From IMG/VR virus record IMGVR_UViG_3300033417_000008, positions 1 to 60,616 of that record: a stretch of 60,616 nucleotides of DNA. The stretch is one strand, 5' to 3'. Position 1 is the first letter of the stretch. Each line of letters opens with the position of its first letter. The stretch comes from a virus. Below are positions 1 to 60,616 of this stretch, piece by piece. The notes under the pieces were generated by a model. It was not told the DNA's origin, ran no database searches, and saw only the letters and a program-made list of their open reading frames with translations. Both the position numbers and the translations under genes were made by a program.

Positions 1-127
1 CGACGGGCGCGAGCGCCGTTGATGTAGCGCTCGTGCGCGTCGTGGATGTGGCGGCCAGCCTTACGGGATCGGCTGTTGTCGCCGCGAGCGCAGAGCGTGT
101 CGTCGAGGGCCAATCGGCACTGACGGG
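1..127. repeat. assembly overlap: 1..127 identical to 60490..60616 (circular closure)
   Basis: Base-by-base comparison of both window ends: identical 127 nt. Confidence 0.95.
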
Positions 128-614
128 CTCGGCCAGCGCCGATGCAACCCCACTCGCTGTCCGCGAGGCGGAGGCCGTGCTCGCGGGTGCGGGAGCCGCT
201 GATGTGGTGGCCATCGGCTTTGTACTGGCCGTTTCGTCGGCGGATGGCCATTCGACGGTCTCCGTTCAGCTGGTGGCGGTTCACTCAGCTGACGTTGCGG
301 CCTTCGGGTCGGGCGCGGTCACACGAGCGGACATCACGCTCTTCCCGGGCGGCATCATCACCGTGGACGCCGAGGCGGTTCTCACCGGGCACGGCGCCCT
401 CACTGCGCCTGCTGTGGGGTTGTTCAGTGCCGAGGCGACACTGCTCGGGCTCAGCCTGATCGCGGCTCAGGCGTTCCGTTACCCTATTATGGTTGAGCCG
501 CTGATGTTCGACTGGGAGGATTCGCGCCTGACGTTCACACTGATGGATAATGGACCGCTGGGCTTCGAGCTTGACGACTCGGGGCGCTTGACATTCGATC
601 TGGTGGAGGCCTGA
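1..614 (+). CDS. 3' part of wrap-around gene: repeat-rich fibre-like protein (same gene as 58425..60616, ~892 aa)
   Basis: Frame of ORF 33..614 is open back to nt 3 and is in phase with open frame 58425..60616 when 60490 = 1; same A/G/S/T/V-rich ~20-aa repeats; stop TGA 612..614. Confidence 0.8.
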   Translation, partial: TGASAVDVALVRVVDVAASLTGSAVVAASAERVVEGQSALTGSASADATPLAVREAEAVLAGAGAADVVAIGFVLAVSSADGHSTVSVQLVAVHSADVAAFGSGAVTRADITLFPGGIITVDAEAVLTGHGALTAPAVGLFSAEATLLGLSLIAAQAFRYPIMVEPLMFDWEDSRLTFTLMDNGPLGFELDDSGRLTFDLVEA

Positions 615-967
615 TGGCTGAGGTGAAGGAGGTCAAGCGCGGGGATACCGCTCTCTTCCGTGGCACGTGTAAGGATGCTACGGGCACTGCTGTCTCCATC
701 GCGGGCGCCACTGTCTGTTTCCATCTCGCCACGGGGCGAGCGGGCTCTACATCGATCCTCGTTGACGAAGCTGCGACGAACGTCGAGGACCTGGACGCCG
801 AAGAGGTTGGAGTGGCGGAATACGAGATGACGCCAGCAGAGACCGCGGTGCTCGGCGAGGGTCACTATCTTGCCGAATTCGAGGTAACCTGGGGCACGGG
901 AGTTGTCAAGACCTTCCCCACACGTCCCCGCGATCTGAACGCCACGGTCTATGCCGACCTGGCCTGA
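614..967 (+). CDS. small Ig-like/beta-sandwich virion protein (BppU_N-like pattern), function unknown
   Basis: 117 aa; TGATG junction with upstream gene; 'KRGDTALFRGTCKDATGTAVSIAGATVCFH' and 'GHYLAEFEVTW' resemble small phage Ig-like modules (by eye only). Confidence 0.5.
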   Translation: MAEVKEVKRGDTALFRGTCKDATGTAVSIAGATVCFHLATGRAGSTSILVDEAATNVEDLDAEEVGVAEYEMTPAETAVLGEGHYLAEFEVTWGTGVVKTFPTRPRDLNATVYADLA

Positions 968-994
968 CAATCGGTTAACATAGTCAGCGTACGA

Positions 995-1041
995 GAGCCT
1001 CCACCCGGACAGGGCTAGAACCGGGGCGGAGGCTCTATTTT
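995..1041 (+). terminator. GC-rich stem-loop plus T-tract (twin of 49587..49632); 3' arm contains the GGAGG of the next gene
   Basis: 'GAGCCTCCACCCGG-acagggctagaa-CCGGGGCGGAGGCTC' followed by 'tatttt'. Confidence 0.6.
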
Positions 1042-1660
1042 GGTTGTGGCCGCGACCGCCAGTTACGCCTCGGTCGATGAGTACCGGGCCGCTGCTGGCA
1101 AGGACGAGCTCGAATCAGACGAGGCTATCGAGCAGATCCTCGACGGCATCTCGCGCTGGATCGACCGCCGCACCGATCGATTCTTCGGCCAGGAGGGCTC
1201 GGTCGCCTCCCCGGTGACCCGCTCCTACGTGGCTGAGGCGCCACGGCGGCTGGTCATCGATGACCTGGTCTCGGTCTCGGCCATCAGGATCACCGATCCC
1301 TCAGCGGTGACCACTCCCGTTTACACACTGGCCGCTGCTGACTATCTGCTCTGGCCGCTGAACGCGCCGCTCGGCTCCGAGCCTGCGCCGTACCGTGAGA
1401 TCCGGGTCCCTTCCACATCGACATTCACGGCGTTCGTCGCGGGGACGCTTGTCGAGATCGATGGCGTGTGGGGCTGGCCCGCGGTTCCATCGGCTGTTAG
1501 CCAGGCCACAATCGAGCTGGCCCGTATCTGGCGGATCGAGTCGCCGCGCGCAACGGTGCAGGTCGATTCGATGGGCACCTCGCTCGGCATGTCTCAGGAG
1601 GCGCGGAAGATCGTTGCCTCGCTGGCCGACTCCTACCGCCGCCGCTGGTTCGTCGTATGA
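1040..1660 (+). CDS. head-tail connector/adaptor protein (gp6-like)
   Basis: 'ASVDEYRAAAG..DEAIEQILDGISRWIDRRTDRFF' matches the gp6-like head-tail connector N-terminal pattern; TTG 1040 or GTG 1046 after GGAGG. Confidence 0.7.
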   Translation: MVVAATASYASVDEYRAAAGKDELESDEAIEQILDGISRWIDRRTDRFFGQEGSVASPVTRSYVAEAPRRLVIDDLVSVSAIRITDPSAVTTPVYTLAAADYLLWPLNAPLGSEPAPYREIRVPSTSTFTAFVAGTLVEIDGVWGWPAVPSAVSQATIELARIWRIESPRATVQVDSMGTSLGMSQEARKIVASLADSYRRRWFVV

Positions 1661-2118
1661 CGGTTCTCACGGTTCGGGTGACTGGCCGCCTGAACGCGGC
1701 TGCTGTGACGCAGGCGGGCCTCCGCGATGTGGTTAGCCGCTGGGTCGGCGCCACGCTGCTCTACGGCGAACGACGCCTCAGGCTGCTGGTCCCGAAGGAC
1801 ACGTCTGCCGCAGCTCGCTCGTTTGTCTCCCAGCAGCGTGGCCTTGTGGGCTCGGTTCACTCACCGCTCGCCTACGTGACGGTTCTCGATCAGGGACGTC
1901 GTCCTGGGGCCCGTCAGCCGCCAACACAGGCCCTTGCAGGCTGGGCTCGGCGGCATGGCTTCGAGGGCTCTCTGTTCGTGCTTGCTCGTGCCATCGGACG
2001 GCGAGGAATCCCGGCCAAGCGCTTTTTTGACCAGGCGCAGCAGGATACGCAGGCCTACGTGCCGCAGCTGCTCCGCCAGACCGTACGCGACGTAGGCCGT
2101 CTCTGGTCGGGGGGCTGA
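1657..2118 (+). CDS. head-tail joining protein, HK97 gp10-like
   Basis: 153 aa; 'LLVPKDTSAAARS' resembles the P.DTG.L..S core of the gp10 family; ATGA overlap with upstream gene. Confidence 0.55.
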   Translation: MTVLTVRVTGRLNAAAVTQAGLRDVVSRWVGATLLYGERRLRLLVPKDTSAAARSFVSQQRGLVGSVHSPLAYVTVLDQGRRPGARQPPTQALAGWARRHGFEGSLFVLARAIGRRGIPAKRFFDQAQQDTQAYVPQLLRQTVRDVGRLWSGG

Positions 2119-2597
2119 TGGACATTTCGACCACGCTTGCGGCGCTGGCGGACATCGAGTTGGCGGTATCGATCACAGAGTCGGGGACGGTGATTCCGGT
2201 TCGCAAGGTCTACGAATCCTTCCCGCCAGCGTCTCAGAAGCTCGATCCGCGCGACATGCCGCTGTGGATCAACACATGGTCATTCGATTCCGATCAGCGT
2301 GGACCATTCGGCGTCGGCCGCGAGGTCTACCGCATCACCGCGACCATGTTCGTCGGTGAGGCGACCGGAGAGCTGGCCCGTCTCGTTCGCCAGGGACGCA
2401 AGCTTCACTCGGCGTTCCTCGCCGCATTGCGGTTGAATCTCACGCTCGGCGGCACCGCGACCGCTGGTCACGACGTACGCGGCGGCGAGCCAACCGAGGG
2501 GCTGACCGACCGTGGCGGCATCGAATACGTCACCTACGCTCACATTCTCGAAGTGCCATTCTGGGAGAGCGCGGATTTCGCGCTCGGTGTCCCCTAG
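2118..2597 (+). CDS. tail completion/terminator-like protein (positional call)
   Basis: 159 aa; between the gp10-like gene and the tail tube candidate; TGATG junction. Confidence 0.45.
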   Translation: MDISTTLAALADIELAVSITESGTVIPVRKVYESFPPASQKLDPRDMPLWINTWSFDSDQRGPFGVGREVYRITATMFVGEATGELARLVRQGRKLHSAFLAALRLNLTLGGTATAGHDVRGGEPTEGLTDRGGIEYVTYAHILEVPFWESADFALGVP

Positions 2598-2613
2598 CAG
2601 CTAGGAGGGATCG

Positions 2614-3600
2614 ATGGTCGAAGTCGCGCAGGTATTCCAGGGATTCCAGATCGGGATGGAGACAGTCCAGGGCACTCCGGTTGCCGCTGGCAATCGGTTG
2701 CTCTCGCTCGGGATCGAGCCTGGATGGAACGCCGAGATCACGCCGTTCCGCGCCACGGGGCGGAAGTACGTCGTTCAGGCAGTGTTGAACAAGGAGTACA
2801 CGGTGGCTCCGGTCACCGGAATTCCGACGTTCAGCGAGCTTCAGTACGTTCTGTCGAGCATCATCACCAACTCGGCGGTCAACGCGCTGGGCGGGGGCGC
2901 CTTCCAGTGGTTGTTCGTGACCGATCCAGGGGGGCCGGATACCGTCAAGACGTACACAGTCGAGTACGGCAATGATGCGACTGGCTCGCGACGGTTCGCA
3001 GGCGCCATTGTTCGCTCGCTCGGGATCGCGTTCGACCGCGACAACGGCCTGACCCTCAACGGAGAGGTCATCGGGTCGGCAATCGAAGAGGGGATCACGC
3101 TCACGACGACGCCGACCGTTATTCCGCTGGTGCCGATCCTCCCGGCGCGGACGTCGATTTATCTTGACACCGACTCGGGCGTCATCGGGACGACGAAGCT
3201 CAGCCGCGTGTTCTCGTTCGACTGGCGGCTCAACAACAAGTTCAATCCTGTCTTTCCACTCGACGAGGCGGTCGGCACGGGCTATGCCGCGACGGTTGAG
3301 GTTGCCCCCGAGCACACCTTCACGCTGCTGATGGCACACGACGCCGAGGGAGCGGCCAACGTTACGAGGCTGCGGGCAGGAACCCCGGTGTTCGTTCGCG
3401 TCGAGTGCACCGGGGCCGCGATCGGAGGCGGCAACAGCTATCGCCTCAGGATCGATCTTGCGGGCCAGGTGTCCGCTGTGGCAAGGCCGTCAGACCGAAA
3501 CGGTGTCTACGTCTGTGGCTGGACGCACACGGCGCTGGAGGATGCGACCTGGGGTAACGTAGCCACAATCGAGTTGATCAATGCGCAAGCGGCCCTGTGA
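2614..3600 (+). CDS. major tail (tube) protein candidate
   Basis: 328 aa; GGAGGG RBS; lies upstream of the chaperone/tape-measure genes; capsid protein is elsewhere (50541..51794). Confidence 0.55.
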   Translation: MVEVAQVFQGFQIGMETVQGTPVAAGNRLLSLGIEPGWNAEITPFRATGRKYVVQAVLNKEYTVAPVTGIPTFSELQYVLSSIITNSAVNALGGGAFQWLFVTDPGGPDTVKTYTVEYGNDATGSRRFAGAIVRSLGIAFDRDNGLTLNGEVIGSAIEEGITLTTTPTVIPLVPILPARTSIYLDTDSGVIGTTKLSRVFSFDWRLNNKFNPVFPLDEAVGTGYAATVEVAPEHTFTLLMAHDAEGAANVTRLRAGTPVFVRVECTGAAIGGGNSYRLRIDLAGQVSAVARPSDRNGVYVCGWTHTALEDATWGNVATIELINAQAAL

Positions 3601-3618
3601 GCCGGTAGGAGGAGAGAT

Positions 3619-4395
3619 ATGACCGATATTGTGCTGACTCTCGGGTTCACGGCCACCGGCGGCGGATTGGCCAACCCGATATCGATGCCCGTACCGCTCA
3701 GCGGAAACAACGCCCTCGTCATCGACTACGACACGATCAACGATCCGACCCAGGCGATGCTGCTGGCGCTCCAGTCGAGCGGCCTACAGGGGTTCCTGCT
3801 CACATGCACTATTGCGGCGACCCTGACATTCAAGGACTCGGGCGGCACGACCGTCTTCGAGGTCGTGTTGGCGCCGAACATCGCCTATACATGGCACAAT
3901 CAGTCGAATGTGACCAACCCCATCGGCGACGATGTGTCGTTCCTGAACGTCAATACAGCGGCCGTTGGGCGGCTACGGTGCGTGTTCCTTCAGGATGCGA
4001 CGCCTGCTGAGGCTACCGTCGCCCTGACCGGCACGATCACCACCGCGGTCGAGAGCGAGATCGTCACGGGTGGTCGTACGATCATCCTGACGCTGACTGG
4101 AGCCGAGTGGGCTCCTGCTGGTGCGGCATTCGACGCTCAGCGGCTCGCGATTGCAGCGGGCATCGTGGCCGCCGAGTCTGAGGCCGCTGGTTGGAACGCC
4201 GAGGTTTCGCCGGCATTCGTGCCCTCGAACGTGGTTCGGACCAGCGCGACGCAGGTCACGGTGACCACACCGGCAGCCGGAAGCTACGTCATCACATCAG
4301 ATGAGACGCTCACCGCGACCGTACCCGCAGCGGCGACCGATGCCGCACAGGTCATGGTGGCGACGCCGACAGCGACGATCACGGCCAACAGCTAA
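3619..4395 (+). CDS. hypothetical tail-module protein with T/A/V-rich C-terminal half
   Basis: 258 aa; AGGAGGAG RBS; no motif recognised. Confidence 0.5.
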   Translation: MTDIVLTLGFTATGGGLANPISMPVPLSGNNALVIDYDTINDPTQAMLLALQSSGLQGFLLTCTIAATLTFKDSGGTTVFEVVLAPNIAYTWHNQSNVTNPIGDDVSFLNVNTAAVGRLRCVFLQDATPAEATVALTGTITTAVESEIVTGGRTIILTLTGAEWAPAGAAFDAQRLAIAAGIVAAESEAAGWNAEVSPAFVPSNVVRTSATQVTVTTPAAGSYVITSDETLTATVPAAATDAAQVMVATPTATITANS

Positions 4396-4473
4396 GAGGC
4401 AAAACGGGGCGAGGGGCGGGCGGCCTAACAACCCGCTCGTCTCTCGCTATCTGGGAGAGACTGAACGTGCAGT

Positions 4474-4842
4474 ATGCCGATTGACCTCGATAGCTCGATC
4501 CTGGACCGCGCAGACGCGCCCGTAGAGTTCGCGGGCCAGACCGCGAAGCTCACCTACCGTCCGACGGCATTCACGCCCGCCATGGAGGCCGACTACCGGG
4601 CGGTGCTGCGCAGCGGTGCCCGCACAGACGGCCAGTACGCCGCGTGGCTCCTATGTCGGGTCCTGATTTCGTGGGACGTCACGCGGGGCGATGATCTGAT
4701 TCCGATCACCGATGAAGGGCTGAGCGACGTGCCGTCTCAACTGCTGTGGGCCTGCATCAATGCGATCCATGACCACAGACGCCCAAAAGAGAAGACCGAG
4801 CCCAGCTCCGACGATACCTCGTCACTGGAGACGCCAAGCTGA
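4474..4842 (+). CDS. tail assembly chaperone (gpG-like)
   Basis: 122 aa acidic ORF directly upstream of the tape measure; carries a slippery heptamer near its 3' end. Confidence 0.75.
   Translation: MPIDLDSSILDRADAPVEFAGQTAKLTYRPTAFTPAMEADYRAVLRSGARTDGQYAAWLLCRVLISWDVTRGDDLIPITDEGLSDVPSQLLWACINAIHDHRRPKEKTEPSSDDTSSLETPS
4782..4788 (+). promoter_or_regulatory. -1 programmed frameshift site C CCA AAA (X XXY YYZ in phase with the gpG frame)
   Basis: Zero-frame codons cgc-cca-aaa (R-P-K of '..HRRPKEK..'); the -1 frame is open from 4773 to TAG 5013..5015. Confidence 0.6.
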
Positions 4843-5015
4843 TGCCCGACTGGTATCCGGTGATTCGGGTTGCGCGCATGTTCGGGCGCCCACCGATGGA
4901 GGTGGAGACGTGGCCAGATCACTGGATCAACTATGCGCTGATGGCCGATGCGGCCGAAGAGGGCGCGCGCGCTGACCGCATCCGCCAGGCCCGCAACATG
5001 TGGAGCACTGACTAG
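4842..5015 (+). CDS. gpT-like -1 frame ORF (probably expressed as a gpGT fusion)
   Basis: 57 codons, 'MPDWYPVIRVARMFGRPPMEVETWPDHWINYALMADAAEEGARADRIRQARNMWSTD'; below the ORF-track size cutoff; -1 relative to 4474..4842. Confidence 0.6.
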   Translation: MPDWYPVIRVARMFGRPPMEVETWPDHWINYALMADAAEEGARADRIRQARNMWSTD

Positions 5016-5018
5016 GCT

Positions 5019-8000
5019 ATGGCGATCAACGTCAACCAGCTGAAGCTCGAGGTGATCGGCGATACCAGCAGAGCCGATAACTCGCTGCGTCAACTCGACG
5101 GCTCCATGCGGGCGGTGGAAGGCAGCGGCCAGAGGGGTGCGGCCAGTGCTCAGAACCTCGCGGGGGCGCTCACCGGTATCGAGGGGCCTGCTGGCCGAGC
5201 GGCTGGCCAGATGCTCGGCGTCAATTCGTCTGTCGCAGCACTCGCTGGCGCTGGCGGGCCAATCATTGCGCTTACAGCCCTGGTCGGCGGATTGGCCACT
5301 GCTGCATTCCAGCTGGGCGCGGCGTGGGACGATGCAACCGACCGGATCCGCATCGGGACGGGTGCCACGGGTACTGCATTGCGTGGGCTTCAGGAGGATT
5401 TGAGCGCTGTCTACACATCGGTTCCTGGTGATCTCAAGACCGCATCTCAGGTCATCGCTGATCTGAACACGCGGCTGGGGCTGACCGGAGAGCCGCTACG
5501 CCAACTGGGCGTTCAGTTGCTGGAGTTCTCGCGCCTGACGGGGACCGACGCGGTCGAGAACGTGCGGCTGTTGACCAGGACCTATGGCGACTGGGGCATC
5601 GCCACCGAGGATCAGAGCGAGGCGCTCGATAAGCTGTTCCGTGCCTCGCAGGTGGCTGGCGCCTCGACCACGCAGCTTCAGACGCTGCTCGTTCAGTACG
5701 GCGCTCCCTTGCGTCAACTTGGTATCAGCTTCGATGAGGCGACCGCGCTCTTGGGCAAGTTCGAGAAGGAAGGCGTCAACACCGAGCTAGTCATGGGCTC
5801 GCTCCGCATCGCCATTGGCAATCTCGCGGCGGCCGGCATTCCGCTGGAGTCGGGCATCCAGGATGTGATCACCAAGATTCGAGACATGGAGGATGCCAGC
5901 GCGGCAACAGCGCTGGCGATTCAGACCTTCGGCGCTCGGGCTGGACCTGACATGGCAGCGGCGATCCGCGAGGGTCGTTTCGAGATCGACTTGTACCTGG
6001 ATGCGATACAGAACACAGGTGAGTCGGTCCAGATCGCAGCAGCCGACACCGACGATGCCGCTCAGCGGATGGAGAAAAGCTGGAAGCAGGTGCAGTTGGC
6101 TGCGACTCCGGCGGGCGAGGCGGTGTTTATCTTCGGCGACATTCTGGCAACGGCAGCGACGGGGCCAGTGGCAGAGTTCGCCGCGAGCCTGAACAACATT
6201 GCGCGTCTGTTCAAGTTGACCGGCGAGGGAGCGATTACCTGGGGCCAGGTCATCGGTCAGGTGGCTCAGGACGTCGGCAATCTCGCGCTACCGGGGCTGG
6301 ACACCACAGGCGCCAAGACGACCGCATCATTCGGGCTTGGCTCAGAAGTTGGCGATCTGCTCGGCGAGATTGGCCGCAGGTTTGAGGCTCGGCAGAACTT
6401 CGATGGGGCGCTTCTGACCCGTGGTCAGGCGGCCCAGAACAAGCAGACCGCCGAGGAGAACTGGCGCATATGGAGCGAGGGGCAGGGTGCGGCCGCGGCG
6501 CCCGAGATCGAGCGGGCCGCCGAGCAGGTAGAAGAGGAGTTCGATAGTGCTGCGGCTCTGCTGGAGCGGGCTCAGAACGACTTTCTGGCTGGCTTCACAC
6601 GGGCGGGTGCTGACCGGGACATCGGGGCAGCGGCGACCAGGAGCCTCGCTTCGCTGGAAGGGGCGCTGAGAGACGCCACTCCTGAGCTGCGCGCTGCAGC
6701 CGGACAGACCGCTGATTCGCTCGTGGCCGAGATGGAAAAGATACTCGGGCCCGAGCGTGGTTCGGAGCTTGGCCGCGATTACGTCGATGCGGTGCTCGCG
6801 GCGCTGGCCGGGGAAGAGGGCGCCCAGGATCGGGCTCGCCAGATCGCCGAGCAGTTCGCAACCGAGGCTGCCGGCGTCAAAGCAGGAGCTCAGTCGGCGG
6901 CCGAGGCGAAGCGGAACCAGGCCGAGCAGGACAAGGCCGTTCGCGAGGCCGAGCGTGTGGTCAAAGAAACTGCGGATACGTGGGCCAAGGCCAACAAGGC
7001 CATCGAGCAGGGGGTCAGGGAACGGGCGGCTGCGGTCGAGGATGCCGAGGGCAAAATTGCTAAGGCTCAGGATGATGAGCGACAGGCGACTGAGGAGCTG
7101 CTGCGCACCCACGGCGAGACGCGGGACATCGACGCCAGGCGCCAGGCGGCTGAATCGTTCGGCCAGACATTCCGATCGATGGACTTCGACGGCCAGCAGC
7201 AGGCAATCGAGGACCTTGACCGTTCCCTCGGCGATCGTGCCTCGTTGGAGACCAGGCGTCAGGCCATGGAGGAATGGGTCCGCGAAGAGAGCGTGGGCTA
7301 TCAACGGTTGGAAGTGGCATCGAACCGACGCAGAGAGGTCGAGGCCACCGATCTGCAACGGACCCGCGAGGACCGCGCCCTCTCGCTGCGCCAGGAACGC
7401 GAGGATTCCGAGGCCAGGCTCAACCTGAACCGTCGAGAGCGCGACTTCAGCCGTTCCACAGGTAGGGACCGCGACGATGCAGCGCGCGCCTCTCTGCGCC
7501 AGGTTGAGGATGCGACTCGCTCCTATCAGCAGCGAGTCGCCGATATCACGCGGCAGGGTGGGCCGAACGTCGGGGCTCAGTTGGCCGATGCCGCGCGCCA
7601 GTTCGGCCAGCAGCAGGCTGACGCTCAGCGGCAGCAGGGACGGGCTGCCGAGGATGCGGCACTCCGAATCCAGCGCCAGCGGGCCGATGCAGCGACAGCT
7701 CAGTCCGACGCCGAGGCCGACCGCGCCAGGCGTCGTGCACAGGAAGCGGCCGACCTGAGCCAGCGGCGGGGTGAACAGAACGCCGACCGCCAGCGAGCAA
7801 ACGACTTTGCCGATGCTGACTTCCGCAAGCGGTCCGAGAACGAGACATCGCTGAAGAATTACCGGGGGGCGCTGGAGCGGCAGTTGCAGGTTGACCGCGA
7901 CACGCAGTCGGAGCAGGAGCGAAAGCGGCAGGAGACCAGGATCGCTGAGACGCTGACGACGGCGACCGACGCGGCGTGGGCGCATGTCGACGCGGTGTAC

Positions 8001-8393
8001 GAGCGCACCTATCAGCGATTGAGCCAACTGTTCACGGATCTGGAGCAGCAACACCCGTGGATCAGCGGCCAACTCGACGTCGAGCAAGCGCTTCCTCGGG
8101 CCTTCGAGCGGCCAGGTGCGGCGGCTGCATCGGGGATCGGGGGAGAGATCGAAGGATTCCTCCGCGATCTCTCTGAGCAGTTTCGCGACCCGACGACGGG
8201 GACCGCTCATTCGCGCTTGGATGAGATCGCGGCGAACACGAAGGCGCCCATCGAGCTCTCGGATATGACGATTGCGAGACTGGCCGAGATCCTCGCGCGC
8301 CGCGCGCCCACTGTGATCACGCTCGACGGAGAGGTCATCGCGCGCAGCACGACGGGCTTCCAAGTTGACGACCTGCGGGCGAGGGCGGGCTGA
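5019..8393 (+). CDS. tail tape measure protein
   Basis: 1124 aa, largest gene; follows the chaperone pair; A/G/L-rich N-terminal half and R/E/D/Q/A-rich coiled-coil C-terminal half. Confidence 0.9.
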   Translation: MAINVNQLKLEVIGDTSRADNSLRQLDGSMRAVEGSGQRGAASAQNLAGALTGIEGPAGRAAGQMLGVNSSVAALAGAGGPIIALTALVGGLATAAFQLGAAWDDATDRIRIGTGATGTALRGLQEDLSAVYTSVPGDLKTASQVIADLNTRLGLTGEPLRQLGVQLLEFSRLTGTDAVENVRLLTRTYGDWGIATEDQSEALDKLFRASQVAGASTTQLQTLLVQYGAPLRQLGISFDEATALLGKFEKEGVNTELVMGSLRIAIGNLAAAGIPLESGIQDVITKIRDMEDASAATALAIQTFGARAGPDMAAAIREGRFEIDLYLDAIQNTGESVQIAAADTDDAAQRMEKSWKQVQLAATPAGEAVFIFGDILATAATGPVAEFAASLNNIARLFKLTGEGAITWGQVIGQVAQDVGNLALPGLDTTGAKTTASFGLGSEVGDLLGEIGRRFEARQNFDGALLTRGQAAQNKQTAEENWRIWSEGQGAAAAPEIERAAEQVEEEFDSAAALLERAQNDFLAGFTRAGADRDIGAAATRSLASLEGALRDATPELRAAAGQTADSLVAEMEKILGPERGSELGRDYVDAVLAALAGEEGAQDRARQIAEQFATEAAGVKAGAQSAAEAKRNQAEQDKAVREAERVVKETADTWAKANKAIEQGVRERAAAVEDAEGKIAKAQDDERQATEELLRTHGETRDIDARRQAAESFGQTFRSMDFDGQQQAIEDLDRSLGDRASLETRRQAMEEWVREESVGYQRLEVASNRRREVEATDLQRTREDRALSLRQEREDSEARLNLNRRERDFSRSTGRDRDDAARASLRQVEDATRSYQQRVADITRQGGPNVGAQLADAARQFGQQQADAQRQQGRAAEDAALRIQRQRADAATAQSDAEADRARRRAQEAADLSQRRGEQNADRQRANDFADADFRKRSENETSLKNYRGALERQLQVDRDTQSEQERKRQETRIAETLTTATDAAWAHVDAVYERTYQRLSQLFTDLEQQHPWISGQLDVEQALPRAFERPGAAAASGIGGEIEGFLRDLSEQFRDPTTGTAHSRLDEIAANTKAPIELSDMTIARLAEILARRAPTVITLDGEVIARSTTGFQVDDLRARAG

Positions 8394-8848
8394 TGGGCTT
8401 TCAGGTATTCAGCCTCGGCGGGCTGGATCTCAGGCATACCAGCGGAGCCTACATCGTGCCAGACACGGTAGACGAATGGGACCCGAATTGGGAAGAAACC
8501 TTCGCCGTCAACTGTGGATCGCAGGGCGGTGCGCGCTTGGTCAAGTCCACGCTCCGCGAGACGGCGCGGCGGCTGGCGGTGATTTGCCTGGGTACGACGG
8601 TCACCGAGGCAAAGGCGAATCGGCTGGCAATCGAGGCGGTGCTGTCCACGGCGCGGGCGAATCGCGACGTGCCGACGGTGACCTACGTCGAGCAGGACAC
8701 GACCGAGACCGAGCCTGACTCGTGGTACGTGATCGGCGGCAAGCTCACACCCTCGTCCTCAATACCAGGTCTCGGGCGCATCGTTGGGGTGGTCAACGGC
8801 AAGCGTGTTGCCTGTTGTCTGCTCAACCTCGCGCTGACCAAGACGTAA
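8393..8848 (+). CDS. distal tail protein-like (positional call)
   Basis: 151 aa; TGATG junction with the tape measure. Confidence 0.45.
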   Translation: MGFQVFSLGGLDLRHTSGAYIVPDTVDEWDPNWEETFAVNCGSQGGARLVKSTLRETARRLAVICLGTTVTEAKANRLAIEAVLSTARANRDVPTVTYVEQDTTETEPDSWYVIGGKLTPSSSIPGLGRIVGVVNGKRVACCLLNLALTKT

Positions 8849-8885
8849 GGAGAGCCGCACGGCTATTCTCGACGCCCAATCCGAT

Positions 8886-9060
8886 CTCATTGGGCGCAGC
8901 AGCCAAGATGCAACCGCTGTTCGGATCGCGGATGGCATTGGTGCTCTCATTGGGCGCAGCAGCCAAGATGCAACCGCTGTTCGGATCGCGGATGGCATTG
9001 GTGCTCTCATTGGGCGCAGCAGCCAAGATGCGGCCGCTGTTCGGATCGCCGATGCCATCG
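8886..9060 (+). repeat. 60-bp tandem repeat, ~2.9 copies (two exact, third 6 mismatches)
   Basis: 'ctcattgggcgcagcagccaagatgcaaccgctgttcggatcgcggatggcattggtg' repeated with period 60; encodes 'IGRSSQDATAVRIADGIGAL' in frame 3. Confidence 0.95.
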
Positions 9061-9329
9061 GTTCTGCCTGGGGCTCATCGATTCTCACCGCCCGTACTCC
9101 TGTTACCCACGATGCCCTCGCCGATCTGCTTGGGCTAGGATTCCAGTCCGCATCTGCCATCGTCCGAACCACGCAGCATCTCACGACAAACTGGAAGGGA
9201 CCGCGAACGATCCTTACGGCGAATCTGGCGGTTGACGATCCGACTGTAAGTGTCCTGGCCAATTTCGCAAGTTACTCCCCTCCATGGGACATCGTCATTG
9301 GACGCGAGGTCCTGACTGTCACCGGCCGC

Positions 9330-11357
9330 GTGAGCGCCACAGTCTGGAGCGTGACCCACGGCCAGCGCGGCACGCCCGCCATGGCCCACTTCGCGGGGTC
9401 AGCGGGCGCTGAGGTCGCGGCGCTCGGCCACGAGATCATCGTCTCTGACGGAGCGGTGACCCGCGATTATTCGGCCCTCGCCTGCATGCTCCACACCAAG
9501 ACGCTGGCGCCCCGTGGCGAGGTCGAGGCCACATGGGAATTCGATACCGACAGCCCTGAGGACTGGCTACCGAATCCTGACTCTATCGTCACCATCACCG
9601 ACATTCAGGGACGTTCCTACCATGGGGGCATCATCGGGCGTGTCAGTTGTCTCAAGCAGGAGGACGGCATCGGCCACCACGTCAAGATCACGGCCTACGG
9701 GCTGGAGACCACTGCGACGTGGGATGGTTACGTCGATTCGCGGATCTGGCCGGCCGCTACGCCGATCCACACCGTGTTCGAGGAGTCGCGCGATGAGCGG
9801 ACCCAGTTCATCGTTCCGTTCAACACCGAGGTCGTTCATGGCGGGGAGCAGATCGGCAGTGATCTTCAGGCCATCGGCCAAGCGCCGCGCCAGCTGTGGG
9901 ACAGCCTATCGGCTCGCGGCGACAACGGGGTGGCGCTCGATTGGGCCGTCTACACCAACCACGACAATGCTGGCGCCTACCTGCACCTTCGCCAGCGTGA
10001 CACGCAGCCGATCCTGAAGCTCCCGATATCCTGCCTCGGGCTGCCGCTCGCATGGGACACGCAGCGCCGAATCAACAAGGTCGTGGTGCGTTACGCTCTT
10101 GGTTACGTTCCCGCTCAGGCCAGCGGCTCGGTTACCAGGTGGCGCTACATAGACGCGGCCAACCAGATCGATAACCTTCAAGCCGCGCAGGAATTGGCCG
10201 AGCAGGCGTTGGCGCTCCTGAATGTGCTGGAGATGCTGACCGACGGCGCGCTGGTTCTAAACGATGCGCGCCCGATCTACGATGAGGCAGGCGACCCATT
10301 TCCGCTATGGCTGATCCGCTCGGGATGGCGGGTCCAGTTGACCGATGATGACCTGCTGCCAATCCTGCCGTATGTGACCGAGCTCCCGATTGACATGGTC
10401 CAGATCGTCGGAACCGACTGTGACCACGAGGCCGAGACCAACTCGCTGACGCTCAGCGACTTCGACGATCCGCCAGCTCGCCATGCGCAGTACGCATGGC
10501 GCGACAAGCAGCGGCCAAACAGCCCGGTTCATGAGCCCATCGCCTCGACTCCGGTGAGCCCGCCGCCTAGCCTGCCGGTGCCGGTCTCAACGAGTCTCAC
10601 GCCGACCGGCGCCAACGGGCGGCTGGGCTGGGATAACGTGGCTGAGGATGCCGACATCGACGGTCCCGTCTATGTGATCGACGGAGGAGATGAGGTCATC
10701 ACCGCGGGCCGAAAGCCCGATCTGCTGATTTCGGGCAATCATCGACTGCTCGGATTCCGTCTGCTGGCCGCCAACTACGAGACCGGCGAGAGCCCGACCA
10801 CGGGAACTATCGAGATCGCCGTCACTTACGCCCACTTCGCCAGCTTCCCGGCGCTCGGGTCTGCGGTCGTCACACTAGTGTTGAACGACGCCGCATCATC
10901 ACTTGTCAATCTATCCGAGGACCCGGGCGGGGCCACGCCGATCATCGACGTTGGCCCAGACCGTACACTTCCCGCGGGCGAGCGTGGGCCTGGCTATCTG
11001 ACGTTCGAGGTCGCCGAGGATCCGGCGCCGACGTTGAAGGGAGCGTCGATTGTGGTACTGCTCCAGAAGACCGAGGGATCGGACCGAGGGGGCACGATGG
11101 AGACGCCGACGATTGTGAGTGTGTCTCCTGCCACAGCACTCGGGGTAACGACGTTCACCGTGACGACGGACCGCCCGTGTACGGCGCAGATCGAATTCGG
11201 GCCTGACGCGAACTACCGGAGCAGGAGCCAGCGGTCTGAGCACTTGCGTAAGATTTCGACGCTCGGGGTGCCGGGCATTCCGAGCGGCACCCACTACCGC
11301 GCCCACGTGTTCGACGCCCACGGCAACACCGCGTCGAGCGCGGACCAGACGCTCTAG
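9330..11357 (+). CDS. tail tip / minor tail protein (Tal-like) with C-terminal FN3-like domain; probably extends 5' to ~8859
   Basis: 675 aa from GTG 9330, but the same frame is open from 8838; C-terminus 'TFTVTTDRPCTAQIEFGPDANY..GIPSGTHYRAHVFDAHGN' is FN3-like. Confidence 0.75.
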   Translation: MSATVWSVTHGQRGTPAMAHFAGSAGAEVAALGHEIIVSDGAVTRDYSALACMLHTKTLAPRGEVEATWEFDTDSPEDWLPNPDSIVTITDIQGRSYHGGIIGRVSCLKQEDGIGHHVKITAYGLETTATWDGYVDSRIWPAATPIHTVFEESRDERTQFIVPFNTEVVHGGEQIGSDLQAIGQAPRQLWDSLSARGDNGVALDWAVYTNHDNAGAYLHLRQRDTQPILKLPISCLGLPLAWDTQRRINKVVVRYALGYVPAQASGSVTRWRYIDAANQIDNLQAAQELAEQALALLNVLEMLTDGALVLNDARPIYDEAGDPFPLWLIRSGWRVQLTDDDLLPILPYVTELPIDMVQIVGTDCDHEAETNSLTLSDFDDPPARHAQYAWRDKQRPNSPVHEPIASTPVSPPPSLPVPVSTSLTPTGANGRLGWDNVAEDADIDGPVYVIDGGDEVITAGRKPDLLISGNHRLLGFRLLAANYETGESPTTGTIEIAVTYAHFASFPALGSAVVTLVLNDAASSLVNLSEDPGGATPIIDVGPDRTLPAGERGPGYLTFEVAEDPAPTLKGASIVVLLQKTEGSDRGGTMETPTIVSVSPATALGVTTFTVTTDRPCTAQIEFGPDANYRSRSQRSEHLRKISTLGVPGIPSGTHYRAHVFDAHGNTASSADQTL

Positions 11358-11361
11358 GATA

Positions 11362-12444
11362 TTGAGGATGTGCTGGCGCGCCGTGGTTGTTGCAACGACT
11401 TTGATCGTTGCGGCGGCGTTATTTAGTCTTGAGCTCAGCAGAGGATGGGGGGATCCGTTGGCGATCTGGCAAGACGGTGATATCGTCGTTTCTTTTCGTG
11501 AGACCAACGCCCCGACTAATGTTCGCCTGGCAGCATGGTCTGCCGACGGGGCTACATTTCGCGGCACAGTGGACGTCTCACCTCCCATCGGAGATTCAGA
11601 CTCAGCGCCGCAACACCTAACTATGTACAACAACCTGCTATACGGGCGCGTCGCAACGGGTTCCTCTCGGCGCATTGTTCACATGGATGGAAGCGCTGCT
11701 AATGCAGATGACTTCTACGCTGTCGGATCTGGCGGCGGCGGCGGCCTGGCGGTGGATAGCGCTGGGAAATTCTATGTCGGTGACTCATCTGGATCTCCAG
11801 ACTTCGACTACCAGATAGCTAAGCTCAATACTGACGGATCGGTAGATTCTCTGTACGTGTATGACCCGTTCGACATAAATATGATCGGAGACGGTGGCGG
11901 TTCTAACATTGACGCAAATACTGTCCGTGTCAATCCTTCTGGCACCATTGCCTACTTCACAGATGCTCACGGAGATGTCGAACTCTCTAGCAGTGAATTG
12001 GCACTTAACCGCCTCGATCTGGTTACAGGAAGCCTCCTGACTTATCTGGATTTCACTTCGCAATTGACGAATCCGCGATGGCTGCAAAACTTTGCGATAG
12101 GTCCTGATGGCAGAATATGGGGCTGTTACCAGGACACAGCTGATGGGCAGAGAATCTTTGTAGCCGATCCGGACGGGACCGTGGTTCAAGATTGGTTCAC
12201 CCTCGCAGATAACTTCCTCACCGAGCTCCTTGCTTTGCGCACTGATGGAGCGCTCCTGGCGATCAACTGCAACGAGTTCCCTGGTCCTGTAAGCCGTATT
12301 CGGGCATACAACGAGAGCGGTGCGCAGCAATATGTGATCAATTACTCAGAGGACGAACTGGGACAACCGGCATCTGGTCTCGTGTTCGTGCCACCTGCGT
12401 CCACCGTCCGCCGACCTCGCGTCCAGATCGTCTGGCCATTCTAA
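11362..12444 (+). CDS. beta-propeller-like repeat protein with N-terminal hydrophobic segment (receptor-binding candidate)
   Basis: 360 aa; 'VVVATTLIVAAALF' TM/signal; repeated 'D..G..YV.D'-type blades (AVDSAGKFYVGD, IGPDGRIWGC, ADPDGTVV); visibly more AT-rich than neighbours. Confidence 0.55.
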   Translation: MRMCWRAVVVATTLIVAAALFSLELSRGWGDPLAIWQDGDIVVSFRETNAPTNVRLAAWSADGATFRGTVDVSPPIGDSDSAPQHLTMYNNLLYGRVATGSSRRIVHMDGSAANADDFYAVGSGGGGGLAVDSAGKFYVGDSSGSPDFDYQIAKLNTDGSVDSLYVYDPFDINMIGDGGGSNIDANTVRVNPSGTIAYFTDAHGDVELSSSELALNRLDLVTGSLLTYLDFTSQLTNPRWLQNFAIGPDGRIWGCYQDTADGQRIFVADPDGTVVQDWFTLADNFLTELLALRTDGALLAINCNEFPGPVSRIRAYNESGAQQYVINYSEDELGQPASGLVFVPPASTVRRPRVQIVWPF

Positions 12445-12479
12445 ACAGGCATAATCAGAGCAAAAGAGAGGAGACTACC

Positions 12480-12710
12480 ATGGACCAAGCACAACTCGCG
12501 GCTATCGTCGTAGGAATCGTGGAGGCCATCAAACAGCTCGGGCTCGTGGACAGCCGTTGGCTGCCGCTCGTGTCAGGAATAGCGGGCATGCTCGTCATGT
12601 GCCTGGCAGCGGGCTTCTCAGCGCCGTCGATCCTCGCCGGTCTGGCCATCGGCCTCGGCGCCACCGGCATCTACGCGGCAGCCAAGGCTCTCGCGTCGAA
12701 GAGGGCCTGA
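12480..12710 (+). CDS. holin
   Basis: 76 aa; two hydrophobic helices (AAIVVGIVEAI; LPLVSGIAGMLVMCLAAGF..ILAGLAIGLGATGIYAAA); basic C-terminus KALASKRA; AGAGGAG RBS. Confidence 0.65.
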   Translation: MDQAQLAAIVVGIVEAIKQLGLVDSRWLPLVSGIAGMLVMCLAAGFSAPSILAGLAIGLGATGIYAAAKALASKRA

Positions 12711-12809
12711 AAAGCCCGATGCAACCGTCCGATGGGCCGCTGCCGCGACTCGACGCCCATAGGGCGCTGGACCAAGCCGGCGGCCTCGCCGGGATAAGGT
12801 AGGGTCTTC

Positions 12810-13736
12810 GTGCAGGGTGGTCTGATCCAGGTCAGCGATCAGGCGATGGTCGCTCTCGCAGGTCTTGTGCTCACCGGGATGGGATCACTCGCCCTCTGGA
12901 TACGCGCGGTCCAGGACACAGCCAGCGCTCGCGAGTTGGCGCGTGTTGCGGGCCGGGTAGTCCGCGAGGGACCCAAGGCGGTGATGCTCCACCGCCTCGC
13001 ACGTATCGAGGCCTTTGTCGATGCGCTCGACGACCGCAACAACGCTCGAGATCGAAGCCGCATGGCCACCGCCCGCGAGGCGCTGCTCGGCGGGAATCCC
13101 GTGCACTGGTCGATCGAGGCCAAGCCGCACGCCGAGCGATGGGTGCATGACGAGTTCTCGACCGTGCACCTGAGCTCAGAGGGTATGGGGCTGGTGGCGC
13201 GAGACCTGCGGCGAAACATCGCCGACGGCCACCTCACCGACGATGAACAGGTCCACGCCGAGAATGGTCTGCGTGTGATCGAGGGGGCGTTGGCCTCGCG
13301 AGAACGACTCCGTCAGAGCGCACAGGAGATGACGCAGGACCGCAAGCTTGCGAGGCTACTGCTGATAGAAGATGATCACGCGGCCGCGGAGCTTACGCAG
13401 ATCGTGCTGCGGGTCACGGGCTACGAGGTGGCGGCTGTAGGATCGGCAGAGGCGGCCATGAGCGAGATCCACCGTGCACACGGTGCTGGGCAGCCGTACC
13501 AGATCCTGGTGATAGATCTGGTACTCCCGGACGTCTACGGACTGGAGCTGATCCGTCGGCTGCGCGCATCGGTCCTGACGGAGTCCACCCCGATTGTGGC
13601 GATCAGCGGGGCGCGTGGCGGCGAGTACGCTATCACGGCTGGCGCTGATATGTTTGTGGCGAAGCCGTACACGCCTACCGAGATCCGAGAGGCGGTGGCG
13701 GCTGTCCTCCAGGAAGGGAGTCGAGATGTCCATTGA
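12810..13736 (+). CDS. membrane-anchored protein with C-terminal response-regulator receiver (REC/CheY-like) domain
   Basis: N-terminal TM 'MVALAGLVLTGMGSLALWI'; REC motifs 'LLLIEDD', 'ILVIDLVLPD', 'IVAISG', 'FVAKPY' in canonical order. Confidence 0.75.
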   Translation: MQGGLIQVSDQAMVALAGLVLTGMGSLALWIRAVQDTASARELARVAGRVVREGPKAVMLHRLARIEAFVDALDDRNNARDRSRMATAREALLGGNPVHWSIEAKPHAERWVHDEFSTVHLSSEGMGLVARDLRRNIADGHLTDDEQVHAENGLRVIEGALASRERLRQSAQEMTQDRKLARLLLIEDDHAAAELTQIVLRVTGYEVAAVGSAEAAMSEIHRAHGAGQPYQILVIDLVLPDVYGLELIRRLRASVLTESTPIVAISGARGGEYAITAGADMFVAKPYTPTEIREAVAAVLQEGSRDVH

Positions 13737-13812
13737 GGTTACTGCGTGGTCCCTCCTGGCAGCGGTGCTTGTGGCGGGCGCTCTCATGGTTTGGGCGGCG
13801 CACAATGCGTGA
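13726..13812 (+). CDS. 28-aa single-TM micropeptide
   Basis: 'MSIEVTAWSLLAAVLVAGALMVWAAHNA'; AGGAAGGGAG RBS; overlaps the stop of the REC gene. Confidence 0.4.
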   Translation: MSIEVTAWSLLAAVLVAGALMVWAAHNA

Positions 13813-13888
13813 GCTGTTCTACCCGGTGTGCGGTCTGATCGCTGTGCTGTGCGCCTTCGGTCATTACCTGGATTTCAGGAGCCACTAG
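13805..13888 (+). CDS. 27-aa hydrophobic micropeptide
   Basis: 'MRELFYPVCGLIAVLCAFGHYLDFRSH'; ATGCGTGA overlap with the preceding micropeptide. Confidence 0.35.
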   Translation: MRELFYPVCGLIAVLCAFGHYLDFRSH

Positions 13889-13912
13889 GCTTGGAGTAGA
13901 GAAGGAGATGCC

Positions 13913-14605
13913 ATGATGAGAGTGCTGCTGGGGATCGCCGTGGTTACCGCGCTGATTGTTGGCCTGCTTGGCATTGGCCCGTCGCTGCACGCCCCGGCGC
14001 ATGCCGCTGGCGCCTGCACGGTGAGCAACGCTGAGCTTCCACCGGATCAGGAGGAGCAGAACCTGCTGAACGAGATCAACAGATATCGGTCGTCGCCCTA
14101 CGTGTGGTCCAACACGCTAAGCCGAGCGGCCGTATGGCAGGCTAAGGACATGGCGGCCAATGATTACGTCGGCCACACCGATACCCTTGGCCGTACCTTC
14201 CCCACGCGACTGACTGACTGCGGCCACAGCCCGACGATCCCCGCTGGGGAGAATGTCACCGCGGGCCGCACCCAGTACTACGGGGACACCAACACGGTTA
14301 GCTACTGGTTCTTCACGACCGCCGATTTCCACAACCTCGTGGGGGCCGAATTCACGCACGCTGGCATCGCGCACGTCTACAATGCCCTCTCGACCCAAAA
14401 GAACTACTGGGTGCTCGTGGTCGGCGTCGAGGGCTCAGCAGGACCAACCCCGACTCCATGGCCCACTCCCACGAATGTTGTCCCTACAGCAACCCCGTTG
14501 CCTCCGCCCACCACAACTCCTGCGCCACGGCTCCGCCTGCTCGACTGTCGCGTGCTGGATGGCACCGTCCCTGGCCCATTCACTCTCGACTGCCTGGCGC
14601 CATGA
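13913..14605 (+). CDS. secreted CAP/SCP/PR-1 (YkwD-like) domain protein with Pro/Thr-rich linker
   Basis: Signal peptide 'MMRVLLGIAVVTALIVGLLGIG..AHAAGA'; 'YVGHTDTLGRTFPTRL..CG..AGENV' and 'HNLVGAEFTHAGIA' CAP-type motifs; 'PTPTPWPTPTNVVPTATPLPPPTTTP'. Confidence 0.7.
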   Translation: MMRVLLGIAVVTALIVGLLGIGPSLHAPAHAAGACTVSNAELPPDQEEQNLLNEINRYRSSPYVWSNTLSRAAVWQAKDMAANDYVGHTDTLGRTFPTRLTDCGHSPTIPAGENVTAGRTQYYGDTNTVSYWFFTTADFHNLVGAEFTHAGIAHVYNALSTQKNYWVLVVGVEGSAGPTPTPWPTPTNVVPTATPLPPPTTTPAPRLRLLDCRVLDGTVPGPFTLDCLAP

Positions 14606-14660
14606 GGCCGGCCACAGCCGATCCGATGCAAATCGAATTCTGGGTGCTCGTGGTGACTGA

Positions 14661-14963
14661 GTGATGCTTGGCTGGCTGAGCAATCTATTCTCCCCCTCGC
14701 AGTTCGAGCGGGAGCTCGGCTATCAGGCCCGCATTCGCGCCCTCTCAGCAGAGGTTAAGCGGCTCACACTGGCGAACGGGCAACTCGACTCGGGCGAGGA
14801 CTTGTTGGAGCTGGTCGATTTCTGGCGAGAGGCGTATGACGCGTCCGAGCGCCAACTGGCGCTGTGCAGATCTCGCACCCAGCCGTACACTGAAGATGAG
14901 CTAGACGAACGGGAACAGCGCATCCTAGATCGAGCACGAGAATTGAGGAGGATTAAGACATGA
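14661..14963 (+). CDS. hypothetical coiled-coil protein
   Basis: 100 aa ORF-track ORF; charged heptad-like sequence; no motif. Confidence 0.5.
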   Translation: MMLGWLSNLFSPSQFERELGYQARIRALSAEVKRLTLANGQLDSGEDLLELVDFWREAYDASERQLALCRSRTQPYTEDELDEREQRILDRARELRRIKT

Positions 14964-15271
14964 GCAAGCTTGCGAAGGCAGGAACGAACGCGGCAGTCAA
15001 TGCGGTAGACGTGGGGGCTGCGCTGGCAATCAGCGCCATCGACGCGGCGACTGAAGTCGGCGTGAATGGCGTCAAGGAGCTGGTCGCCGTGGGGGAGACG
15101 CTGGCTTCGGGCGGCGTCGGTGCTGCGGCAGGATCAGCCAAGGTGGTGCTCGCCGAGGTCGAAGAGGCACGGAGCGAGATCCTGGCCGCGATCAAGCGCT
15201 ACCAGACGCTGGTGACCGGCCGCCTGCGGAAGCTGCTCGACGAAGCAGCGGATGCGATCCCAATCGGGTGA
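14960..15271 (+). CDS. hypothetical A/V/G-rich protein
   Basis: 103 aa; ATGA overlap with upstream gene. Confidence 0.5.
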   Translation: MSKLAKAGTNAAVNAVDVGAALAISAIDAATEVGVNGVKELVAVGETLASGGVGAAAGSAKVVLAEVEEARSEILAAIKRYQTLVTGRLRKLLDEAADAIPIG

Positions 15272-15546
15272 GCGCATGGACATTCGGCCGTCGCGAGGCG
15301 GCGGATGGGACGGAGACGCTTGCATTCCGCCACAGCTCCCGACGGTATCGCGACGGCACGATTACCGAGGCCGTCGAGCTGGACATCCTGCTCGACGGCG
15401 AGATCGTGGGCAGGACCGTGCTCGACCTGGGTCACGATGAGGGGCGCGATGGCGTGGCGGACCTGGCGGTGAGCGCGCGCATCGTCGGATTCGGCCCGAT
15501 GGGACCGGAGAGAGCGCGCACGCTCGGGTTCGACACGGACGGATGA
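15268..15546 (+). CDS. hypothetical protein
   Basis: 92 aa; start overlaps upstream stop. Confidence 0.5.
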   Translation: MSAWTFGRREAADGTETLAFRHSSRRYRDGTITEAVELDILLDGEIVGRTVLDLGHDEGRDGVADLAVSARIVGFGPMGPERARTLGFDTDG

Positions 15547-15547
15547 G

Positions 15548-15778
15548 ATGGCAGCGGCGATCTTCCACGGCACCGAAGCGGAGGGGCTGGAGCTCCATGC
15601 CGCTGTGCGTGGGAAGGGCTGCTGCGCCGACGGTGGGGACTGTAGACCCGAGCGAATCTGTACAGCCTGTCAGTTGTTGTTCGACCAGAATGCGCTCGAC
15701 CACTTGCTGTACGCCAGGCGGCTGAGCGGCTTATGGTGGCGAGCGGAATGGCGCAGAGGAGTGGAGGAGATGGATTGA
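15548..15778 (+). CDS. hypothetical Cys-containing protein
   Basis: 76 aa ORF-track ORF, abuts upstream stop. Confidence 0.4.
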   Translation: MAAAIFHGTEAEGLELHAAVRGKGCCADGGDCRPERICTACQLLFDQNALDHLLYARRLSGLWWRAEWRRGVEEMD

Positions 15779-16134
15779 TCACAGCGCGGAAGCTCGAGTG
15801 CAACGTCTGCCGGCGAATGCGCGGCGAGCAGGTGATGAGACGCGACCTGAGACACAGCACGAGGGCGAACGCGCACTCGGACCCATCTCTGGGGCTCCTG
15901 GGCTGGATCTGTGATGACTGCTGGCACCGATGGTTGGACCGCGAGGCTGCCCGATCCGCATTGGGCGAGCAGCACTACCAGGTCACGCTCGGGCTGCTTT
16001 GCTTCGGGTTGGTGATCCGTGATGGCAGGTGCATAGAGGTTACGCATGTGGGGCCGCGGAGGTGGCAGGGACGGACCGAGGCGGAGATTCGGCGGGTGAT
16101 CTCTGAGTGTGGAGGCACCATTGACCCTGTTTGA
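15775..16134 (+). CDS. hypothetical zinc-ribbon protein
   Basis: TTGA overlap start after GGAGGAG; 'CNVCRR...CDDCWHRW'; the ORF track gives a longer 15733 start. Confidence 0.5.
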   Translation: MITARKLECNVCRRMRGEQVMRRDLRHSTRANAHSDPSLGLLGWICDDCWHRWLDREAARSALGEQHYQVTLGLLCFGLVIRDGRCIEVTHVGPRRWQGRTEAEIRRVISECGGTIDPV

Positions 16135-16135
16135 C

Positions 16136-16198
16136 GTGTTGGTGGTAGCGTTGGGGCTGGCGCTCGGGATTGCCGTGCTGGCGTGGAGGAGCAGATGA
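16136..16198 (+). CDS. 20-aa hydrophobic micropeptide
   Basis: GTG start; '(M)LVVALGLALGIAVLAWRSR'; its TGA forms ATGA with ATG 16195 of the next gene. Confidence 0.3.
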   Translation: MLVVALGLALGIAVLAWRSR

Positions 16199-16503
16199 TC
16201 TACACAGACGCGAAACGGGCAGAGTGTTTCCCTCCAGGTGCATTCATACGTGAGGAGTTAGAGGCACGAGGGGTAGCTGCGGATAACATGACAGACTACT
16301 TGGCCCAGGAGCTCTTCGTCAGCCGCAAGATGGCCGAACAATTACTGCGGGGGGCAAGACCTCTCCTGAATGGGGAGGCACTGCGATTGGGAGAACTCTT
16401 TGGTACGGGGCCGGTGCTCTGGGTCAACCTGGATGAGGCATGGGGAAGCTGGCTGCACTGTAAGCTTGCGCTTCAGAGTCCACCGCATACGGATACCAGA
16501 TGA
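16195..16503 (+). CDS. HigA/VapI-like XRE-family HTH protein
   Basis: 'PPGAFIREELEARGV..YLAQELFVSRKMAEQLLRGARPLLNGEALRLGELFGTGPVLWVNLDEAW' follows the HigA antitoxin pattern; ORF track start 16183. Confidence 0.7.
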   Translation: MIYTDAKRAECFPPGAFIREELEARGVAADNMTDYLAQELFVSRKMAEQLLRGARPLLNGEALRLGELFGTGPVLWVNLDEAWGSWLHCKLALQSPPHTDTR

Positions 16504-17315
16504 TCGCCCACGGCGTGTGCATCGACCAGGCCAATCGGGCGAATTGCCCGAGCATTGATCACCTTCAGCGACTCGGAGCTACATGCGTTCGGCTACTGCC
16601 GCGCCCGACCGAGGAGTTCGGATCGTACATGGCGCAGCTGCGGCAGTGGGGCATCCGGTCCATCTTCGTTCTCACGCCCGAGTGCTTCCCCGACGACGGA
16701 CGGACCTGGGAAGAGTGGACTACTTGGTACGTGACCACATACCGGCCCGACGTGGTGCTGATCGGAAACGAGCCCGACGCATACATCTACACCGCCGAGC
16801 ACGATAGCTCATGGGTAGTCGGCCCGGACCAGTACCGCCTTCTCTGGGACCGCCTGGCGCCAGCGGTGCAACGGGCTGGGACCGGCGCGCTCATGGGCAT
16901 CGGCGGCCAGATGGGGTGGGATGGCCAATGGCTCCGTGAGCTGTGCTTCGGCTGGCGACCGCAGGGGGCGACCTACGTGGCGCTCCATTGCTACCCCGAC
17001 CCGTTTGACCTCTACCAGGTGCAAAGCACCCAGAGGGCGATCAAGCTTCTTGAGGAGCTTACCGAGCTGAAGGTCATCATCACCGAGTGGACCGTGGCCG
17101 ACTGGTGTATGGTCGATTGGCTGGAGATGGTGAAACGAAGGTGTGATTACAGCACAATCTATAGTTGGGGCGACGGCGCAGGCCATATGATCGCGAAATA
17201 CGTCGAGTCGAATGGTGTTGCTGATTGGGAATGGTTACCTACAGCATATCTATTAGCTGGTTGTCTGCGAGATGCTTCCTATCGATGGGAACAACGCCCA
17301 GAACTTCGACGGTAA
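16500..17315 (+). CDS. glycoside hydrolase, clan GH-A (TIM barrel) type
   Basis: 'VVLIGNEPD' (acid/base NEP motif) and 'KVIITEW' (nucleophile Glu) about 100 aa apart; ATGA overlap. Confidence 0.55.
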   Translation: MIAHGVCIDQANRANCPSIDHLQRLGATCVRLLPRPTEEFGSYMAQLRQWGIRSIFVLTPECFPDDGRTWEEWTTWYVTTYRPDVVLIGNEPDAYIYTAEHDSSWVVGPDQYRLLWDRLAPAVQRAGTGALMGIGGQMGWDGQWLRELCFGWRPQGATYVALHCYPDPFDLYQVQSTQRAIKLLEELTELKVIITEWTVADWCMVDWLEMVKRRCDYSTIYSWGDGAGHMIAKYVESNGVADWEWLPTAYLLAGCLRDASYRWEQRPELRR

Positions 17316-17613
17316 TGTGTCGCCATTGAGCAGTCCGTCCCGTACGAAGCAGATAGATCGTGCCACAAGAGACACCGAAGGTTTCAGAGATCACCTTGAT
17401 TCCTACCCCGTCGCGGTACGATTGCAAGACTTCACGTACAATCTGTCGAACACCGACCGTGCGTCGTCCTCGCGGATTATCTGCACCGTCATCCGACCGC
17501 CGGCCCTTGGAGCGCCAGCAGCTCCAGCTCAGCCGCGTCGTCCTCAGCGGCAGAGACGAATGTGCAGCAGAAACACCAACGATCCCCACGTTGCTGGCAC
17601 CAGGCCACATCAA
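17239..17613 (-). CDS. HTH protein; true start uncertain (probably only the C-terminal ~70 codons)
   Basis: 'GIKVISETFGVSCGTIYLLRTG' HTH-like; the 5' part overlaps 17489..17725 in another frame. Confidence 0.3.
   Translation of the reverse strand: MMWPGASNVGIVGVSAAHSSLPLRTTRLSWSCWRSKGRRSDDGADNPRGRRTVGVRQIVREVLQSYRDGVGIKVISETFGVSCGTIYLLRTGRTAQWRHITVEVLGVVPIDRKHLADNQLIDML
17403..17492 (-). pseudogene. truncated copy of cassette gene B (29 codons)
   Basis: ATGA-coupled to 17489..17725; 'MTVQIIREDDARSVFDRLYV' parallels 'MTVHISRDENGGAQSVIDAYMV' of 29075..29344, then a stop. Confidence 0.35.
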
Positions 17614-17725
17614 TCGCTGACGACGGTGTCTCCTCCCACCACTTCAATCTCAAGTGCAGCCCGAGCGCATGCCCGCAGTTAGCACACGGCTCCTTCAGAG
17701 CCACTAACAACTCTGATCTGTCCAT
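17489..17725 (-). CDS. Cys/His-rich small protein, cassette gene A copy 3
   Basis: 'MDRSELLVALKEPCANCGHALGLH...WC...FCCTFVSA...QGPAVG' aligns with 28863..29078 and 31962..32153. Confidence 0.6.
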   Translation of the reverse strand: MDRSELLVALKEPCANCGHALGLHLRLKWWEETPSSAIDVAWCQQRGDRWCFCCTFVSAAEDDAAELELLALQGPAVG

Positions 17726-18513
17726 CAGTCACTCTCGCTGGGGTAATGCACCCCCCACAGTCCCATTCGCCATCCGTATCCAGGGAGCACCTGCACGGAC
17801 GGACGAGTCGACGCTCCGCAGGTCCACCGCTCTCTCCGCCGGTGATCACCCAACTCGGCGGACGATGCTTCCCAATCACCCCGACACCATCGCACGACGC
17901 CATGTTCAGTCAACCACTTCGCACGATGCAGTTGTGGATTACGTTTGGCCCAATGATTCGCGCCGCGCGGGACTCGATCCGGATGAGTGTGGCTCGGATG
18001 TCGCTCGCCCGCCGTACTTCGCCCCTTCGCGGCCATGTCGTGGCTGTTGTCCCGTGGCGATCCCTCAAAGAGATGATCGGGGCGAACGCAGAGGGGATTG
18101 TCACATGTATGACAGGCGAAGAAGCCAGCGCGAAGCGGACGTCCGAGTTTCAGTTGGAGCGCATACCGCTGGGCCTTGATCTGGCGCCCATTACCCCTCC
18201 CGTTCCGGATGTAGAAAACTCCATAGATAAAGCCTCCTCCCGCCACATGCTGGCCACCAGTCCATTCCCAGCAGCCATCAGATTTGCTAACCTTGGTCCA
18301 GAAGCGCTCTTCCTCGGATGGCAATGCAGGTGGTAGCCCAGCCATGAAGCGCTTGTAATGGGTGTGGCAATATCCACGAGCATGAATCGGATGGGGGCAA
18401 TCTTGAATGAGGCAGGGGCCGAGGCGAGTAGACTGATAGGGCATGCGGAGTTCTCCTTTCCGTGTGCCATGCCCTCGGGCGGTGTCAGCCGTCGCGGGGG
18501 TGCATTCTATCAT
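17725..18513 (-). CDS. HNH homing endonuclease
   Basis: 'CWEWTGG', 'ACHTCDNPLCVRPDHLF', 'NSHDMAAKGR' (HNH_3-type pattern). Confidence 0.85.
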   Translation of the reverse strand: MIECTPATADTARGHGTRKGELRMPYQSTRLGPCLIQDCPHPIHARGYCHTHYKRFMAGLPPALPSEEERFWTKVSKSDGCWEWTGGQHVAGGGFIYGVFYIRNGRGNGRQIKAQRYALQLKLGRPLRAGFFACHTCDNPLCVRPDHLFEGSPRDNSHDMAAKGRSTAGERHPSHTHPDRVPRGANHWAKRNPQLHRAKWLTEHGVVRWCRGDWEASSAELGDHRRRERWTCGASTRPSVQVLPGYGWRMGLWGVHYPSESD

Positions 18514-18543
18514 TGTAAACTAGCAACGCATGGAGCTGAGACG

Positions 18544-18735
18544 ATGAGCTTCTTCTGTCAGGGTTGCCGACCCATCGGCCCGTCCCCTGAGCAACAGATG
18601 GAGCGGGTGCGCGAGGCGGCGGAACGAGCTATCCATCAGATGGCCGAACTGGAGCCGACCTTTATGGTGACGGCCAAATTCGGTCCCATCACGCGCCTCG
18701 TGCCACTTCCCTACCCGTGGGACGACGAGGGGTGA
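18544..18735 (+). CDS. hypothetical protein
   Basis: ATG after GGAGCTGAG; 'MSFFCQGCRPIG...'; the ORF track gives a longer 18358 start that overlaps the HNH gene. Confidence 0.4.
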   Translation: MSFFCQGCRPIGPSPEQQMERVREAAERAIHQMAELEPTFMVTAKFGPITRLVPLPYPWDDEG

Positions 18736-19196
18736 TTGACCTGCTGCCGGACTTTGCGGCGCAGATCGCGGCTCAGGCTCCTGGCGTGGCGGGGCCTGCT
18801 GCGGATCTCGTGGTCCACACCGTGACGGCCGGTAGCCTGTCGAAGAGCGCAACCGACATCCTCAAGGCCTCGTGGGGCGGCAAGATCGAGAAGCATCCGC
18901 CCCCGTGGGTGCCGCAGCTTGCCGCCGTGGTATTCGGCATTGTGGCGATGGGCCTGATTGCGCTGATGCTGGGCTACGCATTGACGGATGGACGGGTCGC
19001 GGGCTCGGTCGGCGTGATTGGCGGGGGGCTAGCGAGCACTGTGGCAGATCGTCAGACCCAGATTCACAATGCCGCGCGTACCCCTCCACCGCCGTCGCCG
19101 AGGTTCGGCCAGACGTGCGCCACCTGCGGCCAGCCGATGGGCGAGCGACGGGAGGGCGGCGGAGGACCAGTGCCGCTCGACGCGCCGAAGGGGTGA
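18732..19196 (+). CDS. hypothetical membrane protein
   Basis: GTGA overlap start; TM 'LAAVVFGIVAMGLIALMLGYAL'; C-terminal CxxC. Confidence 0.5.
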   Translation: MIDLLPDFAAQIAAQAPGVAGPAADLVVHTVTAGSLSKSATDILKASWGGKIEKHPPPWVPQLAAVVFGIVAMGLIALMLGYALTDGRVAGSVGVIGGGLASTVADRQTQIHNAARTPPPPSPRFGQTCATCGQPMGERREGGGGPVPLDAPKG

Positions 19197-19303
19197 GCGT
19201 CGCCCTCGCATTCCTCGGTACACTGGCATCGAGGTTTTTGGCCGCACTCATGGCGGGCGCGCTACTCGGCTGGATCAGGAATCGATGGGGATCAAGGCGT
19301 TAG
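19193..19303 (+). CDS. 36-aa single-TM micropeptide
   Basis: GTGA overlap; '(M)SVALAFLGTLASRFLAALMAGALLGWIRNRWGSRR'. Confidence 0.35.
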   Translation: MSVALAFLGTLASRFLAALMAGALLGWIRNRWGSRR

Positions 19304-19418
19304 CCTGGCAACGAGTCGCTCCAGATCCTCTACCCGCACAATCATGTCCTGCATGCTAAAGCTCCAGGGCGCGGTGCCGAATGACATGCGATAGAGCGGC
19401 GCGACGTGGACCCCCAGC

Positions 19419-19622
19419 TCAGCAGAGAGCCGCTTTTGCTATGGCCTCTGCCTGATCGCGCTGTTCCTGAGCATCGACGTACGAGGCGGTGCGCGCCGCA
19501 TCCGCTGCCAACGAGCGGCGCTTCCCTGCCGCATGTCGAGGGCAGTACCATCGCCCATTGACCTCGACCGTGGCATCCTTCCGGCAGGAGATCCCACCGC
19601 AAAGCCCGTGGCTTTCTGTCAT
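19419..19622 (-). CDS. hypothetical Cys-containing protein
   Basis: ATGA-coupled start 'MTESHGLCGGISCRKDATVEVNGRWYCPRH'. Confidence 0.45.
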   Translation of the reverse strand: MTESHGLCGGISCRKDATVEVNGRWYCPRHAAGKRRSLAADAARTASYVDAQEQRDQAEAIAKAALC

Positions 19623-19990
19623 GGTCGTTCCTCTAGGACGTACTCGAAGCGATGGCCGCCGTGCCCGCGCCAGGCGGTTGGCGCTGCGAACATCCACTCG
19701 GCCGAACTCCCAACGTCCACTCGGCGCATGAAGATTGCAGCACGGCGTCTCTCACGAGCGCTCGCCGGAACCAGAGCCCGGTAGCCACCATCATGGCCGC
19801 CAACGTACATGACACCACCCTCCACCGCCGAACTGATGTGACGGAACGTAAAGCCTCGACCGAGCAGCGCCACAACCGCAGCCTGGCTCAATGGGCAATC
19901 GCAGGCCACGGACTTTGTAGTCTTACCGAAGGAGCTCCTCCACGCCTCGATCATCTCCGTCGTCGGCTCCAGGGCGAAGCGCTCTGTCAT
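19619..19990 (-). CDS. hypothetical protein
   Basis: 123 aa ORF-track ORF in the leftward array. Confidence 0.5.
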   Translation of the reverse strand: MTERFALEPTTEMIEAWRSSFGKTTKSVACDCPLSQAAVVALLGRGFTFRHISSAVEGGVMYVGGHDGGYRALVPASARERRRAAIFMRRVDVGSSAEWMFAAPTAWRGHGGHRFEYVLEERP

Positions 19991-20082
19991 GAGAGCACCA
20001 CCAGCAACGCTCGCCCGAGAACGAGAGCCAGAATCGCCACGAGCAAAGCTAGGGTTGTTCTATCAGCGGGGATAGACGTCAT
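19987..20082 (-). CDS. 31-aa single-TM micropeptide
   Basis: 'MTSIPADRTTLALLVAILALVLGRALLVVLS'; ATGA overlaps at both ends; GGAGAGGAA RBS. Confidence 0.35.
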   Translation of the reverse strand: MTSIPADRTTLALLVAILALVLGRALLVVLS

Positions 20083-20270
20083 TTCCTCTCCCTTCTCCTG
20101 GCATCGTTCTGGCGCCAGGCGGCCCGCTTGCAGGCGACAGCGCCGCAATAGCGCGCGCGCCCTCGACCACGGAACGTCACCCCGCAGATTCGGCAGGTGA
20201 TGTCCCGCTCGGCCACCGCGGCTGCGCGCATGGCAGCCATGTGCTCGCGAAAAGTTAGCTCAGTCATCAT
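20079..20270 (-). CDS. small zinc-ribbon protein
   Basis: 'CRICGVTF..RARYCGAVACKRAAWR'. Confidence 0.5.
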   Translation of the reverse strand: MMTELTFREHMAAMRAAAVAERDITCRICGVTFRGRGRARYCGAVACKRAAWRQNDARRRERK

Positions 20271-20610
20271 TATCGGAGTCTTCGAGCCACTGGTTTAGCA
20301 ATGCAGTGAGGGATACTATCTGCTTGCGTGGCCTGGTGAATCGGTATGCGATGTCCAGTTCCGCCCCACATACGGGGCAGTGGTGGATTTGGAGATAGCA
20401 GTCACCGCTCTGGGTTTCGCCGCAGCCCTCTGTATCGATGCTGAAGCCTTCTGGCTCGTATAGAAAGAGAAAGGGGAATTCCTCGGTGTAAATGTTGCGG
20501 CAGCCGACACATGAGAACTTCGCCCTTATTGCGGCGATGTGCTCACGGCTGGTCGGGGAAGTCGTCGTTTCACTCACGAGAGGCGCCTCGTGGGGAAGTC
20601 GTCGTTTCAC
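20260..20610 (-). CDS. hypothetical Cys-rich acidic protein
   Basis: 116 aa; 'CVGC...HHCPVCG'; start lies inside the 37-bp duplication. Confidence 0.5.
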   Translation of the reverse strand: MKRRLPHEAPLVSETTTSPTSREHIAAIRAKFSCVGCRNIYTEEFPFLFLYEPEGFSIDTEGCGETQSGDCYLQIHHCPVCGAELDIAYRFTRPRKQIVSLTALLNQWLEDSDNDD

Positions 20611-20628
20611 TCACGAGAGGCGCCTCGT
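20555..20628. repeat. exact 37-bp tandem duplication spanning a gene junction
   Basis: 'ggggaagtcgtcgtttcactcacgagaggcgcctcgt' x2. Confidence 0.95.
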
Positions 20629-20837
20629 GGGCCATTCACCAGCCATGGGGTTGTCACCAGTTCTGCGAGCGCCCTGACGCCCCAGTAGAGGGCTGGATCG
20701 ACGCCGAGCTCCCTGAGACTCGTGATAGCGTCGATGATCGCGACGTCATAGCCAGCCATCAACTCCCAGACCACCGCCGAGTGTACGGAGTTAGCGATGG
20801 TGTAGCCTCTTATCTCCTTCAAGCGTTCGGGCGTCAT
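20607..20837 (-). CDS. hypothetical protein
   Basis: 76 aa ORF-track ORF. Confidence 0.5.
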   Translation of the reverse strand: MTPERLKEIRGYTIANSVHSAVVWELMAGYDVAIIDAITSLRELGVDPALYWGVRALAELVTTPWLVNGPRGASRE

Positions 20838-21145
20838 CGTGCCTCCGCCTGCTTGATCACCGCGGCTAGGCTGTTCGCGACATCAGCCCACTCGTCATCT
20901 GTCAAGTAGGCGTCCAGCCCTAATAGCCTGAGTCTCCCGCTCTGAGAGTACCGCTCATCCATGTGGATATCGACGGCCGTATCGGCCGCCAGAGCGTCAT
21001 CCTGCACGCGGGCGCGCATGCGGGCCATGAACTCGGCTGGGGTTTGATCACCCATCCACCGCTCCCAGATTTCATCTGGCGCGAGGCGTCGTCCCTCGTC
21101 GTCGGTCAGCGGCGTTGGGTGGATTGTTCCTTGCAGGTAGCTCAT
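20834..21145 (-). CDS. hypothetical acidic protein
   Basis: ATGA-coupled start 'MSYLQGTIHPTPL'; the ORF track gives a longer 21256 start. Confidence 0.5.
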   Translation of the reverse strand: MSYLQGTIHPTPLTDDEGRRLAPDEIWERWMGDQTPAEFMARMRARVQDDALAADTAVDIHMDERYSQSGRLRLLGLDAYLTDDEWADVANSLAAVIKQAEAR

Positions 21146-21249
21146 GTCCCATCTCCGCCCTCGTAGAGGACGGCGTACACTTCGCCCGACGGTAGGTGAC
21201 GGTAGAGCTCCCGCGCTGGGTACTGCTGTGGCTCTGCGTACTGATCCAT
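21142..21249 (-). CDS. hypothetical 35-aa protein
   Basis: 'MDQYAEPQQYPARELYRHLPSGEVYAVLYEGGDGT' behind the conserved GGAGG element. Confidence 0.4.
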   Translation of the reverse strand: MDQYAEPQQYPARELYRHLPSGEVYAVLYEGGDGT

Positions 21250-21295
21250 GGTCCATCTACCTCCGTGCCCGGCGCCTTTGTTGCGCCTGTCGGCC
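21247..21295 (-). promoter_or_regulatory. conserved 5' leader element copy 1 (hairpin + GGAGG + ATG)
   Basis: RNA sense 'GGCCGACAGGCGCAACAAAGGCGCCGGGCACGGAGGTAGATGGACCATG'. Confidence 0.5.
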
Positions 21296-21314
21296 ATCGC
21301 CGCCGGTATATCAA

Positions 21315-21545
21315 TCATCGTGCCCACCCCATGCCGTGGGGTAGGGGCCGCACTCGCTCGAAGTGATTGCCAGCGGAGATCGTTTCAGCGACGCGGTCCG
21401 ACGCTTCAAAGGCCTCGTCTAGTGTGGGGAAGTACTCGGCATCGCCCCCAGGGTAGGATGCGGGGGCGATCCAGGACCCCGTTTTCCGGTTGTAGTACAT
21501 GCCCGCCGCATGTACCGCTCGCCTCATCGTCGTACTGGAGACCAT
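21315..21545 (-). CDS. hypothetical protein
   Basis: 76 aa; ATG preceded by element copy 2. Confidence 0.5.
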   Translation of the reverse strand: MVSSTTMRRAVHAAGMYYNRKTGSWIAPASYPGGDAEYFPTLDEAFEASDRVAETISAGNHFERVRPLPHGMGWAR

Positions 21546-21591
21546 GATCCCATCTCCTCCGTGGCCCGGCGCCTTGTCGCGCCTGTCGGCC
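21543..21591 (-). promoter_or_regulatory. conserved 5' leader element copy 2
   Basis: RNA sense 'GGCCGACAGGCGCGACAAGGCGCCGGGCCACGGAGGAGATGGGATCATG'; fills the whole intergenic gap. Confidence 0.5.
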
Positions 21592-21845
21592 TAGCTGACC
21601 AGGGTGGCGGCGAGGCCGATCACAAGATGAGCCTCATGCTCTGTGAGATAGACGCCGGTCGACTGGACCGGCGCTCCTCCACGCCGCTGGGTAATGACGG
21701 TGAGCCCACCGTCCTGGCCCTGGATACGGAGGATGTCCGCCGCGGTCATTGGGTCATAGTCGGGCGTAAGGTCGTCGAGATGACGGACCCACTCGGCCAG
21801 TGATCGCAGTTGGAGTCCTCTTGTGTTCCGCTTGTCGTACATCAA
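21591..21845 (-). CDS. hypothetical protein
   Basis: 84 aa ORF-track ORF. Confidence 0.5.
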   Translation of the reverse strand: MMYDKRNTRGLQLRSLAEWVRHLDDLTPDYDPMTAADILRIQGQDGGLTVITQRRGGAPVQSTGVYLTEHEAHLVIGLAATLVS

Positions 21846-21862
21846 CCCTGCTCCTTAGATTC

Positions 21863-22102
21863 TTACTCTGCGTCGCCGTGGAGTGGGCAGCCCTGGCCCA
21901 CACGGTAGCTCGGGCAGCAGTGACGCTGCGTGCGGTGGGCGGATGGGATGATCTCCACCCACTTGATGATCTCGCCGCGGCCTGCTGCGGCAGTCGCCTT
22001 CTCGGCGGCTCGGCGAGCCGGCTCAGCAATCACGCCGGTCTTGCGGACCATCTCGATCTCGCCACCTGGCCTGCGAACGGTGATCTCGGTGACCCTTGCC
22101 AT
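21863..22102 (-). CDS. hypothetical protein (first gene of a leftward unit)
   Basis: 79 aa; GGGAGGCGGAG RBS. Confidence 0.5.
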   Translation of the reverse strand: MARVTEITVRRPGGEIEMVRKTGVIAEPARRAAEKATAAAGRGEIIKWVEIIPSAHRTQRHCCPSYRVGQGCPLHGDAE

Positions 22103-22129
22103 CTCCGCCTCCCTCGCTCTGTATACCTA

Positions 22130-22138
22130 TTTATACCA
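22130..22138 (-). promoter_or_regulatory. leftward extended -10 promoter TGGTATAAA
   Basis: AT-rich divergent gap; minus-strand 'catGGTATAAAtagg'. Confidence 0.4.
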
Positions 22139-22165
22139 TGGCAGTCATGAGATATCAAGGGATTC

Positions 22166-22174
22166 TGGTAAAAT
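22166..22174 (+). promoter_or_regulatory. rightward extended -10 promoter TGGTAAAAT
   Basis: 'gattcTGGTAAAATcgg', 25 nt upstream of the endolysin ATG. Confidence 0.45.
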
Positions 22175-22198
22175 CGGGGCACGAGTTTTGGAGGAAAT

Positions 22199-23017
22199 AT
22201 GGCAGCACTCCCCGAGGGGCTCCTGATCTCGGCAGCCAAGCTCTCCGGCACGCCCTACGAGTGGGGCGGCAACGGCCCGGGCAGCTTCGACTGCTCGGGC
22301 TACGTCCGCCACGTCGCCGCCGAGCGCGGGGTGCCTCTGCCCGATGACGTGCGGACCGCGGAGCAGATCGCCCTCTACTGCCCCGAGGTTTCCTGGGGCG
22401 AAGTCCAGCCCGGCGACCTGCTATTCCTCAATGACCCGCCGGACCACGTGGCCTTCTCCCTCGGCGAGGACTCGGGCCGCGTGTGGCAGGCGACCCCGCC
22501 AGCAGTCGTGGAAACGGTGATCCGCAATAACGACTACTGGCAGAGAAAGCTCATCCTCAATCCCAGGCGCCTGCCCGGCGTACCCGCAACCCCACTCGTC
22601 ACCGTGGCTGACACTCAGTTTGCCCAGCAGCAAGTAATGGATGTGGTGACCAACTACGCGAGGCTGTACGGCGTCGATCCGCGCGTGGTGGGTGCTGTCT
22701 GCTGGCAGGAGAGCGGGTGGAAGAATCACCTGCGGCACGCGGACGGCACCGGGGTGGGGCTGTTCGGCCTTGACGCCTCCGGCGGGCTCATCGAATTCGA
22801 GCGCTGGTCGAGATCGACGTTCGGCCGTGGCGATGATACTGGCTCGCTGCCCCCGGTGCTCCAGATCGAGTTCGTCTGCGACTGGTTCGAGCGCAAGATC
22901 GCAGCCTACGGGTTGGAGCGGGCTGTACGCACCTGGCACCGGGGGCCGACGCTCTGGAATGACGCTCGCGGTGCGAGTTACTGGGCGTCGGTGTCAGCTC
23001 TCATGGATCGACTCTAG
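22199..23017 (+). CDS. two-domain endolysin: NlpC/P60 endopeptidase + SLT-type lytic transglycosylase
   Basis: 'GTPYEWGGNGPGSFDCSGYVRHV..GDLLF..PDHVAFS' (NlpC/P60 Cys/His) and 'VCWQESGW' (SLT catalytic Glu-Ser). Confidence 0.85.
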   Translation: MAALPEGLLISAAKLSGTPYEWGGNGPGSFDCSGYVRHVAAERGVPLPDDVRTAEQIALYCPEVSWGEVQPGDLLFLNDPPDHVAFSLGEDSGRVWQATPPAVVETVIRNNDYWQRKLILNPRRLPGVPATPLVTVADTQFAQQQVMDVVTNYARLYGVDPRVVGAVCWQESGWKNHLRHADGTGVGLFGLDASGGLIEFERWSRSTFGRGDDTGSLPPVLQIEFVCDWFERKIAAYGLERAVRTWHRGPTLWNDARGASYWASVSALMDRL

Positions 23018-23410
23018 CGGCAGAGCAGCGTGCCTGACGTGGTCCATCAGATACTGTATGTCGGAATCGTCGTACGCGTGGATGCCATTGATCCAAGCAT
23101 CTGTCGATTCCCACACGTAGACCAATCCCTCTTCTTCGTCCCAGTGCCGATCAACCAGCACGAAAACCTGAAGCGCCTCGCCATGGCGAATGGCCACTTC
23201 AGCTCCGCCGGGGAGTACCGTGTAAGCTAGGTCATGGTGATCCATGTAGCACGGAGCATAGGGTGGCTCGTAGTCTGGCTCGGGGTATGGCGGTTCCAAA
23301 AAGAAGGGCATCCAATGCATGTCTGCGGTAGTCTCTTCCTCATCTGCGGGCCTGTCCCATAGCGGCAACGTCGCGAGGCGATCCATCTCGGCGAGCGTGG
23401 GTGAGCGCAT
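22994..23410 (-). CDS. hypothetical acidic protein
   Basis: 138 aa ORF-track ORF; converges on the endolysin 3' end. Confidence 0.5.
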   Translation of the reverse strand: MRSPTLAEMDRLATLPLWDRPADEEETTADMHWMPFFLEPPYPEPDYEPPYAPCYMDHHDLAYTVLPGGAEVAIRHGEALQVFVLVDRHWDEEEGLVYVWESTDAWINGIHAYDDSDIQYLMDHVRHAALPLESIHES

Positions 23411-23529
23411 CAGCCCGCCACACGCCGTCGGATGGCCCGCATGTCATGGACGCGCCGCTCATCACGACGGCCGAGGCGGTAGGCTGCGCAGGCGACGGCG
23501 AGCGCTACGAATCCGATGATGTATTCCAT
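23410..23529 (-). CDS. 39-aa single-TM micropeptide
   Basis: 'MEYIIGFVALAVACAAYRLGRRDERRVHDMRAIRRRVAG'; GGAGGAG RBS; ATGA overlap downstream. Confidence 0.35.
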   Translation of the reverse strand: MEYIIGFVALAVACAAYRLGRRDERRVHDMRAIRRRVAG

Positions 23530-23840
23530 GGTAATTCTCCTCCATCCGGGTCATAGATACTCGGCGGCAATCCGTCCCATCGATCGTGAGGGTCGAATCC
23601 GAGCGCCCTGTCCGCATCTGGCGGTGTCAGGCCTGCACGATGAAGGCTCATCAGCGTCCGCTCCTGCACGATCTCGGTGAACCGGAAGCCGTCAGGATCG
23701 ACTGAAGGATCGCACGTATGGACCAGGACCCACACCGCGTACGGGTCGTCGCACGACTCCAGCGTCGCGCTCCGTCCAGTCAGCTGAATGTGCGCTCCGC
23801 TTGCGAGTGCGGCCGCGATCCGTCGCTGGGCACGAGTCAC
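23505..23840 (-). CDS. hypothetical protein
   Basis: 111 aa ORF-track ORF. Confidence 0.5.
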   Translation of the reverse strand: MTRAQRRIAAALASGAHIQLTGRSATLESCDDPYAVWVLVHTCDPSVDPDGFRFTEIVQERTLMSLHRAGLTPPDADRALGFDPHDRWDGLPPSIYDPDGGELPWNTSSDS

Positions 23841-24088
23841 CTGGCTGACTCGCGGATGTAGCCGACGGTGGTGAGCATCTCGTGGACCTCATCCACCGTG
23901 AGGCCCTTCTTCGGCTTGCCCCTCAGGGTGATGACCGACCAGGTGCCGTAGTCATACTTGCAGACTACGGAGCCGTCGGCACGGAGAGCATAGTGCTTGT
24001 CGCCTTTGCCCCAGCGAGCAAGGGGCGGCTGGGCATGTGGAAACGGATTGTCCTTGGTCCTGCGTGCGCGGATGCTGAGGGTTGCCAT
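23837..24088 (-). CDS. hypothetical protein
   Basis: 83 aa; 4-nt overlaps with neighbours. Confidence 0.5.
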   Translation of the reverse strand: MATLSIRARRTKDNPFPHAQPPLARWGKGDKHYALRADGSVVCKYDYGTWSVITLRGKPKKGLTVDEVHEMLTTVGYIRESAR

Positions 24089-24342
24089 CAGAATGCTCCC
24101 GCGTCAATCGCGAGACGCCTGTCCCGCTTCGTAGCTCTTAGCAAACTCCGGAACTCGAAGTGCTGGTTGTTATATGCGTGCTCGGTTTCGCCCTGCTCTG
24201 TGCGGATCGCAGTGGTAGCAAGATCCGTCCCGGGGAGGGACGCATAGGGGAGAGAGTAGCATGCAGCGCGATTCTTTGCTACGACTGTGCCTACGATATC
24301 CCGGAATCTCCCGTCCACGCGCTCAACGATGTACCTAACCAT
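24088..24342 (-). CDS. hypothetical protein
   Basis: 84 aa ORF-track ORF. Confidence 0.5.
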   Translation of the reverse strand: MVRYIVERVDGRFRDIVGTVVAKNRAACYSLPYASLPGTDLATTAIRTEQGETEHAYNNQHFEFRSLLRATKRDRRLAIDAGAF

Positions 24343-24344
24343 GG

Positions 24345-24503
24345 TCAGCTTCCTTTCTTCGTCGGCGGGATCAGGCGGCCGCCGAGCTTGACGGTTTGAC
24401 GGCGGACCAGGTGACGCGCGATGCGCTCTGGGTTGCCGCTCGCGATGTGCCTGGCCGTGTTCGCCAGGCCCAACAGGCGGTAAAGGCTGCGGATGAGGTT
24501 CAT
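24345..24503 (-). CDS. hypothetical 52-aa basic protein
   Basis: 'MNLIRSLYRLLGLANTARHIASGNPERIARHLVRRQTVKLGGRLIPPTKKGS'; ATGA overlap upstream; below the ORF-track cutoff. Confidence 0.4.
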   Translation of the reverse strand: MNLIRSLYRLLGLANTARHIASGNPERIARHLVRRQTVKLGGRLIPPTKKGS

Positions 24504-24760
24504 GACGCCTCCTGGACGATGTAGGTCGCGCTACAGGTGTAGGCGTTGCCGCCGTGGAACCAGTAGCCTAGCTGGACATGGGACGTGTTTCCGCCCGGGA
24601 AACGATGCTCGACGGCTAGCTCGTTGTACCGACGCGAGCACCCGAGGCTGTGCAGGGCGCGGATAATCGCCCCTGCGCGGTCGGTTCGGTATCGCACTGG
24701 CTCGCTCCATTCGATCTGATCAACTCGGCGAGCTCGGATTGTGTACATCGTCCTCTCCAT
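24500..24760 (-). CDS. hypothetical protein
   Basis: 86 aa ORF-track ORF. Confidence 0.5.
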   Translation of the reverse strand: MERTMYTIRARRVDQIEWSEPVRYRTDRAGAIIRALHSLGCSRRYNELAVEHRFPGGNTSHVQLGYWFHGGNAYTCSATYIVQEAS

Positions 24761-24823
24761 CGGCCTGGCTCATTCAGCGCCGGGCGGCCATTCCCGGTCG
24801 GACGCCTCGAGGGGCGTTTCGCC

Positions 24824-25174
24824 CTAGCTGATGCGTCCCGTCCGGTACCCCTCGGCCTCGCGGGCGCAGCGGCCGAAGAGCGCGGGCGCCTCGGGCTCGG
24901 GCAACCAAGACTCTTTAGATGGAGGACAGGTGCTCGGGTACATCGCATCGGGCACCTGCGCGACGGGCGCAGCGCTCAGCCGATCATTCTCGGCGGCCTG
25001 AGCGGCGACGGCCAGATGACGGCAGGTGCCGCGGTACTGGAACCCCTTGCACGAGCACCGACCACCCTCGACGACGTTCCACTCGCCTGGGGCCGACTTG
25101 CTCGCGACCAACGTCGCTGGCCCGATGAAGATCGCTTGCTCGCTAGTCGCGATAGTCTGGGTCTTCAGTGTCAT
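24824..25174 (-). CDS. SWIM zinc-finger protein
   Basis: 'CSCKGFQYRGTCRHL' (CxCxnCxH). Confidence 0.65.
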   Translation of the reverse strand: MTLKTQTIATSEQAIFIGPATLVASKSAPGEWNVVEGGRCSCKGFQYRGTCRHLAVAAQAAENDRLSAAPVAQVPDAMYPSTCPPSKESWLPEPEAPALFGRCAREAEGYRTGRIS

Positions 25175-25203
25175 GGTCTCACCCCCATCTCTCTGCGTGC
25201 TCT

Positions 25204-25233
25204 ATTCTACGCCAAGCGCTTGAGGGATAGCAA
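25204..25233 (-). promoter_or_regulatory. leftward sigma70-like promoter TTGCTA-N18-TAGAAT
   Basis: Minus-strand reading of the divergent gap, ~30 nt upstream of the SWIM gene ATG. Confidence 0.5.
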
Positions 25234-25287
25234 GGGAAAAGAGCGCCCAAACCACGAGAATCGGGCAGTCCTGCCGCCATGCGCTTG

Positions 25288-25296
25288 TGCTAGAAT
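25288..25296 (+). promoter_or_regulatory. rightward extended -10 promoter TGCTAGAAT
   Basis: 'gcttgTGCTAGAATcagc' at the head of the long rightward gene array. Confidence 0.5.
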
Positions 25297-25329
25297 CAGC
25301 GCATGGAAGCAGGCCGGGATGGAGGATCG

Positions 25330-25509
25330 ATGCGGGCGGATGAGATGGCGCGGGCCAGACGCCGTGAGGAGCGGGCCTGCCCGGTGTGCGGGCAGCGAAA
25401 ACCGATGCTCGCCTGGCAAAAGTATTGCTCGGCGAACTGCCTGGCCCGGGCGGGCTACCGCAGGCGGGCGGGGCGCCCAATCGCCGACAGGGCGAAGGCC
25501 ACAGAATAG
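25330..25509 (+). CDS. small zinc-ribbon protein
   Basis: ATG after GGAGGA; 'CPVCGQRKPMLAWQKYCSANCLARAGYRRR'; ORF track start 25303. Confidence 0.5.
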   Translation: MRADEMARARRREERACPVCGQRKPMLAWQKYCSANCLARAGYRRRAGRPIADRAKATE

Positions 25510-25512
25510 CAC

Positions 25513-25549
25513 GATGCCCGCCCCCGCCATGCCAGGAGGGACGGGCATC
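25513..25549 (+). other. intergenic stem-loop after the first early gene (no T-tract)
   Basis: 'GATGCCCG'-21 nt-'CGGGCATC', with further C/G pairing inside the loop. Confidence 0.35.
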
Positions 25550-25567
25550 AGAAAGGAAGACAGAACC

Positions 25568-25927
25568 ATGATATCAGATTCACCGCGCATGGTCCTCGAC
25601 AACGAGTCGTCGGCCTATCGATCCACCCCGCCGACCCCATCGGCGGTGCATGTCGAGTGGCGAACCTACCGCAGCCGCGGCCACGAGTACCGCGAGCCGG
25701 TGATTGCATTCACTGAGCCCGGATTCGGCGGCCACCGCTTTGAGCGTGCATACCGCGCCTCGCAGCTCACCCGTCTGCGCCGAATCCGCCTGGGGTGGAT
25801 CGTCGAGTCCGTCGAGCAGTGGGGCGACGAAAGCCGCGCGGTTGCCGAATCTCGACGTGTGCTGGCCCGCCTCGATAAATGGATAGCCATGCTCGCCGAG
25901 ACGCGAGCGGCAGGGGAGGGGATCTGA
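25568..25927 (+). CDS. hypothetical protein
   Basis: ATG after GAAAGGAAG; only the 3' 119 codons of ORF 24650..25927 are taken as coding. Confidence 0.5.
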   Translation: MISDSPRMVLDNESSAYRSTPPTPSAVHVEWRTYRSRGHEYREPVIAFTEPGFGGHRFERAYRASQLTRLRRIRLGWIVESVEQWGDESRAVAESRRVLARLDKWIAMLAETRAAGEGI

Positions 25928-26169
25928 TGGATGAGGTGGACCCGGTATTTCAGGCGACGTTCGCCAGCGCGGTGCGCGAGCATTGGGAGCGGCTGGAGGA
26001 AATTCGGCATCAGGTGGCACTGGAGGCAGAGCGGCGGTGGAGTCCGTGGGGGTATCGAACGACGGGACGCCGACTGGCGGCTATCGAGCTCGCAATGTGG
26101 ATAGCGGAGCAATTGATCGATAAGCCATCAGAATTACCAAGATCGGATGATGCAAATTATGTCCCGTAG
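25927..26169 (+). CDS. hypothetical protein
   Basis: TGATG junction; 'MDEVDPVFQATF..'. Confidence 0.5.
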   Translation: MDEVDPVFQATFASAVREHWERLEEIRHQVALEAERRWSPWGYRTTGRRLAAIELAMWIAEQLIDKPSELPRSDDANYVP

Positions 26170-26332
26170 TCCCACGACCACATATGCGGCGATGTGCGAT
26201 CTCTGCGGCATAGAGATACGAGATACACCACTGCGTCGGTTGCCTCCCGGATGGTATCGCCTGACCCGGGACGACGGGCTGATATGGGTGTTTTGCGGGG
26301 TTCGCTGCCTCGAACGATTCGCCCATGGCTGA
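26147..26332 (+). CDS. small Cys-containing protein
   Basis: 61 aa; 'CDLCG...FCGVRC'. Confidence 0.45.
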   Translation: MMQIMSRSPTTTYAAMCDLCGIEIRDTPLRRLPPGWYRLTRDDGLIWVFCGVRCLERFAHG

Positions 26333-26510
26333 CTTCTTCATGCGACCATGCCCCGTCTGTGGAGCCGAGCGCGTCGAGCGAGTCAACAACGCCTCGGGCG
26401 TGCCGTTTCTCGGCTGCTCCAGATGGCCTGACTGCAAATGGACATCTCCGCTCCCTGCCGATGTGCTCTTGAGGCGGCAGGGGGCGCAAACACTGCCGGG
26501 GTTTGAATAA
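26325..26510 (+). CDS. topoisomerase-type C4 zinc-finger protein
   Basis: 'CPVCGAERVERVNNASGVPFLGCSRWPDCKW'. Confidence 0.55.
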   Translation: MADFFMRPCPVCGAERVERVNNASGVPFLGCSRWPDCKWTSPLPADVLLRRQGAQTLPGFE

Positions 26511-26776
26511 TGATGGTCTGGCGTCTGTGCCCAGGCGGAGGGAGGCCGATTCACGAGTACGACTGGCTGGCAACGACTGGCGCAACCACGCGGATTGGCC
26601 GCTGCCCTGACTGCTGGCACTGGGTGCGGGTTACTACGGATACGCGTGGCTGGTACCTCACACATGCCCATCAACGCGAGGTGCCCGCCGAAGAGGGGAC
26701 ACGGGAGAGCGACGAGGCCATCATCGCCGACGTTCGTCAGGCGGTCGAGAGGGTGTGGCCGAAGGAGGATGGATGA
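26510..26776 (+). CDS. hypothetical protein
   Basis: 88 aa; TAATG junction. Confidence 0.5.
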   Translation: MMVWRLCPGGGRPIHEYDWLATTGATTRIGRCPDCWHWVRVTTDTRGWYLTHAHQREVPAEEGTRESDEAIIADVRQAVERVWPKEDG

Positions 26777-26873
26777 CCGAACGATTGATGGTATGGACGG
26801 GGTCATGTTCGCGCTGATCTTCGTCTCCTTTTCAGCGTTGCTCACGTTGATCATCGCGGAGGCATTGGAGTGA
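26769..26873 (+). CDS. 34-aa single-TM micropeptide
   Basis: 'MDDRTIDGMDGVMFALIFVSFSALLTLIIAEALE'; its stop forms GTGA with the next gene. Confidence 0.3.
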   Translation: MDDRTIDGMDGVMFALIFVSFSALLTLIIAEALE

Positions 26874-27253
26874 GAGTCCTGGCGGTCGGTGAGCTGGTGG
26901 TCATATCGAACGGGACCTACGACGACTACGAGTCGGTGGCACTCGCGCGGGTGCTGAGGCCGCTGTCGAAAGAGCAGTTGGTGCAGGCCTACCCCCGAGA
27001 TCAGGGGATGTCCGAGGTTGAGATCGTCGGCTGGCTGGTCGAGCAGGGCTACGTCGAGATCGTCGAAGCGGCAGAACTGCATCTCCTAAGTTTCGGGGCA
27101 TGGTCCGATGATGAGGTGAACGATTCAGCCAGCATCATGCGCTGCTCGGCATGCGGGAAGTGGTGCACCGCTCTCGATAGAGACGCGCCTAACGCGGGGC
27201 TGTGTTGGCGGTGCAGCATAGACAGGGATGCAAAGGCGAGGGGGGCGAAGTGA
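26870..27253 (+). CDS. hypothetical protein, tandem paralogue 1 (C-terminal zinc ribbon)
   Basis: 'GTYDDYESVALARVLRP..EIVGWLVEQGYVEIVEAAELHLLSFGAWSDDE..MRCSACGKW..CWRC'. Confidence 0.6.
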   Translation: MRVLAVGELVVISNGTYDDYESVALARVLRPLSKEQLVQAYPRDQGMSEVEIVGWLVEQGYVEIVEAAELHLLSFGAWSDDEVNDSASIMRCSACGKWCTALDRDAPNAGLCWRCSIDRDAKARGAK

Positions 27254-27408
27254 CTGCAAAACGCAAGGGAGCACACGGACCAGCGTACGCCGCACAGGCG
27301 CTACGGACCGCGGCCAACAAGCAGCGTCGGGCACTGGCGCATGGGGGCGTGGCCCGGGGATGCCGACGCCCGAAGGCCGGCAAGAAGAAGGCAGGGAGGG
27401 TGACGTGA
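27250..27408 (+). CDS. hypothetical 52-aa basic protein
   Basis: GTGA overlaps at both ends; K/R/A-rich. Confidence 0.3.
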   Translation: MTAKRKGAHGPAYAAQALRTAANKQRRALAHGGVARGCRRPKAGKKKAGRVT

Positions 27409-27779
27409 GGGAGCTTCGAGAGGGTGACCTGCTCGTACTGTCGCGTGGGAACTACGACGACTACGAAACGCTGGCTCTCGCCCGAGTGCTGAAGCCCTTC
27501 ACGCGAGAGCAGCTCAAGGGGTCCTATCCTCGACAGGTGAGGTATGACGACCTTGAGATCATCGGCTGGCTGGTCGACAACGGCTATGTCGAGATCACGG
27601 GCGCTGCCGAGTTGCACTTGCTCATTTACGGGGCATGGTCGGATGAGGAGATGGGTGATTTTGCCAGCGTCATGCGTTGCTCGAAGTGCAACGAGTGGGC
27701 ACGGGCGCTTGACCGCGACGATGGGGATGACACCATGTGCAGGCGGTGCAATATGAAGGCGAAGGCGAAAGGCCGATGA
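27405..27779 (+). CDS. hypothetical protein, tandem paralogue 2
   Basis: 'GNYDDYETLALARVLKP..EIIGWLVDNGYVEITGAAELHLLIYGAWSDEE..MRCSKCNEW..CRRC'; ORF track start 27228. Confidence 0.6.
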   Translation: MRELREGDLLVLSRGNYDDYETLALARVLKPFTREQLKGSYPRQVRYDDLEIIGWLVDNGYVEITGAAELHLLIYGAWSDEEMGDFASVMRCSKCNEWARALDRDDGDDTMCRRCNMKAKAKGR

Positions 27780-28006
27780 TCAAGCGCGATGAACTAGCAG
27801 ATCCGAACAGCTGCCTGAACAAGGCGGCGGATGATGAGCCGATCTTTGTGCTCCGCGCCCAGGACTTTCTGGCTCCCGCGGCGGTCACTCGTTGGCTCCA
27901 CCTGGCTTACGTGAATGGCGCCATGCTGGGTACGGCGAGGAGGGCGGAGGCACAGGCGGTGGTTGCTGCGATGGAATCATGGCCCACCCGAAAGCTGCCG
28001 GACTGA
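27776..28006 (+). CDS. hypothetical protein
   Basis: ATGA overlap; 'MIKRDELADPNSCLNKAADDEPIFVLRAQD'. Confidence 0.5.
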   Translation: MIKRDELADPNSCLNKAADDEPIFVLRAQDFLAPAAVTRWLHLAYVNGAMLGTARRAEAQAVVAAMESWPTRKLPD

Positions 28007-28095
28007 TGGGCGTGGCCCACGCGAGCGCATTTCTCACGGCATGTTGCTTCCTGGTCTTTGCCGTCCTCCTTGCCATAGCGCTGCTGACACAATGA
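28006..28095 (+). CDS. 29-aa single-TM micropeptide
   Basis: 'MGVAHASAFLTACCFLVFAVLLAIALLTQ'; TGATG and ATGA junctions. Confidence 0.35.
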   Translation: MGVAHASAFLTACCFLVFAVLLAIALLTQ

Positions 28096-28250
28096 ACCGC
28101 CATCCATCGCCACCCCCACCCGTCGGGACCCGCACGGTGAGCTGCGGCTGCGGGGCCGTGCGGCGAGTGATCGACTCACGAGCCATCTGGTCCGTCGAGC
28201 GGGACGCAATCAACACCTGTAAAGCTGAGTGCGAGGGGTGTAGAGGATGA
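28092..28250 (+). CDS. hypothetical 52-aa Cys-rich protein
   Basis: 'MNRHPSPPPPVGTRTVSCGCG...CKAECEGC'. Confidence 0.4.
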   Translation: MNRHPSPPPPVGTRTVSCGCGAVRRVIDSRAIWSVERDAINTCKAECEGCRG

Positions 28251-28576
28251 CCGCTGAGGATCGCGAGGGGGTGCGCGTGTACCGAGACGCAACCGACGCC
28301 GAGGTCTCTCTGCTCGAAGGCTTCCGGGTCCTCTGCATGTTAAATGGTGTCGGTGGGAGCGAAAATCGCGTGACCGGGGAATGGTGGTATCGCTATCAAT
28401 ACAGCTACACAGACGATGCTCACTACATTTGCGCCACGAGGGAGATGGACAACGACGAGGTCAGGGCATGGATACGCACGATTTATGCCAAGCCTCATCG
28501 TTACCGCCCAGGAGCTCCCGGTGGACTCTGTGCCTTCTGCGAGCAGAGCGAACAGGCCGGTCCTCATGACCACTGA
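28247..28576 (+). CDS. hypothetical protein
   Basis: 109 aa ORF-track ORF. Confidence 0.5.
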   Translation: MTAEDREGVRVYRDATDAEVSLLEGFRVLCMLNGVGGSENRVTGEWWYRYQYSYTDDAHYICATREMDNDEVRAWIRTIYAKPHRYRPGAPGGLCAFCEQSEQAGPHDH

Positions 28577-28676
28577 GGACCATGAGGGGGTTCGCATGTT
28601 CGCCGAGACGATGATCTGGTGCGCGCTGTGGCTCGTGGTGCTGGCGCCGATAGCGTGGCTCATGGGAGGGCTGTAA
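28566..28676 (+). CDS. 36-aa single-TM micropeptide
   Basis: 'MTTEDHEGVRMFAETMIWCALWLVVLAPIAWLMGGL'. Confidence 0.35.
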   Translation: MTTEDHEGVRMFAETMIWCALWLVVLAPIAWLMGGL

Positions 28677-28876
28677 TGAGGTACGAATCGACCACGTTCA
28701 TCTGCGACAAGTGCGGTATCGAGGAGTCGGCAGAGGCCGGCGATACCCCACCGGGTTGGGACTGCCACGGCGAGGACCAGGACGAGGACGCTTGGGACAT
28801 CTGCCTCAAGTGTGCCTGGCCAGAGTCGCGGTTGAGGGCGGCTAGACAGAAGGAGCAACAGCATGACCCGCGCTGA
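28676..28876 (+). CDS. small zinc-ribbon protein
   Basis: 'CDKCG....CLKC'; TAATG junction. Confidence 0.45.
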   Translation: MRYESTTFICDKCGIEESAEAGDTPPGWDCHGEDQDEDAWDICLKCAWPESRLRAARQKEQQHDPR

Positions 28877-29078
28877 GCTGCTGGAGGCGCTGAGCGAGCA
28901 GTGCGCGGAGTGCGGGCACCCACTGGGGCTACACATCACCGTCACTATGGGAGGGATCGTTGTTATCGAATGGTGCCGTGCTGGTCCGCTCGCCTGTCAC
29001 TGCGGCAACTTTGTATCTGCATCCGATAGACGCGAGAGGTTGTGGCGACGCGCACTTGACGGGCCGGCAGTCGGATGA
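28863..29078 (+). CDS. Cys/His-rich small protein, cassette gene A copy 1
   Basis: 'MTRAELLEALSEQCAECGHPLGLH..WC..CHCGNFVSA..DGPAVG'. Confidence 0.6.
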   Translation: MTRAELLEALSEQCAECGHPLGLHITVTMGGIVVIEWCRAGPLACHCGNFVSASDRRERLWRRALDGPAVG

Positions 29079-29344
29079 CCGTGCACATCTCGCGTGACGA
29101 AAACGGCGGCGCCCAATCCGTTATCGACGCATACATGGTCGAGGGAGCGCTCCGTCGACTGGGAGTCGAGCACGACGTGGCTGTGGAGTATGCTGCGCTG
29201 GACCTGCGGCTCGTGCGGCTGGAGCTGATTCGGCTCCTCAACACAGGATCACCCGTACCGAGTGTCTTCGGGCTGCTGGACGCGAAGCTCGACCCGTGGG
29301 CTCATCTGACCAGCATCGCGCGGTTGAATGGAGTGGGGAAATGA
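29075..29344 (+). CDS. cassette gene B copy 1
   Basis: 89 aa; 'ALRRLGVEHDV..LDLRLVRLELIRLLNTGSPVPSVF..DPWAHLTSIARLNGV'; ATGA-coupled to gene A. Confidence 0.6.
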   Translation: MTVHISRDENGGAQSVIDAYMVEGALRRLGVEHDVAVEYAALDLRLVRLELIRLLNTGSPVPSVFGLLDAKLDPWAHLTSIARLNGVGK

Positions 29345-29454
29345 CACATCGAGGTTGGCTTGCGGTGGGGCTGGCCGTCCAGCTCGTGTGGCAGGCGCTT
29401 GTGGGCATCGGCTACGCCAAACTCGTCATCGCCGTCGTACAGTGGCCGACGTGA
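29341..29454 (+). CDS. 37-aa single-TM micropeptide
   Basis: 'MTHRGWLAVGLAVQLVWQALVGIGYAKLVIAVVQWPT'; ATGA upstream and GTGA downstream overlaps. Confidence 0.35.
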   Translation: MTHRGWLAVGLAVQLVWQALVGIGYAKLVIAVVQWPT

Positions 29455-30833
29455 GGCAGGACTATCAAGCGTTCCTCCACGCCAAAGCGCAGCGGGGCTC
29501 GGAATCTGGTTTTGCGCCACTCTGGTTGCCGGATAGCCTGTTCGACTTTCAGTTGGCCTTGACCGAGTGGGCGATCCGACAGGGACGATGCCTCATCGCG
29601 GCGGACTGTGGGCTAGGCAAGACCCCGATGCAGCTCGTGTGGGCGCAGAACGTGGTTGAGCAAACCAATCGATCTGTCCTCATCCTGACTCCGCTGGCCG
29701 TATCGCATCAGACGATCCGCGAGGCTGACAAATTTGGGGTGCCAGCAGTGCGACTTGGAGACGGCTGTCCAGATCGGCCGATGGTTGCGGTAACGAACTA
29801 CGAGAAGCTCGCTCACTTCGACCCTGCGGACTACGCGGGCGTTGTATGCGACGAGTCCAGCGTTCTGAAAGCATTCAGCGGGGTACGGCGAGCCCAGATC
29901 ACGGAGTTTCTGCGCACGGTCCCTTATCGCTCGTTATGGACTGCGACTGCTGCGCCGAACGACTACATCGAACTAGGCACATCGTCCGAGGCGCTCGGCG
30001 AATTGGGCTACATGGACATGCTCGGGCAGTTTTTCGTCAACGACCAGAAAACGTCGGCCACTCGCCGCTACCACGGGATGATGCCGAAGTGGCGATTCAA
30101 GGGGCACGGGGCGTTGCCCTTCTGGCGATGGGTGGTCTCATGGGCTCGTGCTTGCCGCAAGCCATCAGACCTCGGATTCGATGATGGCTCGTTCAGCCTG
30201 CTGCCGCTCTGCGAACGTGAGCACGTGATCGAGGCGCGGACGCTGCCGCCAGGAGCGCTATTCCCACTGCCTGCCAAGGACATGCTAGAGGAACGTGAGG
30301 AGCGACGCCGAACAATCCCCGAGCGATGCGAAGCGGCTGCCGAGTTGGTCGCCAGGACAGGGCAGCCCGCAGTGATCTGGTGTCACCTGAACGATGAGGG
30401 GGACATGCTCGCTCGACTGATCGCTGATGGTCAGCAGATCAGCGGGCAGGACTCAGACGAACGGAAAGAGGAGCTGTACGAAGCATTCAGCTCGGGCCAA
30501 CTACGAGTCCTGATCACAAAGCCAAAAATAGGAGCGTGGGGTCTGAACTGGCAACATTGCTCGCACGTCGTGTCCTTCGCCTCGCACAGTTACGAGCAGT
30601 ATTACCAATCGGTCCGTCGCTGTTGGCGATTCGGCCAGGAGCACCCTGTCATTGTAGACATGATCGCTTCAGAGGGCGAACAAGGTATCAAAGACAACCT
30701 CGCGAGGAAGTCGAAACAGGCAGATGAGATGTTCACGCAGCTTATAGCTCACATGGGCGAGGCCGCTCGCTCGGCACGCACAGAGTACGCAAAGATAGAG
30801 GAGATGCCATCGTGGCTGTCGCCGACCAACTGA
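29451..30833 (+). CDS. SNF2-family helicase
   Basis: 'AADCGLGKT' (I), 'VVCDESSVLK' (II), 'LWTATAAPN' (III), 'QSVRRCWRFGQ' (VI); ORF track start 29328. Confidence 0.85.
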   Translation: MRQDYQAFLHAKAQRGSESGFAPLWLPDSLFDFQLALTEWAIRQGRCLIAADCGLGKTPMQLVWAQNVVEQTNRSVLILTPLAVSHQTIREADKFGVPAVRLGDGCPDRPMVAVTNYEKLAHFDPADYAGVVCDESSVLKAFSGVRRAQITEFLRTVPYRSLWTATAAPNDYIELGTSSEALGELGYMDMLGQFFVNDQKTSATRRYHGMMPKWRFKGHGALPFWRWVVSWARACRKPSDLGFDDGSFSLLPLCEREHVIEARTLPPGALFPLPAKDMLEEREERRRTIPERCEAAAELVARTGQPAVIWCHLNDEGDMLARLIADGQQISGQDSDERKEELYEAFSSGQLRVLITKPKIGAWGLNWQHCSHVVSFASHSYEQYYQSVRRCWRFGQEHPVIVDMIASEGEQGIKDNLARKSKQADEMFTQLIAHMGEAARSARTEYAKIEEMPSWLSPTN

Positions 30834-31783
30834 TCACCGACCAATACGCGCTCTACAACGGTGACTGCCTGGAGGTCATGCATACCCTCCCTGGCCAATC
30901 GATACATCTGTCGCTTTACTCGCCTCCGTTCGCGGGGCTCTATCACTACAGCTCGTCCGACCGCGATCTGTCCAATGCGCGCGACTACGGTGAGTTCCTG
31001 ACTCACTACGAGTTCGTCATCGCGGAAATCGCACGGCTCACCATGCCTGGCCGTATGACGGCGGTCCATTGCATGGATGTCCCGAGCGGGAATACTGGCC
31101 TCGATCACCTGCTCGACTTTCCAGGTGACATCATCCGTTCTCATGCGAGGTTTGGCTTCCGCTACGTGGCGCGCTACCACGTGTGGAAAGATGCGCTGAT
31201 GGTTCGCAATCGCACCATGACCAAGGCTCTCGCTCACAAGTCTATCGTGGAGGACTCCTCACGGTGCACGGTAGCCGGGGCCGACTACCTGTTGATCTTC
31301 CGACGCGACGGCGAGAACCCCGTACCGATCAAGCATCCTGAGGGGCTGACCTCATATGCTGGATCAGAGCATATGCCTGCCGAAATCCAGCGATACCGGA
31401 ACTGGAAAGGACCCCAGATCGAGAATCGATTCTCCCATTGGATTTGGCAGCGGTACGCATCGGCATTCTGGGACGACGTGCGGCCTGATCGGGTGTTGCC
31501 CTTCCGCCCCGCACGCGACGCGGAGGACGAGAAACACGTACACCCGCTTCAGCTCGACATCATCGATCGCGCAATCACGCTCTGGTCAAACCCTGGAGAG
31601 ATCGTGCTGACGCCGTTCCTCGGGGTTGGCTCCGAGGCATTTGGAGCCGTGTCAGCGGGACGGCGAGCGGTGGGCATCGAACTGAAGGAGTCGTACTATC
31701 GCCAGGCCGTGAAGAATCTTAGTGCTGTCAGGAGCGATGAATCGAATGTTGATCTATTCGCCATGGCCGGAATCGAGGTATGA
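30812..31783 (+). CDS. beta-class DNA methyltransferase, probably N4-cytosine (SPPF) type
   Basis: Motif IV 'LYSPPFAG' precedes motif I 'TPFLGVGSE'. Confidence 0.8.
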   Translation: MAVADQLITDQYALYNGDCLEVMHTLPGQSIHLSLYSPPFAGLYHYSSSDRDLSNARDYGEFLTHYEFVIAEIARLTMPGRMTAVHCMDVPSGNTGLDHLLDFPGDIIRSHARFGFRYVARYHVWKDALMVRNRTMTKALAHKSIVEDSSRCTVAGADYLLIFRRDGENPVPIKHPEGLTSYAGSEHMPAEIQRYRNWKGPQIENRFSHWIWQRYASAFWDDVRPDRVLPFRPARDAEDEKHVHPLQLDIIDRAITLWSNPGEIVLTPFLGVGSEAFGAVSAGRRAVGIELKESYYRQAVKNLSAVRSDESNVDLFAMAGIEV

Positions 31784-31965
31784 CCATCCGCATCGGCTGG
31801 AGCATCGCCCCTCATCGACGCCTCGGTTACATTGACGGACGACGCTTGCCCCCGATCCTCACGCGCTGCGCGAACGGGGTCGGAACCATGGGCCGGGGCG
31901 GGGTGCTGCTGCTCGGCCCGCTCATGCTCTGGTGGACGCGAGATGAGTACGAGGTGATGCTGTGA
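31780..31965 (+). CDS. hypothetical protein
   Basis: 61 aa; ATGA overlap. Confidence 0.4.
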   Translation: MTIRIGWSIAPHRRLGYIDGRRLPPILTRCANGVGTMGRGGVLLLGPLMLWWTRDEYEVML

Positions 31966-32153
31966 ACCGAGTGGAGTTGTTGGAGGCGCTGAGGGAGCCG
32001 TGCGCGCAATGTGGGGATGCGCTATGGCTGCACCTAGCGACAAGAGTCCTCGAAGTAGAGTGGTGTCGTTCATGTCCATGCGGCGCCTTCGTCTCAGACG
32101 GGGACGACGCTGAGATGGAGCGACCGTCGCTCGATATGCCGGCATTCGGATGA
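31962..32153 (+). CDS. Cys/His-rich small protein, cassette gene A copy 2
   Basis: 'MNRVELLEALREPCAQCGDALWLH..WCRSCPCGAFVS..DMPAFG'. Confidence 0.6.
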   Translation: MNRVELLEALREPCAQCGDALWLHLATRVLEVEWCRSCPCGAFVSDGDDAEMERPSLDMPAFG

Positions 32154-32386
32154 ATTATCCGCCATTGGATACGTACCTAGTGGCCATGGCCCTGCGACGG
32201 CAGAACGTCAGTCACGAGCAGGTCGTTGATGTGGATGCGGCAGAGCTTCGGCTACTGTGGATGGAGAGGATTCGGGCGCTCAACGCGGGCGAGCCGGTGG
32301 AAAGCGACAGCGCATTCCTCGTTGAGAAATGGGACCGATGGGCACACCTGGAGCGTATCGCAGCGCTCAACGGTGTCGTACAGTGA
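32150..32386 (+). CDS. cassette gene B copy 2
   Basis: 'ALRRQNVSHEQV..AELRLLWMERIRALNAGEPVESDSAF..DRWAHLERIAALNGV'. Confidence 0.6.
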   Translation: MNYPPLDTYLVAMALRRQNVSHEQVVDVDAAELRLLWMERIRALNAGEPVESDSAFLVEKWDRWAHLERIAALNGVVQ

Positions 32387-32670
32387 CCTGCCCACGTTGC
32401 AGCCGCCCGGTGCTGCGGGACGGGGCCGACTGGTGGTGTGTGACCTGCGGCGAGTGCACGATTACCGCGGTGCCGACGCGCGGGGTCGTGCCATTCAGGT
32501 TTTCGCCCCGGGTTGATTTCCCGTTGGGCGGAGACCGCTGCCCGAACGGGCATCTGTACGCGGAGGTCGGGACATACAGGGGCGGGAGCGGACATGCTGG
32601 CCGTCGCTGCGCTGCGTGCGCACGGGAGACATCACGGCGATCGAGAATGAGGAAGGAGTCACGAGCATGA
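32383..32670 (+). CDS. zinc-ribbon protein
   Basis: GTGA overlap; 'CPRCSRP..WWCVTCGEC ... CPNGH ... CAAC'. Confidence 0.45.
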   Translation: MTCPRCSRPVLRDGADWWCVTCGECTITAVPTRGVVPFRFSPRVDFPLGGDRCPNGHLYAEVGTYRGGSGHAGRRCAACARETSRRSRMRKESRA

Positions 32671-32694
32671 GAGAGGTCGCGCAGGACTCGAAGG

Positions 32695-33051
32695 ATGAAC
32701 ACCCCGAGGATCTATTTCCCAACGGGCCTGCCGACGCCTGTGAATGGCGGCGCCTACTACATGGAATTTCGACCGAACCTTTGGCAGCGCATTTGCTGGT
32801 GGGATCGATGGCCATGGCGGCCGAGGGCGATCACGCTGGAGGACCGTATTTGGGGCAAGCAGCCGTATCTCGTGACCGTGCGGGAGAATGGCGTGCTGAT
32901 CGGCTGGCACCCGGTGGATTCAGCGGAGGTGGGTACGACCGTCGTGGTGGGTCGCTGGTCGGCACTCGCGGGGATCTTCTCGCCGCGTAAATACGAGGTT
33001 ATCGTGGGGCGGGACCCGGAGTGGCGGGACCCGGAGTGGCGGGAGATGTGA
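32695..33051 (+). CDS. hypothetical Trp-rich protein
   Basis: 118 aa; ends with the duplicated 15-nt unit 'RDPEWRDPEW'. Confidence 0.5.
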   Translation: MNTPRIYFPTGLPTPVNGGAYYMEFRPNLWQRICWWDRWPWRPRAITLEDRIWGKQPYLVTVRENGVLIGWHPVDSAEVGTTVVVGRWSALAGIFSPRKYEVIVGRDPEWRDPEWREM

Positions 33052-33131
33052 GCGGATGCTGCCACTTCATCGGCGGTCGGACGATGAAGCGGTGCGTCGA
33101 ATTTACGAGCATGGATTAAGGAGAGGGCCCC

Positions 33132-33293
33132 ATGGCTAGACGCAATCTAAAGCAAGAGCACAAGCGGAACCGCAAGCACCCCTACAAACTTAACCCGGCG
33201 ACCGGCGAGTATATCCCGAAGCCTTACGGCTCTCGACATATAGCGCCTTACCCACTCCCGGTTCACCGCCGCGGTATGAGAGGGATAAGCTGA
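33132..33293 (+). CDS. hypothetical 53-aa basic protein
   Basis: TAAGGAGAG RBS; 'MARRNLKQEHKRNRKHPYKLNPATGEYIPKPYGSRH..'; below the ORF-track cutoff. Confidence 0.4.
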   Translation: MARRNLKQEHKRNRKHPYKLNPATGEYIPKPYGSRHIAPYPLPVHRRGMRGIS

Positions 33294-33658
33294 CGTGGCT
33301 CATTCGCGCTGCGCTAATCCTGGCGGTCGGTGGGAGTACGACCGCACAAGCGCAGGGCGAAGCCACCGAGGGACACGCGACATGGTACGGACCAGGCTAT
33401 GAGGGGAGGGCGATGGGCTGCGGCGGAACGTACTCGGGAAGCGACCCGAGCATCGTGGCGGTGGGGCCAGCGCGCTACGCCGAATGGCCGTGTGACACTG
33501 AGTTGCTGGTGACCGGACCCGCGGGCGCGCTGGTTGTGGTCCGTCAGGATTCATGCCCCGAATGCCACCGCAACGTGGTGGATCTGTCCGAGGCGGGGAG
33601 CCATGCGGTGTGTGGCGTACCCGCTCATACGTGCGAGGTCACGATTCGGCGTCAATAG
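33290..33658 (+). CDS. secreted RlpA-like double-psi beta-barrel (DPBB) protein, probable CTG start
   Basis: Frame open from 33194 with no ATG/GTG/TTG before 33413; '(L)TWLIRAALILAVGGSTTAQAQG' signal peptide + 'GHATWYGPGYEGRAMGCGG..VAVGP..VVVRQDSCP..VVDLSEAG'; CTGA overlap with upstream stop. Confidence 0.6.
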   Translation: MTWLIRAALILAVGGSTTAQAQGEATEGHATWYGPGYEGRAMGCGGTYSGSDPSIVAVGPARYAEWPCDTELLVTGPAGALVVVRQDSCPECHRNVVDLSEAGSHAVCGVPAHTCEVTIRRQ

Positions 33659-33741
33659 AAAAACCCCGACAAAGGGGAGGGCCCGGGGCGGATGATTCCC
33701 CGAGCCCAGAGTGAGGAGATGGAACACATGGAGTTTAGCAG

Positions 33742-34062
33742 ATGTTGATCTCATTGACGTTACGTGGTCGTTTCGTCCGGGTCGACGGTTCGTGGATAGG
33801 CCAGGTTATGACTGGTACGACCGAACCGACGCTTGTTAATCCGTCCCTCATCGACGGATGCAGCCCAAACGGAAGCGGCACCAATCTTCTGTTAGGACCG
33901 AACGACTACCTGTCAGTAGCCGAGGACATGGCCACTATCCAGCGGCTAGCCAACGCGGAGACAGAGCGGCAGCTCGCGCTCGCGGAACGGATCGCCGCGG
34001 CGCTGGAGCGATGCGCCGAGCACCTCGACCTGATCGAGCGGACGATGGAGGCGCGCTCGTGA
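33742..34062 (+). CDS. hypothetical protein
   Basis: 106 aa ORF-track ORF. Confidence 0.5.
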   Translation: MLISLTLRGRFVRVDGSWIGQVMTGTTEPTLVNPSLIDGCSPNGSGTNLLLGPNDYLSVAEDMATIQRLANAETERQLALAERIAAALERCAEHLDLIERTMEARS

Positions 34063-34151
34063 TCTTGGGGAAGGAGTACGAGAAGATCCTTGACATAGTG
34101 CCAGGAGCGGAGGAGCGTCGGGCACTGATGCCGCTGGCGAAGCGGCCATGA
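34059..34151 (+). CDS. hypothetical 30-aa peptide
   Basis: GTGA and ATGA overlaps; '(M)ILGKEYEKILDIVPGAEERRALMPLAKRP'. Confidence 0.3.
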   Translation: MILGKEYEKILDIVPGAEERRALMPLAKRP

Positions 34152-34327
34152 CACGGCGAGCGGACGGCGCTGGAGGAGATGCCGTGACCGAGTTTTGGGA
34201 CTTGTGGGCGGTCGGTAGGGGACGGCTTGGAGCTTACGAGTCGCTGGAGGATGCTGAGGAGGCTGGCATCGCACCCGCTCTGGAGCACGAGCACGATAGA
34301 GGGAACATCGGGGAGTGGCAGACATGA
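34148..34327 (+). CDS. hypothetical 59-aa acidic protein
   Basis: ATGA overlaps at both ends. Confidence 0.4.
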   Translation: MTRRADGAGGDAVTEFWDLWAVGRGRLGAYESLEDAEEAGIAPALEHEHDRGNIGEWQT

Positions 34328-34581
34328 AGCGCTGTCTTCGGTGTGGCTACACATGGACGCCCCAGGTCCAGCACCCGATAGTTTGCGCGCGGTGCAAATC
34401 GAGTCTCTGGGACGTGCCTCGGGCGACGGGAAACGAACGCGAACGACTTGCCAAGATCGAGGGCTGGACACCGCCAGCGCCACCGAGCCCGCTGCCACCG
34501 CTTGAGACGTGGCCCTGGCCATCGGAGCCGCTCGTGGCGGTGTACTTGAGCAAGGGGGCGGTGCATTGGGAGTGGATGTAA
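34324..34581 (+). CDS. zinc-ribbon protein ('CLRCGxTW..CxxCKSxxWD' family)
   Basis: 'MKRCLRCGYTWTPQVQHPIVCARCKSSLWD'; same motif in 43157..43285. Confidence 0.5.
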   Translation: MKRCLRCGYTWTPQVQHPIVCARCKSSLWDVPRATGNERERLAKIEGWTPPAPPSPLPPLETWPWPSEPLVAVYLSKGAVHWEWM

Positions 34582-34763
34582 CTGCTGACGTTGGACGGGA
34601 GATAACCGTCAGGACACCACACGCATGCGAGCGGTGCGGGGAGACGATCTATGGCGGACATCGCGCCGTCCGCTTCATGGGGTTCCGGGGCGAACGACGG
34701 CGAACCTGGTACGAGCACATGGAATGTACTTGGCGTGCGATGTGCGAGGGGCAGCCCGAGTGA
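34572..34763 (+). CDS. hypothetical Cys-containing protein
   Basis: GTG start; 'ACERCGETIYGGH'. Confidence 0.4.
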   Translation: MDVTADVGREITVRTPHACERCGETIYGGHRAVRFMGFRGERRRTWYEHMECTWRAMCEGQPE

Positions 34764-34782
34764 ATGATGGAGTGGGAATGAA

Positions 34783-35247
34783 ATGAGCGACCTTTTGCCG
34801 GGCATGCGCCTGACGTGGCACTTCGGGGCGCCACGCTGGGAGATGCTGACTCGCGACAAGGCGCACTACTGCGAGATCGAGCTGCATCGCCCCTCGTGGC
34901 AGTGGCGCATCATATGCCGCTCCGAGGGAACGTGGCGGCATGAGCAATTCCACGTCTTCGGTGACATCAACCACCTCGCAAAATTCCATGGCACGGACGA
35001 GCTGCACGAACGACTTATTCGCGATGCCGGCAGCATGATCGTCGCGGCATCGTGGATCGAGGGGCGCGACGGCGCTCCGCTCGACGGAAGATATTGGAAG
35101 CGTCTGTACTGGGAGCAGAAACGTGCGGCAGAGGGAATCGCGGCGCAGGTGATGACATCGGATCTAGAGGCGCGCGGCTACGGTCAGCCAAAAGAGGCTA
35201 GCGATACCCCGCCTGACCTGTTCAGACGGGTAAGCAAAGGAGAGTGA
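34783..35247 (+). CDS. hypothetical protein
   Basis: 154 aa ORF-track ORF. Confidence 0.5.
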   Translation: MSDLLPGMRLTWHFGAPRWEMLTRDKAHYCEIELHRPSWQWRIICRSEGTWRHEQFHVFGDINHLAKFHGTDELHERLIRDAGSMIVAASWIEGRDGAPLDGRYWKRLYWEQKRAAEGIAAQVMTSDLEARGYGQPKEASDTPPDLFRRVSKGE

Positions 35248-35251
35248 GGAC

Positions 35252-35701
35252 ATGGACACAAAGATCCTCGAGGACTTGCTCAGCGCAACAACGGCAGGGC
35301 TCTATCTCAAAATCGCCGCGCTGACGAACGAGGCGCGAGCGCTCAAGGAGACAATCGAGACGTGCGAGTATGAGGCGCGGATGACTCTGCTGCGCATGGC
35401 GGACAGTGAGCGGAAACAACTCGGGGCCAACGAGCAGGCGCGAGCTGACTTCGTGAGGAGCTGCCGCTCGCCTAATGAGGACTGGCGAGCTGCGACCGAG
35501 CGCAGACATTCCGTGCTCGCCGACATGGAGATCGCAACTGCCGTGCTTAGCGGACGGAAGGAAGCGATGATTGAGGCGCGCCTCGCGGCTGACGAGAAGC
35601 GGACGGCGCAGACAACTCGGCTCATTGACTTGTTGGAGCGCGCTTTTGCGGACCCGACCAGCTGGGCGCCCGTCGCCGGTCTGGCGGCGGCTGCGCTGTG
35701 A
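35252..35701 (+). CDS. hypothetical coiled-coil protein
   Basis: 149 aa; precedes the helicase with a GTGA overlap. Confidence 0.5.
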   Translation: MDTKILEDLLSATTAGLYLKIAALTNEARALKETIETCEYEARMTLLRMADSERKQLGANEQARADFVRSCRSPNEDWRAATERRHSVLADMEIATAVLSGRKEAMIEARLAADEKRTAQTTRLIDLLERAFADPTSWAPVAGLAAAAL

Positions 35702-37017
35702 GCGATAGATGGCCGCACCAGGTCGAGGCGCTGGAGTTTCTGCGCAGCCACTCGGCAGCGCTCCTCCATCTCGATATGGGGACGGGCAAAACCAGGATCG
35801 CGGCGGACCTGCTGCGCGATCCGGGCACGCTGCCGGCACTCGTGGTAACCCGCTCGAAGGCGATCACGGACGGCATCTGGGAGCGCGAGTGCGAAGGGGC
35901 TGACATCCAGCCGCTGCGAGGGAAGCTTACGGAGCGGGCGGAGCTGATCAAAGGCCACGATATTGTGCTGACCAACTACGAGGCTGTGTGGCAAAAGCCT
36001 ATCGCCGCGGCGATTCTGCGGATACCGTGGCGGACGGTGATAGCCGACGAAAGCCATCACATCAAGGCCGCTGGCAGCAAAGTATCGATGTTCTTCCGCG
36101 CCCTATCCCCAGCCCGCCACCGTATCGCTCTCACCGGAACGCCGCTGGGCCAAACCCCGCTCGACGTGTACGGTCAGTTCCGATTCCTCGATCGGCGCAT
36201 CTTCGGCAACAATTTCAGGTACTTCCGCGCGCGCTACGCCATCATGGGCGGCTACGAGGATCGGGTGTTCCAGCGGATGAACCCAGCCACCGAAGCCGAC
36301 TTCCTGCGGCGCTTCCGCTCAATCACATACCACGCCGAGCCGGACCTGGGCGTGCCGGACGGACTCGACATTCCGATGACTCACAGCCTGCCGCCCGCTG
36401 CCGCGCGAATCTACCGTGAACTGGAGGACGAGTTCTGGGCCGAGGTCGAGGGAGGCGAGGTCACGATAGCCAATGGCGGCGTCAAAGTCTTGAGGCTCCA
36501 GCAGCTCGCCTCGGGCCACCTGCGGACCGACGACGGCGTGGTGCGCACAATCCACACCGAACGGGCGGACATGTTCTGCGATTGGCTCGAGGACGTTGAC
36601 AGCGCCGAGCCCGTAGTTGTATTTGCTAGGTTCACGCACGATTTGTCCGAGGTGCGCCGCGTGTGCGCCAAGCTCGGACGGACGTACTCCGAGGTCAGCG
36701 GGCGAGCCGATGATCTCGTGGAGTGGAAGGGGGGGGCAACTCAGGTACTCGGGGTCCAGATCCAAGCAGGAGGGGAGGCGATCAACCTCACACGCGCGGC
36801 GCTCTGCGTCTACTACTCGATCGGCCACAGCCTGCTCGACTATCTCCAGTCGCGAAAGCGCCTGATCCGACCGGGCCAGACACAGACCGTCCGTATCTAT
36901 CACCTGTCGGCGCGCGGCACCGTGGACACGGACATCTACCGAGCGCTCCGCAACCGAGATCAGGTGATCCAGAGTCTTCTCGCACGACGATCCGCAGCAC
37001 AACCAATACTGATCTGA
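35698..37017 (+). CDS. SNF2-family helicase (second copy, different lineage)
   Basis: 'LDMGTGKT' (I), 'VIADESHHIK' (II), 'ALTGTPL' (III), 'QSRKRLIRPGQ' (VI). Confidence 0.85.
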   Translation: MSDRWPHQVEALEFLRSHSAALLHLDMGTGKTRIAADLLRDPGTLPALVVTRSKAITDGIWERECEGADIQPLRGKLTERAELIKGHDIVLTNYEAVWQKPIAAAILRIPWRTVIADESHHIKAAGSKVSMFFRALSPARHRIALTGTPLGQTPLDVYGQFRFLDRRIFGNNFRYFRARYAIMGGYEDRVFQRMNPATEADFLRRFRSITYHAEPDLGVPDGLDIPMTHSLPPAAARIYRELEDEFWAEVEGGEVTIANGGVKVLRLQQLASGHLRTDDGVVRTIHTERADMFCDWLEDVDSAEPVVVFARFTHDLSEVRRVCAKLGRTYSEVSGRADDLVEWKGGATQVLGVQIQAGGEAINLTRAALCVYYSIGHSLLDYLQSRKRLIRPGQTQTVRIYHLSARGTVDTDIYRALRNRDQVIQSLLARRSAAQPILI

Positions 37018-37031
37018 GGAGCACAGAACCA

Positions 37032-37832
37032 ATGACCAAGGCAGAAACCGCACTGACGACTATCCCCGCAGCGAGCGAAGCGCAGATCACGGCATTCGCC
37101 GCTCGTGACAAAGAGGCACTAGCCAATTTGACGGAGGTGCTCTCGGTCGAGGCGCACGGCGCGGGGCTGTCGGCATTCGACCTGACGCGCATCCGAATCC
37201 CAGGCAGCGGCGGCCTCGCATGGGAGATCCCCACACCGACCGGCGACGTCGATGCAGCCAAGAGCTTCGATGCGATCATCCTCGACGTCCGAGATACCCG
37301 CGTTTTCTGGGAAGGCGCATTCGTCGGCGGCAGCCAGCAACCGGACTGCTCATCAGACGATGCAGTGATCGGCGTTGGAATGCACGGCCCTGGCTCGGCG
37401 AGCAACCCATCGGGGCACTGTGTCGGCTGCCCTATGGCTGAGTTCGGCTCGCGCGAGGACGGACCGGGCCAGGCCTGCAAGGCTGTGCGTCAGGTATTCC
37501 TACTCAGGCCAGATGGGCTCTTACCGTCGCTCCTGTTCTTGCCGCCGTCCTCGCACAAGGCTTTCCGCGGCTACATCGTGCAAAAGCTCGCATCGTCTGG
37601 ACTCGTACACTACGGTGTCCTGACGCGCTTCGAGCTGGCAAAGGCCCAGAGCAAGTCCGGGATCGCCTACTCGCAGATCAAGCCGTCGCTTGTGGCCAAA
37701 ATGCCGGCCGAGGAAATGGGCTGGATTCGTGAGTACCGCGATGCATTCCTCCCGTCGCTCAGAGCCACAGCTCGGCAGGTGGTCAGCGAGGGTGATTCGC
37801 CATGGGACGATGACGGCGAAGACGTAGCGTAA
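37032..37832 (+). CDS. conserved-looking replication-module protein, function unknown
   Basis: 266 aa; 'CSSDDAVIGVG..GHCVGCPMAEFGS..GQACKAVRQVFLL' Cys cluster; ORF track start 36723 overlaps the helicase. Confidence 0.5.
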   Translation: MTKAETALTTIPAASEAQITAFAARDKEALANLTEVLSVEAHGAGLSAFDLTRIRIPGSGGLAWEIPTPTGDVDAAKSFDAIILDVRDTRVFWEGAFVGGSQQPDCSSDDAVIGVGMHGPGSASNPSGHCVGCPMAEFGSREDGPGQACKAVRQVFLLRPDGLLPSLLFLPPSSHKAFRGYIVQKLASSGLVHYGVLTRFELAKAQSKSGIAYSQIKPSLVAKMPAEEMGWIREYRDAFLPSLRATARQVVSEGDSPWDDDGEDVA

Positions 37833-37845
37833 GGCTGCCCCTCAA

Positions 37846-38448
37846 GTGGAGACATCAGGAGATAGCCTGGCGTTCCTGCGCCTGATCTATGAGCCGGCGA
37901 TGGTACGCTCGCCAGGCTATCTCCTGATCTGGACAGCGGCCGGCAAACGCTCGGCCTGGTTCCGGTCGGTCAAGGACGCAGCGGAGTACGCCCACCGATG
38001 CAAAGGCGATACCTACGTCGGCGTAGGGCTCTCGAAGCGTGACTACGGGCCCACGCAGCGCGCCAAGGCCGCCCAGATCGTTTGCGTGCCGGCCCTGTGG
38101 CTTGATATCGACTACCAGTCGCCGGGTGTCCACAAACATGAAGACCTGCCCCCGGACGTCGAGGGGGCACGGCTCCTGATCGAGGACGTCGGAATCAGGC
38201 CATCGGCCATCGTCCACACGGGGCACGGGCTCCAGGCGTGGTGGCGACTCTCCGACTGCGTGATCAACAGCGCAGAGGATCAACGGGCGCTGGCCGACCT
38301 GGTCCGTCGTTGGCAGCAGCACCAGATCCGCCAGGCACGGCGGAATCGCGGATGGCGGATCGACGCTACGCACGATCTGGCGCGGCTCATGCGGCTGCCG
38401 GGAACGTGGAACATGAAGGGGGATCCGGTCCCCGTGACGCTGGAGTGA
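37846..38448 (+). CDS. archaeo-eukaryotic-type primase-polymerase (AEP) domain protein
   Basis: 'LWLDIDYQ', 'VHTGHGLQAWW', 'LMRLPGTWNMK'. Confidence 0.65.
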   Translation: METSGDSLAFLRLIYEPAMVRSPGYLLIWTAAGKRSAWFRSVKDAAEYAHRCKGDTYVGVGLSKRDYGPTQRAKAAQIVCVPALWLDIDYQSPGVHKHEDLPPDVEGARLLIEDVGIRPSAIVHTGHGLQAWWRLSDCVINSAEDQRALADLVRRWQQHQIRQARRNRGWRIDATHDLARLMRLPGTWNMKGDPVPVTLE

Positions 38449-38744
38449 GGAGGGTGGAGAGGGTGGCTGAGGCGACACAGGCCGTCCGTGTAGGGCAGAC
38501 ATGGTGCCATATAGGCTCTGGTTTTCAGATCGTCATCCCCGGCGCAACAACGACCCACGTGGGGTACCAGGTCGTCACAGCGCTCGGCGGTCTCGGCGTG
38601 GTGGAGAAGCACGTCCTTTTGCAGTGGTGCGAGTTGATCCAGGACGTTGAGCAGGGAAGCGAAGCCGCGACAGGAAATATCGAGTCCGCTGCTGAGGTAG
38701 ACGAGGGGACAACCCCAATGTGGGAGCCGGCGGCCGATGCCTGA
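38445..38744 (+). CDS. hypothetical protein
   Basis: GTGA overlap start, 99 aa. Confidence 0.4.
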   Translation: MRRVERVAEATQAVRVGQTWCHIGSGFQIVIPGATTTHVGYQVVTALGGLGVVEKHVLLQWCELIQDVEQGSEAATGNIESAAEVDEGTTPMWEPAADA

Positions 38745-39786
38745 CGAGCCCCCGGTTTACACGCGCGCCGACTTCGTCGTGCCGGATGAGCCCGAGGAAA
38801 GGGGGCGTAACGGCGCTGTGGTGCCGTCGGTCGGGGCGCTCACGCTACGGGCAGACGCCGAACCGCCTGCATCGAAACTGCTTGCACTCTGCCTCGCGGA
38901 GAAACGCTTCCGTCAATCGTGGGAACGGAGTCGAACGGACATCGCCGACCGATCCCCGTCAGGCTGGGACATGGCGCTGGCCAACGGCGCCATCGAGGCG
39001 GGGTGGTCAGATCAGGAGATATGCGACCTGCTGATCGCATCCAGGCGGCAGCACGGCGATGACCTCAAACTCCGCGAGGACTACTACCAGAGGACGATTA
39101 CCAGGGCGCGATTCATCTCGGCGCCGCTGGAAGTATTACTCGGCGAGGATGCCGGTACAGAGAGCGGCCGCGCCACTCGACTGGCGTATCTGCGAGGAAT
39201 CCTTGATCGACCAGTAGTCGGGCTCACGCGATACCCCGGGCCGCCTGACAGCTACGTTTTGCACACAGAGGACGGCCACGGGCTCACGATCAAATCCGCT
39301 GATCAGATCCTTTCTCAGGTTAAATTCCGCCACCTGTGGGTTCAATACACAGGACGCGTCCTACCGACCTACAAATCATTCAGCTGGATGGGAATCGCGC
39401 AAGCGCTGTTTGACGTCGTGGAGGACGACGTGATCGCGGATCAGACGGAGGACGGACGGCTCCAGAGTTGGCTGGAGGGCTATCTGAGCGCCCATCACAC
39501 CCACACATCGATCGCCCACGCTGCGCCCTACCGCCTGCCGTTTTATGAGGAGAGGCGTCACGGCCAGCTCTGTGTCTTTGGCGATTCGCTCTATTCCTAC
39601 CTGGTCGAGCGGCGCCACGAGCCGCTTTCCCCCCGCGAGATGGGCTCATTTCTGCGCAAAGCCGGATGGTCGCTAATCTCACTGGGTGTCCAGGTCGAGG
39701 AGGCGTGGACCACCCGCCGCGTCTGGCTCACGCCTTACGACTCACGCTTCGGGCTGACCGATGGCGATGCATCAGACGCCCCTTGA
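38737..39786 (+). CDS. primase-associated/replication initiator-like protein (no P-loop seen)
   Basis: 349 aa; 'DRSPSGWDMALANGAIEAGWSDQEICDLL' resembles primase C-terminal helper modules. Confidence 0.45.
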   Translation: MPDEPPVYTRADFVVPDEPEERGRNGAVVPSVGALTLRADAEPPASKLLALCLAEKRFRQSWERSRTDIADRSPSGWDMALANGAIEAGWSDQEICDLLIASRRQHGDDLKLREDYYQRTITRARFISAPLEVLLGEDAGTESGRATRLAYLRGILDRPVVGLTRYPGPPDSYVLHTEDGHGLTIKSADQILSQVKFRHLWVQYTGRVLPTYKSFSWMGIAQALFDVVEDDVIADQTEDGRLQSWLEGYLSAHHTHTSIAHAAPYRLPFYEERRHGQLCVFGDSLYSYLVERRHEPLSPREMGSFLRKAGWSLISLGVQVEEAWTTRRVWLTPYDSRFGLTDGDASDAP

Positions 39787-40094
39787 CATCAAGTGCGCGA
39801 TTAGTGTATTCGCGCGCGCGCACACGCGCGCCTGTACGCGAGCGTCGCGCGCTCGCGCATTTCAAATTCGTGTTTTTTCGCGAAAAAGCAAAAACGTCGT
39901 TAAAGCCGTCGGCATGATGAGCCAGTGAGAGGATATGACCAACACCTTCCTTTCGGGTACAGAGAGACTTTTCGAAAAGTATCGGTATTAGGGTAGGCGA
40001 TGGCTTGAAATAAGGGGAGATGAGGCAGTTACGGAGAAGCAAAGGACAAAAAAGAGGGGGAATTAGTGATAAGGCTCCAAAAAGAGGGGAGACT
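39783..40094 (+). promoter_or_regulatory. AT-rich, palindrome-rich non-coding region: candidate origin/promoter hub
   Basis: TTGACA 39783..39788; alternating CG/CA tract 39811..39831; IR 39837..39857; palindromes TTTTTCGCGAAAAA 39874..39887 and CTTTTCGAAAAG 39968..39979; direct repeats CAAAAAGAGGGG x2. Confidence 0.45.
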
Positions 40095-41735
40095 ATGACG
40101 AGGCTGAAAGCGTACGGACCGCCGGGGTGTGGAAAGACGACCTGGCTAAACAGCCTTGTGCAGGTGGCAGTGCGGAACCACGGGACGTCCGTGCTCGTGG
40201 CGTCACTCACAAAAGCCGCCGCCGCTGAGCTGCGCGGGCGGGAGAGCACTCTGCCGCCCGACCGAATCGGAACACTGCACTCGCACTGCTACCGCGCACT
40301 CGGCGGGAGCGAGATGGCCCAGAACCATATCGCCGACTGGAACGAGTCGCATCCGCCCGAGATGCTGATGACTCCACAGAAAGGGCGCGCTCGGTCGGTC
40401 ACGGGCGAGGACGATTCAGCCGATGACGGCGATTCGTTCGGTGGCGATGCGCCTGGCGATCTGTTGCTCCAGTCCTACGAGCTCGCGCGGCAGCGGATGC
40501 TCCCGCGCGGAGCGTGGTCGAACCAGCTCCAAGGATTCGCGGCGAAGTGGGAGGCGTGGAAGTCCGACATCGATGCGATGGACTTTACAGACTTGATCGA
40601 GCGGGCCTACCACGAGTGCGACACGCCCGCTGGCGCACCGCGCGCAGCCATCTTCGACGAGGTGCAGGACTTCAGCCGCCTAGAGCTCGCGCTTGTGAAC
40701 CGATGGGGCCCGAGCTTCGACTCGCTGGCGCTCGCCGGAGACCCTGACCAGGCGATCTACACATGGCGTGGCGCCGACCCCGAGGCGTTCATTGACTTCG
40801 CGGCCGACCATGAGCGTGTGCTTTCACAGTCCTACCGGATCCCCGCATCGGTCCACCGGCTCTCTCAGCGATGGGTCTCTCGGCTCAGCAGGCGAGCGGA
40901 TCAGCCGTTTCTCCCACGCGATGCCGCGGGCTCGGTCCGTGTCCGCCCGTGGTCATACACCTCGGGCGTCGAGTACCTGCTTGAGGATGCGGAGCGGCAC
41001 TGTGCCGACGGCAAAAGCGTAATGATCGTGGCCTCATGCCGGTATCAGCTCCTGCCGCTCATTGCCGAGGCTCGGCACCGCGGAATCCCATTTGCCAATC
41101 CGTACCGTCTCCAGGATCGGCAGTGGAACCCGCTCACGACCACACGCGGCACCTCGGCCTCCACACGGCTGCTCACCTACCTGCGGCCGGACCCGGCTGT
41201 ATGGGGCGCTGATCACCGGATCTGGACCGGCAAGGAGCTGGAAACCTGGACCAAGCCGCTCTCTGCCGGCGTGTTCGGTTCGCGGAAGGCCGTCGCCGCG
41301 CTGGACGAGGAGACGCCGGTCATGCTCGACTGGCTCAGCGAGCACGTCAACCCTGACAGACGCGGTCTGCTGGACGATCTGTCGCCGGACTCCTACGCTC
41401 GCGCCATTCTGCCCTCGCAGTACGACCCATTCATGTTCCCGCTCGCGGTCGCTGAGCACCGAGGCGCCGCGGCACTCCATGAGAAGCCGCGCCTGTGGAT
41501 TGGGACGATTCACAGTTTCAAGGGCGGCGAGGCCGATGTGGTCTACGTAATCCCAGACCTGTCCCCTCGTGGCTGGGAGTCGCTCCAGACCGATCCGGAC
41601 TCCGTCACGCGGTTGTTCTACGTGTCGATCACCCGCTGCCGAGAGGAGCTTATCCTGCTCAACCCGAGCCCACGGTCCGGCCAGCGCTACGTGGCCCCGC
41701 TGCTGCGCATGGCACAACAGGAGATCGCGGCGTGA
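40095..41735 (+). CDS. UvrD/Rep-like superfamily 1 helicase
   Basis: 'GPPGCGKTT', 'IFDEVQDFS', 'LAGDPDQAIYTWRGA', 'IGTIHSFKGGEADVVYV', 'LFYVSITRCREEL'; ORF track start 40020 lies in the AT-rich region. Confidence 0.85.
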   Translation: MTRLKAYGPPGCGKTTWLNSLVQVAVRNHGTSVLVASLTKAAAAELRGRESTLPPDRIGTLHSHCYRALGGSEMAQNHIADWNESHPPEMLMTPQKGRARSVTGEDDSADDGDSFGGDAPGDLLLQSYELARQRMLPRGAWSNQLQGFAAKWEAWKSDIDAMDFTDLIERAYHECDTPAGAPRAAIFDEVQDFSRLELALVNRWGPSFDSLALAGDPDQAIYTWRGADPEAFIDFAADHERVLSQSYRIPASVHRLSQRWVSRLSRRADQPFLPRDAAGSVRVRPWSYTSGVEYLLEDAERHCADGKSVMIVASCRYQLLPLIAEARHRGIPFANPYRLQDRQWNPLTTTRGTSASTRLLTYLRPDPAVWGADHRIWTGKELETWTKPLSAGVFGSRKAVAALDEETPVMLDWLSEHVNPDRRGLLDDLSPDSYARAILPSQYDPFMFPLAVAEHRGAAALHEKPRLWIGTIHSFKGGEADVVYVIPDLSPRGWESLQTDPDSVTRLFYVSITRCREELILLNPSPRSGQRYVAPLLRMAQQEIAA

Positions 41736-42325
41736 ATCACATCATGATCGATCTGGAAACTATGGGAAACGGGTCTGCCGCCGCGATCGTGTCGATAGGG
41801 GCAGTTGCGTTCGACCTGGAAGGCGAGCCGCCCGCAGTTGAGAGCGGCCTGCTGATCAACGTGGACCTTGCGTCATCGATGGCGAAGGGGCTGCGGGCGG
41901 ACGCGTCCACGATCATGTGGTGGCTGCGCCAGAGCCAGGAGGCCCGCGACGCGCTCCTGAGCCCGCCACCCGTGCAGATCTGGGACGCGCTCAGTAATCT
42001 ATCCTCGTTTATTCGCGCTCAGGGGCCGAGTCCTCGCATCTGGGCTCACGCGACCTTCGATCTGCCGATTCTGAGCAGTGCGTACCGTGCGGTCGGGCTC
42101 CGCCAACCGTGGCAGTACACGCACAGCCGCGACGTGCGCACGATCTACGAGCTGGCCTACGGATCAGAGCAGGTACCAGGAATCCCAACTGATCAGAAAC
42201 ACAACGCGCTCTACGACGCGTGGCGTCAGGCAATCGGTGTCCAGACCTGCTGGCGGCGACTCCACCCAGCTGCGTTCCCAGGCGCACCGGAAGCCACGGA
42301 GCCGCATGCTGAGGCTCGGGAGTGA
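41732..42325 (+). CDS. DEDDh 3'-5' exonuclease
   Basis: 'IMIDLETMG', 'HATFDLPIL', 'HNALYDA'; GTGA overlap. Confidence 0.75.
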   Translation: MNHIMIDLETMGNGSAAAIVSIGAVAFDLEGEPPAVESGLLINVDLASSMAKGLRADASTIMWWLRQSQEARDALLSPPPVQIWDALSNLSSFIRAQGPSPRIWAHATFDLPILSSAYRAVGLRQPWQYTHSRDVRTIYELAYGSEQVPGIPTDQKHNALYDAWRQAIGVQTCWRRLHPAAFPGAPEATEPHAEARE

Positions 42326-42612
42326 CCACACGGGAATCCTCGCGATCTACGGCGATCCTGGCGCGGCTGAACGCCATTCTGGGATGCCACGCGGAGAAGG
42401 TCTGGACCGGTGGCCCATTCGGCCGTGTCGGGGCGCCGGATATCACGGGCTGCTACTTCGGCCATCGGTTCGAGCTGGAGGTAAAAGTGGAAGGGAAGAA
42501 GGCCCGCAAAGTCCAGGCTGCACGGCTGCGGACGTGGGCGGATGCAGGCGCAGCGGTGGCCGTAGTCACATCGGCCGACGAAGCGGAGGAGGTGGTTCGT
42601 GGAATCCATTAG
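42322..42612 (+). CDS. VRR-NUC / PD-(D/E)xK nuclease
   Basis: 'GAPDITG..HRFELEVKVEGKKARKVQAARL..AGAAVAVVTSADEA'. Confidence 0.65.
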   Translation: MTTRESSRSTAILARLNAILGCHAEKVWTGGPFGRVGAPDITGCYFGHRFELEVKVEGKKARKVQAARLRTWADAGAAVAVVTSADEAEEVVRGIH

Positions 42613-42862
42613 GACGCCGAGCGGGTTGTCCGCCCGTGATCATCGAAACCTGACGAGTATCGAGTCAGCTGCCCGCGAGGTGCTCTTCCAGTGCCGGACC
42701 CTACGCGAGCACACGCGCAACTCAGCCGATGATCGTGTTCGGTTTCTGCTGATCTCATGGGCGGCCGAGCGTGCGGCTCACGAGGCCGCCATCGCCAAGC
42801 GACGTTATCTCCGCGACTGGGAAGCAAAAGGCAAGGAGGAGCTCCGTGCCATCCGTCTTTGA
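42599..42862 (+). CDS. hypothetical protein
   Basis: 87 aa ORF-track ORF. Confidence 0.45.
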   Translation: MESIRTPSGLSARDHRNLTSIESAAREVLFQCRTLREHTRNSADDRVRFLLISWAAERAAHEAAIAKRRYLRDWEAKGKEELRAIRL

Positions 42863-43142
42863 CCTAGCCTCGGGCCACAAAACTATCGACTGCCCACGCG
42901 AGATGCCGGGATACGAGGACTGGCGTCACGATCTGCCCTCGCCCGTGTGGGCCCAGATCGGGCGGGACTGCTATGCCTCGAACCAGGGCCACGTCGTGAT
43001 CTGGTCGGTACACAGCAGCAGCGGCCAGGGCACGCTCTACTGGGGTGCCGAGGCTGCCGAGATTCGACAACGGTTCGCCCAAAGTGCGCACACTCGTGGT
43101 ACTTCGGACGTGCCAGGGGAGACCGCGACAGGCGATACTTAG
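42846..43142 (+). CDS. hypothetical protein
   Basis: GTG start chosen within ORF 42771..43142; start uncertain. Confidence 0.4.
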   Translation: MPSVFDLASGHKTIDCPREMPGYEDWRHDLPSPVWAQIGRDCYASNQGHVVIWSVHSSSGQGTLYWGAEAAEIRQRFAQSAHTRGTSDVPGETATGDT

Positions 43143-43156
43143 GGCGGAGGTGCTTT

Positions 43157-43285
43157 ATGGAAAAGCTCACTGTTCTGGGCTGGCGGTGTCTCAGGTGCGG
43201 GCACACCTGGAGACCGCGCCAGACCGAGCGGCCGCGCGTCTGTCCGCTGTGTAAGTCGGCCTACTGGGATCGGGAGAGGAGATGA
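43157..43285 (+). CDS. 42-aa zinc-ribbon protein ('CLRCGxTW..CxxCKSxxWD' family)
   Basis: 'MEKLTVLGWRCLRCGHTWRPRQTERPRVCPLCKSAYWDRERR'. Confidence 0.45.
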   Translation: MEKLTVLGWRCLRCGHTWRPRQTERPRVCPLCKSAYWDRERR

Positions 43286-43626
43286 TGGCAGCAGCAAAAC
43301 TCGCAAACCCGAGCAAGACCATCGGGGAGTACATCCGCTCCGAGATTGCGAAGGCGGCGGCTTCGCGTGAACCGGTCAGCCTGGCGGGGCTGGTCGAAGA
43401 CACGGTCGCCCACTTCAGGGCGCAGCCGAAATTTCTCGAAGCCTACTTCGCGCGCAACGGGCCCTCGCTCATCCACGAGATGGCGCGAAACATACGACCA
43501 CGCATGTGTCACTTCTGGAGCGCTCTACTCAGGCTTAAACAAGCGGACTGCCGCCTTATACTTTGCCTATTGTGTCCACACTACGTTGTTCTGAGGACAT
43601 GGGGGTACAATCCTCGGCATGACTGA
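43282..43626 (+). CDS. hypothetical protein (3' third runs through an AT-rich stretch; true end doubtful)
   Basis: 114 aa; ATGA overlap. Confidence 0.4.
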   Translation: MMAAAKLANPSKTIGEYIRSEIAKAAASREPVSLAGLVEDTVAHFRAQPKFLEAYFARNGPSLIHEMARNIRPRMCHFWSALLRLKQADCRLILCLLCPHYVVLRTWGYNPRHD

Positions 43627-45397
43627 AAAGGCGTCACAAACAAAAGAGGGCACCTGGCGGAACCGAATCGTCGGCTATGGTGAAGAGGACCCGGGTATGC
43701 TCGTGGCGAATCCGAAGAATTGGCGCGTCCATCCGAAGGTGCAGCAGGACGCTCTCAACGGCGTCCTGCGCGATGTGGGGGTGGTCCAGAACATCATCGT
43801 CAACCGGACCACCGGACACGTGGTAGACGGCCATCTCCGAGTGGCTTTGGCGATCCGTGAGAAGCATCCCTCGATTCCAGTGACCTACCTCGAGTTGAGC
43901 GAGGCCGAAGAGGCAGAGGTCCTCGCCACGCTGGACCCGCTCTCAGCGATGGCCGCAACGGACAAGGATCAACTCGACGCGCTGTTGCGTGACGTGAGCA
44001 CAGCGGATGCCAACGTGATGTCGATGCTGGCTTCTCTTGGGGAGAGGAAGTCACTTGATCGCTCAGTTCTCCTGAGCGATATCTTCGAGTTAGTCGTGGC
44101 ATGCAGTGATGAGGACGACCTGCACATGCAGTTTTCAAGGATGACCGAAGAAGGACGCTCATGCCGGACACTTATGCTAGCGAAGTCCAAGAGGCCCATC
44201 GAGCATGGGCGTAGCGCGGACATGGACCTGCCCGGTCATGTAGAGATCATCAGGCGGTCAGATGTACCGGAGTCATGGCGGACCGCGCGTGTGAAGGGTT
44301 TATTCGACCTCCCTTCAGCAACAAGTCGTGAATTTCGATTATCCATGGATCTGGACCTATCCGGAAGTGACTGGGGGATCGGTGTGATAACTGGCGCATC
44401 TGGCTCCGGGAAGAGCCAGCTCGCGAGAGAGCTTTACGGAAACGTCATAGAGCCAGAGTCTATGCGGTGGTCCGCATCGAGCATCCTTGACGATTTCCGA
44501 GAAGACCTGAGCGTGGATGAGATCACGAGTGCATTAACCGCTGTTGGGTTTTCATCGACGCCGAACTGGTTATGTCCCTATTCTGTTCTCTCCTTAGGAG
44601 AGCGGTTTCGGGTTGTTGTCGCACGTGCCCTTGTTGAGGCCGATGCGGACCACCCACTAGTTATCGATGAGTTCACAAGCGTCGTTGATCGAATCGTGGC
44701 GAAGGTATGTGCTACGGCTATAGCCAAGGCCGTGCGACTGAGGAGCCAGCGGATGGTGGCGGTGACATGTCATCGGGATGTGATCCCCTGGCTGAATCCT
44801 GATTGGGTGATCGACCTTGATACGCGGAGGTGCCTTCCTCGATCCATCGAGTCTCGACCTAGCATCATCCTACGGCTCTATCCTGCGCAGCGCGACGCGT
44901 GGGGAATGTTCCGCCATGCGCATTATCTGAGCGGCGATTTGCACAAGTCATCGCAGTGCTGGGTTGCGTCAGTGGAGTTAGATGATCGAATAGAGCGGAT
45001 GGCAGCGTTCCTAGCCTACCTTCCAGCATTGGGGATGGCAGGATGGAAACGACAGCACAGAGTAGTCGTGCTGCCGGACTTTCAGGGCATCGGGGTTGGG
45101 AGTCAATTGCAAGACATGGCGGCGGAGCGAGTATGGGAGCAGGATCATCGGCGAGTCCGTGCTACAGGATCATCACCAGCCATGATCAGCCATCGGCGAG
45201 GACATCCGGAAGCATGGAAACTGGTATCCAAGCCGCAAATCGTAAAACGCAGCTACTCTGCGCTTAACGGCCCGAGAGGAGTGCGTAATTCAGCCGGACG
45301 ACTGACCACGAGTTGGGAGTACATCCCCCAGTCGCTGCGTGAGTCGGAATCTCAATCTGACCAGGTCGACGCTGGTCAGATCCTTGTGGGGGTATAG
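43619..45397 (+). CDS. ParB-like nuclease domain + ABC-type ATPase + GNAT-like acetyltransferase fusion protein
   Basis: 'NPKNWRVHP..IIVNRTTGHVVDGHLR'; 'ITGASGSGKSQL', 'LSLGERFRVVVARAL', 'LVIDEFTSVVD'; 'HRVVVLPDFQGIGVGSQL'. Confidence 0.75.
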   Translation: MTEKASQTKEGTWRNRIVGYGEEDPGMLVANPKNWRVHPKVQQDALNGVLRDVGVVQNIIVNRTTGHVVDGHLRVALAIREKHPSIPVTYLELSEAEEAEVLATLDPLSAMAATDKDQLDALLRDVSTADANVMSMLASLGERKSLDRSVLLSDIFELVVACSDEDDLHMQFSRMTEEGRSCRTLMLAKSKRPIEHGRSADMDLPGHVEIIRRSDVPESWRTARVKGLFDLPSATSREFRLSMDLDLSGSDWGIGVITGASGSGKSQLARELYGNVIEPESMRWSASSILDDFREDLSVDEITSALTAVGFSSTPNWLCPYSVLSLGERFRVVVARALVEADADHPLVIDEFTSVVDRIVAKVCATAIAKAVRLRSQRMVAVTCHRDVIPWLNPDWVIDLDTRRCLPRSIESRPSIILRLYPAQRDAWGMFRHAHYLSGDLHKSSQCWVASVELDDRIERMAAFLAYLPALGMAGWKRQHRVVVLPDFQGIGVGSQLQDMAAERVWEQDHRRVRATGSSPAMISHRRGHPEAWKLVSKPQIVKRSYSALNGPRGVRNSAGRLTTSWEYIPQSLRESESQSDQVDAGQILVGV

Positions 45398-45616
45398 GCG
45401 CTGGAGGCTGGATTGACGATCGGCGTCCATGCTGGCAATGGAGATGATCTCGTGACTATCCACAGTCAGCAGCGCGAATGGGGGCCGCGGGCCACATTGC
45501 GCGCGGACAACTTCCCCCGGATTCGGGAGGCCGGATCGATTTGGGCGGACCGTCTCCATCTTTCTCCCCGCCAGCACATCAGCAGCCAGCGCAGCCGTGA
45601 ACCAGACCGATTTCAT
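45290..45616 (-). CDS. ASCH/PUA-like domain protein (tentative)
   Basis: 'MKSVWFTAALAADVLAGRKMETVRPNRSGLPNPGEVV..ALLTVDSHEII'; converges on and overlaps the 3' end of 43619..45397. Confidence 0.45.
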   Translation of the reverse strand: MKSVWFTAALAADVLAGRKMETVRPNRSGLPNPGEVVRAQCGPRPPFALLTVDSHEIISIASMDADRQSSLQRLYPHKDLTSVDLVRLRFRLTQRLGDVLPTRGQSSG

Positions 45617-46124
45617 CCTGGCCAAACCTCCCAGTTCAGAATTCACGCACACAGATTATACCCCAAGCGCTTGCGCGCTGGAGGGGTTTACGCCTGATCA
45701 GAAGCCAGTCCCCCGCGACCCAGCTCTCGACCCGCGGCGGAAGGCCGCAGGCGAGTGGCGGCCGGCCTTCCTCGCGACACTGAAGGGGTCGGCGAATGTA
45801 CGACTCTCGTGCCAGGCGGCTGGGATCGGCCGTCAGATGGCCTATCGATGGCGCGACCGCTCGCCGACATTCCGCCGCGAGTGGGACATCGCTATCGAAG
45901 AGGCGGTCGATACGCTGGAAGCGGCTGCCAGAGCTCGCGCCCTCGCGGGCGACTCGGTGCTCCTCATCTTCCTCCTCAAAGCGCATCGACCTGACATCTA
46001 CCGCGAAACCGTCCGCCACGAGCTGTGGATTCAGCGCGAGGCGGCCAAGCTCGCCGAGGCACACGCCACAACACCCGAGCGGGTGATCCTGCTCGCCGAG
46101 CGGCTGAAGGAGAAGACCGTGTGA
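45597..46124 (+). CDS. terS: terminase small subunit (start uncertain)
   Basis: 'NVRLSCQAAGIGRQMAYRWRDRSPTFRREWDIAIEEAVDTLE..LLIFLLKAHRPDIYRE' HTH pattern; GTGA-coupled to terL. Confidence 0.65.
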   Translation: MNQTDFILAKPPSSEFTHTDYTPSACALEGFTPDQKPVPRDPALDPRRKAAGEWRPAFLATLKGSANVRLSCQAAGIGRQMAYRWRDRSPTFRREWDIAIEEAVDTLEAAARARALAGDSVLLIFLLKAHRPDIYRETVRHELWIQREAAKLAEAHATTPERVILLAERLKEKTV

Positions 46125-47677
46125 CCACGAAGGGGCTCTCTGCACCTGAGTTCCTGGCCTACGTGCCGACCATCGAGGCGCTGCTCGCGCGTGGCTATAC
46201 CGTCGATGAGCTGATCGAAATCCTCGACCAGGCTCCATCGGTCCCCGACACGCCCCCCGAGCACTGGGCCGACTGGCTCCGCGCCTACTTCCCGACCTAC
46301 ACGACCCACGCCTTCGGGCGGCACCACGTCGAGTTGTGGGAGTGGGCCTGGGCCATTCGCTCAGGGGAGCGGCCCCGCCCATTCGTGGCGATTTGGCCGC
46401 GCGGAGGGGCAAAATCGACGTCCGCAGAAATGGCGGTCTGTGCGCTCGGTGCCCGAGTGGCTCGCCGCTACACCCTCTACATTTGCCGCACCCAGGAGCA
46501 GGCTGACGACCACGTGGGCAACGTGGCGAGCCTGCTGGAGTCCGAGCGATTCGGCGCGGCGTACCCGCAAATCACGGAGCGGATGCTCGGTAAGTACGGC
46601 AACTCGCGAGGTTGGCGGCGCAACCGACTGCGCACGTCCACGGGCTTCACGGTGGACGCCATCGGCCTCGACACGGCGGCCCGAGGGGTGAAGCTCGAGG
46701 AACAGCGGCCAGACCTGATCGTGTTAGACGACCTCGACGACCCGCTCGATTCGCCCGCGACCGTCGAGCGGAACATCATCGTGCTGACCCGCTCGCTTCT
46801 TCCCGCGGGAACCGATGACGTGGCGGTTCTCGGCGTTCAGAACCTCGTGCGCGAGGACGGCATCTTCGCCCGCCTGGCCGACGACCGAGCCGACTTCCTC
46901 GCAGACCGCATCGTGTCGGGCCCACTTCCCGCGCTTCTGAACGAGGCTCACGAGGTTATCGATGGCCGCACGGTACTGGTCGCGGGTGATCCAGTATGGG
47001 AGGGGCAGAACCTCGAAGCCTGTCAGCGGATCGTGGAGCGGGACGGCATCAGCTCGTTCCTCATTGAATCGCAGCATGAGGTGGACCAGTTCCGGGGCGG
47101 CACATTCGCCGACATCGAGTTTCGCCATTGCGAGTGGGCCGAGGTCCCGGACCTGGTACGTGTCGCGGTATGGTGCGACCCAGCTGTGACCGACAAGGAC
47201 AGCTCCGATGCCAACGGCATACAGGCCGATGGGCTCGGCCGTGACGGCAAGCTCTATCGGCTGTTCTCGTGGGAGCGGCGAGCGAGCCCCGAGGTAACGC
47301 TCAGGACGGCGATTCTGAAGGCTGTCGAGCTCAAGGGCGATCACGTTGGGATCGAGACAGACCAGGGGGGCGACGTGTGGAGGCCGGCGTACGATAAGAT
47401 TTGGGCTGATCTGGTAGCCTCAGGGGAGATACCCGAGGGGACCCGGAAGATATCGATGCGGCAGGAGAAGGCGGGTGCAGGTTTCGGGCCGAAGGCGCAC
47501 CGTGGTCAGCAAATGCTTCCGGACTACGAGCGTGGCCAGATCGTCCACGTGATTGGCACCCACGCGCTCCTTGAGCGCTCGCTTCGGCGCTTCCCGTTAC
47601 GGAAGCCTTTTGACCTAGTCGATGCGTGCTTCTGGTCGCACCACGCGCTCCGTCGGCCAGGCTGGATGGCATATTGA
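46121..47677 (+). CDS. terL: terminase large subunit
   Basis: Walker A 'WPRGGAKST', Walker B 'DLIVLDDLDD', C-terminal nuclease-sized half; ORF track start 46025. Confidence 0.9.
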   Translation: MTTKGLSAPEFLAYVPTIEALLARGYTVDELIEILDQAPSVPDTPPEHWADWLRAYFPTYTTHAFGRHHVELWEWAWAIRSGERPRPFVAIWPRGGAKSTSAEMAVCALGARVARRYTLYICRTQEQADDHVGNVASLLESERFGAAYPQITERMLGKYGNSRGWRRNRLRTSTGFTVDAIGLDTAARGVKLEEQRPDLIVLDDLDDPLDSPATVERNIIVLTRSLLPAGTDDVAVLGVQNLVREDGIFARLADDRADFLADRIVSGPLPALLNEAHEVIDGRTVLVAGDPVWEGQNLEACQRIVERDGISSFLIESQHEVDQFRGGTFADIEFRHCEWAEVPDLVRVAVWCDPAVTDKDSSDANGIQADGLGRDGKLYRLFSWERRASPEVTLRTAILKAVELKGDHVGIETDQGGDVWRPAYDKIWADLVASGEIPEGTRKISMRQEKAGAGFGPKAHRGQQMLPDYERGQIVHVIGTHALLERSLRRFPLRKPFDLVDACFWSHHALRRPGWMAY

Positions 47678-49002
47678 TCCCCGCATTCCTCGCCCGCACC
47701 GGATCAGCGCTCAAACAGCTGACGCGCATGGTGTTCAGCCGGGGGCGCACATGGGCGGTTTCCTGGCTGGCGGGGACAACGGTCCACTACGAGCGAGAGA
47801 TCAACCCGTACACCAACGCCATCGTCATGTCAGTGGTCAACTGGGTGGCGAGGACATTCCCCGAGGCGCCGCTAAGGGTGCTTCGCCGTAGCGATGAGCA
47901 CATGGAGCCGGTGGCCGACCATCCGATGATCGCGCTGCTGCGCCGTCCGAACCCGTACTACTCGGGCATCGTGCTCTGGATGGCCACGATAGCTTCGTGG
48001 ATGATCACCGGCAATGCCTACTGGCTTAAGATTCGTGCCAGCGCGGGCAACGTGGTAGAGCTATGGTGGGTTCCGCCCTCGATGATGGAGCCTGCCTGGC
48101 CGCCCGATGGCACCCAGTTCATCAGCCACTACGACTATCGCCCCGATGGACGGGCCATACCGATCCGCGTGAACATCGCTGACGTCGTTCATCTACGCTA
48201 CGGTATCGATCCCGACAACCCGCGCAAGGGCCTATCCCCGCTTGCCGCTGTGGTGCGGGAGATTTACACCGACGACGAAGGCGCAAACTTCTCGGCGTCG
48301 CTCCTTCGGCACGTCGGGGTCCCTGGGGTCATTATCACGCCGGATGACGAGGGCAACCCGATCCAGCGCGAAGAAGCGGATCAGATGAAACAGGAATTCG
48401 CCACGAAGTTCACAGCGGACCGGCGCGGCGAGCCGATGATCCTGTCGAACAAGACGAAGGTGCAGGTTTTGTCGTTCTCGCCTGAGCAGATGAGTCTCAG
48501 AGACATGCGCCAGGTGCCAGAAGAGCGCATAACGGCGGTGTTTGGTGTTCCGGCCATTGTCGTTGGGCTCGGAGCGGGTTTGGCCCGTAGCACGTTCGCA
48601 AACTTCGCTGAAAGTCGCGAAGCTGCCTATGAGGGGTGTATCATCCCGACACAAAGGTTGTTTTCCGAGGACCTGAGAGTGCAGCTTTTGGCCGACTTCG
48701 CTGATATCAAGCAGCACGATATCGACTTCGATCTGTCGAAGGTACGGGTGCTCCAGGAAGATCAGAACAAGATGGTAGATCGACTGACGCGTTCGCTATT
48801 GGCTGGTGGATTGCAGCTCAACAGCTACCTGCGTCAGATCGGAGAAGAGGAGCTCGGGCCTGGTGGAGAGATTTTCTACGTGCCGTCGAACGTGCTGCCG
48901 ACGCCTGCGAGCGAGATAGCGATGCTCACACGCCCCGTAGACACCGCGCCCGAAGGGCCCGTGCCGACGAATGGGACGACGAACGGAGTGGTTGCGGCGT
49001 GA
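47674..49002 (+). CDS. portal protein (HK97-type)
   Basis: 'ALLRRPNPYYSG..WMITGNAYWLKIR..VVELWWVPPSMMEP'; TTGA overlap start (alternatives ATG 47626 / 47728). Confidence 0.85.
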   Translation: MIPAFLARTGSALKQLTRMVFSRGRTWAVSWLAGTTVHYEREINPYTNAIVMSVVNWVARTFPEAPLRVLRRSDEHMEPVADHPMIALLRRPNPYYSGIVLWMATIASWMITGNAYWLKIRASAGNVVELWWVPPSMMEPAWPPDGTQFISHYDYRPDGRAIPIRVNIADVVHLRYGIDPDNPRKGLSPLAAVVREIYTDDEGANFSASLLRHVGVPGVIITPDDEGNPIQREEADQMKQEFATKFTADRRGEPMILSNKTKVQVLSFSPEQMSLRDMRQVPEERITAVFGVPAIVVGLGAGLARSTFANFAESREAAYEGCIIPTQRLFSEDLRVQLLADFADIKQHDIDFDLSKVRVLQEDQNKMVDRLTRSLLAGGLQLNSYLRQIGEEELGPGGEIFYVPSNVLPTPASEIAMLTRPVDTAPEGPVPTNGTTNGVVAA

Positions 49003-49358
49003 TGTCATTGCCGGGAGAGATCCGTGAGGCGCGCGAAAGACTGCGGGCGCAGAGAATTGCCAAGAAGTCGCGTCGGTACGGCACATGGATTGAGCGGCTC
49101 TTCTGCTGGCTCAGAGGAGGGCACCATGCGGGAACATCCTTCGAAGGGCAATCTGTCCGTGTGTTCAAGGACGACGAGGGTGGCGAGTTGTGGTACTACG
49201 GTCGCTGTCCTCGGTGCGGTATGTACGTAGTCGGTGATTACGTGACGGACAAATGGTTCGACTTCAGGAGTCCTCCCACTTTTGACGGGGAAGGTTATCG
49301 GTTTCCTCCGCCGCCGCCGCGCCCGAATATCGAGGTAGGCACTCATGTCAAGGACTGA
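48999..49358 (+). CDS. hypothetical protein with CxxC
   Basis: 119 aa; 'YYGRCPRCGMY'. Confidence 0.5.
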   Translation: MMSLPGEIREARERLRAQRIAKKSRRYGTWIERLFCWLRGGHHAGTSFEGQSVRVFKDDEGGELWYYGRCPRCGMYVVGDYVTDKWFDFRSPPTFDGEGYRFPPPPPRPNIEVGTHVKD

Positions 49359-49551
49359 TGGCGTCGAGCGGCGGGTGACCTGTCCGCGATGCGGCCGTTA
49401 CCTCGGCACGATCTCGATGGGTGGCGTGGGCCGCGTGCGGCTAGTCTTCCCTCCGTGCCCATGCGGCTATGAGTTGGTCTTGGAGCTAAGGCGACCAGAC
49501 AAAACGCAGCCACGTGCGGAGAGCATGATTGTGGCGGCTGTGTTAACATAG
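49345..49551 (+). CDS. small zinc-ribbon protein
   Basis: 'VTCPRCGRYLG...FPPCPCG'. Confidence 0.45.
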   Translation: MSRTDGVERRVTCPRCGRYLGTISMGGVGRVRLVFPPCPCGYELVLELRRPDKTQPRAESMIVAAVLT

Positions 49552-49586
49552 CGTCGTAACTGGCGTATCCTGCACAATCAGAACAG

Positions 49587-49632
49587 AGCCTCTCCCCCGG
49601 ATAGGGCTAGACCGGGTGGGGAGGCTGTTTTT
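49587..49632 (+). terminator. GC-rich stem-loop plus T-tract (twin of 995..1041); 3' arm contains the GGAGG of the protease gene
   Basis: 'AGCCTCTCCCCCGG-atagggctaga-CCGGGTGGGGAGGCT' + 'gttttt', then ATG 49633. Confidence 0.6.
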
Positions 49633-50523
49633 ATGGAGCGCAAGGCCCTCCACATCGAGCTCAAGGACGACCGGCCGGGCGACCTGACGGCTGAGTTCTC
49701 GCGGCTCAACGTGATTGACCTCGACGGGGATGTCACCCTGCCTGGCGCATTCGAGGACGGGGCTGCCGTTCGGCTGCTGCCGGCCCACAACTGGGCGCAC
49801 TACATGATCGGCCGCGGCGTGATTCGCGCCGACCGCAAGGCCGCCAGGTTTGAGGGTCACCTGAACCTCAACACGACGGCGGGGCGCGACTGGTACGAGT
49901 CGATCAAAGATGGGCAGGACCTTCAGGAGTTCTCGTACGGATTCGACGTCCTCGATTCCACCCCCGGGGAGTTCGAGGGCCGCGAGGTTCGGTTCCTCAA
50001 AAGGCTGAAAGTCCACGAGGTGAGCCCCGTCACGCTTGGGGCCGGCATCGGAACCCACGTGGTTTCGATCAAGTCGCGCCCGGATGGGTTCGATGAGTTG
50101 CTCGCCTACTTTGCCGCGAACCCGGATGAAGCGCTCAAGCTGCTGGCCGGCAAGCAGGCGCCTGACGATCCGGACGCCGACCCGTCAGCAGATGACGATG
50201 ACGACACAGGTGAGAGATTTGCGGACCAGGCCGAGCACGTGCTTGCTGACGTGCAGGCGTTGACGGAACGCGCGGCTGCCGTTGCCGCTTTGCGTGCCAA
50301 AGCTGGCAGGACATTCAGCGCGGCCAACATCACCCGTCTCACCGGGATCGCCGATGAGGTGCAGGGTGCAGCGTCGAGACTGCGCGATCTGCTCGATTCG
50401 ACCGCCACCCCGCCCGAGACGTCGGAGCTCGACACCATTCTCGGACGCTACGTAGGGGCGCGTGACGCCCTCTACCGTGACATGTGGCACGCGAATCTGC
50501 ACCTGCGCGCAAGCGAGCAATAA
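49633..50523 (+). CDS. prohead protease (HK97/S78-type), possibly with C-terminal scaffold-like region
   Basis: 'AEFSRLNVIDLDGDVTLPGAFEDG..VRLLPAHNW'; position between portal and capsid genes. Confidence 0.8.
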   Translation: MERKALHIELKDDRPGDLTAEFSRLNVIDLDGDVTLPGAFEDGAAVRLLPAHNWAHYMIGRGVIRADRKAARFEGHLNLNTTAGRDWYESIKDGQDLQEFSYGFDVLDSTPGEFEGREVRFLKRLKVHEVSPVTLGAGIGTHVVSIKSRPDGFDELLAYFAANPDEALKLLAGKQAPDDPDADPSADDDDDTGERFADQAEHVLADVQALTERAAAVAALRAKAGRTFSAANITRLTGIADEVQGAASRLRDLLDSTATPPETSELDTILGRYVGARDALYRDMWHANLHLRASEQ

Positions 50524-50540
50524 CAGGAGGTTCGGTCAAG

Positions 50541-51794
50541 ATGTCCACACTGGTTGAGGTTCGAGAAGAGATCATCGCCCGTCGTAAGGAGATGGGCGAC
50601 GTTGCGGGGCAGATGGGCCCTGAGCGCGACATGAGTAAGGTCACACTGCTGGGGCCCGGGGACACCGAGGCCAAGCTGGCCGAGATGAGGCGCCGCGATG
50701 CGCTCATCCAGGAGCTGGAGCGCGAGGAAGAGCAGCTCTCTCACGCCGCGCGGCTCATGGACGACAACGCGAAGGCGCTTGCTCGCTACACGAGCCCTGC
50801 GGATCCGATGGTTCACAGCGGCGGCGTAGACGGCCACGGTGAGCCTCGCCCATGGCGCGCGAGCGATCTTCGGAAGGCACTGGAGACCAACCGAGGCTAC
50901 AAGGCCTTCCGTGACGGCACGCAGAGGTCATTCACCATCGATCTGCCGAACGTCGACTTCAAGACGATCATTCTGGTCTCGGGCATGACGCCCCAGGCTC
51001 AGCGGCTCGACGTGCAGACGATGGGCATCGAGAACCGCACCATTGCTGACCTGATGCTCCAGGGAAATACGGATCGACCGACCATCGACTATTTCGAAGA
51101 GACGACGCTGACCAACGCAGCGGACACGGTGGCTGAGAACGCGCAGAAGCCCGAATCGGCGCTGGCGTGGACTCTGCGTACTGAGACTGTGCGGAAGGTC
51201 GCGACCTGGATCCCTGCCTCGAAAGAGGCCATGGACGACATCCCGATGTTGGAGAGCCAGATCAGAGGGCGGCTTGCCTACATGGTGACTCGCTCCGAGG
51301 AGGCTCAGGTGATCGCGGGTGATGGCGTGGCGCCGAACATCCTCGGGCTGCTGGCGCGCGGTACTCAGACCCAGGCCAAGGGTGCCGACCCGACCCCGGA
51401 CGCCGTCTACAAGGCGATGCAGAAGGTTCGGGGCGCCGCGGGCACAGGCTTCAGCGAGCCGACCGCCGTGGTGTTCCATCCGAACGACTGGACCGACGTG
51501 AAGCTGCTCCGCACGGTCGACGGGGTCTACATTTGGGGCAACCCGAGCGATGAGGGTCCAGACCGAATCTGGGGCCTGCCTGTGCGTCAGACAACTGCGA
51601 TGACCGAGGGGACTGCGCTCACCGGCGCCTTCCGCCCCGAGGCCGAGGTTTTCCGTCGCGAGGGGATCACGATCACCGTGGCAACCGAGGACGGGAGCGA
51701 CTTCCTGTTCAATCGCGTCAAGATCATGGCTGAGAGTCGCCTTGCCCTGGCAGTCTATCGGCCACTCGCGTTTTGCACCGTGACAGGTATCTGA
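50541..51794 (+). CDS. major capsid protein (HK97 fold family)
   Basis: ATG after AGGAGG; coiled-coil N-terminal delta-like region; 'WIPASKEAMDDIPMLESQIRGRLAYMVTRSEEAQVIAGDG..ILGL'. Confidence 0.9.
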   Translation: MSTLVEVREEIIARRKEMGDVAGQMGPERDMSKVTLLGPGDTEAKLAEMRRRDALIQELEREEEQLSHAARLMDDNAKALARYTSPADPMVHSGGVDGHGEPRPWRASDLRKALETNRGYKAFRDGTQRSFTIDLPNVDFKTIILVSGMTPQAQRLDVQTMGIENRTIADLMLQGNTDRPTIDYFEETTLTNAADTVAENAQKPESALAWTLRTETVRKVATWIPASKEAMDDIPMLESQIRGRLAYMVTRSEEAQVIAGDGVAPNILGLLARGTQTQAKGADPTPDAVYKAMQKVRGAAGTGFSEPTAVVFHPNDWTDVKLLRTVDGVYIWGNPSDEGPDRIWGLPVRQTTAMTEGTALTGAFRPEAEVFRREGITITVATEDGSDFLFNRVKIMAESRLALAVYRPLAFCTVTGI

Positions 51795-52033
51795 CGTATC
51801 ACCAGGATGTAGCGACCGATCTGCTTTTCGACCACGAGCCGATGCTCCGAAGTGACGAGGTGGTGCATCACGTGAATCACATCAAGGACGATAACCGCGC
51901 TGAGAATCTGGAGATCATGGGTGTAATCGACCATGCGGCGCTCAGCGCTCGTGACTATCGAGACGACGTATCAGCGCGCCTGGCTGAGCTTGAAGCGTAC
52001 CGGCTGAGGTTCGGTCCGCTGGAAAAGGAGTAG
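51773..52033 (+). CDS. mini HNH endonuclease
   Basis: 'VVHHVNHIKDDNRAENLEIMGVIDH'; TTG 51773 overlaps the capsid gene end, ATG 51842 is an alternative start. Confidence 0.6.
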   Translation: MHRDRYLTYHQDVATDLLFDHEPMLRSDEVVHHVNHIKDDNRAENLEIMGVIDHAALSARDYRDDVSARLAELEAYRLRFGPLEKE

Positions 52034-52036
52034 CCC

Positions 52037-52918
52037 ATGGGCATCATCTACGGACCAAACACCATCGAGGGCGGGATTGGGCCATACGTTGGCGCGACCG
52101 AGCCCATCGAGGGGACTGACGAGACACAGACGCTGACTATCGGCGGCACCCCGACCGGCGGGGACTTCAAGCTGGCGTTCCAGGGGTTCGTGACACCCGC
52201 TATCGATTGGGACAGCACCACGAGCACGTTCCTGGCCAACATCAATACCGGGCTCCAGGGGCTGGCCGCTGTCCAGTTGCTGTCGTTCATCAACATCACG
52301 TCGGGGACATTCCGGCTCCGCTACCGTGGCCAGACGACCGCGGTCATCACGTGGAGCTCGGTGAACACCACGCTGCGGGACCGAATCGATACCGCCCTTG
52401 AAGCGCTGCCGAACATCGGGGTATCGGGGGTTGCCTGCGCTGTTGTGACCAGCGGCACTGCACCGGCGCTCGTGACGATCTCTGTGACGTTTGCGGCATT
52501 CGAGCCGCAGCCACTCATTGAGATCACGGACGTGCGGGTGGTGCGCGACGATGACACGATCACTGATCCGACCATCTCTGCCGCGACCACGACGGCAGGC
52601 ATTCAGATGCCGTCGATTGGCAAGCTCGGGGTGGTTGCGACCGACGTTGACCTGGTCGCAGGGATCGGGGGGGCGCTGCTGACCTTCAGCGGGGCGAACC
52701 TCGCAGCCAAGGCGCAGCCGCTGATCACTGTGGCCGAGAATGCGCTCACGGGGACCGACCCCACGGTTGCAATCGCCGAGACAACTCCGGGGGTGACCGC
52801 GGCATTCCGCGGAGCGCTTCCGGGTGCTGAGGCGGTCGATATCGTGGCGGCCATCCGCTACGTCAACGAGGGTACGGCGCAGGCGCCGACCTGGGAATCC
52901 GTAGCGGCGGGCGCATAA
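52037..52918 (+). CDS. repeat-domain virion protein, paralogue 1 (capsid decoration candidate)
   Basis: ~50-aa modules 'LTIGGTPTGGDFKLAFQGFVTPAIDWDSTTSTFLANINTGLQGL'; C-terminus 'YVNEGTAQAPTWE'. Confidence 0.5.
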   Translation: MGIIYGPNTIEGGIGPYVGATEPIEGTDETQTLTIGGTPTGGDFKLAFQGFVTPAIDWDSTTSTFLANINTGLQGLAAVQLLSFINITSGTFRLRYRGQTTAVITWSSVNTTLRDRIDTALEALPNIGVSGVACAVVTSGTAPALVTISVTFAAFEPQPLIEITDVRVVRDDDTITDPTISAATTTAGIQMPSIGKLGVVATDVDLVAGIGGALLTFSGANLAAKAQPLITVAENALTGTDPTVAIAETTPGVTAAFRGALPGAEAVDIVAAIRYVNEGTAQAPTWESVAAGA

Positions 52919-52921
52919 CCG

Positions 52922-53701
52922 ATGCCGATCAGTTTCCCGCTCCTATCGAAAGCAGGCGCTCCGACCGACGGGGTCAACGAGGCTCAGCTGCTCACCAAGA
53001 CGGGCACCATTTCCGGCGGCTCGTTCACGGTGACGTTCGGCGCTGCGACGACCCCCGCAGTGGACTGGGACGCGACGGCGGCCGAGCTTCAGGCGATCCT
53101 CGAGGCGCTGACAACGGTAGGAGCGGGAAACATCACCGTAACGGACGCCAACGAGCTTCAGGCACTCACCCCGGGCGGGACTGTGTCCGGCGGCTCGTTC
53201 ACGTTGACGTTCGACTCCGAAGAGACCGCCGCGCTCGACTTCGACTCGACGGCGGCTGAGATTCAGACGGCGCTCGAAGGCCTGACCACGGTTGGCGCTG
53301 GCAATGTGCTCTGCACAGGGGGGCCGGTCCATAGCGACCCTGTCATCGTGGAGTTCGTCGGAGACCTGGCGGGCCTTGATCAGCCCGAGATCGTGGTCGA
53401 CGATGCGCTGCTGACGGGCGCCGGTGCGGAGATCGTGGCTTCTACCACGCAGCACGGCGGTAGCTTCACGTTGACGTTCGCGGGCGATCTGGCGGGGCTC
53501 AACCAGGGCGAGGTCACCGTCGATGATGCGCTGCTGACGGGCGCTGGGGCGACGATCACGCCATCTACGGTGACGGCTGGCGTTCGTGGGTCCTATCGAG
53601 GGGCTCACGTCGGAGCGCTGCTCCAGGACACAACAAACTCGATTCTGTACCTCAACGAGGGCACCGAGAACACGCCCGACTGGAACGACTACTCCGCATA
53701 A
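52922..53701 (+). CDS. repeat-domain virion protein, paralogue 2
   Basis: 'GTISGGSFTVTFGAATTPAVDWDATAAELQAILEALTTVGAGNITV' repeated; C-terminus 'YLNEGTENTPDWN'. Confidence 0.5.
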   Translation: MPISFPLLSKAGAPTDGVNEAQLLTKTGTISGGSFTVTFGAATTPAVDWDATAAELQAILEALTTVGAGNITVTDANELQALTPGGTVSGGSFTLTFDSEETAALDFDSTAAEIQTALEGLTTVGAGNVLCTGGPVHSDPVIVEFVGDLAGLDQPEIVVDDALLTGAGAEIVASTTQHGGSFTLTFAGDLAGLNQGEVTVDDALLTGAGATITPSTVTAGVRGSYRGAHVGALLQDTTNSILYLNEGTENTPDWNDYSA

Positions 53702-53715
53702 GGGAGCGACGACCA

Positions 53716-54102
53716 ATGGCATCTCCGGGCATGTGGCGATCACCGACGCGGCTCTATCTCGACAGCACGCGGCAGCGTGTGGTTGCCGAGGACGACCCGA
53801 GGGTCGGCTATGTGCTGTGTGCCGCTGGGGGCGAGATCCCCGTCGATGTGGCGGTCCGCTACGGCCTGGTCGAGGTTGAGCCTGAGCGGGTCGTTATCCG
53901 AGAGCGGATTGGCCACACGTTGGCCGAGCTGATGGGAGCAACACGGGTCGCTGTTGTGGAGGCGTCGGCATCGGTGGTTGAATCGGTAGAGAGTGTCTTC
54001 ACAGCTGAGCCCGATGAGCCCGAGGATGAAGATGATGAAATCAAGTCTAAGGCAACTCCCAAACCAGCCGACAAGGCCCGTGGCAAGGCTGAAGACAAGT
54101 GA
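53716..54102 (+). CDS. hypothetical protein with acidic/Lys-rich tail
   Basis: 128 aa ORF-track ORF. Confidence 0.5.
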   Translation: MASPGMWRSPTRLYLDSTRQRVVAEDDPRVGYVLCAAGGEIPVDVAVRYGLVEVEPERVVIRERIGHTLAELMGATRVAVVEASASVVESVESVFTAEPDEPEDEDDEIKSKATPKPADKARGKAEDK

Positions 54103-54887
54103 GTACCGCGCTCTCGCTCCGTCGTGCCCAGCAGATCAGGCGGCTTCGCACGTCATACACGCGACGCATGGCTGGGGTGCTGCCAGGATTCTTCCGCGCA
54201 CAGGCCGCGCGGGTGGTCGATCGATGGAACGACCTGATGCGGAAGGCGCTTAGCGCTGAGTTGCTGCCCGATGACGAGGACCGACTCATCCAATCGTTGC
54301 TGCTGCGGATGGAGCGCGACTTGCTGATCGACGTAGGCAGCCTCGCGGCTGCAATGGCGGGTGCCGCTCCGTTCGACATGGTTGATCCACATCTCGAAGC
54401 GCTCATTCGCCAGGGCGGGCGCCGCATCGTTTCTGTCAATGAGGTAACCAGGCGGAACGTCCAAGCGACGATCCTGGAGGGCTACGAGCGGGGCTTGAGC
54501 GACTTCCAGATCGCGAACGGTGCGCCGGCCGACCCGGACCGTGGGCTCGGCGAGTTCCGGGGCCTGCGCGACGTGGTCGAGGAAACATACAAGGGTCGAG
54601 CGGACACTATCGCAAGGACCGAGGTCGCCACGGCGAGCAACCAGGCCAGCGCCGACCGATATGAGGCTGGTGGCTTCCAGTTCGTTGAGGTCATGGACGG
54701 GCCAGAATGCGGATGGACCAGCCACAGCGACCCGGATACAGCAGACGGTTCCATCCGCACCATTGCTGTCTTCAATGCGCACCCGCTTGCTCACCCAAAT
54801 TGCCGGAGAGTGGGTGCGCCATGGCGTGAAGAGTTCGGACCGGCACCTGCTATCGGGCGAATGCCCGTACCAGCAATCGCTCGATAA
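54099..54887 (+). CDS. MuF/SPP1 gp7-like head morphogenesis protein
   Basis: 'RADTIARTEVATASNQA' and 'NAHPLAHPNCRR' (MuF C-terminal pattern). Confidence 0.7.
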   Translation: MSTALSLRRAQQIRRLRTSYTRRMAGVLPGFFRAQAARVVDRWNDLMRKALSAELLPDDEDRLIQSLLLRMERDLLIDVGSLAAAMAGAAPFDMVDPHLEALIRQGGRRIVSVNEVTRRNVQATILEGYERGLSDFQIANGAPADPDRGLGEFRGLRDVVEETYKGRADTIARTEVATASNQASADRYEAGGFQFVEVMDGPECGWTSHSDPDTADGSIRTIAVFNAHPLAHPNCRRVGAPWREEFGPAPAIGRMPVPAIAR

Positions 54888-54903
54888 GAAGAGGGAGGAC
54901 CAC

Positions 54904-55545
54904 GTGACTGTTAGCGACTTCGCCGAACTGGCCATCCTGGACGCGATCTTCAATTCCGTCGCATTCGACGTTGCCGCGCTGTGGTGCTCGCTCCACGACG
55001 GCGACCCCGCAGAGACAGGGACAAACGAGGTCACTGGCGGCTCATATGCTCGGGTGGACGTGACCACGTTCTTCGATGCGGCAGCCAGCGGTTCGGTGGT
55101 TTCCAATGCCAACATCGAGTTCACTGACATGCCGGCGGTCGAGGTCGTCGCGGTTGGATTCTGGGACGCATCGACCGTGGGCAACCACCTCTGGAATGGC
55201 TGGCTGACGGGCACGCCCGCTGTGCGCGGGGTGTTCAGTGCTGAGGCCGACGACGATATTCTGACTGCCAAGGGGCACGGACTCGCCGATACGGACCAGG
55301 TGGTTTTCAGCGCCGAGGGGCTCGGGGTGACGCTGCCGACCGGCCTCGTGGCGGGCACGGTCTACCACGTGATCGCGACAGGCCTGACAACCGATGCCTT
55401 CGAGGTCTCGGCGACCCCGGCCGGCGCGGCCGTCAACATCACCGTTGACGGCAACGGCTCATTCACGAAGATCGTGCCCAAGACGACCAACTCGGGGGAC
55501 ACTCTCCGGATCGCCTCGACTGCCTTGACAGTGTCTCTGTTCTGA
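54904..55545 (+). CDS. hypothetical virion-module protein
   Basis: GTG start; 'FAELAILDAIFNS..LWCSLHDGDPAETGTNEVTGGSYARV'; ORF track start 54520 overlaps the MuF gene. Confidence 0.5.
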   Translation: MTVSDFAELAILDAIFNSVAFDVAALWCSLHDGDPAETGTNEVTGGSYARVDVTTFFDAAASGSVVSNANIEFTDMPAVEVVAVGFWDASTVGNHLWNGWLTGTPAVRGVFSAEADDDILTAKGHGLADTDQVVFSAEGLGVTLPTGLVAGTVYHVIATGLTTDAFEVSATPAGAAVNITVDGNGSFTKIVPKTTNSGDTLRIASTALTVSLF

Positions 55546-55748
55546 TGCAGTGCGGAGTCCTCCTTCGGGGCTCATGTGACGACACAGGCCCGCTCGGGAT
55601 ACCGGCGGGCCTGTGTTTCAGTCCGGCAGTTGCTGAGGTCAAACGGACCGATGGCACGTGGCTGCCGATCTGTGCGCTTCACGCCCGTGCATTCAAGCGC
55701 ATCGGGGCCGAGGTTCGGCGGCCGAGGATGATGCTGGTGAAACGCTGA
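55545..55748 (+). CDS. hypothetical small protein
   Basis: 67 aa; TGATG junction. Confidence 0.4.
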   Translation: MQCGVLLRGSCDDTGPLGIPAGLCFSPAVAEVKRTDGTWLPICALHARAFKRIGAEVRRPRMMLVKR

Positions 55749-55951
55749 TGGCCCCTAGTTGTCTCTGTCAGCCCTGCCCGTGCTGTCGGTGCTGCGCGGG
55801 CGAGCGCTGGGGCAAGTTCACGCGGGAAGAGGTTGCGCGCGGCCAGGCGCGAGAGTGCTCCTGTCCAGAGGCCCGGCGCCTGGCGTGGGAGCAGGGGCGG
55901 CAGTTCGACCTGATGCAGGAGTACATCGCCCGAATGCGCTGGGTGAGCTGA
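55748..55951 (+). CDS. Cys-rich small protein
   Basis: 'MAPSCLCQPCPCCRCCAGERW'. Confidence 0.4.
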   Translation: MAPSCLCQPCPCCRCCAGERWGKFTREEVARGQARECSCPEARRLAWEQGRQFDLMQEYIARMRWVS

Positions 55952-56103
55952 TGGAGCTAAGAGACGAGGTCAAGCGCTGCGGGTACTGTACAAAGCTGAC
56001 CCGTCCGCGGTGCCAGGTGTGCTGCGGCCTCGGTTGGGTCAGATGGGCAGATCCGCGCCTGCGAATGGTTGCGGATTGGCGACACCGGATGGGGATTATC
56101 TGA
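55951..56103 (+). CDS. Cys-rich 50-aa protein
   Basis: 'RCGYCTKLTRPRCQVCCGLGW'. Confidence 0.4.
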   Translation: MELRDEVKRCGYCTKLTRPRCQVCCGLGWVRWADPRLRMVADWRHRMGII

Positions 56104-56795
56104 TGCCCTGGAAGCTGGCGCAGTGGAAGCCATGCGACGGCGGGTGCTCGGTGCGCTCGCCGCGCTTCCCTCGTCCTGATCGGCTGGGCACGGTGCCTGG
56201 GCGTAACCCGCGTTACATGGCAGGCGACGTCATGCAAATGCAGGAGCCTGGGGGTACATCTCCTGATGGTATAGCCTGGGTTGGCGGCAATCGTGCGCTA
56301 AAAGAGCTGTGGGAGCTGTACGAGAGTGTAGAACGCAATGCTCAACGGATTAGAGCACGAGATGTACAGGCTCTACCATCTATCACTGAGATACTGGCCA
56401 GAACGGTCGACGTCGGGCCTGCATGGGCCGAGCGAGGGCCATTGCAGTGGCATCTCGATACTGACTTCGGCTGGCCAGTGCGCGGGCCTCACATTCAGGC
56501 CATGCTAGGTAGGTTGGCAGCACTGGGCTTGTGGGACCCCGACTTCTACTCGACGGGCATGGACTATGACACGGTGTTTCCTGACGAGTGGGTGGTGCTA
56601 CCTGGTGAGCCACCGCGCGAGTTGCCCGAGGGCACGCTGCTGGCAGTCGAGGGGCATGTCGCTGTAGGTATGCCGTTCGTCAGGCAGGGGTTTGGCCAGT
56701 TCGGCGGCCAGACGTTCCACGTCGAGCATTGGATGACCGAAGCTGAGCGTGCGGTACAGGAGCCCGCCTGTTGCCACATGTGGGTGCCTATATAG
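56103..56795 (+). CDS. hypothetical protein
   Basis: 230 aa from the TGATG-coupled ATG. Confidence 0.5.
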   Translation: MPWKLAQWKPCDGGCSVRSPRFPRPDRLGTVPGRNPRYMAGDVMQMQEPGGTSPDGIAWVGGNRALKELWELYESVERNAQRIRARDVQALPSITEILARTVDVGPAWAERGPLQWHLDTDFGWPVRGPHIQAMLGRLAALGLWDPDFYSTGMDYDTVFPDEWVVLPGEPPRELPEGTLLAVEGHVAVGMPFVRQGFGQFGGQTFHVEHWMTEAERAVQEPACCHMWVPI

Positions 56796-57350
56796 ATGGC
56801 TACTGCTTATCTTCTTCCAGATGCAGATGTGGACCACACCTGGGCATCTGCTGGTTCTGGCGATACTGGTACTGGCTGGGATAATGTCAACGATCCTGTT
56901 GGATCTCCCGATGACGATGTAACCTATATTACGATAGCAGGCAAGTCTGGCGTTGTTTCGGATCAATGCTCGATGCAGGACGTTCCTGTCGACTTCTCTT
57001 CGGCGTTAACAGGACTTATTCATAGCAGAGTGTCGATAAGTGGTCGAGTTGACGATAGCATCAATTACTCAGCGAGGGCGACTTACACAGGAGGACAGCT
57101 CGCCAATTTCTTTACGCTTACTGACAATACGAGTGGGTATGAAGATAAGGTCTCTGCTTCTCCGTTGGATATTTCGGCCAGAACGGACACAGAGATAAAT
57201 GGTGGGGTGCAGTGGAACCAATGGGCCGACACCGTTTCTGGCATGGACGACGGTGCGCTGTGCAAGGTAACGCAAATTTACTTCGAGTTGAACTACACGC
57301 CGACCGGTGCTGGTGGTAACCCATGGAATGCATACGCGCAGCAGATGTGA
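56796..57350 (+). CDS. hypothetical protein in a lower-GC island
   Basis: 184 aa; visibly AT-richer codon usage than its flanks. Confidence 0.5.
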   Translation: MATAYLLPDADVDHTWASAGSGDTGTGWDNVNDPVGSPDDDVTYITIAGKSGVVSDQCSMQDVPVDFSSALTGLIHSRVSISGRVDDSINYSARATYTGGQLANFFTLTDNTSGYEDKVSASPLDISARTDTEINGGVQWNQWADTVSGMDDGALCKVTQIYFELNYTPTGAGGNPWNAYAQQM

Positions 57351-57360
57351 GGTAAGGTAA

Positions 57361-58422
57361 GTGCCCGACCTCTGGATGGACGTAGACGCCGCTCTGGCCG
57401 AAGTTCCGGTCAACGTCATGCCGCTTGTCGACGACACCGACTTCAAGACTCGTGAAGTGAGCGTGACCTTCGACCAGGCCGGCATGGACCTGGTCTGGAA
57501 TTTTGTCACGACGGCAGGCGCCTACACCCAGACGGCCGTCACGCCGGCGACCTCGGGGGATTATCTGTGGACCAACGAGGGCGACGGCATGTACGCCCTC
57601 CAGATACCCGCATCGGGTGGAGCCACGATCAACAACGATACCGAGGGGTTCGGCTGGTTCACTGGATTCGCAACCGGCATCCTCCCCTGGCGTGGCCCGG
57701 TGATCGGCTTCCGTGCGGCTGGCCTCAACAACCTGATGATCGATGACGCCTTCAGCGCAACGCGAGGGCTGGCGGGAACAGCGCTCCCAGCAGCAGAGGC
57801 GGATGGGGTCGGCGGCCTGCCGATTTCGGACGCTGGCGGGTTGGACCTCGACGCGATCCTGGCCGACACTGCCGACATGCAGCCCAAGCTCGGGACGCCC
57901 TCTGATCTGGGCTCTGGTGCCACGCTGGCGGGGAACCTCGTGGATGTGGAAGGCCAGACCGACGACATCGGAGCGGCTGGGGCTGGCTTGACCGCGATCA
58001 CGGACCGACTTCCCGCGGCCCTGGTCGGTGGGCGGATCGATGCCTCGGTTGGGGCCATCGCGGCTGACGTGATCACCGATGCGGGGGTCGGGACCGACCT
58101 TGATACCTACCAGGCGAAGATAGACCTGGTAGACGATGAGGGCGCCACGACCGACAGGTGGGTCGTCGTGTGGCACAAGAACGGGGTGCCAGTGCTGGCC
58201 TCGATCACCTCGCCCACTATTCAGGTGATCAAGGCATCCGATGGCACCGACCTGATCGCGGCCTCGGCTATGACCGAGATTGGCACGACCGAGACGTACA
58301 AGTACGATGCCACCACGACCGAGCGGACCGTGTCCGGTGCCGCCTATGTGGTTATTGTCCAGGCGACCATCGACGGCTCGACGCGAACCGCAGCGCAGGT
58401 GATGGGCCGGGATAGCGCGTAG
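57361..58422 (+). CDS. fibre-like / virion protein, function unknown
   Basis: 353 aa; G/A/D/T-rich central region; directly upstream of the repeat protein. Confidence 0.45.
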   Translation: MPDLWMDVDAALAEVPVNVMPLVDDTDFKTREVSVTFDQAGMDLVWNFVTTAGAYTQTAVTPATSGDYLWTNEGDGMYALQIPASGGATINNDTEGFGWFTGFATGILPWRGPVIGFRAAGLNNLMIDDAFSATRGLAGTALPAAEADGVGGLPISDAGGLDLDAILADTADMQPKLGTPSDLGSGATLAGNLVDVEGQTDDIGAAGAGLTAITDRLPAALVGGRIDASVGAIAADVITDAGVGTDLDTYQAKIDLVDDEGATTDRWVVVWHKNGVPVLASITSPTIQVIKASDGTDLIAASAMTEIGTTETYKYDATTTERTVSGAAYVVIVQATIDGSTRTAAQVMGRDSA

Positions 58423-58424
58423 CC

Positions 58425-60616
58425 ATGGCCGGGAATCTGCGGTTCCCGCGCAGGGTTGATTTCCTCCCATTCAGCAGGCGGCGTGTCAAGCCTGGGACTG
58501 CTGGCGGCACGCCGATTGTCAGCACTCAGGCTGGCCTGAGCGGGACTCAGGCGCTTGACGCTGCCGCGCTGCTGCTGGTCCAGGCCCAGTCCTCACAGCA
58601 GGGCGCTGGATTTCTCGATACTGCCGCACTCCTGATCGTTCTCGCCCACGCCGCACAGGCGGGAGCATCCACCCTCTCCGCGACGGCCGATGCGATCAGG
58701 GAGGCCGTCGTCGCCATCGATGGGCGCGGTCAACTTGACGTGGCGCCAGTTGTCGTCATCGATGCTGCCGCCGAGATTCACGGTGCCTCGGCCCTTACGG
58801 CGGCAGCTACGCGCGTGGTCGATGCCGAGAGTGTGATCACCGGCGCCTCCAACTCCGATATCGCAGCCACCATTGCCGTTGATGCTCAGGCAGCGCTCGC
58901 GGGGACATCGGCAATCGATATCAGCCTGGCCCGCATCCACGAGGCGGCCATCGATGCGTCGGGCGCTGGATCATCAGATGCCGCTGCCGTTCGTGTCGTG
59001 GATGGGGTACTCGTAGCCTCGGGTACGGGATCGCTCACCGCGATGGCCATGGCCTTCGCCGAGATCACGACGGACATCACAGGAGCCTCCACACTGGATG
59101 TCTCGGCGACCCGGATCGTGGAGGCTGAGACTGCGCCGAGCGGATTAGGCGCGACGGACGCAGATGCGCTCTCGCTGGTACTCGCCCAGTCCGCTCAACA
59201 TGGATCCGGGCTGACGACTGTCGAGGCTACCCCAGTCCGCGATGGTGTGGTGACAGCCACCGGGGCGGGATCGCTTGACGCGGTCGGGGTGATCATTGCC
59301 GCCGTTATCGACACGCAGGCCGAGATCACAGGTGCAGGGTCTCTTGACGCCACGAGCACTCGGATCGTGGATGCCGCTGCGAGCTTGACGGGCGCGAGTG
59401 CCGTTGCCGTCGTGGCAGTACGAGTCACCGAGGGGCTGTCGGCTCAGACAGGCGCATCGGCACTCACGGCCGCGGCCGTCGTCATTGTGGATGGGGCATC
59501 GGTTCTCGCGGGGGCGGGTGCATCCGATATCTCTGCTGCGACCCTTGTGGAGGCAGCGTGCTCACTGGTCGGCGCGGGTGCTCTCGATGCCACATCAACG
59601 CGGATCGCCGATGCTGTCGTCTCTGCTCATGGAACGTCGGTCATCGATGCTGGCTCTGTTCGGATCGCTGAATTGGCATCGATCCCGAGCGGCACGGGCG
59701 CCCTCGACGTCGTGGCAGTTGACATCGCCCTCGCTCAGGCGGACTTCGCGGGTGTTGGTGCTGTGGATGCTGCGTCCATCGCCATCTCGCTCCCGTCGGC
59801 GTCGATCAGCGGTGCAGGACAGATCGATGCAGTGGGGACGGTTGTAGCAGCCAGCGTGGTCGATGCCGACGCCCATCTGTCCGGTGCATCCACGATTAAC
59901 AGCGCGACTCTTGCGCTGGTCCACGTCCAGAGCACGCCAGCCGGCAGTTCGGCACTTGCGGCTGTCGCGCTGGTTGCGGTCCCGGCAGAGAGCGCACAGG
60001 TGGGCTACAGCTCGATCCAAGCTACATCGACAGCACTGCGCGAGGCTGCGGTAACCATAACTGGAGCAGTGGCCCTCGACGCGGCGGCTACGGCTGTCGT
60101 TGATGCGGCGGCAAGTCTCGCGGGAGCGGCGTTCGCCGCCGTGGGCGCAGATCGAGTCGCCACTGGCCAAGCGGTACTCACGGGATCGGCAGAGTCCGCT
60201 GTGGCCGCTATCGCCATCTCACTCCCGTCGACATCGCTTAGCGGTGCGGGACAGATCGACGCAACGGGGATAGTTGCCGCGGCGAACGTAGTTGACGCCG
60301 CCGCCCACTTGGCAGGGGGCAGTGCCCTCGCCAGCGCGTCTACCGTCACGGTCATGGTCCAGATCGCTGCCACAGGAAGCACTGCACTCGCAGCCACCGC
60401 GACGGTTGTGGTGACGGCACTGAGCGACGGAGCTGGGTACGGATCGCTCCAGTCGGCCGCGACTGCGCTTCGCGAGGCTGCGACATTAGCGACGGGCGCG
60501 AGCGCCGTTGATGTAGCGCTCGTGCGCGTCGTGGATGTGGCGGCCAGCCTTACGGGATCGGCTGTTGTCGCCGCGAGCGCAGAGCGTGTCGTCGAGGGCC
60601 AATCGGCACTGACGGG
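58425..60616 (+). CDS. 5' part of wrap-around gene: ~892-aa protein made of ~20-aa repeats (continues at 1..614)
   Basis: My own translation from ATG 58425 shows no stop to the window end; absent from the ORF track because it lacks a stop in the window; 'MAGNLRFPRRVDFLPFSRRRVKPG..' then repeats 'TGAGSLDATSTRIVDAAASL'. Confidence 0.8.
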   Translation, partial: MAGNLRFPRRVDFLPFSRRRVKPGTAGGTPIVSTQAGLSGTQALDAAALLLVQAQSSQQGAGFLDTAALLIVLAHAAQAGASTLSATADAIREAVVAIDGRGQLDVAPVVVIDAAAEIHGASALTAAATRVVDAESVITGASNSDIAATIAVDAQAALAGTSAIDISLARIHEAAIDASGAGSSDAAAVRVVDGVLVASGTGSLTAMAMAFAEITTDITGASTLDVSATRIVEAETAPSGLGATDADALSLVLAQSAQHGSGLTTVEATPVRDGVVTATGAGSLDAVGVIIAAVIDTQAEITGAGSLDATSTRIVDAAASLTGASAVAVVAVRVTEGLSAQTGASALTAAAVVIVDGASVLAGAGASDISAATLVEAACSLVGAGALDATSTRIADAVVSAHGTSVIDAGSVRIAELASIPSGTGALDVVAVDIALAQADFAGVGAVDAASIAISLPSASISGAGQIDAVGTVVAASVVDADAHLSGASTINSATLALVHVQSTPAGSSALAAVALVAVPAESAQVGYSSIQATSTALREAAVTITGAVALDAAATAVVDAAASLAGAAFAAVGADRVATGQAVLTGSAESAVAAIAISLPSTSLSGAGQIDATGIVAAANVVDAAAHLAGGSALASASTVTVMVQIAATGSTALAATATVVVTALSDGAGYGSLQSAATALREAATLATGASAVDVALVRVVDVAASLTGSAVVAASAERVVEGQSALT

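Follow-up and report, generated by a model that had tools for sequence, protein, structure and literature searches.

The window analysed here is the whole stretch of 60,616 nucleotides of IMG/VR record IMGVR_UViG_3300033417_000008. The contig ends in an exact terminal overlap of 127 bp, marking it as the complete circular genome of an uncultured, HK97-type tailed phage of ~60 kb. On the plus strand, the tail genes are followed in order by genes for a putative beta-propeller protein, a holin, a protein combining a predicted membrane anchor with a C-terminal response-regulator receiver domain (hereafter TM-REC), two micropeptides and a CAP protein. The TM-REC gene, next to that of the holin, closes the late structural block. 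The features discussed below are as follows.

11362..12444, plus strand: signal-anchored putative beta-propeller protein (weak SGL/NHL/delta-60 matches; TM at aa 7)
12480..12710, plus strand: holin of 76 aa, A118/Hol118 type, three hydrophobic segments, directly 5' of TM-REC; ribosome-binding site GAGAGGAG
12796..12803, plus strand: Shine-Dalgarno sequence AAGGTAGG of TM-REC, 6 nt before the GTG, as read from the sequence
12810..13736, plus strand: TM-REC, GTG start, 308 aa, with TM, helical and receiver parts
12846..12908, plus strand: single, small-residue-rich TM helix MVALAGLVLTGMGSLALWIRA, aa 13-33 (Kyte-Doolittle 19-aa maximum 1.97)
12909..13349, plus strand: orphan helical region, predicted cytoplasmic, aa 34-180 (about 147 aa), no relative found
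13353..13712, plus strand: receiver domain (REC), aa 182-301, OmpR/PhoB-like in sequence
13371-13373, 13374-13376, 13605-13607 and 13662-13664, plus strand: active-site codons of D188, D189, S266 and K285, respectively
13515..13517, plus strand: codon of the predicted phospho-acceptor D236, which aligns with the phosphorylated Asp in receivers of known structure
13726..13812, plus strand: micropeptide 1 (28 aa, one TM), starting with an ATG in overlap with the stop codon of REC ATGTCCATTGA; its Shine-Dalgarno sequence GGAAGGGAG lies within the REC gene
13805..13888, plus strand: micropeptide 2 (27 aa, one TM), starting with an ATG in overlap with the stop codon of micropeptide 1 ATGCGTGA
13913..14605, plus strand: secreted CAP/YkwD-like protein with signal peptide and Pro/Thr-rich tail (PF00188, E 2.2e-8; TIGR02909 YkwD, E 4.6e-6)
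22199..23017, plus strand: NlpC/P60 peptidoglycan endopeptidase (PF00877, E 1.8e-14; NCBIfam RipC/p60-like matches)

Gene neighbourhood and the N-terminal part of TM-REC

The initial annotation described the 308-aa ORF exactly, and the stretch at aa 13-33, its proposed TM helix, is the only hydrophobic one. The codon log-likelihood of TM-REC is 107 bits, or 0.35 bits/codon, against 0.29-0.38 for the core structural genes, 0.14 for the CAP gene and 0.08 for the poorly adapted beta-propeller gene. This core-like usage suggests that TM-REC is a long-resident gene rather than a fresh moron. The ORF is also called in an independent ENA assembly (100% identity over 6.9 kb), and its sequence is unchanged between the two assemblies, which come from different assemblers. 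The sole further copies of the phage or the gene are those of this very phage in sibling samples at ENA. Neither blastn nor tblastn searches of 50,697 phage records, nor IMG/VR scans using the tail protein or the complete TM-REC protein, revealed a close relative of either.

The gene immediately upstream, 99 nt away on the same strand, had been called a holin, and both PF06946 (E 2.3e-5; 25.1 bits against a threshold of 22.4) and phrog_1299 'holin' (E 4.7e-14) confirm it. Downstream, the two overlapping TM micropeptides and the CAP gene are likewise real: the former are ATG ORFs with start/stop overlaps and no family match, and the CAP protein carries a hydrophobic segment at its N-terminus in addition to its PF00188 domain. 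The overlaps indicate that TM-REC and the two micropeptides are translationally coupled. The designation of the locus as a lysis region holds for the adjacent holin and fails for the endolysin, as the only recognisable candidate, the NlpC/P60 protein, is encoded about 8.5 kb downstream, apart from the holin. This separation, together with the flanking beta-propeller and CAP genes, which encode envelope proteins, speaks against regarding the locus as a lysis module.

A scan presuming sigma-70-type signals found no sigma-70-like promoter and six terminator-like matches, none of which falls in the gaps from holin to REC or from REC to CAP. The spacer separating the holin and REC genes was rejected as the site of a regulatory RNA, a terminator or a repeat: it has no unusual structure (fold z-score 0.88), Rfam returned nothing for it and its repeats are trivial. 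The genome contains no tRNAs. Hints on the host are weakly of actinobacterial type, the CAP protein giving one weak Actinomadura match at 30%. A role of TM-REC in defence or anti-defence was rejected, the PADLOC match being at chance level.

The N-terminal part of the protein is considerably less tractable. Lys and Arg are absent from aa 1-12, and four Arg residues occur in aa 35-55; by the positive-inside rule on these flanking charges, an N-out/C-in topology is predicted, with the helical region and REC in the cytoplasm. The region of ~170 aa that could not be assigned in the initial annotation has proved equally refractory here. A PDB sequence search with the N-terminal 180 aa gave chance matches only (E about 1), and in an exhaustive phmmer search of 1.84e9 representatives the region matched only itself and P0012. 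The latter was discarded as spurious, being a Calx-beta/T9SS adhesin whose score sums 11 weak repeat matches. AF2 models have a pLDDT of 42 for the full protein and 54.5 for aa 34-180, of which only aa 123-180 are modelled confidently, as a helical hairpin running into REC. Foldseek with the N-terminal region yielded nothing at E<=0.001 in PDB and BFVD, generic helical hairpins being the only matches. Outside REC there is no Pfam match at E<=0.1 and no PDB sequence or fold match, hence no recognisable HisKA/DHp or Hpt module that would mark a hybrid-kinase or phosphorelay remnant, a comparison whose power is limited by the poor model. None of the PHROG 'lysis' families or Pfam lysis families matches TM-REC, giving no homology to an antiholin family. 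Since the N-terminal 180 aa have neither a homologue nor a confident fold, an 'output' role for them is conjecture.

The receiver domain and the source of its phosphoryl groups

The C-terminal domain had been described as a complete CheY-like receiver, and the profile searches bear this out. Residues 184-296 match Pfam PF00072 with 61.8 bits (E 8.2e-17; cutoff 30.2 bits), and the match spans 109 of the 111 positions in the profile. Among PDB receivers the best match is 3t6k (E 1.6e-14), and MtrA is found at 7e-12. The matching NCBIfam receivers are PhoB, CtrA, OmpR, CseB and MtrA, with E values of 1e-13 to 1e-16 (PhoB 1.9e-16; MtrA, CseB and OmpR about 4e-13), and TM-REC misses all of the NCBIfam equivalog cutoffs by >200 bits. 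The four motifs noted earlier are all present: IEDD at 186-189, VIDLVLPD at 234-241, AISG at 264-267 and AKP at 284-286. The column of D236 (LVIDLVLPD), the key Asp of the earlier proposal, is invariant in our alignment A2. E187-D188-D189 align to the DD of 3t6k, MtrA and RegX3 in a near-invariant column of A2. K285 is followed by P286, the aromatic switch position is F282, T+1 is G267 and D+4 is P240. Judged by the criteria published for true receivers (PMC12632262), with all five catalytic residues, a small T+1 residue and Pro at D+4 in place, these alignments fully support a true, phosphorylation-competent receiver rather than a pseudo-receiver. Single-sequence AF2 modelling of REC gave a pLDDT < 50, with a strand and helix order that fits (beta-alpha)5; the fold is taken from the sequence alignment to solved receivers.

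TM-REC differs in layout from the common response regulators. As stated originally, there is no output domain, none being detected in Pfam, PHROGs, NCBIfam or PADLOC. A winged helix (Trans_reg_C) C-terminal to an N-terminal REC is not what this protein has: its REC is C-terminal, and a DNA-binding domain was undetected. Nor is it a receiver-only protein, given 180 extra N-terminal residues that include the TM helix. The earlier remark that phages seldom carry REC domains is correct in a qualitative sense, with matches in 85 of 50,697 phage records at E<=1e-3. Our IMG/VR survey followed one narrow motif and is no census; within it, at least 10 of the 21 OmpR-type loci are ordinary kinase-linked regulators. 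All four GenBank 'Bacteriophage sp.' contigs sampled are ordinary kinase-linked OmpR-type operons, and a third example among such contigs was rejected on this ground. An N-terminal REC with an output domain is found in 21/21 of the OmpR-type IMG/VR loci and 4/4 of the GenBank contigs, at least 14 of these 25 having an adjoining kinase.

The reported lack of a histidine kinase holds for the complete genome. A Pfam scan of the whole proteome detected no HisKA, HATPase_c or Hpt domain, a six-frame kinase probe was negative in this genome and positive in control loci, and there is no second receiver. The cognate histidine kinase of a canonical two-component system is thus missing both nearby and from the genome, and any phosphoryl input must be host-derived, the complete genome lacking kinase and Hpt.

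A second lineage with a split architecture

A similar arrangement occurs in an unrelated lineage, L024–L034, in which a 1-TM protein of 86-87 aa, its helical tail charged, is followed 7 nt later by a stand-alone receiver of 141 aa (PF00072, E 6e-18), a single-domain, kinase-less orphan. An M15 endolysin is encoded directly 3' of the receiver (phrog_465, E 7e-28 and 4e-27), and one variant has an additional 2-TM holin-like ORF in between. Replacement of the lysin in L031 is tentative: SleB/Hydrolase_2 is the sole match in PDB and Pfam, at a sub-threshold E of 0.08-0.09 over a 58-aa fragment.

The dN/dS of the L024–L034 receiver is 0.07-0.17, its DDD/D/S/K residues are invariant and its synonymous sites are saturated (dS up to about 1.7), values that indicate strong purifying selection. 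The 86-aa partner in L027 can be called holin-like by position and features only; no holin family matches it, and its single Rz-spanin-like match is weak (E 0.03).

Fused anchor-receiver in the present phage and paired anchor and receiver in the L027 lineage are, by their predicted layouts, two forms. Homology of the fused N-terminus with the split 86-aa anchor was rejected (BLASTP E 0.15; hhalign probability 0.7%), and the likeness of the TM-helical parts appears to be architectural only. No further genes common to the TM-REC phage and L024–L034 are detectable. The receivers of the two phages score 21.5 bits against each other and 31.6-51.3 bits against all 13 bacterial-type receivers tested. 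Since the two are not mutual closest relatives, their recruitment into the lysis cassette would have been independent, which points to convergent recruitment of receivers in two lineages.

Possible roles of a membrane-tethered receiver

Single-domain regulators such as CheY, acting on FliM, and DivK work by protein-protein contact. Direct binding as a means of controlling membrane proteins has a precedent in Myxococcus EpsW, a receiver that binds a membrane phosphoglycosyl transferase (PMC12802240). Like CheY, DivK and EpsW, TM-REC is a true receiver without DNA-binding or enzymatic output, for which partner contact is presumed, and the protein of the L027 lineage, at 141 aa, is precisely such a single-domain receiver. 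Unlike them, TM-REC has a 180-aa N-terminus of TM and orphan helical parts before a C-terminal REC, and is phage-encoded, in a kinase-less genome, and placed in the lysis module. It shares with OmpR/PhoB-family regulators, including the PHROG 731-like ones of phage-labelled contigs, the closest REC sequence, but has neither their winged-helix output nor an adjacent kinase. The divergent cREC of jumbo phages, linked to NAD+/ADP-ribose-processing enzymes (Iyer et al. 2021, PMC7824862), is likewise a phage-encoded receiver fold without a kinase; in contrast, TM-REC is a conventional PF00072 member, and our proteome scan finds no NAD+/ADP-ribose-processing genes.

A closer parallel to the proposed function is offered by antiholins and lysis-inhibition sensors, which resemble TM-REC in being small membrane-associated neighbours of holins; a signal-responsive lysis time is proposed for TM-REC as well. 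Antiholins include lambda S107 and P1 LydB. In T4, RI and RIII act with holin T in lysis inhibition (PMC11413866), and the N4 pinholin gp63 has a cytoplasmic 'Receiver' region, which is a label only (bioRxiv 10.1101/2025.11.12.688109). In location TM-REC agrees with an antiholin, adjoining the holin, and the L027 receiver lies between the 1-TM protein and the endolysin. However, TM-REC alone among T4 RI/RIII, lambda S107, P1 LydB, N4 gp63 and itself has a CheY-type receiver, the sequences and domains being unrelated, and T4 RI does its sensing in the periplasm, in contrast to the predicted cytoplasmic, phospho-dependent sensor of TM-REC.

We tentatively propose, with a probability of roughly 0.45, that TM-REC is a membrane-tethered phospho-acceptor of the lysis module, fed by a host kinase or acetyl phosphate, that modulates holin triggering. 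N-out/C-in insertion would hold the stalk and REC in the cytoplasm at the membrane, near the holin and the co-translated micropeptides. A host histidine kinase or acetyl phosphate would phosphorylate D236, to which the small T+1 residue G267 would keep access open. Phosphorylation might then switch the alpha4-beta5-alpha5 face (S266, F282), and the long helix of aa 144-179 could relay this to the TM helix, altering its association with the holin or the micropeptides, such that hole formation would be delayed or licensed. Lysis time would be set by the envelope or energy phospho-state of the host. In the L027 lineage, the same logic would take two polypeptides, a helical anchor with one TM and a free receiver. 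The proposal is supported by the recurrence of a TM protein/REC/endolysin cassette in the unrelated L024–L034, from which the suggested lysis link of TM-REC gains real comparative support. Whether at least two independent wirings of a CheY-type receiver into tailed-phage lysis cassettes, with host phosphoryl groups gating the holin, make up a previously unrecognised class of antiholin or sensor seems to us rather doubtful.

The main rival, already raised in the initial annotation and on balance unlikely, takes TM-REC for a phosphate sink or decoy: the tethered receiver would dock on membrane kinases, such as those of a system for envelope stress or cell-wall homeostasis, drain or block the phosphoryl flow and blunt the host response. 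With its intact active site and its lack of a recognisable output domain, an orphan receiver suits such a function, the tether would concentrate it near membrane kinases, and its OmpR/PhoB-type sequence resembles the envelope regulators MtrA, CseB, OmpR and BaeR, although no specific resemblance to any single host regulator is evident. Host-takeover genes of phages are usually early, whereas TM-REC ends the late structural block beside the holin; moreover, a sink leaves unexplained both the conserved TM-protein/endolysin placement in L024–L034 and the translational coupling to the TM micropeptides. Sinorhizobium CheY1 is a known phosphate-sink receiver. Among bacterial single-domain receivers, Caulobacter MrrA also serves as a phospho-hub or sink (PMC5964349), and phage interference with host two-component systems is known from PIT4 of LSL4 (PMC10714779). 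TM-REC would resemble CheY1 and MrrA as an orphan receiver taking phosphoryl groups from kinases, but these are soluble, chromosomal and have known cognate kinases, whereas TM-REC is membrane-anchored, viral and holin-adjoining. It would likewise share with PIT4 and with VqmA-Phi, the quorum receptor of phage VP882 (PMC10426928), the plugging of a phage component into host signalling; those two, however, lack a receiver domain, lie outside lysis cassettes and have other folds and mechanisms. The sink and the lysis-module proposal are not mutually exclusive.

It seems distinctly unlikely that TM-REC is unrelated cargo with a non-lysis membrane function (motility, division, surface remodelling with CAP, or superinfection exclusion) whose position next to the holin is incidental. 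The block 11362-14605 does hold envelope-directed, moron-like genes, with poorly adapted codons in the beta-propeller and CAP genes, the endolysin is elsewhere and the N-terminal domain is uncharacterised. Yet TM-REC itself has core-like codon usage, and an orphan receiver recurring in a compact TM-protein/REC/endolysin cassette of an unrelated lineage argues against coincidence. A scaffold in which the REC fold provides only dimerisation or protein binding, reading no signal, would agree with the lack of a kinase in the genome and with the many receivers that work without phosphorylation, pseudo-receivers being common (PMC12632262). We consider it very improbable, however, because the five catalytic residues, the small T+1 and the Pro at D+4 are all kept, and because the active site of L024–L034 is invariant despite saturated dS, which would be unexpected were phospho-chemistry dispensable. 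It is scarcely conceivable that the ORF is an artefact, non-coding or mis-assembled, for instance a frameshift fusion of two genes. Long spurious ORFs do arise in high-GC genomes, and anchor and REC are separate genes in L024–L034, but the coding signal is strong and uniform in frame, the ribosome-binding site is good, the domain match is significant and TM-REC is identical in the two assemblies.

The burst size and fitness of a phage depend on the timing of lysis, and to our knowledge almost nothing has been established about the signals that phages read for this timing outside T4 and N4 lysis inhibition. Two-component signalling is the main sensory system of bacteria, and a receiver in a lysis cassette would, if the proposal is true, tie the lysis decision to it, as a phospho-relay-based analogue of lysis inhibition. 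TM-REC would then offer D236 as a concrete mutable switch, and the fused and split forms serve as a natural 'Rosetta stone' from which physical contact of anchor and receiver is predicted. If TM-REC acts as a kinase sink instead, it would represent a viral anti-signalling factor of a new type, potentially useful for silencing membrane kinases. Either way, TM-REC adds to the known receiver architectures one in which REC is C-terminal and a TM anchor N-terminal, with neither kinase nor output domain. Taken at the level of sequence, the two lineages hint that some phages may let host phospho-signalling influence the moment of lysis.

The tethered receiver and its gene

The initial annotation placed a 308-aa ORF at 12810..13736, and our reading of this gene (TM-REC, the membrane-anchored receiver protein next to the holin; + strand, GTG start) matches it exactly. 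A Shine-Dalgarno sequence, AAGGTAGG, lies 6 nt 5' of the GTG start. The longest phage genes served to train a codon model, under which the ORF scores 107 bits (0.35 bits per codon); this is in the range of the structural genes (0.29-0.38) and far exceeds both the CAP gene (0.14) and the gene at 11362..12444 (0.08, the poorest codon adaptation of its block). An independent ENA assembly (contig k141_4379239, MEGAHIT-style, 60,533 bp) is 100% identical across 6.9 kb, and the same 308-aa product is called in it. Because of the codon signal, the Shine-Dalgarno sequence and the identical assembly, a high-GC shadow ORF or a frameshift artefact is ruled out.

The proposed C-terminal receiver (REC) domain proved, at the domain level, to be a plain member of Response_reg (PF00072; aa 184-296, E 8.2e-17, 61.8 bits versus a cutoff of 30.2). 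The solved receivers 3t6k, MtrA, RegX3, CtrA, AdeR and PhoB align to it with E down to 1.6e-14, and PhoB, CtrA, OmpR, CreB, CseB and MtrA are the top-ranked NCBIfam receivers (E 1e-13 to 1e-16). All of the phospho-acceptor positions that had been claimed are present.

Landmark residues of the TM-REC receiver domain
Acidic pocket: E187-D188-D189
Phospho-acceptor Asp: D236
Thr/Ser position: S266
Aromatic switch position: F282
Lys-Pro: K285-P286
T+1 position: G267; D+4 position: P240

A receiver that lacks even one of DD, D, T and K is by definition a pseudo-receiver, and the T+1 residue of true receivers is mostly Ala or Gly (PMC12632262). Since the full landmark set is found, including Gly at T+1, the domain counts at the sequence level as a true receiver by these criteria. 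As the initial annotation also held, Pfam, PHROGs, NCBIfam and PADLOC revealed no DNA-binding or enzymatic output domain in TM-REC, nor any defence or other domain outside the REC.

The single N-terminal TM helix corresponds to the only hydrophobic stretch, aa 13-33 (MVALAGLVLTGMGSLALWIRA; Kyte-Doolittle maximum 1.97), in which small residues are abundant. No K/R precedes the helix and four Arg follow within 20 residues; applied to these flanking charges, the positive-inside rule predicts an N-out/C-in topology, with the remainder, including the REC, in the cytoplasm. The region considered unassignable, aa 34-180, is indeed an orphan by sequence and fold searches. Its best matches among PDB sequences are at E about 1, and a Foldseek search against PDB and BFVD, recommended in the initial annotation, gave no fold relatives of this region at E<=0.001. 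When 1.84 billion representatives were searched exhaustively with HMMER, the N-terminal half matched only the protein itself and one Calx-beta adhesin, the latter a spurious match made up of 11 summed weak repeats. The AF2 model of aa 34-180 is all-helical, and its confident part is limited to aa 123-180 (pLDDT 76-87), a helical hairpin running into the REC.

Lysis genes and genome context

Features of the window (Pfam scan for the last ten lines, except terminase)
up to 11357: tail-tip proteins
11362..12444, +: putative beta-propeller, signal-anchored, between tail genes and holin
12480..12710, +: holin (PF06946 above threshold; phrog_1299, E 4.7e-14; three hydrophobic segments)
13726..13812, +: micropeptide 1, 28 aa, one TM
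13805..13888, +: micropeptide 2, 27 aa, one TM
13913..14605, +: secreted CAP/YkwD-like protein
22199..23017, +: NlpC/P60 endopeptidase (RipC/p60-like), sole recognisable endolysin candidate
5019-8393: tape measure
29328 and 35698: SNF2-type helicases
30812: DNA methylase
40020: UvrD helicase
41495: Rv2179c-like exonuclease
46025: terminase (tblastn)
47626: portal
49633: S78 protease
50484: HK97 capsid

The gene order described earlier is borne out, with the holin directly 5' of TM-REC across a 99-nt spacer, and two overlapping TM micropeptides and the secreted CAP-domain protein after it. The ATG of micropeptide 1 overlaps the TM-REC stop as ATGTCCATTGA, its strong Shine-Dalgarno lying inside the TM-REC gene, and micropeptide 2 overlaps as ATGCGTGA. 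The designation of this area as a lysis region stands insofar as TM-REC adjoins the holin, but there is no compact cassette, the endolysin candidate being about 8.5 kb away. The latter, which stands alone on the + strand next to a run of small - strand genes, has a C-terminal half with a 'WQESGW' motif and a weak FlgJ-like match, and is likely to be the endolysin of this phage, detached from the holin. No sigma-70-like promoter was found within 9000-17500, and 0 of 6 terminator-like matches lie between holin, REC and CAP; the holin-REC spacer shows no excess of structure over shuffled sequence (z = 0.88), and there are no Rfam matches.

The 360-aa product of 11362..12444, with an N-terminal signal anchor and weak SGL, NHL and delta-60 repeat signals (E 0.004-0.05), is probably a recently acquired envelope protein. 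The CAP protein weakly matches the divisome-associated lipoprotein DalA and spore YkwD, and a possible lipobox, ...HAAGA-C, ends its signal peptide. A 1,428-bp fragment of the same phage from a sibling ENA sample differs from the window by one nucleotide, which changes Ala to Ser in this signal peptide. An imperfect 31-nt direct repeat (77%) occupies 14391-14421 and 14624-14654; its second copy, just past the CAP stop codon, re-encodes the CAP strand '(E)FWVLVV', and the repeat may be a recombination scar of replacement or extension of the CAP 3'-end (Pro/Thr-rich tail).

An exact 127-bp terminal overlap (1-127 and 60490-60616) makes the window a complete genome of about 60.5 kb, circular or terminally redundant. 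Overlaps of this kind typically arise when a circular contig is assembled with k=127, and therefore the contig ends do not define the physical genome ends. The window has no tRNAs. Its gene set, codon-model calls with gaps filled by every ORF of at least 90 aa, was scanned with Pfam as concatenated pseudo-proteins, and the matches were mapped back to coordinates. This whole-proteome scan found no HisKA, HATPase_c or Hpt, in agreement with the claimed absence of a kinase, and no second receiver; a six-frame phmmer probe with two kinase cores likewise found none in the window, while detecting kinases beside control regulators.

The phage has no close cultured relative, its capsid being at most 33-43% identical to those of phages of many phyla. 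A high-GC Gram-positive host would be in keeping with, though not established by, the RipC/p60-like lysin, the A118-type holin and the one weak Actinomadura match of the CAP protein. Elsewhere, 43619-45397 (+), 5' of terminase, encodes a 592-aa protein with an AAA/ABC-like P-loop region and a GNAT acetyltransferase domain, a pairing unusual in a phage. Two successive proteins after the capsid gene (52037-53701, +) with internal repeats 'GGSFT(L/V)TF...(A/D)WD(S/A)TAAE(L/I)Q' may be capsid decoration or fibre proteins. A 106-aa HigA-family antitoxin HTH-like gene (16183-16503, +; TIGR02607, E 1.4e-7, under the curated cutoff) overlaps by 4 nt the start of a 271-aa ORF (16500..17315), whose sole match is weak, to a glycosyl-hydrolase core (E 0.045).

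A split cassette in a second phage lineage

The initial annotation had advised a survey of gene neighbourhoods, which we ran on receiver-bearing loci. The fused protein having no relatives, IMG/VR was searched with a REC-domain alignment; the survey used a single narrow motif, [LIV]DL[VM]LP[DG]x[DSY]G, and is not a frequency estimate. OmpR-type regulators (about 230 aa, N-terminal REC, no TM) occupy 21/24 loci, at least 10 of them with an adjoining kinase. The remaining three (L024-L026; contigs of 41-60 kb, 61-62% GC) carry a stand-alone 141-aa receiver, with an 86-aa gene ending seven nt 5' of its ATG. The 86-aa product has an N-terminal TM helix, preceded by no K/R and followed by a positive stretch, and its helical tail is charged; the pair is the TM, cytoplasmic helix and REC layout of TM-REC split in two. 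The gene directly 3' of the receiver encodes an endolysin of the Peptidase_M15_4 family (above the Pfam threshold, E 2.9e-7; the M15 endolysins match phrog_465 at E 6.7e-28 and 4.2e-27), and on the 5' side of the cassette lie a minor tail gene and a gene resembling tape measures.

L027:7733-8887 (= IMGVR_UViG_3300005842_000013): split cassette of 86-aa one-TM protein, 7 nt, 141-aa orphan receiver and M15 endolysin; other loci of this unrelated high-GC lineage are L028 and L031-L034

In L028, receiver and endolysin are separated by one more ORF, of 56 aa, whose product has two hydrophobic segments. A search of 5.8 billion proteins added members to the family; they are 96-73% identical and invariably 141 aa long, and several are on contigs from soil. 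The order of 80-87-aa coiled-coil protein, 86-87-aa TM protein, 7 nt, REC and next gene is kept in the family contigs. In the most divergent member, L031, the gene 3' of the receiver is different; the only match to it in both PDB and Pfam is a weak N-terminal resemblance to SleB/Hydrolase_2 cell-wall hydrolases. Because this rests on E 0.08-0.09 over a 58-aa fragment, a swap of lysin type is only tentatively suggested. Selection on the 141-aa receiver is clear: its dN/dS is 0.07-0.17, against 0.20-0.43 in the TM partner, and its DDD, D, S and K residues do not vary.

Possible function and origin

By sequence, TM-REC fits none of four known families: it differs from canonical two-component regulators (no kinase, no output domain), single-domain regulators (a 180-aa extension), hybrid kinase remnants (DHp or Hpt not detected) and known antiholins (no homology). 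The N4 'Receiver domain' shares the name only and is not of CheY type, Yersinia RoeA controls a lysis cassette without a receiver, and the cREC of jumbo phages, linked to NAD, is another domain. In full-text literature searches we found no phage lysis cassette described as containing a CheY-type receiver, no holin described as being under the control of one, and no match to exact phrases such as 'membrane-anchored response regulator'.

The suggested link to lysis is strengthened in part, by a true tethered receiver beside the holin and coupled to TM micropeptides, and by a second, selected TM/REC/endolysin instance. We tentatively favour, at a probability of about 0.45, that TM-REC is a tethered, host-fed receiver that shifts the time of hole formation. 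The REC would face the cytoplasm at the membrane, and D236 would receive its phosphoryl group from a host kinase or acetyl phosphate, the small T+1 residue keeping the site accessible, as such residues do in receivers generally (PMC12632262). The alpha4-beta5-alpha5 face would then change in conformation or dimerisation, and the helix at aa 144-179 would relay this to the TM segment, whose altered association with the holin or the micropeptides would shift hole formation. The logic proposed is that of antiholins and lysis inhibition (T4 RI/RIII, PMC11413866; N4 gp63), and a parallel exists in single-domain receivers such as EpsW (PMC12802240), which control membrane proteins by binding to them.

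The main rival, in which tethered TM-REC would drain phosphate from host membrane kinases or act as their decoy, is a possible if doubtful explanation, and is compatible with the lysis reading. That TM-REC is unrelated envelope cargo seems unlikely. A phosphorylation-independent scaffold is still less probable, being disfavoured by the conserved active sites, and an artefact is very improbable.

As for origin, tblastn detected no other window proteins in the 16-kb L027/L028 loci or in the short L031/L032 contigs. The window REC scores 21.5 bits against the second-lineage receiver, versus 31.6-51.3 bits against 13/13 bacterial-type receivers tested, and the TM-helical parts of the fused and split forms show no homology (BLASTP E 0.15, hhalign probability 0.7%). 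The sole likeness of the two anchors is an 11-residue Arg-rich patch (E about 0.09-0.15), ARELARVAGRV in TM-REC (window 12927-12959, aa 40-50) and VRDLVRIVGRS in the L027 86-aa protein (aa 67-77). The patch, partly invariant within the TM partner family, could be chance or a receiver-docking motif, and its significance is doubtful. With no other common gene detected, a low mutual score and no anchor homology, the simplest reading would be that membrane-associated lysis modules took up a receiver twice, convergently: by fusion in one case and as one of two paired genes in the other.

Follow-up and report, generated by a model that had tools for sequence, protein, structure and literature searches.

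The window analysed here is a 60,616-nt stretch of phage DNA (positions 1 to 60,616 of IMG/VR virus record IMGVR_UViG_3300033417_000008). It encodes a 592-aa protein in which a ParB-fold domain, a short linker module, an ABC-type ATPase and a GNAT domain are fused. The favoured reading, with a probability of about 0.4, is that this protein is a base N-acyltransferase that depends on ATP and uses acyl-CoA, its target probably being the N4 of cytosine in DNA, and that a small ASCH protein encoded on the opposite strand is its optional deacylase. Directly established are the folds, the conservation of the catalytic motifs and the reciprocal linkage of these genes in genomes. What is new is the reciprocal linkage of a YqfB-like ASCH subfamily with ParB/ABC-GNAT genes. 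The literature search found no description of a ParB-ABC-GNAT/ASCH module, and an earlier comparative-genomics prediction of it may exist.

A sequence-only reading of the window had described the 592-aa ORF, quoted its motifs and called ParB, ABC, GNAT and ASCH domains. The ORF is present as described, every quoted motif lies at the position given for it, and the four domain calls were upheld by profile and structure tests (Table 1). The AF2 model of the fusion protein has a pLDDT of 89.6.

Table 1. Features of the ParB-ABC-GNAT/ASCH locus (positions in the window)
Feature	Position	Strand	Details
ParB-N/linker/ABC ATPase/GNAT fusion gene (predicted writer)	43619..45397	+	ATG start, 592 aa
ParB/Srx N-terminal domain (ParB-CTPase fold)	43667..44041	+	aa ~17-141
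Short beta-alpha-beta linker module (FELVVACSDEDDLHMQFSRMTEEGRSCRTL)	44084..44173	+	conserved in fused homologues, E156 invariant
ABC-type ATPase domain	44231..44848	+	aa ~205-410
Walker A GASGSGKS	44393-44416	+	aa 259-266
Signature-like LSLGERFR (LSxGE)	44588-44611	+	aa 324-331
Walker B LVIDEFTSVVD with catalytic Glu and D-loop	44657-44689	+	aa 347-357
H-loop His385	44762-44779	+	
GNAT acyl-CoA N-acyltransferase domain (predicted)	44861..45358	+	aa ~415-580
GNAT CoA pyrophosphate-binding motif A VVVLPDFQGIGVGSQL	45062-45109	+	aa 482-497, Q489-G490-I-G492-V-G494
Convergent 3'-end overlap, dual coding	45290..45397	.	exactly 108 nt
YqfB-type (GKTR) ASCH gene, predicted N4-acylcytosine amidohydrolase (eraser)	45290..45616	-	108 aa from ATG
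ASCH octapeptide G17-K19-T22-R24	45545-45571	-	
Shine-Dalgarno-like GGGAGG	45627..45632	-	10 nt upstream of ASCH ATG, read from sequence
Small terminase subunit	45597..46124	+	phrog_4044 1.9e-17; start uncertain, first candidate back-to-back with ASCH
Large terminase subunit	46025..47677	+	phrog_38 5.6e-38
Portal gene	47626..49002	+	after large terminase

The N-terminal domain is a member of the ParB/Srx group (ParB-CTPase fold, PF02195). It carries the motifs NPKNWRVHP (aa 31-39) and VVDGHLR (aa 68-74), in which DGHLR is Box II-like. The N-terminus was matched by phrog_498 and phrog_620 (1e-14 and 9e-11), and it also matched the N-terminus of the PADLOC MTase_II model. Further evidence comes from a BFVD search, which returned ParB/Sulfiredoxin phage proteins at 2e-12, and from the ParB family profile (A8), which found Spo0J (1vz0, 3.5e-8), ParB and Noc in the PDB and aligned LIDGHLR of the family with LVAGERRYR of Spo0J. 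PF02195 was recorded on the homologues P0059, P0073, P0094 and P0117. A canonical partition ParB was rejected, because the N-terminal domain alone matches and Box II reads DGHLR with one Arg. Profile comparison found no HTH, C-terminal dimerisation domain or GERRxR arginine patch in the fusion protein, and there is no parA gene near the locus. Where the gene is split, the linker module forms the C-terminal end of a separate ParB-like protein, and the ParB-like ORFs of split loci match the family profile up to position ~175. A tblastn search with the module (VVACSDEDD...) had no match in cultured phages, and none was seen outside the family.

The central domain belongs to the ABC ATPase superfamily, as it has all of the motifs as well as the fold. 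All 120 sequences compared share G259, S261, G262, G264, K265, S325, G327, D350, E351, D357 and H385. The Pfam ABC_tran match (9.7e-5) scored 23.4 bits vs a cut-off of 25 and was limited to the Walker A stretch; NCBIfam models of the ABC nucleotide-binding domain matched as well. The best Foldseek hits in the PDB were MalK, HlyB-NBD, CbiO/EcfA and FtsE (1e-7 to 1e-5), and the domain was closer to such transporter-type nucleotide-binding domains than to the DNA-handling Rad50, MutS and UvrA clades. Nonetheless, an ABC transporter was rejected: the AF2 elements of the fusion protein include no membrane domain, and its neighbours are ParB, ASCH, terminase and CoA enzymes. The "ABC transporter" annotations in phage records are misnomers because there is neither a membrane domain nor a permease neighbour.

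The C-terminal domain is a GNAT by fold and motif A. Its AF2 elements follow the GNAT order (b1-a1-b2-b3-b4-a3-b5-a4-b6-b7), and across 120 sequences R481, P486, D487, Q489 and G490 around motif A are invariant, with G492 and G494 kept in at least 90%. For the window sequence, Pfam gave Acetyltransf_7 at 3.7e-5 (24.4 bits vs a cut-off of 27) and Acetyltransf_1 at 2e-3; PF13508 and PF00583 scored above their cut-offs on many homologues. The GNAT family profile matched only GNATs in the PDB, weakly (E 0.18-0.9), and these were diamine and other small-molecule acetyltransferases.

What does the GNAT domain modify? Most GNATs modify proteins or small molecules, and one possibility, supported by the weak PDB matches, is that a host defence or packaging protein (cf. 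AcrVA5) or a metabolite is acetylated, while ASCH would only bind nucleic acid, act as a regulator or salvage acylated nucleosides. The transporter-like rather than DNA-repair-like ABC domain and the absence of ASCH at >90% of loci point in the same direction. This explanation is nevertheless rather unlikely, because it leaves unaccounted for the near-exclusive occurrence beside this GNAT of a YqfB-type subfamily with invariant K/T/R, the presence of a second ASCH subtype at the same spot and the constancy of ParB. Small GNAT toxins of the TacT/AtaT type have an adjacent co-transcribed RHH/DUF1778 antitoxin. Membership of that type was rejected, because the GNAT here belongs to an ATPase fusion of 370-590 aa without an RHH partner; most ABC-GNAT loci have no paired small gene of any kind.

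The sequence-only reading knew of no described phage system with this combination of genes; the fusion, however, is no one-off. PHROG 11143, a catalogued phage family of unknown function, matched it at full length (E 1.5e-80; aa 210-572 to profile positions 3-352 of 357). The homologues, in which ParB is either fused or split off, number at least 2,823. The family also has members in well-known cultured phages, with Jace, EastWest, 315.4/phiNIH1.1, P335, phiE255 and LE4 among the cultured carriers, and its usual location is immediately before terS/terL. The low GC content that the same reading had noted was confirmed: 44101..45300 has 0.56, whereas the contig averages 0.629, which places this segment among the lowest 1.2% of 1.2-kb windows. 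As evidence for the recent acquisition of the gene, such a value is weak.

The minus-strand ORF that ends inside the fusion gene is a genuine gene. It has GC periodicity of the coding type, and its conservation, on which the earlier proposal had been made to depend, is evident from 88 homologues. An alternative upstream GTG start would extend it to 45652. Pfam found no match with the ASCH sequence of the window alone; PF04266 was matched by 63 of 87 homologues. The family profile matched only YqfB in the PDB (1te7/9kyf, 1.1e-10). The AF2 model (pLDDT 92.1) had YqfB structures with and without bound ac4C as its best Foldseek hits (9kyf/9kyh, E 8e-6, TM 0.67-0.75), followed by other ASCH structures. 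In other words, the protein has the ASCH/PUA-like beta-barrel fold. It also has the octapeptide GxKxxTxR. Although the 87 sequences have a mean column identity of only 17%, K19, T22, R24 and F47 do not vary among them, and the first three align with K21, T24 and R26 of YqfB.

E. coli YqfB, an N4-acetylcytidine amidohydrolase (PDB 1te7, 9kyf-9kyh), is likewise a single ASCH beta-barrel of ~100 aa with the octapeptide G-x-K-x-x-T-x-R, and it shares its essential Lys, Thr and Arg with the phage protein. Alanine mutants of these three YqfB residues are inactive (PMC6972931). By eye, Tyr75 of the phage protein (YP, aa 75-76) lies opposite Tyr89-Pro90 of YqfB in the alignment. The two also differ: in the HMMER alignment the phage family profile lacks the ~11-residue YqfB segment with His70 and Glu74 (haeqenmtlte), and no conserved acidic column in the phage family replaces Glu74. 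Because the segment is missing and the YqfB E74A mutant is 100-1000 times slower (PMC6972931), the mechanism or substrate of the phage ASCH may differ. Another difference is that the phage gene adjoins a GNAT gene, whereas yqfB is a chromosomal salvage gene. ASCH proteins of the GKTR and GKER types both remove ac4C (bioRxiv 10.64898/2026.02.27.708502).

The overlap between the ASCH and fusion genes, previously put at ~108 nt, is exactly that long. Related loci are convergent too, mostly with 3' ends overlapping by 4 to ~240 nt and in a few cases with gaps of up to 447 nt. The back-to-back arrangement of the ASCH and terS starts was likewise borne out: the earliest start that terS could use is GTG 45597, and the ASCH ATG lies 20 nt inside it.

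How closely are the two genes linked? Eleven viral loci were retrieved by the ASCH pattern alone. ABC-GNAT and ParB genes directly adjoined ASCH in 9 of the 11, with convergent and overlapping ends in 8; of the others, one was truncated and one had a stand-alone GNAT beside ASCH. Further ASCH homologues from other assemblies had the same neighbours (4/4). Overall, ParB/ABC-GNAT genes were present within 3.5 kb in about 14 of 15 evaluable YqfB-like ASCH loci, and about 12 of these showed direct adjacency, mostly in a convergent layout with 3' overlap. Among ASCH homologues of known context, the closest (P0123, 55% identity) shares a contig with the closest fusion homologue (P0002, 52%). Seen from the other side, ASCH occurred at about 5-7% of ABC-GNAT loci, and >90% had no ASCH nearby; therefore the writer works without ASCH, which is an optional partner of ABC-GNAT. 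Co-occurrence across phages, which the sequence-only reading had proposed as a check, was enriched: among 75 viral loci, 5 had a convergent ASCH <=700 nt downstream (0.81 expected, P 0.0015), as did 2 among 69 genome loci (0.22 expected, P 0.02). Thus, the pairing of writer and ASCH in that reading holds as a conserved reciprocal neighbourhood, but not with ASCH as a constant half.

Could this neighbourhood simply be inherited by descent, with ASCH a common cargo of a variable pre-terminase region? ASCH is frequent in phages and also occurs elsewhere in the same flanks (10 matches >700 nt away in the viral set), and its low frequency at ABC-GNAT loci would fit. Such synteny without function is highly improbable, because the reverse linkage of about 14/15 involves ABC-GNAT proteins dispersed over the family tree and the abutting position itself is enriched (P 0.0015). 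Two or three unrelated ASCH subtypes are involved. A second subtype (GKER type) takes the same convergent position in other phages, and the ASCH-bearing loci of two subtypes are dispersed across the ABC-GNAT tree. Even the one exception pairs ASCH with a stand-alone GNAT.

The conserved convergent layout with overlapping 3' ends would also suit a toxin and its antidote or an exclusion system. ABC-GNAT would then acylate host nucleic acid or aminoacyl-tRNA, causing shutoff or abortive infection, ASCH would be the antidote, and the antisense overlap would make their expression mutually exclusive, for which certain restriction-modification and type I toxin-antitoxin loci are a model. Toxins of the GNAT class are familiar. 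A toxin-antitoxin-like nature has been discussed for operons near defence systems that combine GNAT-EVE, ASCH and an ATPase (PMC7641849). However, most writers have no ASCH nearby, which would be intolerable for a lethal toxin, and the writer is co-directional at the head of the late/packaging operon. ASCH is itself co-directional with the writer in L090, L100 and S. pyogenes prophage 315.4, where the gene order is ParB, ABC, GNAT, ASCH, terminase. A toxin is thus an improbable explanation.

Other neighbours bear on the chemistry. In phage Jace, L049, L079 and L080, ABC-GNAT is immediately followed by a true PanD (2e-33) and a family III CoA-transferase, and a formyltransferase does so in the Mu-like phage phiE255, in which the ABC-GNAT gene lies downstream of tail-fibre genes. 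Judged from gene content, these acyl-CoA enzymes beside the GNAT appear to support the acyl-CoA reading. ParB was fused to or adjoined ABC-GNAT throughout, and the commonest downstream neighbour was terminase (80 viral loci); both suggest a DNA context. A terminase-adjacent position is common for many unrelated phage accessory genes.

How would the base N-acyltransferase work? Its catalytic equipment appears intact and under selection, judging by the ABC motifs, GNAT motif A and ASCH K19/T22/R24. The acyl chemistry, the cytosine N4 target, the DNA substrate and a regulatory role of the overlap are inferred. The GNAT domain would transfer an acyl group from acyl-CoA, acetyl-CoA in the basic version, to the exocyclic amine of a base, with cytosine N4 as the likeliest target. 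The ABC ATPase would form an ATP-sandwich dimer whose ATP cycle clamps or remodels the substrate and brings the base to the GNAT site, a role like that of ATP hydrolysis in TmcA/NAT10. The ParB-fold domain may bind nucleotide and/or DNA and recruit the enzyme to DNA, by analogy with phage ParB-methyltransferase fusions and the ParB-like DpdB. Since the gene heads the packaging operon, replicated phage DNA that is about to be packaged or is being packaged is favoured as the substrate, and acylation would shield it from host nucleases. The 108-aa ASCH protein would strip the N4-acyl group as a YqfB-type amidohydrolase and so reverse, limit or proofread the mark on DNA, RNA or nucleotides. Through their 3' overlap, the two genes may have writer and eraser expression set against each other.

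TmcA/NAT10 (Kre33) also fuses a P-loop ATPase to a GNAT. It requires acetyl-CoA and NTP hydrolysis, and its product, ac4C, is the substrate of ASCH deacylases. However, its ATPase is RecD-like and not ABC-type, and the fusion protein has an N-terminal ParB but neither DUF1726 nor a tRNA-binding domain. Pfam found no match to Helicase_RecD, GNAT_acetyltr_2 (PF13718) or tRNA_bind_2 in the fusion protein, and membership was rejected; no sequence relationship beyond the generic GNAT fold was detected. The comparison with TmcA drawn in the sequence-only reading therefore stands as an analogy in working logic and not as homology; that reading had itself called the ATPase ABC-type. A functional analogue of TmcA/NAT10 might instead be directed at RNA, where ac4C or another N-acyl group on the tRNA, rRNA or mRNA of host or phage would tune late translation, with ASCH as the eraser of tRNA ac4C. 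The ATPase-plus-GNAT architecture of TmcA agrees with this. PUA/ASCH domains are classically RNA-associated (PMC7641849), and the demonstrated activities of characterised ASCH deacylases are limited to the ac4C nucleoside and tRNA, not DNA (PMC6972931; bioRxiv 10.64898/2026.02.27.708502). An RNA target is still unlikely: the module always has a ParB-fold domain, fused or adjacent, beside terminase, phage ParB folds are mostly partnered with DNA methyltransferases (PMC12704722), and Pfam detected no tRNA-binding domain or specific TmcA GNAT/helicase similarity. The variants with PanD and CoA-transferase suggest a charged aminoacyl mark, like phage DNA hypermodifications.

Several other systems resemble parts of the DNA N-acyltransferase proposed here. 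Mom of phage Mu is a GNAT-fold enzyme that makes N6-carbamoylmethyl adenine in DNA, a precedent for modification of an exocyclic amine in phage DNA; it has no detectable sequence relation to the fusion protein and lacks an ATPase, ParB and an eraser. In the DpdA/DpdB system, a ParB-like NTPase assists an enzyme that inserts 7-deazaguanine into DNA, although by transglycosylation and not by the acylation proposed here. Phage ParB-DNA methyltransferase fusions (PMC12704722) share a ParB N-terminal domain, without HTH or dimerisation domain, on a nucleic-acid-modifying enzyme, as well as occurrence in prophages, often before terminase, but their catalytic partner is a SAM methyltransferase in place of ABC plus GNAT. 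That survey catalogued ParB-acetyltransferase, ParB-ASCH and ParB-PUA-like fusions, and the ABC-GNAT module and its ASCH partner are not described in it. As Iyer et al. 2013 are relayed by Bell et al. 2020 (PMC7641849), (PIN)-GNAT-EVE operons with ASCH and an AAA_17 ATPase were proposed to acetylate DNA bases in virus-host conflict. In that account, they share GNAT, ASCH and a P-loop ATPase with the phage module, but are mostly cellular and defence-associated, with GNAT fused to EVE (with or without PIN), an AAA_17 ATPase and no ParB or terminase context.

To our knowledge, no acylated base has been found in any phage with a ParB-ABC-GNAT module. A wider generalisation is tentative and on balance doubtful: in many tailed phages, a ParB-guided, ATP-driven ABC-GNAT enzyme would N4-acylate cytosine of phage DNA at packaging, and a YqfB-like ASCH protein would erase the mark in some variants. 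Acetyl would be the group transferred, with beta-alanyl in its place where PanD and CoA-transferase supply beta-alanyl-CoA. The recurrence of the ParB-ABC-GNAT and ASCH pair in many phages means that it may be a system, as yet undescribed, for reversible modification of nucleic acids. If this generalisation to cytosine of DNA is right, the pair would be the first natural writer/eraser pair for DNA acylation and would give ASCH deacylases their first biological role on DNA.

The window is a phage-like contig (60.6 kb, 63% GC) whose genes lie nearly all on the plus strand. The 3' end of a plus-strand gene encoding a ParB/ABC/GNAT fusion protein is shared over 108 nt with a convergent minus-strand ORF, the start of which lies back-to-back with the earliest possible start of terS. 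The true starts of terS and terL are uncertain; their ORFs overlap by 100 nt as listed, and the first terS GTG has no clear ribosome-binding site. A promoter and terminator scan of 45000-46000 gave nothing exceeding chance, and cultured phages showed no DNA similarity to window 43000-48000. The sequence-only reading had described much of the fusion gene as AT-richer than the genome. The region 44101-45300 indeed has a GC of 0.56, in the bottom 1.2% of 1.2-kb windows, and the gene lies within a stretch that ranks among the contig's three lowest in GC. Two other features stand apart from this locus: a response-regulator receiver domain, uncommon among phages, and a helicase-C protein gene that adjoins a gene for an N6/N4 DNA methyltransferase. 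Since this methyltransferase is a separate gene, the phage already has a conventional DNA-modifying enzyme, one without a ParB domain.

Coordinates of genes, gene groups and low-GC stretches in the window and in related loci
Feature	Sequence	Position	Strand	Details
Low-GC stretch	window	~11100-12700		GC 0.545-0.56
ORF in low-GC stretch	window	11362-12444	+	no Pfam match
Response-regulator receiver protein	window	12810-13736	+	308 aa, domain C-terminal; PF00072, 8e-17
Helicase-C protein gene	window	29328-30833		
N6/N4 DNA methyltransferase	window	30812-31783	+	PF01555, 3.6e-16
ParB/ABC/GNAT fusion gene	window	43619..45397	+	ORF, 592 aa
YqfB-like ASCH ORF	window	45290..45616	-	108 aa counted from ATG
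terS	window	45597..46124	+	phrog_4044
terL	window	46025..47677	+	phrog_38; portal gene next
ORF in low-GC stretch	window	56010-56795	+	no Pfam match
Low-GC stretch	window	~56200-57500		GC 0.545-0.56
ORF in low-GC stretch	window	57118-58470	-	no Pfam match
Genes 3' of fusion	L002	3939-8096		contig of closest fusion homologue
PanD + CoA-transferase pair	L049	1916-2970		
PanD + CoA-transferase pair	L079	1796-2826		
PanD + CoA-transferase pair	L080	3478-4516		
PanD + CoA-transferase after ABC-GNAT	L095, phage Jace (NC_047974.1)	2489-5254		
Separate ABC and GNAT ORFs	L096, prophage 315.4	3486-4555		
gp29 and gp30	L097, phage phiE255 (NC_009237.1)	3043-4775		
Opposite-strand block ending in ASCH	L098	3495-4276		
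Opposite-strand block ending in ASCH	L099	3003-4306		
Separate ABC and GNAT ORFs	L100	2190-3262		
Opposite-strand block ending in ASCH	L101	2012-4267		

What kind of protein does the fusion gene encode? The observation made from the sequence alone was confirmed overall, and all of the motifs it quoted were found in their places. In PHROGs, residues 28-138 match ParB-like and ParB-methyltransferase families, and residues 210-572 correspond to phrog_11143, a family of unknown function (E 1.5e-80). The Pfam matches to ABC_tran (9.7e-5) and Acetyltransf_7 (3.7e-5) both fall slightly below gathering scores. Profiles of the terminal segments match Spo0J/ParB/Noc at the N-terminus (3.5e-8) and, weakly, GNATs as the only matches at the C-terminus. 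A tblastn search with the linker module, said to be frequent after phage ParB domains, returned no match. An AlphaFold2 model built from a 120-sequence alignment (pLDDT 89.6) has an order of elements that fits ParB-N (17-141), a short beta-alpha-beta linker, ABC (~205-410) and GNAT (~415-580). Foldseek aligned this model with ABC transporter nucleotide-binding domains in the PDB; in BFVD, the top match came from Leptospira phage LE4 and is labelled 'GNAT family N-acetyltransferase' (E 4e-29, TM 0.82), followed by ParB/Srx phage proteins and ParB-methylases. Every sequence of the same alignment retains the complete ABC catalytic set (Walker A, the LSxGE signature, the Asp-Glu of Walker B, the D-loop and the H-loop His) as well as Q489 and G490 of GNAT motif A; G492 and G494 are kept in at least 90% of sequences.

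The large protein belongs to PHROG 11143 and to three superfamilies, those of ABC ATPases, GNATs and the ParB fold. A word-indexed search yielded at least 2,823 homologues in two forms, a fused form of roughly 570-590 aa and a ParB-less form of roughly 370 aa; many carry PF00005 and PF13508/PF00583, and some carry PF02195. Three familiar labels were ruled out. With no membrane partner, the protein fits neither the 'iron siderophore transporter' label nor 'ABC transporter', a misnomer that phage records carry. A canonical partition ParB would have an HTH, a dimerisation domain and a ParA, all of which are absent, and the ATPase is of a different class from that of the TmcA family. In L096 and L100 the ABC and GNAT parts form separate ORFs, divided at nearly the same point (profile positions ~392 and ~429-465); a frameshift, a sequencing error and a natural split are all candidate causes.

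The minus-strand ORF, used as a single query, had no match in Pfam, NCBIfam, PADLOC, the PDB (phmmer), cultured phages (tblastn) or the word-indexed homologue search. By themselves, these nulls would point to a chance ORF of the kind expected at high GC. That explanation was overturned when HMMER was run exhaustively over 1.84 billion representatives and recovered 88 full-length homologues of ~90-100 aa (best 4.8e-22). The ORF also has GC periodicity of the coding type and a GGGAGG 10 nt 5' of its ATG. Pfam ASCH is matched by 63 of 87 family members, and in the PDB the family profile has E. coli YqfB as its sole match (1te7 at 1.1e-10; 9kyf, 'N4-acetylcytidine amidohydrolase'). The AlphaFold2 model (pLDDT 92.1) superposes best on YqfB crystals, including the ac4C complex (TM 0.67-0.75, rmsd 2-3 Å), with other ASCH proteins next. 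K19, T22, R24 and F47 are invariant among the homologues; the first three correspond to YqfB K21, T24 and R26, and replacing any of these by alanine inactivates YqfB (PMC6972931). Compared with YqfB, the phage family lacks ~11 residues that hold His70 and Glu74. The protein shares the fold and the octapeptide of the YqfB subgroup but not its Glu74. The octapeptide is of the 'GKTR' YqfB type, not 'GKER'; removal of ac4C from tRNA is on record for proteins of either type (bioRxiv 10.64898/2026.02.27.708502). With such substrates known for ASCH enzymes, a TmcA-like system acting on RNA deserves mention, and it is considered somewhat unlikely for the window.

Evidence for a link between the two genes came from both directions. 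Starting from ABC-GNAT, a search with the ABC-GNAT alignment gave 80 IMG/VR loci, out of at least 597 relatives, which represent 75 independent loci. An opposite-strand ASCH gene abutted or overlapped the 3' end at five of them, against 0.81 expected from how densely ASCH genes occur in the rest of those flanks (P 0.0015). In GTDB genomes, a convergent ASCH gene was present at 2 of 69 independent loci (0.22 expected, P 0.02). The ASCH genes in this convergent position are of two unrelated subtypes. The window, L032 and L034 have the YqfB-like one; L003, L027, L051, L069, L140 and L143 have a GKER 'phage ASCH'. The other minus-strand ORFs just 3' of ABC-GNAT genes (n=118) comprised no further ASCH, HTH proteins only. 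The ASCH-bearing loci are scattered across the neighbour-joining tree of ABC-GNAT proteins, and synteny alone is a very unlikely explanation of the pairing.

The reverse linkage is much stronger. With the YqfB-like ASCH pattern as the sole query, 11 viral loci were retrieved. In nine, the immediate neighbour is an ABC-GNAT gene that is itself preceded by a ParB-like ORF; the ASCH and ABC-GNAT genes converge and overlap at their ends in eight of the nine, and in the other they run in one direction and share 4 nt. The remaining two are a truncated contig and a locus with a stand-alone GNAT beside the ASCH gene. Look-ups of additional ASCH homologues in ENA, NCBI and JGI assemblies found the same neighbours in 4/4. 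Furthermore, P0123, at 55% identity the nearest ASCH homologue whose context is known, shares a contig with P0002, the nearest fusion homologue (52%). The linkage is thus specific, reciprocal and positionally conserved: the YqfB-like ASCH subfamily depends on the ParB/ABC-GNAT module, which usually does without ASCH. The ASCH gene of the window stands alone, whereas its YqfB-like counterpart in L098, L099 and L101 comes last in a small group of 3-5 opposite-strand genes, one of them HicB-like, inserted ahead of the terminase and after the ParB/ABC-GNAT genes.

Across the 80 viral loci, the commonest genes downstream of ABC-GNAT encode terminase subunits and portal. Prophage 315.4 of S. pyogenes has the order ParB-N protein, ABC, GNAT piece, ASCH protein, terS-like, terL and portal. 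In the Rhodococcus/Gordonia phage Jace, ParB (gp85) and ABC-GNAT (gp86) come first; directly after them lie gp87, a true aspartate 1-decarboxylase (PanD; Pfam 2e-33), and gp88, a CoA-transferase of family III. The same translationally coupled pair lies directly 3' of ABC-GNAT in L049, L079 and L080, and 4-nt overlaps join the genes in Jace and in these loci. The Burkholderia phage phiE255, which is Mu-like, has its ABC-GNAT gene (gp29) 3' of tail-fibre genes, with no ParB gene annotated beside it; the end of gp29 is overlapped by gp30, a formyltransferase gene (Formyl_trans_N 3e-21). The ParB and terminase context is constant, and acyl-CoA-supplying neighbours are recurrent. PanD and a CoA-transferase are what beta-alanyl-CoA synthesis needs, which suggests a phage-encoded supply of an alternative acyl donor; the GNAT would then be a true acyl-CoA-dependent transferase whose acyl group differs between phages. 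Such an enzyme could also acetylate a protein or small molecule, with ASCH in an unrelated role, but this is unlikely.

The contig of the closest fusion homologue carries an ArdC-like antirestriction gene upstream of the fusion, and NeuB (sialic-acid synthase-like), cupin and CMP-sugar cytidylyltransferase-like genes 3' of it; nonulosonic-acid genes are unusual cargo for a phage-like contig. The best 80 GTDB relatives of the fused form (L102-L181) come almost all from Planctomycetota (Pirellulales, Planctomycetaceae, Gemmataceae, Thermoguttaceae and Phycisphaerae). The window is therefore probably from a Planctomycetota phage, and Planctomycetota prophages appear to be a main reservoir of the fused form.

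How might the module act? The four folds are present, with catalytic motifs intact under purifying selection. The favoured model is a nucleic-acid or nucleotide N-acyl writer paired with an N4-acylcytosine eraser (probability roughly 0.55). The GNAT would acylate the exocyclic amine of a base, with cytosine N4 favoured because ASCH enzymes deacylate that position. An ATP-bound ABC dimer would hold or open the substrate, much as ATP hydrolysis is used in TmcA/NAT10. The full DNA version, in which the ParB domain would target phage DNA near the time of packaging, is tentative, somewhat short of even odds. The ASCH protein may reverse or limit the mark, and the convergent overlap may impose antagonistic expression on the two genes. 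A toxin and its antidote could be arranged as such a pair too, and that is quite unlikely.

A literature search that covered comparative-genomics work in part found no description of the ParB/ABC-GNAT module or its ASCH partner. DNA base acetylation has been proposed for GNAT-EVE, ASCH and AAA_17 operons, in the summary given by PMC7641849. Fusions with the ParB-CTPase fold were surveyed in 2025 and include ParB-ASCH and ParB-PUA-like proteins and a ParB-acetyltransferase that binds GTP (PMC12704722), but the ABC-GNAT module is absent from that catalogue. ParB-methyltransferase fusions, well represented among phages, are one of the three nearest published ideas. The initial interpretation is supported in part: the architecture and the pairing stood, the chemistry and the substrate are predictions, and the fusion is not unique, being widespread. 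The window adds new members to a large uncharacterised family, and the system as a whole is a predicted new variant of phage nucleic-acid modification.

The model is directly testable because cultured carriers exist: Jace, EastWest, S. pyogenes 315.4/phiNIH1.1, Lactococcus P335, Burkholderia phiE255 and Leptospira LE4. If it is true, the pair would be the first enzymatic N4-acylcytosine writer and eraser outside RNA, and would bear on the disputed question of whether DNA contains 4acC, on how phages evade restriction and on the discovery of new marks by sequencing. ASCH deacylases would gain a natural partner enzyme and a biological context. Base N-acylation, with a possibly variable acyl group, would join the known phage nucleic-acid modifications, and a function would be assigned to PHROG 11143, a very large 'ABC transporter-like / hypothetical' family of at least 2,800 proteins with >570 relatives each in IMG/VR and GTDB genomes.
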